A stretch of 20,000 nucleotides of DNA from an uncultured Ignavibacteriales bacterium (GCA_964611355.1 CAZSYD010000011.1:45078-65077); one strand, 5' to 3'. Shown: positions 1-20,000, counted from the stretch's first letter. Notes: generated from the sequence alone by a model not told the origin. Translations and numbers: made by a program.

Positions 1-218
1 AAAAGCAACCGTCATGCCGCTGCCGGAAGACGCGCTATTGACCATGAATCAGGCAATTTCTACTGCACGGACTATTCCGGTAGTAGTCTTAACCGACTAT
101 TTTACAGCAGGTTGAAACGTTGCCGGTAAGGGCCGAGGGGACTCGCAATATCGTTCATATTATGCAGACAGGTTCACAGGATGCCCGTATATGCATATAT
201 TTCTTATATCTTAATTGC

Positions 219-248
219 TTGATAAATAGTTGCCCCACCGGTTATATT
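219..248 (+). promoter_or_regulatory. putative sigma70-type promoter (TTGATA-N18-TATATT), 7 nt before the ATG at 256
   Basis: -35-like TTGATA at 219-224 and -10-like TATATT at 243-248. There is no Shine-Dalgarno sequence between the -10 and the ATG. Confidence 0.45.
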
Positions 249-255
249 TCCTGCC

Positions 256-2391
256 ATGACAAAGCAGGTAATCTCTCCTGTTTGGTGGCTGATACTGATT
301 GCTCTGGCGGTCAAAACGGGGTATTTGCTCTTTGGCTTGCCGGAGCCGTCGTCGCCGGAAGCTCTATCCGTAGATGCTCTGTATCATTACCGCTGGGCTT
401 CTCTTATTGCATCGGGCGATATATTCGCCAACGCGCCCTATTTCAGGGCTCCCCTGTATCCATTCATTCTGGCTTTTCTACTGAAGGTTTCCGGAAACAG
501 CCTGATTTTTGTCCGAATCATACAACTGCTTGCCGGGTGTCTCACGCTGCTTTTTACCTACTGGTTGGCCGAGAAAATATCAAACCGGAGAATCGCCGCC
601 ATTGCCCTTATCATATTACTTCTTTACCCGGTGATGACCTTTTTTGAGGGAGAACTGCTTCTTGATTCGCTCTTTTCGCTTCTCGCCCTGATATCGCTTT
701 ATTATCTCGTCCCCGATAACAACCGTAACAACAGACCTATTTTGGCCGGTCTGTTTTTCGCTCTGGCGGCTTTGACCCGTCCGGTTGTACTTGTCTTTGT
801 CCCGATTGTATTAATCTATTTACTCTGTCGGGGAAAACGCGAGGAGAAATACGGAAACGGCCTCCGAGCCGCGGCGGCGTTTTTGTTCATAACCGTTATG
901 GTCATCGCGCCGGTAACGCTGGTTAATTATATCCGCTCGGATCAGTTCATTCTTGTTTCGTATCAAGGAGGCGTAAACTTTTTTATCGGCAATAATCCGG
1001 ATGCCGACGGTCTTTCAGCCAGCCTTCCGCCGGTCGGGCGTGACTGGAGTCTCGATGATGCCGCTTACTTCGCTTTTAAGGATACCGGCCATAGAATCCT
1101 GCATGCGGAACAATCGCGGCATTGGTACTTGAAGGGGATAAAATATATTTATTCCGACCCATCAGGGTTTATCAGACTTTTCGCAAAAAAATTCTATTTC
1201 CTATTTTCCGGACACGAGATTTCCAACAACCTGCCGCTTAAGGAGGCCGTCTTTGATAATGGTTTTTTGAAATGGCTGCCTGTCAGGTTATCTCTCTTGC
1301 TTTCTCTGGCCGTTCTGCCCCTCTTTTTCTATCGCAAAGATACAAGCCGATATCTTTTCTTATACTCCATCGTTTTGATTTACGGATTGACCGTTTCGTT
1401 CTTCTTTGTCACTTCGCGCTTTCGTCTGCCGTTAATCCCCGTCCTTGCTATTTTAGCCGCCATTGGCCTGGTCTCGATATATGAAGCTATACGATCCGGG
1501 CGGATTGGTTACCGCTTTTTCTGGGGCCTTATCTTCGCCGGAGGTATATATATCCTTGCCGGAGCCGGCCTTTATCAAGATTCGTCTTCCAATCCGCAAT
1601 ACGCCATGTTTCTCAGGGGAAATCGTTCTCTCCGACAGGGTAATTACGAAGGTGCTGTCGCCTGTTTTGACAGCCTATCCCGCACGAAACCGTATTTCAA
1701 GAACACCTACCTTAACCTCGGCATCGCCAATCTCAAACTGGGAAATACCGGTGCCGCCATTGAGGCCTTTCGAAGCGAGCTTGGCTGCAACCGCGCCTCC
1801 GCCGAGGCATATAATAACATTGGCGTAATTTCCCTGCTGCAAAGGCAGTATGATTCGGCCGCTGCCTGCTGCGAAAAAGCGTTGGATATCAAGCCGTATT
1901 ATACGGAAGCGGCGGTGAATTACCTGCGCTCCGCCGCAGGCATTACCGGCCCGGAACAACTGGACTCAGTGGAGATCAAGAGACGCAGTCTCAGGCTGTT
2001 TTTTGACGCCAGTCCGGTCTATCTCGTAGAAGAAGCTTTATATTTTACTAAAAACAGGCGATACGCCGAGGCCATCAATAACCATTTGAGGGTCATTGAA
2101 ATCATTCGCCAACACAAACCGTCAGTTTCATTCGAATCGAAATTCAGCGTGCATGCATCTCATAGTCATGATAATCTTCTCAGGCTCGCCTGTTATCAAT
2201 TGGGATATCTCTATGGCCTGATCGGCGAATACGAGAAATCGATTCAATTTTCCCAACGCGCGATTGAACTTGCCCCCAATATGAAAGATGCTTACATAAA
2301 TCTTATTTCCGCTTATCATTCAATCGGGGACCGCCGCCGAGCGGATTCGGTCATGGCGGTTTATCGTTCAATCTGGCCGGGCGACTTCTAA
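256..2391 (+). CDS. GT-C fold (ArnT/PMT, GT39/GT83-like) membrane glycosyltransferase with C-terminal TPR repeats
   Basis: 711-aa ORF with many hydrophobic helices in the first ~440 aa. Motifs DALYHYRWA, RAPLYPFILA, ALAALTRP, GGVNFFIGNNPDADG and RFRLPLIP. C-terminal TPRs (YLNLGIANLKLGNTGAAIEAF, AYNNIGVI, YQLGYLYGLIGEYEKSI). Confidence 0.8.
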   Translation: MTKQVISPVWWLILIALAVKTGYLLFGLPEPSSPEALSVDALYHYRWASLIASGDIFANAPYFRAPLYPFILAFLLKVSGNSLIFVRIIQLLAGCLTLLFTYWLAEKISNRRIAAIALIILLLYPVMTFFEGELLLDSLFSLLALISLYYLVPDNNRNNRPILAGLFFALAALTRPVVLVFVPIVLIYLLCRGKREEKYGNGLRAAAAFLFITVMVIAPVTLVNYIRSDQFILVSYQGGVNFFIGNNPDADGLSASLPPVGRDWSLDDAAYFAFKDTGHRILHAEQSRHWYLKGIKYIYSDPSGFIRLFAKKFYFLFSGHEISNNLPLKEAVFDNGFLKWLPVRLSLLLSLAVLPLFFYRKDTSRYLFLYSIVLIYGLTVSFFFVTSRFRLPLIPVLAILAAIGLVSIYEAIRSGRIGYRFFWGLIFAGGIYILAGAGLYQDSSSNPQYAMFLRGNRSLRQGNYEGAVACFDSLSRTKPYFKNTYLNLGIANLKLGNTGAAIEAFRSELGCNRASAEAYNNIGVISLLQRQYDSAAACCEKALDIKPYYTEAAVNYLRSAAGITGPEQLDSVEIKRRSLRLFFDASPVYLVEEALYFTKNRRYAEAINNHLRVIEIIRQHKPSVSFESKFSVHASHSHDNLLRLACYQLGYLYGLIGEYEKSIQFSQRAIELAPNMKDAYINLISAYHSIGDRRRADSVMAVYRSIWPGDF

Positions 2392-2406
2392 CCGGGATTA
2401 AGGCAC

Positions 2407-2435
2407 AAAAAAGCCCGCCTTCCAAGCGGGCTTTT
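2407..2435. terminator. bidirectional intrinsic terminator between convergent genes
   Basis: AAAAAA-GCCCGC-cttccaa-GCGGGC-TTTT: a GC stem flanked by A and T tracts, between the stops at 2391 (+) and 2482 (-). Confidence 0.85.
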
Positions 2436-2481
2436 GCGTTTCCATTTAGTCTATGCAGTCCCGTGCCGACTATTAGAAATT

Positions 2482-4683
2482 CTAATCCTTGTCTCGCACC
2501 ACCGGAGGATCAATAGCGATGCCCAGTTGCTGCAACAACTCGGGATGCTGTTGCGCCTCCTGTTCCACCCTTTCAAAATAATCCCTGATTTTCTGGTGGC
2601 GCTCAGCCAGGTTGTCCGCGGCGGAACCTTTGGCGAATATTCCCGGGGTTACTTTCGCCGCTCCCTGAGAACTCAGCCACTTGTTCGTCAACCAGCCCAA
2701 AACAGAGGTAAACAACTGCTGGGTTTGGGCCGAGTCGGTAGCGATCGGCGTAAAGGTAACTGCAACCGATCTCAGATCGCCAATCGACTGGGCCACGCCC
2801 ATGACCTGACCGTTCAGAAGAGAAAGGGTTCCGTGTTTGGAGTGGTACAGATAAACCGCCGTGGCATTGCTGGTCCTCGTTCCCGCTCCAACCTCAGGCA
2901 TGGCATCCAAAAACAGTGTGTCAACGAAAGGAATCTGTCGGAAGTATTTATTCTTGTCCAATAGGTAATATCGTTCCGTCAAGTAATCGACGTTAATATC
3001 TATATCCGGGAATATCTCCGGGACAAGAGAATAACATCCAATAAACTGCTGGTTCCAGACAGGTGGCTTATGGGGGGGCCGCACGACATTACCCAAACAA
3101 TCATACAACCAGCCTTCATGGTATATATGCGTCATACCGAAGTGTTCCGCGAAATCAGCCGAAAGCTCATAAATTCCCGGTAGCTTATCCTGGTTACCAT
3201 CTGCAAGATTGCGGCCCATAAACCACCCCGAAGATCCCATATCCATAGCAAAATAAACATGGCCCAAAAGACCAAAGGTCATGTTTTCCTCTGGTCCACC
3301 CTGAGCATCGTCATTATAGAAAAGCTGAACCTTATGCGACAGGAGATCGACCAGGTTGGGTTTTACGCTACCCCATTTCGGCGGCCCGATGTATTCTTCG
3401 TATGGCCTTGTAGTAAGAGAGAAATAATCGGTGGTAACCTCAGGCGGATACCCTCCCTGCTCCACGACGTAATCAAATCTGGAGAACGTATCAAAAGGAG
3501 TATAGGCTCCAGAGTGGATGTCATCCAGGGCGGCATTTATATAATTTTGGAAAATCCCTTTCACCAACTGCAGGCTGTCCGGGTACCACCGGCCGGCCAC
3601 CTTGGTGTAATAGGTCTCATCATACACAGCCACATCCCGTTCAAACAACGCCTCGAGCACAAGAAATTGGCTGAAAGCCGGCGAGGGATCAGGAATAAAG
3701 CCGTCGTCACGGGAGCGAACCCAGAAGATGAATTTGAACTGGGTGGTTTTGGTAAGACTTTCCAAATCCTTGAAAACGTCATAAATAGTGACTTCCTCGT
3801 CCGTTACCCAGACGTCCGTGGAATCCGTATCATATTGGGGGCCTTCCGAATGCACAAGCGGCTGCGGAAGATCGCCAACCGCCGTCGGAAGAGCATCCAG
3901 ATCAAGAACCTGAACATCGATGCAACTGGTGAAGGAATCGGCGCTAGGGTCCCAAACGCAATTTTCTTTGGCTATATTAACGAAAATCTTCGCGGTATCG
4001 GGAAATGGTCCATATAGGCGCCATTCGAATTCCAAAGGCGGTATCGCTCGACCCCAGTCGGTCGAATCGGCGCCGCTCCAGACAACCTGAATACCGGGCG
4101 CCGGAGATTTGTCATCCTTGGCATTGATATAAACCCGGTTGCCGCGGTGGTGAGTATTGGGGTAATGGTTATTCCGGGAATACCGCCGCCATTTCATATC
4201 CGACAGGGCGCCCAGGTTATCCTGTGCCTGTATGAAGAAATACTGGTTAATAAAGGAATCAACCGGGTAATCGACATCAGCATACAATCGTACGGTGGCT
4301 GTTGACTGGGGATGATCAAGATCAACAGGCCGGTATTTCCAGCCAAACTGATCGTCGGTGGCTTGATCGGCAAAAACCTCAACCGAAACCCGCTGACCGT
4401 TTATCGTCAGCAGCGACTCTACCACAACAGCGTACCGGAAAAAAGAGATAAAACCGTCGATGTCAGTCGCATACCAGTTCAAATCCGGATTGCGTGAAAA
4501 CTGGGCGCCGTCCGGGGGCGTATTGGCGATATATACTATGGGTTTCTGATTTTCAAAAGCAGTGCCCGATCGATCCGGCCCGCATCCGACAAAGACTGCC
4601 ACGAGCAACAGGACCGAAACAGGTAAAAAGATAAGAATCTTTTGGGCCGAGAACATATTTTTTCCTTCCGCAGTCGTTGTCAT
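2482..4683 (-). CDS. large putative lipoprotein of unknown function with two Ig/FN3-like modules
   Basis: 733-aa ORF with GAGGAG upstream of ATG 4683 (an alternative start at MFSAQK is possible). Hydrophobic signal ends in lipobox-like FVG|C. Two similar modules: WYATDIDG...FFIQAQDNLG and WSGADSTD...FWVRSRDDG. Confidence 0.7.
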   Translation of the reverse strand: MTTTAEGKNMFSAQKILIFLPVSVLLLVAVFVGCGPDRSGTAFENQKPIVYIANTPPDGAQFSRNPDLNWYATDIDGFISFFRYAVVVESLLTINGQRVSVEVFADQATDDQFGWKYRPVDLDHPQSTATVRLYADVDYPVDSFINQYFFIQAQDNLGALSDMKWRRYSRNNHYPNTHHRGNRVYINAKDDKSPAPGIQVVWSGADSTDWGRAIPPLEFEWRLYGPFPDTAKIFVNIAKENCVWDPSADSFTSCIDVQVLDLDALPTAVGDLPQPLVHSEGPQYDTDSTDVWVTDEEVTIYDVFKDLESLTKTTQFKFIFWVRSRDDGFIPDPSPAFSQFLVLEALFERDVAVYDETYYTKVAGRWYPDSLQLVKGIFQNYINAALDDIHSGAYTPFDTFSRFDYVVEQGGYPPEVTTDYFSLTTRPYEEYIGPPKWGSVKPNLVDLLSHKVQLFYNDDAQGGPEENMTFGLLGHVYFAMDMGSSGWFMGRNLADGNQDKLPGIYELSADFAEHFGMTHIYHEGWLYDCLGNVVRPPHKPPVWNQQFIGCYSLVPEIFPDIDINVDYLTERYYLLDKNKYFRQIPFVDTLFLDAMPEVGAGTRTSNATAVYLYHSKHGTLSLLNGQVMGVAQSIGDLRSVAVTFTPIATDSAQTQQLFTSVLGWLTNKWLSSQGAAKVTPGIFAKGSAADNLAERHQKIRDYFERVEQEAQQHPELLQQLGIAIDPPVVRDKD

Positions 4684-4693
4684 GACTTACTCC

Positions 4694-5656
4694 TCAAAAG
4701 GCTACACCAAATGAAAACCGGTGAATTTCACGCAAAAAGCCGAAATCCTGGTATCCATAATCTATTCTTATCTCACTGGCTTCTCCGAGCGGCCATTTCA
4801 AACCGGCCCCGGCAGTGAAACCATCGGAATCGTAATTAAAACGGTTGCCAACTCGCACCGAGAATCGATCAAGATACCAGTACTCCAAGCCGGCGTTGTA
4901 GGTTTCGAGATTGTCCGACGGATGCGCGCCCTCGACGCACAGGGTCGCCAGATTATCGGGACTCTCAACAAGATTGAAAGAGCCGCCGAACTTGAAATTC
5001 ATCGGCAACGAGTACGTTTGCTGTATCATCTTCAAATCAGGACCGAAATTGACAATGCTGATGGCGATCTTGAATCCCCGATACCCGGTGTCATACAGCG
5101 TACCCACATCAGCCGCCCAGCCCTGAGCCGATTCCGTATCATAAAACTCGCCGATATATTTCAATGTGCCGCCGACGGAGAAATGCTCGGTCAGACTTCG
5201 AGCCACACTGACCGAAAAGGCGAAATCATAAGCCCTGAAAAATTCGCCTGTCCCCTCAGGATGAGAGTGGGTGGTTAAGGGTATGTCACCGCTATTGAGA
5301 AAATAAAAACCCAGCCCAAGGACGCCGGCATACTCCTCAAGAGGAAAGGCGATTCCGGCAAACTCATAGGCGATGTCGGCCGGATAATCGACATGAGTAA
5401 ACATCGCCTCATTGCCGAAAAGCTGGGTAAGACCGGCCGGATTATAATATATAGCCGACACATCATTAGCCATAGCGAGATATGCCCCGGCCATGCCTGT
5501 CGCTCGGGCTGAAACACCTATATCGAGGAACTTAGCGCCGGTCGTGGCGACCTTCGCCTGACCATATGCACCGGAAGGCAACTGGACTGCCAACACCGCG
5601 GCCAGAAACAAAAGCAGCACCCATCGTCCTGTCAAAAACTTCTTTATGCCTGACAT
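4694..5656 (-). CDS. PorV/PorQ (UPF0164)-family outer-membrane beta-barrel protein
   Basis: Signal peptide followed by the characteristic FLDIGVSARATGMAGAYLAMANDVSAIYYNPAGL, amphipathic beta strands and C-terminal Phe (FGVAF). Start moved from the track's 5674 to ATG 5656 (MSGIKK), 7 nt after GGGAG. Confidence 0.8.
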   Translation of the reverse strand: MSGIKKFLTGRWVLLLFLAAVLAVQLPSGAYGQAKVATTGAKFLDIGVSARATGMAGAYLAMANDVSAIYYNPAGLTQLFGNEAMFTHVDYPADIAYEFAGIAFPLEEYAGVLGLGFYFLNSGDIPLTTHSHPEGTGEFFRAYDFAFSVSVARSLTEHFSVGGTLKYIGEFYDTESAQGWAADVGTLYDTGYRGFKIAISIVNFGPDLKMIQQTYSLPMNFKFGGSFNLVESPDNLATLCVEGAHPSDNLETYNAGLEYWYLDRFSVRVGNRFNYDSDGFTAGAGLKWPLGEASEIRIDYGYQDFGFLREIHRFSFGVAF

Positions 5657-5713
5657 TTGCATGCTCCCATTCAATCTATTTCCAAGGGCGTGTTTTCATG
5701 GTTTATGAACTCA

Positions 5714-8700
5714 TCAAAATTGTAATCCCAAACCGAGAATAATCTGACGACCACGGCCCCAGCGACCCGGGTTGGCCTGGCGTTCGGTACCGCCGCCGAC
5801 GATGCCCGACTGATTGTTGTCGGTGTCCGGAAGACCCGTGGTGGAGTAAACTGACAGAACATTCTTATTATCAAAGAGATTCTTGACCCAGGCCTTGAAA
5901 GTCCAATCCATTCCCGAAATGCGGAATCGCTTATGTAACTTAACATCAGTAAAGGCGGTTGACGGGAGCCGCATCGAGTTTTTCATCGGCTTCTCGCCGA
6001 CATCAAGCGTTATACCGGGAAAACTCTTGTCGGGAGTGAAAGGGAAACCGGTCTGAAAACGCCAGTAAATCGACATATCCCAATCATTCGGTATGGAAAT
6101 ACCAAACACCCTGGGATGATCCCGATCGGTAAAATAAAATTGCAACCAGAGCGAGACGCGATGGCGGATATCCCAATCAAGCGGGTTTTCATCGATGGAA
6201 ATCTCATCCTGCGCCAGCAAACGCTCATAGTTTTCCGAATCGGAGGAGGATTTACCGTATGCAAACAAATACTCATAACTAAGGGTACCGTTGACAAACC
6301 GCGACGCCTTTCGCTCCAGTTCCATCTCGACGCCACGGACACGAGCGTAGTCGGTGTTATCATAGTACGAAAAAGCGCTTGCCCCCTGACCATATACCGA
6401 AGTCGCGATAATATCAAAGTAATCCTTGTAAAAACCGGATAGCTTCATTGAATATTCATCAGTGAAAGCGAAGTTGACGCCGAAAGTATAGTTAACCGTC
6501 TTGGTGTAATCAAGGTTGGGATTGCCGACCAGATTAACTGACCCGCTGCCGAACGGGTTGGCATTTCGGTACATCTTGGCATAACTGGGCAACTCATAGA
6601 AATGGCCGTAGTTGAATCGGATCATGGCCCTTTCCGAGATCGGGTAGTTGATTGACACCCGCGGTGAAAGCTTGTCTCGGATATCCGTTAATTTGCTACC
6701 GGTGATATCCTGGACGGTGGAAACACCTTTCAGGTCGGACTGAAGGAAAATGTCGGCGCGCAACCCCAGCGAGGCCACCAGCGAACCATACTCAATCTTG
6801 TCGCGCAAGTACACGACCAGAACCTTGGGCTCACGCTTGTAGAAATCCCGAATCGTCCCGCGTCCAAAGTACGGATTAGCATTGTAAGGGAGACTGTCGG
6901 GTTCGTTGCTGTACTGCTGCAAACGCTGAATGGCCATCACGCTGATATCCTCCCGCCGGAATTCAAGACCGGCTTTTATCTCTTGCGCGCGACCAATGGC
7001 TTTCTTAAAGTTGCCCTTTAATGTATATTTATCGACCTTCTCCTCCGTCCAAACATTGGTATATCCACCCTGCTCGAAACCGTACAGGAGAAAAGCGGTG
7101 CCGTTATCCCCTCCCTGGTCATGACGGCCGTTCTTGTTTATGTCGACAAACGGTTCGCCGGGATCATATCTGTTATTCGGCGCATCATAAACGCCGTTGC
7201 CGTTGTAATCGATGTAGGGAATGCCGGGTTCCCAATAATTCCGGCCGGGCGAAGTGTATTTGTTGTCCCGATTGAAGTCCTGATTGGGAGGAGTATTCAG
7301 CGCCGTCACAAAACGATCAACACCGGGATCATATATACCATTACCATTGATGTCCGTAAACGGCTCGCCCAGCGAGGAGTCGCCGTCAATATACGGCTCC
7401 TCACGGGAGGTGACAAACGGAGTAGTGACATCCTGATATTCACTATCGAAGGTATTGTTGCCGTTAACGTCTCTGGTCAGGCGATCCCCTATGTCCCAGA
7501 TGCCGTTACCGTTAAGATCGGCAAAAGGCTCACCTTCGAATTGGTCCATTATCCCGTTATTGTTCAGGTCGAAAAACGGATACCAGTAACCTCCTATCTG
7601 GGCGTCTTCCGAAATCCAGACGTCGCCTCCGTTACGAAAAGGAACATATATACTCCCCCAACTGACCGAATCGGGGAAAATATGCAAATGCGGTTCAGCT
7701 TCGTCAAACTGGTTATTGCCATTGAGATCATCATAGGTTTCGTATTCATCAATAAACAGGAACTGGTCCGGGTTGAGGCCTTCTCCGGGATGTTCCGGAT
7801 CACCCGGTTTCTGCGTATAGCGGGAACCCCAATACGAAAAGTTGACTTCATAGTCGGTTGATTTGGAAAGAACCTGCTTAAGCTGCAGCGAAACGGTATT
7901 AGTACTGTAATCATAAATCGGCGCCGTAGCCGGTGTATAGCGATAAACCCACCAAAAGTCGGTTTCATGCCGCCAACTGCCCTTGTACAGAGCTTTGGCT
8001 TTTATGTTGCTTGTGGGGGTAAAAGCCAGCGTGAAATCGAGGTTATAAAGGTTGTTCTGCCGATCCGGAATATGGATGCCCAGAATATCCATTCCCGAAT
8101 ACGTCTTCCGCGTGGCCGGTGTGTTATACCGCGAATACGGATTGCCGGTATCCTGCTTCACCGCCCGGCTGTACAGGTAGAAAGTGAAATCCTTACCTTC
8201 GAAATAATTGATCCCCACGGCCGGAAGAATACGACTTGTCAGGACCGGATCAGGTCCGCTGATGCTGAATTCAAGTTGATCATAATTTTCCGAATACTTA
8301 TTAAGGTTTTCAGCTCCAAAATCGTCCGTATAATACTCTAGCCGAGATCTGGTTTTTGCGGGTGAGCCTTCCGGAGAAGTAATCTTAACAACACCGGAAA
8401 GCGCCTCTCCGTACTCGGGATCAAAACCATCTTTGATAACCTGCAACTCAAGAACCGCCGAGGAAGAGATGTTAATACCGGCATCGACCGGGGCGCGTCC
8501 CCCGAGAGGATCCGAATAGTTCACGCCGTCAACCAGGTATGTCGTTTCGCCGCGACGGCCGCCGCGGATATGTAATTCACCCTCAGCATCCGTGGTTATA
8601 CCGGTCTCGCGCGCAAGGAGATCACCCACGCTGGCCACCGGGGCGATCTGGATTTCTTTTTGCGTCTTAATCGATACCGTACCGGTCACATTAACGTCGA

Positions 8701-9088
8701 TTCCCTTGCGGGTACCTGTAACGACAGTCACCTTGCCGGTTTCAATCACGGTCTGCTTCATTTGGATATTAATCTCCGAAGTCTGGTCAGTATTGACCTC
8801 GACGTCTTCCACCAGAACCGATTCATATGACAGCAATGTCACCTTGAGATTGCAAGTACCGGGTTGAACTGACAGGATGATGTAGTTTCCATCGATGTCA
8901 GTCTTGGCCCCGATATTGGTCCCCTCAATCTGAACCGATACGCCAAACTTCGGTTCGCCGGTATTCTTGTCAGTGATGGTTCCTTTTATCCGCCCGACCT
9001 CGGCGGAAAACACCGAGCCGGCCGTCAGCAACAGCGTTACCGTCAAAACAAGGGCAAAAAACGCCGTCTTTGGAACTCGGCTAAACAT
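5714..9088 (-). CDS. TonB-dependent receptor with N-terminal carboxypeptidase-regulatory-like domain, plug, and an inserted Asp/Asn-rich repeat region
   Basis: Signal peptide, GRIKGTITDKNTGEP domain, plug motif LHIRGGRRGETTYLVDG, barrel motifs LSPRVSINYP, RFNYGHFYELP, GNPNLDYTKT and VKNLFD, and C-terminal LGLQF. Start set at ATG 9088 after GAGGAGG (the track gives 9175). Confidence 0.88.
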   Translation of the reverse strand: MFSRVPKTAFFALVLTVTLLLTAGSVFSAEVGRIKGTITDKNTGEPKFGVSVQIEGTNIGAKTDIDGNYIILSVQPGTCNLKVTLLSYESVLVEDVEVNTDQTSEINIQMKQTVIETGKVTVVTGTRKGIDVNVTGTVSIKTQKEIQIAPVASVGDLLARETGITTDAEGELHIRGGRRGETTYLVDGVNYSDPLGGRAPVDAGINISSSAVLELQVIKDGFDPEYGEALSGVVKITSPEGSPAKTRSRLEYYTDDFGAENLNKYSENYDQLEFSISGPDPVLTSRILPAVGINYFEGKDFTFYLYSRAVKQDTGNPYSRYNTPATRKTYSGMDILGIHIPDRQNNLYNLDFTLAFTPTSNIKAKALYKGSWRHETDFWWVYRYTPATAPIYDYSTNTVSLQLKQVLSKSTDYEVNFSYWGSRYTQKPGDPEHPGEGLNPDQFLFIDEYETYDDLNGNNQFDEAEPHLHIFPDSVSWGSIYVPFRNGGDVWISEDAQIGGYWYPFFDLNNNGIMDQFEGEPFADLNGNGIWDIGDRLTRDVNGNNTFDSEYQDVTTPFVTSREEPYIDGDSSLGEPFTDINGNGIYDPGVDRFVTALNTPPNQDFNRDNKYTSPGRNYWEPGIPYIDYNGNGVYDAPNNRYDPGEPFVDINKNGRHDQGGDNGTAFLLYGFEQGGYTNVWTEEKVDKYTLKGNFKKAIGRAQEIKAGLEFRREDISVMAIQRLQQYSNEPDSLPYNANPYFGRGTIRDFYKREPKVLVVYLRDKIEYGSLVASLGLRADIFLQSDLKGVSTVQDITGSKLTDIRDKLSPRVSINYPISERAMIRFNYGHFYELPSYAKMYRNANPFGSGSVNLVGNPNLDYTKTVNYTFGVNFAFTDEYSMKLSGFYKDYFDIIATSVYGQGASAFSYYDNTDYARVRGVEMELERKASRFVNGTLSYEYLFAYGKSSSDSENYERLLAQDEISIDENPLDWDIRHRVSLWLQFYFTDRDHPRVFGISIPNDWDMSIYWRFQTGFPFTPDKSFPGITLDVGEKPMKNSMRLPSTAFTDVKLHKRFRISGMDWTFKAWVKNLFDNKNVLSVYSTTGLPDTDNNQSGIVGGGTERQANPGRWGRGRQIILGLGLQF
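7119..7729 (-). repeat. eight DxNxNGxxD-type (EF-hand-loop-like) peptide repeats inside the TonB receptor
   Basis: DLNGNNQFD, DLNNNGIMD, DLNGNGIWD, DVNGNNTFD, DINGNGIYD, DFNRDNKYT, DYNGNGVYD and DINKNGRHD, three of them preceded by GEPFx. Confidence 0.85.
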
Positions 9089-9267
9089 AACCTTACCCTC
9101 CTCGCTGGGACAGCTATATCTATTTACTTTGGTGTGAGGGATATCAACCCGTCGAAAAAAAATTCTATTCAACAAACCCCGGCAACCAAACCTTTCTAAA
9201 CCTTAAAACAGCCGCTAACCTGTCCACCCTGTCCCGTACGGTCTATCGAAGGCCGCTTAGACCTAAG

Positions 9268-9297
9268 ATAATACGATATTTCGCTGCCTGCCGTCAA
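9268..9297 (-). promoter_or_regulatory. putative sigma70-type promoter for the TonB receptor operon (TTGACG-N18-TATTAT)
   Basis: On the minus strand, TTGACG at 9297-9292 and TATTAT at 9273-9268. This implies a leader of about 170 nt. Confidence 0.5.
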
Positions 9298-9369
9298 GTG
9301 GTTTTTTGCCCTTTTCGCCACCTCGCACATCATTAAGACTAACATGGCAACATGATTGTTCAACTAATT

Positions 9370-10140
9370 TTAGGCCAAAGACAAATTTTTAAAATGGATT
9401 TCCCGCCGCCTGATAACCGTCAATTCCGAATTTGAGAACCGTTCCGGCGATAATTGAATCTCCAGGGTCTTTTCAAACGCCCTGACCAATACCTCTGACA
9501 GCTCTTCCCGACTCCCGGGCAAAATGGGAATCACGGCCTTTTTTGTTTTCCAAGGCTCCTGTAAAATGGCCGGATGGCTGCAAGGAGCGGCTATTTTAAT
9601 TGCGCCGTGCTGCAAAAGAGCCCTGCGGCCGCGACGCTGCGACCCGGCGGCCACTTTCTGCCCTCCGACAATAATTTCGTACCGCGATACCGCCGCAAAA
9701 CACCCCTTCTGAAGCGCCTGTGACCCGGACAATCTTACCGGGTTATCTCCTCTCGAAAATGATGCTTTCCACCCAATCATTTCATAAAACATGACTATCG
9801 CCTGTGATATTATGCGATAGCTGTCGCTAAGACTTTTCCCCAGAACGGGATAGCGAATAAAATTGCCGGCCACCGCATAGGTCAGTTCGTCATCGTCATG
9901 TAGTAGCGCCCGCCCGCCGGTAACCCGCCGTATAACCGGCATACCGCCGAGTTTGCCCGTATCAACCGCCCGATCAAATTCCTGGTGATAACCGATAGTA
10001 ATCGCCGGCTCGCTCCATCCGTAAATCCGCAATATCGGAACCGATTCCCCCGACTCCGCGATATCCGGCAGACAGGCATCCGCCGCCATATTGAACGACG
10101 GCGACCTCTTTTCATACGGTATCAACCGACAGGTCTCCAC
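9370..10140 (-). CDS. lipoate-protein ligase A family / LipM-like octanoyltransferase
   Basis: Motifs FNMAADACL, ILRIYGWSEPAITIGYHQ, VIRRVTGGRALLHDDDELTY, CF, KVAAGSQRR and LLQHGAI. Single catalytic domain with no LplA C-terminal domain. Start is GTG 10140 or TTG 10146. Confidence 0.88.
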   Translation of the reverse strand: METCRLIPYEKRSPSFNMAADACLPDIAESGESVPILRIYGWSEPAITIGYHQEFDRAVDTGKLGGMPVIRRVTGGRALLHDDDELTYAVAGNFIRYPVLGKSLSDSYRIISQAIVMFYEMIGWKASFSRGDNPVRLSGSQALQKGCFAAVSRYEIIVGGQKVAAGSQRRGRRALLQHGAIKIAAPCSHPAILQEPWKTKKAVIPILPGSREELSEVLVRAFEKTLEIQLSPERFSNSELTVIRRREIHFKNLSLA

Positions 10141-10146
10141 CAACAA

Positions 10147-10175
10147 ATTATAAAGGATTTATTGAAGGAAGTAAA
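10147..10175 (-). promoter_or_regulatory. putative sigma70-type promoter (TTTACT-N17-TATAAT) for the lipoate ligase gene
   Basis: Perfect TATAAT at 10152-10147 and TTTACT at 10175-10170, just downstream of the upstream gene's terminator. Confidence 0.55.
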
Positions 10176-10186
10176 TCCGGAGCGGT

Positions 10187-10215
10187 AAAAATAAAACGCC
10201 GCCGTCAGGGCGGCG
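10187..10215 (-). terminator. intrinsic terminator after the sigma54 activator gene
   Basis: The minus strand reads CGCCGCC-ctgac-GGCGGCG-TTTTATTTTT, about 30 nt after the stop at 10248. Confidence 0.85.
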
Positions 10216-10247
10216 CGATGGATACGGATTATTATCCGGACACGCGA

Positions 10248-13184
10248 TTAGTTTATACTATTAAGCCGTTTGGGATTAATGCCATACTGCTTCAGCTTCA
10301 GACGCAACGTGGATTCCGGGATATTCAGGGAGTCGGCGGCCCTCTTTTTTACACCTCCCTGTTCCTTCAAGGCCTTGATAATAAACCGTTTCTCGTATTC
10401 CGCCAGGTAATTGTAAAGCGAAAATCCGTCCCTGGTATAGAAAGCCATCTCATCCGGACCATCTTCGATATTGGCTTTCCCTTCCCCAAGAATCCTCGAT
10501 GACAAAAGCGAGGGGTTTATAGTTCCCTCGTTATTAGCCAGAAGAACCAGCTTCTTGATTTCATTTTCCAATTCCCGGACGTTCCCCGGCCAATCCCAAT
10601 CAATCAAATATTTCAAAGTATCGGGCGAAATTCGGCATTTGCTGCCCGACAGGAAATGATCTACAAGAAGCGGTATATCCTCTTTGCGATCTTTCAGTGA
10701 TGGAATCGTGAAATTAAGAGCGCACAAGCGGTAATAAAGATCGCTGCGAAATCGTTTCTCTTCCATTTCCACTTTGAGGATTTTATTGGTTGCGGAAATG
10801 ACTCGAACATCAACCTTGCGTGGCCTGGTATCGCCCAGCCGGGTTATTTCCTGATTCTCCAAGACCCGTAACAACTTAGCCTGAATGGACTGCGGCATAT
10901 CGGCGATTTCATCCAGGAAGAATGTTCCCCCGTCGGCTTCTTCGAACAGACCCGGTTTATCCCGGTCGGCTCCGGTGAATGCACCCCTCTTATATCCGAA
11001 AAGTTCCGATTCCAGAAGCGATTCTGGAAGAGCCGCGCAATTGACCGATATGAAACGCTTGCCGCGACGGTTTGAATTATAATGAATCGCCTTGGCCAGA
11101 AGGTCCTTGCCGGTGCCTGTTTCCCCGCTGATCGAGATCGGCATGTTGGAATCAGCCACCTGCCTGACCCTCGACAACATTTCCATGAATGGTCGCGATT
11201 GAGTAATAATATTCGGAAAAACGCATCGTTCCATAAGTTGGGCTTTAAGACGATAATTATCTTCGAGCAGTTTCTCTTTCTGATATTCGGAAGTTTTGAA
11301 CGCTACCAGATCAGCAAAACCGACCGCAAAATCAATTTCTCTTTGCGAGAAAGGATTAAATCCGCTGCCATTATCGTTTGCCATTCGGTCAAGATAAATG
11401 TAACCGACAACATTGCGTCCAAGAATAAGAGGCAAAATCAGCAGGCTGGCGGCCTGGCTCGAGCCGGTCGACAGCAGGTCGACGAAATCGGCGTCATTAG
11501 TACAGTCAAGCGCCAGGGTAGGAACATCCGATGCCACCCGGTCTTTTAAAAGTCCATCGAACCTTTTCATTACGTCGTCGAAGTCCTTTTCATCCAATGC
11601 GTGGGCAGCCGATATTTCCGACCTTTGACCCTGCACCGTATTGACGATAAAACCCCTGTCTGCCGCTGTTCTTTTGATCAGGACTTCAAACAAAACCTCA
11701 AGCGGTCCGTTCTTCAAATTTTTGTAGTCGGAACCGGATATGATTTTTCCAAATATCTTGAATTCATTATCCCGGGACAGGGCTTTATTAATGGCGCTTT
11801 CCGACAAAGCCCGCAGAAACTCGTTGGCTTTATTGACCCCCGCCGGGTCACCGACGGATCGGAAACCGTTGACTGCCTTTTTAAGATATTCCAGAGCTTC
11901 ACCGTTCCTGCCGGCGCGATGCCATAGACGGCCCATTTCAAATTGACATCCGGCCACGTAAAAAGCACTGCCTAACCGCTCAAACAGTTTCTCGCCTTCC
12001 CGCAGCAAAGAGACGGCTTCCCGATTATCGTAACTCGAGTCGGCCAGCGCAATCTGACCGTAAGCGATAATCGAACGTCCCAGTTCGTAATTGTCTCCTG
12101 TCTGACGAAGGATTTCAATACCCTGCAGGCTGTACCGGCGGGCATCCGCGATCTCATCACGGGCCAGAAATCCCCGCGCTATTACCCGATGGGCAAGCCC
12201 AATCTCAGCCTTCTCGCCGATCTTTTGCGCCAGATCGAGCGATACCTGGGCCAGACGCATAGCATTGTCGTTATGGTTAAGTTCGAGTTCGACCTCGGCC
12301 AGCCGCCGCATAGATTGACTAAGGAGAGCCGATTCCGGGGCCATACTTTTTCCGATTTCAATGGCCTGTTCGAGGAACTTTCTAGCGGTGACATAATCCT
12401 GTTTTTCGAAAGCCAGTTCGCCCTGATATTCCAGGCAGATAGCCAGTTCCCGCTTAAGATGGTTTTTATCTATAACCTCTCTTGCCGAGTTAAGCTCGGA
12501 TTCAGCCATATGGAATTGCCGGCGACGAAGATACAGGTAACCAAGCGACAGATGATCGGCAGCCAGTAAATGCGGCAGATTTTGTGCACGGCTTATATTA
12601 AATGAAAGACGAAGATTTTCCTCGGCTTTATCCATTTCTCCGGTCAGCAGGTAGATTCGCCCGAGATTCCCCAATAACTGCACCTTTTTGACCGGGTCGC
12701 AGGCGGCATACGGAATAGCATCGCTGACGTATTCGGCCGCCCTCACATATTCGGATTGTATATAACAGATTCGGCCCAGCGCGTTATAGGCGTCAACAAT
12801 ACCGAAATCATCCTTAGCTCTGCGGAAAGACGCCAGCGCATCGCCGGCTGCGACCTGAGCCGGTTTTAGTTCCCCACAAGCAACATGCGCCTTATAGAGC
12901 AAAAGCTGCAGGTGGCCGATCCGGCTATTAAGGTTTGTCGAGGCCAGAATGTCGAATGCCTGACGGCATAAGGTAATGGCCAATTTATACTCATTTTGAA
13001 AAACAGCCTTCCTGGCATGAAGAAGGGAATATAGCCCCTTATTAACCCCTCCAGGGTTATATCCTTCCTTTTCCAACCCCTTCAGGGCCGATACGGCTCG
13101 CTCCGGATCCCTCTGGTGAAAGTATTCCTCTATTTTAAGCAGCCGGGCATCCAGCCCTTTCGATTTTCGTGAGGTTCGGTTCAT
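10248..13184 (-). CDS. sigma54-dependent enhancer-binding protein: TPR array, GAF-like domain, AAA+ domain and Fis-type HTH
   Basis: Walker [24 protein letters not shown] (intact GAFTGA at 10968-10985), Walker [26 protein letters not shown] and [27 protein letters not shown]. About 460 aa of N-terminal TPR-like helices, then a GAF-like segment ([20 protein letters not shown]...FSQREIDF). Confidence 0.93.
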
Positions 13185-13253
13185 AACCCTTCCGTCTTGA
13201 AGTTAGTTACTCTCCGGTAAAATATCCGTATAGCTGTTTCGGTCTTGACCGAA

Positions 13254-13571
13254 TTACTCCCTCGAAAAAACGGATTCCACGGGATCGGACACCGGATTTA
13301 CCTGGTTCGCATTATAGTCGATGGCGTCATAAAGCAGATTCCACCAGAATAGTGATGACCCGAAGGTCGTAGTTCCAGAACCCAACCCATCCTCGCCACC
13401 GTCATAGTCACCGTTGTTATTATTACCAATCGGCGAACCGATAGTATCGAAATCATCCCAGACAGGATCTTCGGCCCACGGATGTTCGGCCGCGGTTATG
13501 GGAGTAAGGAAAAAACCAACCCCGATAATGATGGCAAGGATTAGAAACCCGAGTAGTTTCGATACCCTCAT
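13254..13571 (-). CDS. small secreted acidic protein or peptide precursor (105 aa)
   Basis: Strong SD (AGGAGGT, 13585-13579) and a Sec-type signal MRVSKLLGFLILAIIIGVGFFLTPITAA. The mature part is acidic and Gly/Asn-rich with 4 Trp and no Lys or Cys. Confidence 0.75.
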   Translation of the reverse strand: MRVSKLLGFLILAIIIGVGFFLTPITAAEHPWAEDPVWDDFDTIGSPIGNNNNGDYDGGEDGLGSGTTTFGSSLFWWNLLYDAIDYNANQVNPVSDPVESVFSRE

Positions 13572-13670
13572 GGTATCAACCTCCTCTTAGGTTCAAAGCA
13601 AAATGCTTCCAAATAAGGATACCGATATACAAATCGATCTGCCTTCTTATCGCAGCTTTTGCTTTACTAT

Positions 13671-13699
13671 AACTTACACAATGACAATAAAATTGTCAA
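13671..13699 (-). promoter_or_regulatory. putative sigma70-type promoter (TTGACA-N17-TAAGTT) overlapped by the palindrome TGACAAT-aaa-ATTGTCA
   Basis: Perfect -35 TTGACA at 13699-13694 and -10-like TAAGTT at 13676-13671. The inverted repeat spans 13682-13698. Confidence 0.6.
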
Positions 13700-13810
13700 G
13701 CTTTTTTTGATATTTCGCATTATCTGCGACAGAAAAACCGCATTCATAAGGGAAAAATCGTGATTCGCATTCCAAAACGCCGTATATGATACCTTTGCAC
13801 CGATATTCAC

Positions 13811-13839
13811 TTGATTTTCGACAAAAAAGCGTTTATGTT
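13811..13839 (+). promoter_or_regulatory. putative sigma70-type promoter for the aldolase-fol-pan operon (TTGATT-N17-TATGTT)
   Basis: TTGATT at 13811-13816, TATGTT at 13834-13839 and GGAG at 13849-13852 before ATG 13863. Confidence 0.5.
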
Positions 13840-13862
13840 GCCATATCCGGAGTGTGATCCCA

Positions 13863-14522
13863 ATGCCGATATCCTCGTTAGTTGCCAAAAAAATAGTTTT
13901 TTTCGGAAAGCGTCTCTACGCCCGGGGATTGATTGCCGGAGGGGACGGCAATATCTCGGCAAGAATTGGTTCGGACCGAATCATGATTACACCGTCAGGT
14001 GTTTGCAAGGGGTTTTTATCGCCCGACGATCTGGTAATAATCGACGGGCAAGGCCGTCATTTGAGCGGCAGGAATAAGGCTTCCTCGGAATCTGCGATGC
14101 ACTTACATATATATCAAAAACGCAGCGATATCGCCGTTTGTGTTCATGCTCATCCGCCATATGCGACCGCCTTCGCCGTGGCCGGAATACCGCTTTCCGA
14201 AAAAGTCCTGCCTGAGGTTGTTATATTTGTCGGCGATATCCCGCTTACCGATTATGCACCCCCGGGAACCGAGCTCGTTGCCCGCTCACTGGACAAGTAT
14301 ATCGCCGACCACAATGCTTTTCTCCTTAAGAATCACGGCCTGGTAACGGTCGGGCGGACATTTGAAGAAGCTTACAACCGTATGGAAACCATCGAGCATT
14401 TCGCCCGGATATTGCTTCTTGCCCGGCAACTGGGAAATGTAGACTATTTGGACGGCGAGGAAATAGCACGACTCGAAAAAATAAGACAGCAGATACCCCG
14501 CAACACGGACAAAATGGGTTAA
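13863..14522 (+). CDS. class II aldolase/adducin family protein (FucA/MtnB-like)
   Basis: Motifs GLIAGGDGNISAR, ITPSG, SSESAMHLHIY and Zn-binding HAHPPYATAF and LKNHG. ATG 13863 is preferred over the track's GTG 13854. Confidence 0.9.
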   Translation: MPISSLVAKKIVFFGKRLYARGLIAGGDGNISARIGSDRIMITPSGVCKGFLSPDDLVIIDGQGRHLSGRNKASSESAMHLHIYQKRSDIAVCVHAHPPYATAFAVAGIPLSEKVLPEVVIFVGDIPLTDYAPPGTELVARSLDKYIADHNAFLLKNHGLVTVGRTFEEAYNRMETIEHFARILLLARQLGNVDYLDGEEIARLEKIRQQIPRNTDKMG

Positions 14523-14553
14523 GGCTGATGAGACAGCCGCCCGGGAATCGATT

Positions 14554-15729
14554 ATGATAAAGAAATTAATGCTGGAAAAAGCCGACAGGCTCTACCATCT
14601 GCCGCCGGTTCTTGATGAATTCCTGCCCAAAAGGGAACGAAAAAAAATGCTGGGCCGCGAAGTGCTCGACCTGGCCCGATTTCAATGGCCCGCCGACGGC
14701 CAAAAGGAGTCATACAATAACGATTCCCTACCCGCTGCCGGCGACGAAATCCTCGGACTGGCCGAGGAAACCGCGGCCTGGTATCATGATCGGTTTGGCG
14801 TAAAAATCAACCCGGCCAAAGAGATCATTATCGGCGGATCGGTTCGTCAGATTCTGGGCTTGTTTTCACTGGCCTTTTTCAATCCGGGCGATATTATCCT
14901 GATTCCCGATCCCGGCATCTGGCATTATCGCGCCGCAGCCGCACTGGCCTCGGCGGAAACGGTTCCTTACCACCTGAGTGAAAGAAATCGCTTCAAGCCG
15001 GCGCTAAATACGATTTCCGGTAACCTGGCCCGAACGGCCAAGGCTATGTTCCTCAACTCGCCCCATAATCCCACCGGCGCCGTGCCGGCAGGGGAAGAAC
15101 TGAGAGAGATCCTGCGTATGGCGGCGCGTGAAAATCTTCTCCTGATAATGGACCACGTTTTTGAAGGACTTATCGACGGCAACGATTCGACTTCTTTGTA
15201 TGCTCTCCCGGGAGGAAGAAAAGCCGCTCTGGAACTGTATTCATACGCCTATAATTTCGGTCAGACTCTCCCCTCTGTCGGCTTTGCCGTGGGGCAACCG
15301 GCTATCATTACCGGGCTAAAAAAGATAATATCCGCGTTTGGTTACATCGCTACCAAATGTCAAATCAGAGCAGGCCTGAGCGCCTGCGATGACCCGAAAT
15401 CCGGTTTGGAAAAAATCCGCAGCCGATTCGCCGGCAATCGTGAAATGCTCGACCGGCTCTGCAAAAAGATACGCCTGATACCAGCCGAATATCGTTCCGG
15501 ACCGTTTTACTGGGCGAAGTTGCCGGGTCGGAAACAGTCACATCGTTTCTGCCGCCTACTATACTTAAAATGCGGAATACTGGCTGTCCCCGGTATCGCC
15601 TTCGGGGAAAACGGCGAGGGATATATACGGTTTTCATTAACCGGACGGACGGACAATTATCAAAAAGCTCTGGAGGCCACGGGGAAACTGTTTCAGACAA
15701 CCAGCGAAAGGAAAACGGTCAATGGATAG
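14554..15729 (+). CDS. class I/II aminotransferase-fold protein (DapL/AspC-like), apparently lacking the PLP-binding lysine
   Basis: Retains NPGDIILIPDP, LNSPHNPTG, PGIAFGENGEGYIRFSL and GFAVG. The SxSK..GWRxG motif reads SYAYNFGQTLPSVG. Confidence 0.8.
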   Translation: MIKKLMLEKADRLYHLPPVLDEFLPKRERKKMLGREVLDLARFQWPADGQKESYNNDSLPAAGDEILGLAEETAAWYHDRFGVKINPAKEIIIGGSVRQILGLFSLAFFNPGDIILIPDPGIWHYRAAAALASAETVPYHLSERNRFKPALNTISGNLARTAKAMFLNSPHNPTGAVPAGEELREILRMAARENLLLIMDHVFEGLIDGNDSTSLYALPGGRKAALELYSYAYNFGQTLPSVGFAVGQPAIITGLKKIISAFGYIATKCQIRAGLSACDDPKSGLEKIRSRFAGNREMLDRLCKKIRLIPAEYRSGPFYWAKLPGRKQSHRFCRLLYLKCGILAVPGIAFGENGEGYIRFSLTGRTDNYQKALEATGKLFQTTSERKTVNG

Positions 15730-16120
15730 AATTCGTCTTGTCAATATGACCTTTTATGGTTATCATGGTATTTCTGCCGCGGAGAAAGAAACCGGCCGTC
15801 GATTCGAGGTGGACTGCGAGCTGGCCGGTGATCTGGCCGAAGCGGGGAAAACCGACCGCCTGAACAACACTATCGATTATGCGGCGGTTTATGATCTTAT
15901 CGCCGACGTGGTTCAAAACAGGTCATTCTCCCTGCTGGAAGGGCTGGCGGCCAACCTGGCATCGGAGGTACTGGCGGCCTTCCCGGTTATTGAGGTAACT
16001 ATACTGGTGAGAAAACTTATGCCTCCGATAAACGGTTATATCGACCATATCGAAGTTGAAGTTACCCGGCGGCAGTCCGACCCTGAGAAATTATTACCTC
16101 CGGAGGAAACCGATGGGTGA
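15722..16120 (+). CDS. folB: dihydroneopterin aldolase
   Basis: Motifs MDRIRL..FYGYHG...EKETGRRFEVD, TIDYAAVY, LLEGLA and VRKLMPPI. Adjacent to folK. Confidence 0.95.
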   Translation: MDRIRLVNMTFYGYHGISAAEKETGRRFEVDCELAGDLAEAGKTDRLNNTIDYAAVYDLIADVVQNRSFSLLEGLAANLASEVLAAFPVIEVTILVRKLMPPINGYIDHIEVEVTRRQSDPEKLLPPEETDG

Positions 16121-16616
16121 AATCGTCTATTTATCGCTCGGCTCCAATCTTGGGGATCGGGGAAAAAACTTGGAAAAAGCCACGCAGGGGCTGTCCGATA
16201 TGATGGGGATGAAGCTTTTGGCCGAATCATCCATATACAACTCTATCCCGATCAGATGTCCGGCCGACACCTCTGATTTTCTAAATAAAATCGTCAAAAT
16301 GGATTGCACCCTCAAGCCGGTGCAACTCCTTGATAACACCGAACGAATGGAGATTTCGCTGGGACGAACCGAAAAGGGATTTTTTTCCGATCGAGTCATT
16401 GATATCGATATAATCCTTTTCTGCGGCCGGATTTTTAAGAATGAACGGCTCGAAATCCCGCATCCTCGAATGGGCGAACGGGCTTTTGTACTGATACCTT
16501 TGTGTGAAATGGATCCGGATATTGTTGATCCGTTGACCGGGGCAAAATTCGCCGACATGCTGAAAAAAACCGGCGACCAGGGCGTAACCATCTACAAGGA
16601 AAAGGCCGGTGGCTGA
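16113..16616 (+). CDS. folK: 2-amino-4-hydroxy-6-hydroxymethyldihydropteridine diphosphokinase
   Basis: Motifs YLSLGSNLGDR, FLN, LGR, RVIDIDII and IPHPRMGERAFVLIPL. Start at ATG 16113 after GGAGG. Confidence 0.95.
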   Translation: MGEIVYLSLGSNLGDRGKNLEKATQGLSDMMGMKLLAESSIYNSIPIRCPADTSDFLNKIVKMDCTLKPVQLLDNTERMEISLGRTEKGFFSDRVIDIDIILFCGRIFKNERLEIPHPRMGERAFVLIPLCEMDPDIVDPLTGAKFADMLKKTGDQGVTIYKEKAGG

Positions 16617-17271
16617 CCGGCTCCCGCAGTATATCGCCGTTGAGGGCGTTATCGGGGCGGGCAAGTCCAGCCTGGCGCAGCTTCTGGCCGGACGATTAGA
16701 AGCCGATCTTCTTCTCGAAGATGCAGCCGACAATCCTTTTCTGGCTGATTTCTACAAGGATCGCAGGCGGTATGCCTTCCCCACACAGATGTTCTTCCTT
16801 CTTTCCCGCTACCGGCAACAGCAGCAGCTTTTGGAACGCGACCTGTTCGTGGAACGGATTGTCTCCGACTATATCTTTGAAAAAGATATCCTGTTCGCCT
16901 CGGTAAACCTGCCGGAACGGGAAATCGGCCTTTACCGGAAAATCGCTTCGGTTCTCAGGCGCGACGTTTCCCCGCCGGATCTTGTAATATATCTGCAAGC
17001 CTCGACGCGGGTCCTGATGGAGCGCATACGAAAAAGAAACCGCGCCTTTGAAAAACCAATCGATGACGATTACGTCGACGAATTAAACGAGGCCTACAAC
17101 TCGTTTTTCTTTCACTACAACGACGCCCCCCTGCTGGTGGTCAGGACCGACGATATAGATTTCGTCGCCAATCCGGCGCATCTTGACGATCTTGTCGAAC
17201 AGATAAAAAGGCCGCGCACGCGGGTTATGTATTACGCTCCGACCGGCGACCTCGACAAACTGGCTATGTAG
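16609..17271 (+). CDS. deoxynucleoside kinase (dGK/dCK family)
   Basis: P-loop IAVEGVIGAGKSS, NPFLADFY, QMFFLLSRYRQ, PDLVIYLQAS and RIRKRNRAFE. GTG start. Confidence 0.92.
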   Translation: MADRLPQYIAVEGVIGAGKSSLAQLLAGRLEADLLLEDAADNPFLADFYKDRRRYAFPTQMFFLLSRYRQQQQLLERDLFVERIVSDYIFEKDILFASVNLPEREIGLYRKIASVLRRDVSPPDLVIYLQASTRVLMERIRKRNRAFEKPIDDDYVDELNEAYNSFFFHYNDAPLLVVRTDDIDFVANPAHLDDLVEQIKRPRTRVMYYAPTGDLDKLAM

Positions 17272-17278
17272 GAAAAGC

Positions 17279-18043
17279 ATGTCGGCAACCGCAAAGAACA
17301 AAAAAACCACCACGCGAACCTTTCTGCTGAAAAAGCAAAAAGGCGAAAAGATTGTCGTCCTGACAGCCTACGATTACTACACTGCGCGCATCCTTGAAAA
17401 CAGCGGCGTCGATTCGCTTCTGGTCGGCGATTCGCTTAACATGGTGCTATATGGAAAAAAGAGCACTTTGTCGGCGGAAATGGAAAAGATGCTGTTCCAC
17501 ACCCGGGCGGTGGCCGACGGTTCCGAGCGGGCGCTGGTGATTGCCGACATGCCGTTTATGTCTTACCAGCCCTCGATGGAAACGGCGATCCTCAACGCCG
17601 GACGATTCCTGAAAGAAGCCGGGGCCGAGGCGGTCAAGCTGGAAGGCGGCATTGAGATTATTCCTACCGTCAAGCGCTTGATCGAACTTGGCATTCCGGT
17701 TATGGGGCATATTGGATTAACGCCGCAGTCGATCAATCGCTTCGGCGGCCCGCGCGTTCAGGGTCGCGAAAAAGAAAATCGAAATTACCTTATCGAATCG
17801 GCCAAAGCTCTCGATGAAGCCGGTTGTTTTTCATGCGTTCTGGAACTTGTTACCTCACCCGTGGCTCAGGAAATTACCAAAAAAGTAAATATGGCTACCA
17901 TCGGAATCGGTGCGGGCAAACATTGCGACGGGCAGGTGCTGGTCATAAATGATATTATCGGAATGTACGGCGAGATGAAACCCCGTTTCGTCAGGCAATA
18001 TACCGACGTTGCCGCCGAAATCGAAAAAGCGGCCCGGCAGTTC
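17279..18043 (+). CDS. panB: 3-methyl-2-oxobutanoate hydroxymethyltransferase (3' end lost in the N gap)
   Basis: Motifs LTAYD, LLVGDSL, ADMPFMSY, AVKLEGG, GHIGLTPQS, IGIGAG and DGQVLV. The ORF runs into Ns at 18044. Confidence 0.95.
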
Positions 18044-18143
18044 NNNNNNNNNNNNNNNNNNNNNNNNNNNNNNNNNNNNNNNNNNNNNNNNNNNNNNNNN
18101 NNNNNNNNNNNNNNNNNNNNNNNNNNNNNNNNNNNNNNNNNNN
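18044..18143. other. assembly gap (100 N)
   Basis: A run of N characters. Confidence 0.99.
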
Positions 18144-18773
18144 CGCGATACGAAGGGAGATTTGAAAAAAATCAAAGAAGTCGGCGGCCAGGTCGTTTTT
18201 ATTCCCAGGATGTCGGATATGTATCCGGATGATTATGAAACGTGGGTTGCGGTTGAGAAACTGACTCAAACGCTGGAAGGCGAATTGCGCCCGACTCATT
18301 TTCGGGGCGTAACGACCATTGTCGCCAAGCTGTTTAACATCATCCGGCCGGACGTGGCTTTGTTCGGGATGAAAGATTACCAGCAGGCGATAGTATTAAA
18401 GAAAATGACTGCCGATCTGAACTGGCCGATAAAAATTATCGTCTGCCCTACTGTGCGGGAGAAAGACGGTCTGGCGTTATCATCACGCAACAATTATCTT
18501 TCTCCCGAACAGCGCCGGGAAGCATTGGCTTTATATAAATCTTTGACTGCCGCAAAACGGATGATCCGCAACGGGGAAACAAGCATATCGGCTATTCGCA
18601 AAAAGATGCGACAGGTAATTAAAAAGACCGCACCGTCGGGAAAGATTGATTATATCGCTTTCACCGAGATGGAGAGTCTAAAGGCGGTCAAGACGGTAAC
18701 GAAAAACATTGTTGCGTCATTAGCCCTCCGCCTCGGCCCGGTGAGGTTGATTGATAATATGAAGGTTGGTTAA
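18144..18773 (+). CDS. panC: pantoate--beta-alanine ligase (5' part lost in the N gap)
   Basis: Motifs LEGELRPTHFRGVTTIVAKLFNII, FGMKDYQQ, PTVREKDGLALSSRN and VRLIDN. Confidence 0.95.
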   Translation, partial: RDTKGDLKKIKEVGGQVVFIPRMSDMYPDDYETWVAVEKLTQTLEGELRPTHFRGVTTIVAKLFNIIRPDVALFGMKDYQQAIVLKKMTADLNWPIKIIVCPTVREKDGLALSSRNNYLSPEQRREALALYKSLTAAKRMIRNGETSISAIRKKMRQVIKKTAPSGKIDYIAFTEMESLKAVKTVTKNIVASLALRLGPVRLIDNMKVG

Positions 18774-18808
18774 TAGTGCGTAAATTCTACCCGTAAATGA
18801 GTTGGGCG

Positions 18809-18834
18809 CCGGGGGATGATTTACAATTGTAAAT
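18809..18834. repeat. copy 1 of a 23-bp direct repeat, containing the perfect palindrome ATTTACAATTGTAAAT
   Basis: CCGGGGGATGATTTACAATTGTA (18809-18831) matches 19978-20000 at 22 of 23 positions. The palindrome spans 18819-18834. Confidence 0.85.
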
Positions 18835-18914
18835 TGACTTCTCAGGATTAATATCAATAACCCACCAGCCGTTGCCGCTCTTGGTGGGGTACTAAGTCGC
18901 ACTGTATAATAAAG

Positions 18915-18942
18915 TTGCCCTTTGTCACGACAAGGGCAATTT
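18915..18942. terminator. hairpin, possible terminator between convergent panC and the 18959-19810 gene
   Basis: TTGCCC-t-TTGTC-ac-GACAA-GGGCAA with short A/T flanks. A second hairpin, CCCACCA...TGGTGGG, lies at 18861-18888. Confidence 0.55.
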
Positions 18943-18958
18943 GGGGAGGGAAGAAAAA

Positions 18959-19810
18959 CTATAGGGAACCGGCGGTTGCCAGTTCCGCTTTTATCCAGAA
19001 TTCCTGTTTTTCCATATATTTTTCAAAATCGCCGCGGTTCATACCTCTGGGGCCTCCGCCCATTCCGCCACCCGGCCCGCCCATGCCGCCGCCGGGCATG
19101 CCGCCGTCCGGCCCGGTTCCGCCGATTCGCATCCCGCCGCGCGGTTTGTCTTTTCTTTCTACGCCGCCCCATTCGAATCCGATCCGGATTTTTTTCTTCA
19201 AGTCAATATTTCCCCCATAAAACTTATTCCCGCTTTCGGCCAGCGGAATGACATACTCATAACAGAAAATCCCGTTTTCGATTCCAAAAGCCACCGCCGG
19301 GCCGTTGGCGCCGTTTTTATCAATCGGCGTCGGCTGATACCACCAGTCTTTTTCCACCACGGCAAACATTACTTCGACAGAGTCTGACATTCCGGACTCA
19401 CGTTCCATCATTCGGCCCGTGCCGGTCTGCGGTTTGCGGCCGGATTTCTCCATGAATTTCTCCATCTCTTCCCGGTCCGGGCCGCCGTTATACTTGAAGC
19501 CGATAATCTTGTCCTTTTTCCCTTTGTTATTGACCCAGACAGTCAGCCCTCCCTGCCGGATTGACCGCAGCCACATCGGGTCTTTGAAACGGATAGCGAT
19601 ATACAGGTTATCGCTATCATTGCAGACAGCGTAGGTGGCATATTCTTTATAACTTTCAAACGGCATTCCCTGCCAGTCGTCAAGGTTACCATCGGCCGTA
19701 ATGGAATGGTCGATCCAGCGCGACTCCAGGTCGCCGGCCTTGACGTTCATGATAGTGATGACTATGAGCCCCAGAGTAAAGAAGACTGCTTTTCTCATAA
19801 TATCCCACAT
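18959..19810 (-). CDS. secreted hypothetical protein with a CBM9/DOMON-like start (ITADGNLDDW) and a Gly/Pro/Met-rich low-complexity tail
   Basis: GGGAG precedes ATG 19810 (ATG 19798 is also possible). Signal peptide, then ITADGNLDDW, NDSDNLYIAI, GLTVWVN, YEYVIPL and a GGMPGGGMGGPGGGMGGGP tract. Confidence 0.75.
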   Translation of the reverse strand: MWDIMRKAVFFTLGLIVITIMNVKAGDLESRWIDHSITADGNLDDWQGMPFESYKEYATYAVCNDSDNLYIAIRFKDPMWLRSIRQGGLTVWVNNKGKKDKIIGFKYNGGPDREEMEKFMEKSGRKPQTGTGRMMERESGMSDSVEVMFAVVEKDWWYQPTPIDKNGANGPAVAFGIENGIFCYEYVIPLAESGNKFYGGNIDLKKKIRIGFEWGGVERKDKPRGGMRIGGTGPDGGMPGGGMGGPGGGMGGGPRGMNRGDFEKYMEKQEFWIKAELATAGSL

Positions 19811-19977
19811 CAAAAAAACTCCCTGTCTTTTTGGTATTTAAACCTTAGACAATAATACCGGAAAAAAGATTAAAAGAAATTACGAGAATGTGTATTTATA
19901 TTTATTTCAGGAGATCGCATCAAAGCCAATGACAGGTGGCTCACCGCTTGCGGGGAGAATAATATTTACAAAACCCC

Positions 19978-20000
19978 CCGGGGGATAATTTACAATTGTA
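19978..20000. repeat. copy 2 of the 23-bp direct repeat (cut off by the window end)
   Basis: CCGGGGGATAATTTACAATTGTA, overlapping a CCCCCCGGGGG palindrome and preceded by another ATTTACAA at 19964-19971. Confidence 0.85.

Follow-up and report, generated by a model that had tools for sequence, protein, structure and literature searches.

A conserved pair of a small exported tryptophan-motif protein and a TPR-type sigma-54 activator in Zixibacteria: a candidate signal–receptor cassette with probable small RNA output

A gene for a small exported protein that directly precedes the gene for a transcription activator raises the question of whether the first encodes a signal for the second. Such a pair is present on the minus strand of the window analysed here (the whole stretch of 20,000 nt; Table 1), where a signal-peptide ORF of 105 aa and an activator of 978 aa are separated by a gap of 69 nt, and a preliminary description had proposed that they form an RRNPP-like peptide-sensing system in a diderm. 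The anatomy reported there was confirmed: the strong Shine-Dalgarno sequence and the Sec-type signal of the small ORF, the 69-nt spacing in the same orientation, the TPR array and GAF-like domain in the absence of a receiver, the intact GAFTGA, and a strong terminator hairpin downstream of the activator were all recovered, and the terminator scan of the window found no terminator-like site between the two ORFs. The sigma70-type promoter claimed upstream was also present as TTGACA-N17-TAAGTT, an arrangement kept in relatives.

Table 1. Features of the cassette and its promoter region; positions are counted from the first letter of the window.
Feature	Position	Strand	Basis or remark
Small exported protein, group A	13254..13571	-	105 aa; no Pfam or NCBIfam family
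Sec signal peptide (predicted), residues 1-28	13488..13571	-	Rule-based reading
Acidic Trp motif region E29-H-P-W-A-E-D-P-V-W-D-D40, proposed ligand element	13452..13487	-	Alignment of orthologues
Shine-Dalgarno GAGGAGG of the small ORF	13580..13586	-	8 nt before ATG; GGAGG invariant (f1 alignment)
TPR-GAF-AAA+-HTH sigma-54 enhancer-binding protein, 978 aa	10248..13184	-	Translation and Pfam
TPR sensor array, residues about 50-470	11775..13037	-	Pfam TPR_MalT and TPR_12
GAF domain, residues 500-628	11301..11687	-	Pfam GAF at 24.6 bits (cut-off 22.4; E 3.9e-5)
Sigma-54 interaction AAA+ domain with GAFTGA, plus lid, residues 659-903	10476..11210	-	Pfam Sigma54_activat and AAA_lid_14
Fis-type HTH_8 DNA-binding domain, residues 927-967	10284..10406	-	Pfam HTH_8
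Intrinsic terminator closing the putative two-gene operon	10196..10216	-	8 pairs, 7 GC, then a T-run
Operator-like palindrome O1, TCGCA-N5-TGCGA	13715..13729	-	15 nt upstream of the -35 box
-35 box TTGACA, cassette promoter	13694..13699	-	CTTGACA kept in the f1, f3 and f4 loci compared
-10-like box TAAGTT	13671..13676	-	17 nt after the -35 box; assigned from position and conservation
Operator-like half-palindrome O2 (AGCA-N5-TGCGA)	13650..13664	-	At the inferred transcript start

The activator is a bacterial sigma-54 enhancer-binding protein with the domain order TPR-GAF-AAA+-HTH_8. Its Pfam matches include Sigma54_activat (residues 659-824, 228.5 bits), which is followed by AAA_lid_14, HTH_8 in the C-terminus (42.5 bits) and TPR_MalT (69.9 bits), and Walker A (GETGTGKD), Walker B (DEIAD) and GAFTGA are all legible in the translation; no Response_reg match was found by Pfam, and the TPR-GAF region occupies the receiver's place. 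The genome (G000) also carries rpoN (Sigma54_DBD, 199 bits; G000:C3), and the recognition helix of the HTH domain (IPESTLRLK) is shared without change by 32 of 32 orthologues but differs in both paralogs. In a PDB profile search, the nearest solved relatives of the TPR array were LGN/Pins (5e-16) and kinesin light chain (4e-10), both of which are peptide-binding TPRs, and RapJ (3.9e-4) ranked below these two, AfsR and designed TPRs. No RRNPP-specific Pfam family was among the activator matches, and homology of the TPR activator to RRNPP receptors is not supported by these comparisons. Complex prediction with the TPR-GAF part (A2, residues 1-640) and the mature small protein (A1, residues 27-105) gave a score of 0.01 against a mark of 0.32, a value that counts neither way on binding.

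The small protein begins with MRVSK and about 22 uncharged residues, followed by A-A-E-H-P-W-A-E-D-P-V-W-D-D, and its mature part is acidic and of low complexity. It matched no Pfam or NCBIfam family and gave no usable match as a query of the ESM Atlas. Word-based homologue search, which is too insensitive for such a fast-evolving small protein, returned two matches only (99% and 76% identity), and the orthologues were recovered by six-frame genome searches. By rule-based reading, the 82 distinct orthologues show the traits of a signal peptide, with K/R within residues 2-8 in 81, an uncharged run of median 22 residues, and a small residue (S/G/A/T) at -5 from the motif Trp in 70. In group A, to which the protein of the window belongs, a motif of the E-H-P-W-D type lies directly behind the predicted signal-peptidase site. 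All 37 sequences of alignment A1 have P31 and W32. Among the 82 distinct sequences, which were selected for P-W, the residue at -3 is E in 59, that at -2 is H in 52, that at +1 is D in 72 and that at +3 is D/E in 72; in place of the His at -2, the others have N (11), D (11), G (4), Y (3) or Q (1). Outside the motif the protein diverges fast (10-39% identity, against 33-67% for the activator) and the C-terminal halves align poorly; the length is held at 87-128 aa and a second hydrophobic/aromatic stretch is present.

Orthologues of the activator's N-terminal 650 aa occur in all 41 genomes of the order, and across the phylum 247 of 285 genomes contain one at E<=1e-60. At all 39 loci of relatives, a signal-peptide ORF of 91-124 aa is present 16-147 nt upstream of the activator, and among public loci the small ORF was likewise found at all 75 that have 330 nt or more of sequence upstream (68 detected by script and 7, with variant motifs, by eye), the two sets sharing some genomes. 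The pairing of small ORF and activator is far beyond chance, and within Zixibacteria the two genes constitute a conserved cassette; the proposal that a signal-peptide ORF with an HPW-type motif would always accompany homologous activators holds phylum-wide.

Moreover, genome G000 possesses three TPR activators, each with its own motif-bearing exported ORF upstream, and the two paralogous activators are devoid of the GAF domain. A looser motif scan of the genome found the ORF of the window alone, and the two paralogous ORFs were found by inspecting the sequence upstream of the TPR paralogs. In group B, the ORF is present at 20 of 20 loci with the motif [DE][DE][HQ]PWGG, and at all 20 the small-ORF stop lies 2-12 nt from the activator start or the frames overlap by 4 nt. 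Group C carries a motif-bearing exported ORF at 16 of 16 loci with a TPR match; here the motif stands at the extreme C-terminus in 7 of the 16 and twice within one precursor (L150), and tandem small ORFs occur at two loci. The motif is not N-terminal in either group, and a short acidic Trp motif is, besides the signal peptide, the only trait common to the three small-protein families. All other neighbours of the cassettes vary while the motif-bearing ORF stays, and the flavour of the motif tracks the TPR paralog class across the three cassettes per genome.

Upstream of the small ORF, the consensus promoter scan listed no promoter because the -10 box matches the consensus in 3 of 6 positions only, and boxes of the TA..TT type are found at the same spacing from the -35 box in relatives. 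No canonical sigma-54 promoter was found there, the 13 regex matches among the 39 loci being mostly the palindrome itself. The palindrome TCGCA-N5-TGCGA flanks the cassette promoter and recurs as paired sites upstream of the sigma-54-like promoters of two small RNAs, sRNA1 and sRNA2. With a match of at least 9/10, GCGCA-N5-TGCGC occurs in 23 of the 39 orthologous upstream regions, compared with a mean of 0.15 of 39 in shuffles; the position of O1 is conserved among relatives, and GAGCA-N5-CTGCGA is the best-conserved leader block (14 of 14 f1 sequences, and also in f3 and f4). Genome-wide, the exact palindrome has three sites in G003, all of them either at the promoter of the cassette or at the sites upstream of sRNA1, and the same three places are among the 10 sites of G002 and the 8 sites of G011, while only variants and no exact copy were found at the cassette and sRNA1 loci of G009 and G012.

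The two sRNAs are real as conserved structures. Upstream of sRNA1, two palindromes are present at 13 of 13 f1 loci and a GGCA-N6-TTG box at 11 of 13, and its structure has compensatory changes in 13 of 28 predicted pairs. For sRNA2, palindromes are present at 13 of 13 f1 loci and 16 of 16 f2-f4 loci, and the GGCA-N6-TTG box was detected at 15 of the 16 f2-f4 loci by script and at the 13 f1 loci by eye, where a mis-spaced script pattern had matched none. This RNA is very strongly conserved, with 48 invariant bases across 10 genera. Searches recovered it from 107 of 121 genomes in the order and from 113 of 151 in the phylum, and from none of the 14 genomes searched in four families without an activator match; families f8, f13, f14 and f15 have an activator match, yet sRNA2 is found in only 1 of 17. 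The -12 element of the sRNA promoters is TTG[T/A] and not the canonical TTGC, with the exception of L215 (canonical GC). A genome-wide search that combined GG-N10-GC boxes and palindromes yielded no target, since the canonical C is absent from the real boxes. Rfam gave no match for sRNA1 and noise only for sRNA2, and the duplex energy of sRNA1 with the cassette leaders had a z of about 0. Judging from the shared palindromes, the cassette activator probably acts at the sRNA promoters and switches on these small regulatory RNAs.

The reading that we prefer, though we give it slightly less than an even chance, is that the two genes form a cognate signal/sensor cassette with sRNA output through the palindrome. 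The small protein would be made with a Sec signal peptide and exported, as its sequence suggests, and the activator in the cytoplasm would recognise its acidic-His-Pro-Trp-acidic motif through the TPR array. Since the activator is cytoplasmic and the small protein exported, a ligand model requires a route back, and recognition would most likely occur once proteolysis had freed a short peptide with the motif and the cell had taken it up again. One candidate route for this uptake is an OPT-family oligopeptide transporter. The genome contains an OPT transporter (325 bits) and CstA, with no link to the cassette itself; the distance between the OPT gene and the sRNA1 sites is 1.6-2.7 kb in G000 and in all 5 relatives tested. 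Family-5 binding proteins (Opp-type, SBP_bac_5) reached 26.5 and 25 bits, below the cut-off of 32.4, and no PTR2 transporter was found in the genome. Assembly of the AAA+ ring would then be controlled jointly by the occupancy of the TPR array and by the ligand of the GAF domain, whatever that may be, and the activator might bind TCGCA-N5-TGCGA via the Fis-type helix, which is invariant. At the sigma-70-type promoter of its own cassette the two sites flank the -35 and -10 boxes, suggesting autoregulation, and from the paired upstream sites the activator would drive the sigma-54-like promoters of the two structured sRNAs. The genome encodes about 18 sigma-54 activators, and that another of these could be the binder counts against the assignment of the palindrome.

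The small protein might instead serve as a secretion-coupled anti-activator, comparable to FlgM, ExsE and NifL, in which case unexported precursor on the TPR array would hold the activator off (or on), Sec export would remove the precursor, and the activator would report protein export or the state of the envelope and not cell density. This is unlikely in our judgement, although several properties of the cassette agree with it: the small gene is first in the operon, the motif of group A, right behind the signal peptide, would be the first mature segment to emerge, and no clear Opp importer was found in the genome. The near-abutting or overlapping frames of group B are likewise those of partners made in fixed proportion, and they count against the signal model in that they fit a stoichiometric partner better than a diffusible signal. 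The same is true of the motif, which is nearly invariant phylum-wide, whereas the peptides of known pheromone systems diversify. In model bacteria, a long hydrophobic signal-peptide core favours co-translational targeting, and the core here (median 22 uncharged residues) would accordingly leave little precursor in the cytoplasm for such an anti-activator; moreover, the C-terminal and duplicated motifs of group C fit released peptides better. It is also improbable, to a like degree, that the two proteins make no direct contact, the small protein being an envelope or extracellular effector (e.g., a membrane-active or surface-binding acidic protein) that is merely co-expressed while the TPR and GAF domains sense something else. 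Operons of a regulator and one target gene are common, MalT-type TPR arrays, to which the TPR_MalT match points, can bind small molecules or other proteins, and the constrained length and second hydrophobic/aromatic segment of the small proteins, unneeded by a mere peptide precursor, suit an effector and count against the signal model. Such an effector hardly explains why each of three paralogous activator families has retained a motif-bearing ORF of its own throughout the order or phylum, all other neighbours having changed, nor why the shared element is a short motif that moves from the N-terminus to the C-terminus, which is hard to reconcile with a shared effector fold.

Two further readings were rejected. 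A signal-peptide ORF located directly upstream of a regulated gene with short gaps resembles the monitoring substrates of the SecM, MifM and VemP type, where export-dependent stalling would control translation of the activator. This is very unlikely: the poorly aligning C-terminal halves contain no conserved arrest segment, the conserved part is the N-terminal motif, and the gaps of group A range over 16-147 nt. The leader in the window folds stably (z -3.5), but no conserved leader or intergenic RNA structure was found in the alignment of relatives, nor was there any Rfam match at 9000-15000 of the window, and with neither an arrest peptide nor a regulatory RNA the SecM-like reading was dropped. 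Cleavage after the small residue at -5 from Trp would put His at mature residue 3 in many orthologues, so that an X-X-His N-terminus could form an ATCUN-type copper/nickel site and make the cassette metal-responsive. We give this almost no weight and rejected it, since the His is not invariant at position 3 (52 of 82 distinct sequences only) and in groups B and C the motif lies inside the protein or at its C-terminus.

The cognate signal/sensor reading invites comparison with the RRNPP(A) pairs (Rap-Phr, NprR-NprX, PlcR-PapR, AimR-AimP and Rgg-SHP), which are described from Bacillota and their phages and plasmids (PMC10075063, PMC9765709, PMC11343458). As described there, these systems share with the present cassette a cytoplasmic TPR-type receptor encoded beside a small gene for an exported precursor (export being predicted here from sequence), several paralogous cassettes per genome, and some precursors with a C-terminal or repeated motif. 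In contrast, the host here belongs to a diderm candidate phylum, the precursor gene is upstream, the precursors are of about 100 aa, the TPR array of about 420 residues is of the LGN/kinesin-light-chain kind by sequence, the effector is a sigma-54 AAA+ domain with a C-terminal Fis-type HTH and not an XRE-type HTH or phosphatase, and the motif is conserved phylum-wide and not diversified. The RRNPP-like claim of the preliminary description thus stands in part: the conserved adjacency of exported ORF and TPR activator and the C-terminal or duplicated motifs of one class speak for it, while the TPR array shows no specific affinity to RRNPP receptors, the peptide gene comes first, a clear Opp binding protein is missing, and a nearly invariant motif would allow no strain-specific 'dialects'.

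On the output side, the closest likeness is LuxO-Qrr of Vibrio, in which a sigma-54 activator drives sRNAs in quorum sensing (10.1101/2021.07.01.450815, PMC8043402, PMC4878744). That system likewise combines a sigma-54 enhancer-binding protein with more than one sRNA having upstream palindromic sites and the same sites at the activator's own promoter; here, too, a sigma-54-like promoter with upstream activator sites precedes the sRNA genes, which are putative targets of the cassette activator. LuxO, however, is a response regulator under a phosphorelay from membrane receptors of small-molecule autoinducers, whereas in the present activator TPR-GAF replaces the receiver, the candidate signal is a gene-encoded exported protein, and the RNAs match no Rfam family. 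In NifL-NifA, PspA-PspF and HrpV-HrpS, the AAA+ activity of a sigma-54 activator is under the control of a partner encoded with it or near it; a GAF domain is present in NifA as well, and translation of nifL and nifA is coupled. The partners in these pairs reside in the cytoplasm or at the cytoplasmic face of the inner membrane, while the small protein here combines a signal peptide that looks cleavable with a mature part that is acidic and of low complexity.

As to how the motif might be bound, kinesin light chain TPRs bind Trp-acidic and Tyr-acidic peptide motifs (PMC6214655, PMC5450233). Their TPR_12-type array is among the closest solved relatives of the array here, and the Trp of their ligands is flanked by acidic residues, as it is in the present motif. 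Kinesin light chain serves as a motor adaptor in eukaryotes and has no function in common with the activator, and the resemblance is a lead for the binding mode and not evidence. In MalT and other STAND proteins, a long TPR superhelix is also the sensor of a transcription-activator ATPase, and the TPR_MalT region matches. MalT combines a STAND NTPase with a LuxR-type HTH, senses maltotriose and is not known to have a paired exported protein, whereas here a sigma-54 AAA+ activator is paired with one.

We read the locus as a new candidate signal-receptor cassette with RRNPP-like logic and LuxO/Qrr-like output, and no described system of this kind was found in the literature covered by our search, outside which most subscription journals lay. 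A broader version, possible but rather doubtful, is that the diderm Zixibacteria signal with gene-encoded peptides in the manner of the RRNPP systems of Gram-positive bacteria, with three orthogonal channels per genome, each comprising an exported acidic-Trp-motif precursor and a cytoplasmic TPR sigma-54 activator, and at least one feeding sigma-54-dependent sRNAs in the style of LuxO and Qrr. If so, two textbook quorum-sensing architectures would be combined in a phylum without a cultured model. If the Trp-motif protein is the TPR ligand, cytoplasmic peptide or protein sensing beside a gene-encoded signal, so far known from Bacillota and their mobile elements, would reach a candidate phylum of diderms, and sigma-54 activators would acquire an input domain of a new type. 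A circuit open to direct testing would then also be available from an uncultured lineage, with its precursor, its receptor, its DNA site and both RNA outputs defined by sequence. In addition, the palindrome and sRNA2 provide handles for reporter assays and for the reading of metatranscriptomes.

Translation and domain searches bear out the preliminary description of the gene pair at all checkable points. The small ORF, said to have a strong Shine-Dalgarno site and a signal sequence, is preceded by the ribosome-binding site GAGGAGG and encodes a protein that starts with MRVSK, continues with about 22 uncharged residues and a small-residue site, and then reads A-E-H-P-W-A-E-D-P-V-W-D-D; no family in Pfam or NCBIfam matched it. 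The co-oriented activator ORF follows at the distance stated, with no terminator-like site in the gap between the two and a strong terminator directly 3' of the activator. The TPR array, GAF domain and intact GAFTGA in the AAA+ domain were recovered in the Pfam matches (TPR_MalT and TPR_12, GAF, sigma-54 AAA+, lid and Fis-type HTH) and the translation; the GAF score is barely over its cut-off, and the protein falls below every equivalog cut-off of NCBIfam. The activator is a true sigma-54 enhancer-binding protein, and sigma-54 is encoded in the same genome. The window neighbours at 5714-10146 (minus strand) and 13854-15729 (plus strand) are ordinary and not conserved along with the cassette.

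Features of the window and of related loci in its genome (G000; C, contig; L, fetched locus)
Feature	Position	Strand	Basis or remark
Small ORF, 105 aa	13254..13571	-	ORF translation
Sigma-54 activator ORF, 978 aa	10248..13184	-	ORF translation; 69 nt after small ORF
Palindrome O1, TCGCA-N5-TGCGA	13715-13729	-	read in sequence
O2, AGCA-N5-TGCGA	after TAAGTT box, before leader	-	read in sequence
Lipoate-protein ligase, downstream neighbour	9370..10146	-	
TonB-dependent receptor with carboxypeptidase-regulatory-like domain, downstream neighbour	5714..9175	-	
Class II aldolase and aminotransferase, divergent neighbours	within 13854-15729	+	
Further window ORFs	256..2391, 2482..4683, 4694..5674		
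Paralogous activator, 752 aa, TPR-AAA+-HTH without GAF	cassette G000:C56:4985-7641 (L170:686-3342)	+	signal-peptide ORF upstream
Paralogous activator, 727 aa, TPR-AAA+-HTH without GAF	cassette G000:C49:406-2920 (L171:107-2621)	-	signal-peptide ORF upstream
sRNA1, about 105 nt, terminator at end	G000:C23:2319-2425 (L172)	-	downstream of C23 palindrome pair
sRNA2, about 85 nt	G000:C34:1793-1907 (L187)	-	sigma-54-like box after C34 palindrome

The pair is retained among relatives. A full-length orthologue of the activator's N-terminal 650 residues occurs in 41/41 genomes of the order (33-61% identity), and at E<=1e-60 this part matches 247 of the 285 genomes of the phylum, with no match in four families (0/3, 0/10, 0/14 and 0/5 genomes). 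Nearly all titles of its public relatives name Candidatus Zixiibacteriota, candidate division Zixibacteria or the FCB group, the remainder being automatic 'uncultured Ignavibacteriales' labels. At 39 loci, comprising the window and the DNA around 38 orthologues (G020 and G023 were left out), a same-strand ORF of 91-124 residues lies 16-147 nt upstream of the activator; it is preceded by GGAGG, starts rich in K/R, and contains a long uncharged stretch as well as the acidic-His-Pro-Trp-acidic motif. Of the 80 public loci, 75 extend 330 nt or more upstream; a strict script found the small ORF in 68 of these, and the other seven have one with a variant motif (E-H-A-W-D, E-G-P-F-D, A-H-S-W-D-E) or one missed by the script filter. 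The check proposed earlier, for a secreted small ORF with an HPW-type motif beside homologous activators, found the ORF in 39/39 and 75/75 loci, two sets that overlap in genomes, and the gene-pair observation is confirmed. Other neighbours vary by family (one has an Fe-S protein, another a CBS/CorC protein), and the pair alone is retained. The orthologue at one locus (L047, G014:C17:22300-30400) aligns as two segments, covering residues 1-373 and 400-978; the gene may be split or frameshifted, or the assembly may be wrong here.

Combined, both sets hold 82 distinct P-W small-protein sequences. Counted from the Trp, position -3 is E in 59 of them; position -2 is H in 52 and otherwise N (11), D (11), G (4), Y (3) or Q (1); D occupies +1, and D/E occupies +3, in 72 each. 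In 70, the residue at -5 is small, which fits signal-peptidase cleavage just ahead of G/D-E-H-P-W. K/R occurs within residues 2-8 in 81/82, and the net charge from the motif onward has a median of -8. M1, P31 and W32 are the only invariant positions of the alignment, and identity to the window's small protein drops to 10-39% among relatives.

About 18 sigma-54 AAA+ loci are present in the window's genome, three of them with a TPR N-terminus, and the ORFs upstream of the two paralogous activators each have a signal peptide and an acidic-x-P/G-W motif. Among relatives, the small ORF was found at 20/20 loci of the one paralogous class (group B) and at 16/16 loci of the other (group C) whose fetched piece held the TPR match, a count that leaves out 4 further pieces without it. 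The group B motif is [DE][DE][HQ]PWGG, 10-25 residues past the signal peptide, and the small-ORF stop lies 2-12 nt from the activator start or overlaps it by 4 nt. In group C the motif forms the extreme C-terminus at 7/16 loci and occurs twice within a single precursor at L150; small ORFs stand in tandem at two loci. Besides the signal peptide, the three small-protein families (group A being that of the window's activator) share the short acidic Trp motif only, and its flavour tracks the receptor class, while its position can shift from N- to C-terminus. What speaks most strongly for the motif, rather than a fold, being the functional unit that belongs to the TPR array is that it is the sole shared element, class-specific and mobile in position.

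Upstream of the small ORF, the elements follow in the order O1, TTGACA, 17 nt, TAAGTT, O2 and a leader of about 80 nt, an order kept in the Zixibacteria families f1, f3 and f4; no canonical sigma-54 box was found there. A match of at least 9/10 to GCGCA-N5-TGCGC is present in 23/39 upstream regions (shuffles, mean 0.15), and by eye an 8-base palindrome core lies ahead of the -35 box at all loci except two from f2. The window's leader (13596-13664, minus strand) folds into a long stem (z -3.5; 0/200 shuffles fold as well), a structure not conserved in 13 relatives, and leader conservation is limited to O2 and the ribosome site. Several f3 and f4 leaders have, in its place, a hairpin with a T-run behind it, a possible attenuator. 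At two group B loci (L141 in G021, L144 in G034), a GCA-N5-TGCG site just upstream of the -35 box resembles the group A palindrome and hints at one cassette regulating another.

Four occurrences of exact TCGCA-N5-TGCGA in the window's genome were read out of a wider site list: O1, two on C23, 52 bp apart, and one on C34 with a second, looser site nearby. The C23 and C34 sites precede two structured RNAs, sRNA1 and sRNA2, neither of which matches Rfam. The promoter box of sRNA1 in this genome, GGCACG-N4-TTGT, lies downstream of the C23 pair. By covariance model, sRNA1 is found in 13/13 other f1 genomes, 0/5 of f2, 0/69 of f3 and, weakly, 1/33 of f4. Across 13 aligned f1 loci (12 relatives and the window's genome), two palindromes lie upstream in all 13 and a GGCA-N6-TTG box in 11; compensatory changes occur in 13/28 predicted pairs, and the invariant single-stranded stretch is GGAGAGGAGG. 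The second RNA, sRNA2, is found in 107/121 genomes of the order and, once per genome, in 113/151 of the phylum. It has 48 consecutive bases identical in 13/13 f1 sequences, invariant across 10 genera, and its terminator stem co-varies in the f1 alignment; palindromes stand at fixed positions before it in 13/13 f1 loci, where the GGCA-N6-TTG box was read by eye. In f2-f4, a palindrome lies about 110 nt ahead of the box in 16/16 loci, the box being GGCA-N6-TTG in 15 and canonical GG-N10-GC in the 16th. The sigma-54-like boxes ahead of both sRNAs at L173-L185, L188-L200 and L202-L217 continue with T/A where the canonical -12 GC has its C, with L215 as sole exception; either the lineage's sigma-54 tolerates this or the boxes form a special promoter class.

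All families having sRNA2 also have an activator match, and the four families without one have sRNA2 in 0/14 genomes; in f8, f13, f14 and f15 the activator match is present and sRNA2 occurs in only 1/17. Exact palindromes were searched in five relatives. The cassette promoter and the two sRNA1 sites make up all 3 exact sites in G003 and are among 10 in G002 and 8 in G011; none of the exact sites of G009 (3) and G012 (0) is at these loci, which have variant palindromes. The recognition helix of the activator, IPESTLRLK, is shared by 32/32 orthologues, and both paralogues deviate from it. We infer that the window's activator binds the palindrome, autoregulates and drives both RNAs, an assignment kept at that level because its genome has some 18 activators.

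Under the positive-inside rule, the acidic mature part of the small protein is predicted to lie outside the cytoplasm. The decisive step of the proposed mechanism would be the meeting of the exported motif with the TPR array. Possible routes back into the cytoplasm are an OPT oligopeptide transporter (325 bits, C23:5187-6944, plus strand, L218) or CstA, both present in the window's genome, in which no PTR2 transporter was found and the sole family-5 binding protein scores under its cut-off. The OPT gene lies 1.6-2.7 kb from the sRNA1 sites, divergent, in this genome and 5/5 f1 relatives examined, a synteny that is suggestive, no more; in the window's genome, two proteins with type IX secretion C-terminal sorting domains are encoded in between. 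Alternatively, the activator could meet the small-protein precursor prior to export, a reading consistent with the invariant motif and with how closely the two reading frames are spaced in group B.

The interpretation as sensing of an exported peptide is partly supported: the conserved pairing and the motif flavour that follows receptor class speak for it, whereas homology of the TPR array to the RRNPP clade did not hold up. When a profile of 32 orthologues was searched against solved structures, LGN/Pins (5e-16 to 1e-14) and kinesin light chains (4e-10 to 4e-7) scored far more strongly than RapJ (3.9e-4 only), and such homology is therefore unsupported; AfsR (2e-5) and an archaeal TPR sensor (3e-5) lay between. 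The layout is like that of an RRNPP pair in that a precursor, here predicted from sequence to be exported, is encoded beside a cytoplasmic TPR receptor, a genome has several of these cassettes, and motifs can be C-terminal or repeated, but the Zixibacteria cassette differs in homology and effector domain. Its putative output is like that of LuxO-Qrr, but the activator lacks LuxO's receiver domain. The cassette is a member of neither system, and a literature search turned up no account of a sigma-54 activator of the TPR type with an exported protein as partner; it appears to be a conserved, undescribed candidate signal/sensor pair. Published accounts place RRNPP systems in Bacillota and their mobile elements (PMC10075063, PMC9765709). 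Kinesin light chain TPRs bind Trp-acidic and Tyr-acidic peptides (PMC6214655, PMC5450233), which is a lead, nothing more, to the way in which an E-H-P-W-D peptide might be bound.

In group B leaders (L129-L148, L170), a C-rich box of the CCCCACCTC type some 55-90 nt ahead of the small ORF shows complementarity to GAGGUGGGGA, an invariant part of sRNA2. Eight or more Watson-Crick pairs are reached in 6/20 group B leaders and 0/39 group A leaders, and the duplex z is below -2 in 10/20 group B leaders, mostly of f1; this complementarity may represent cross-talk between cassettes. In addition, GGA motifs are abundant in both sRNAs and CsrA is encoded at G000:C9:16610-16762 (plus strand, 80.9 bits), and CsrA titration is one possible mode of action of the sRNAs.
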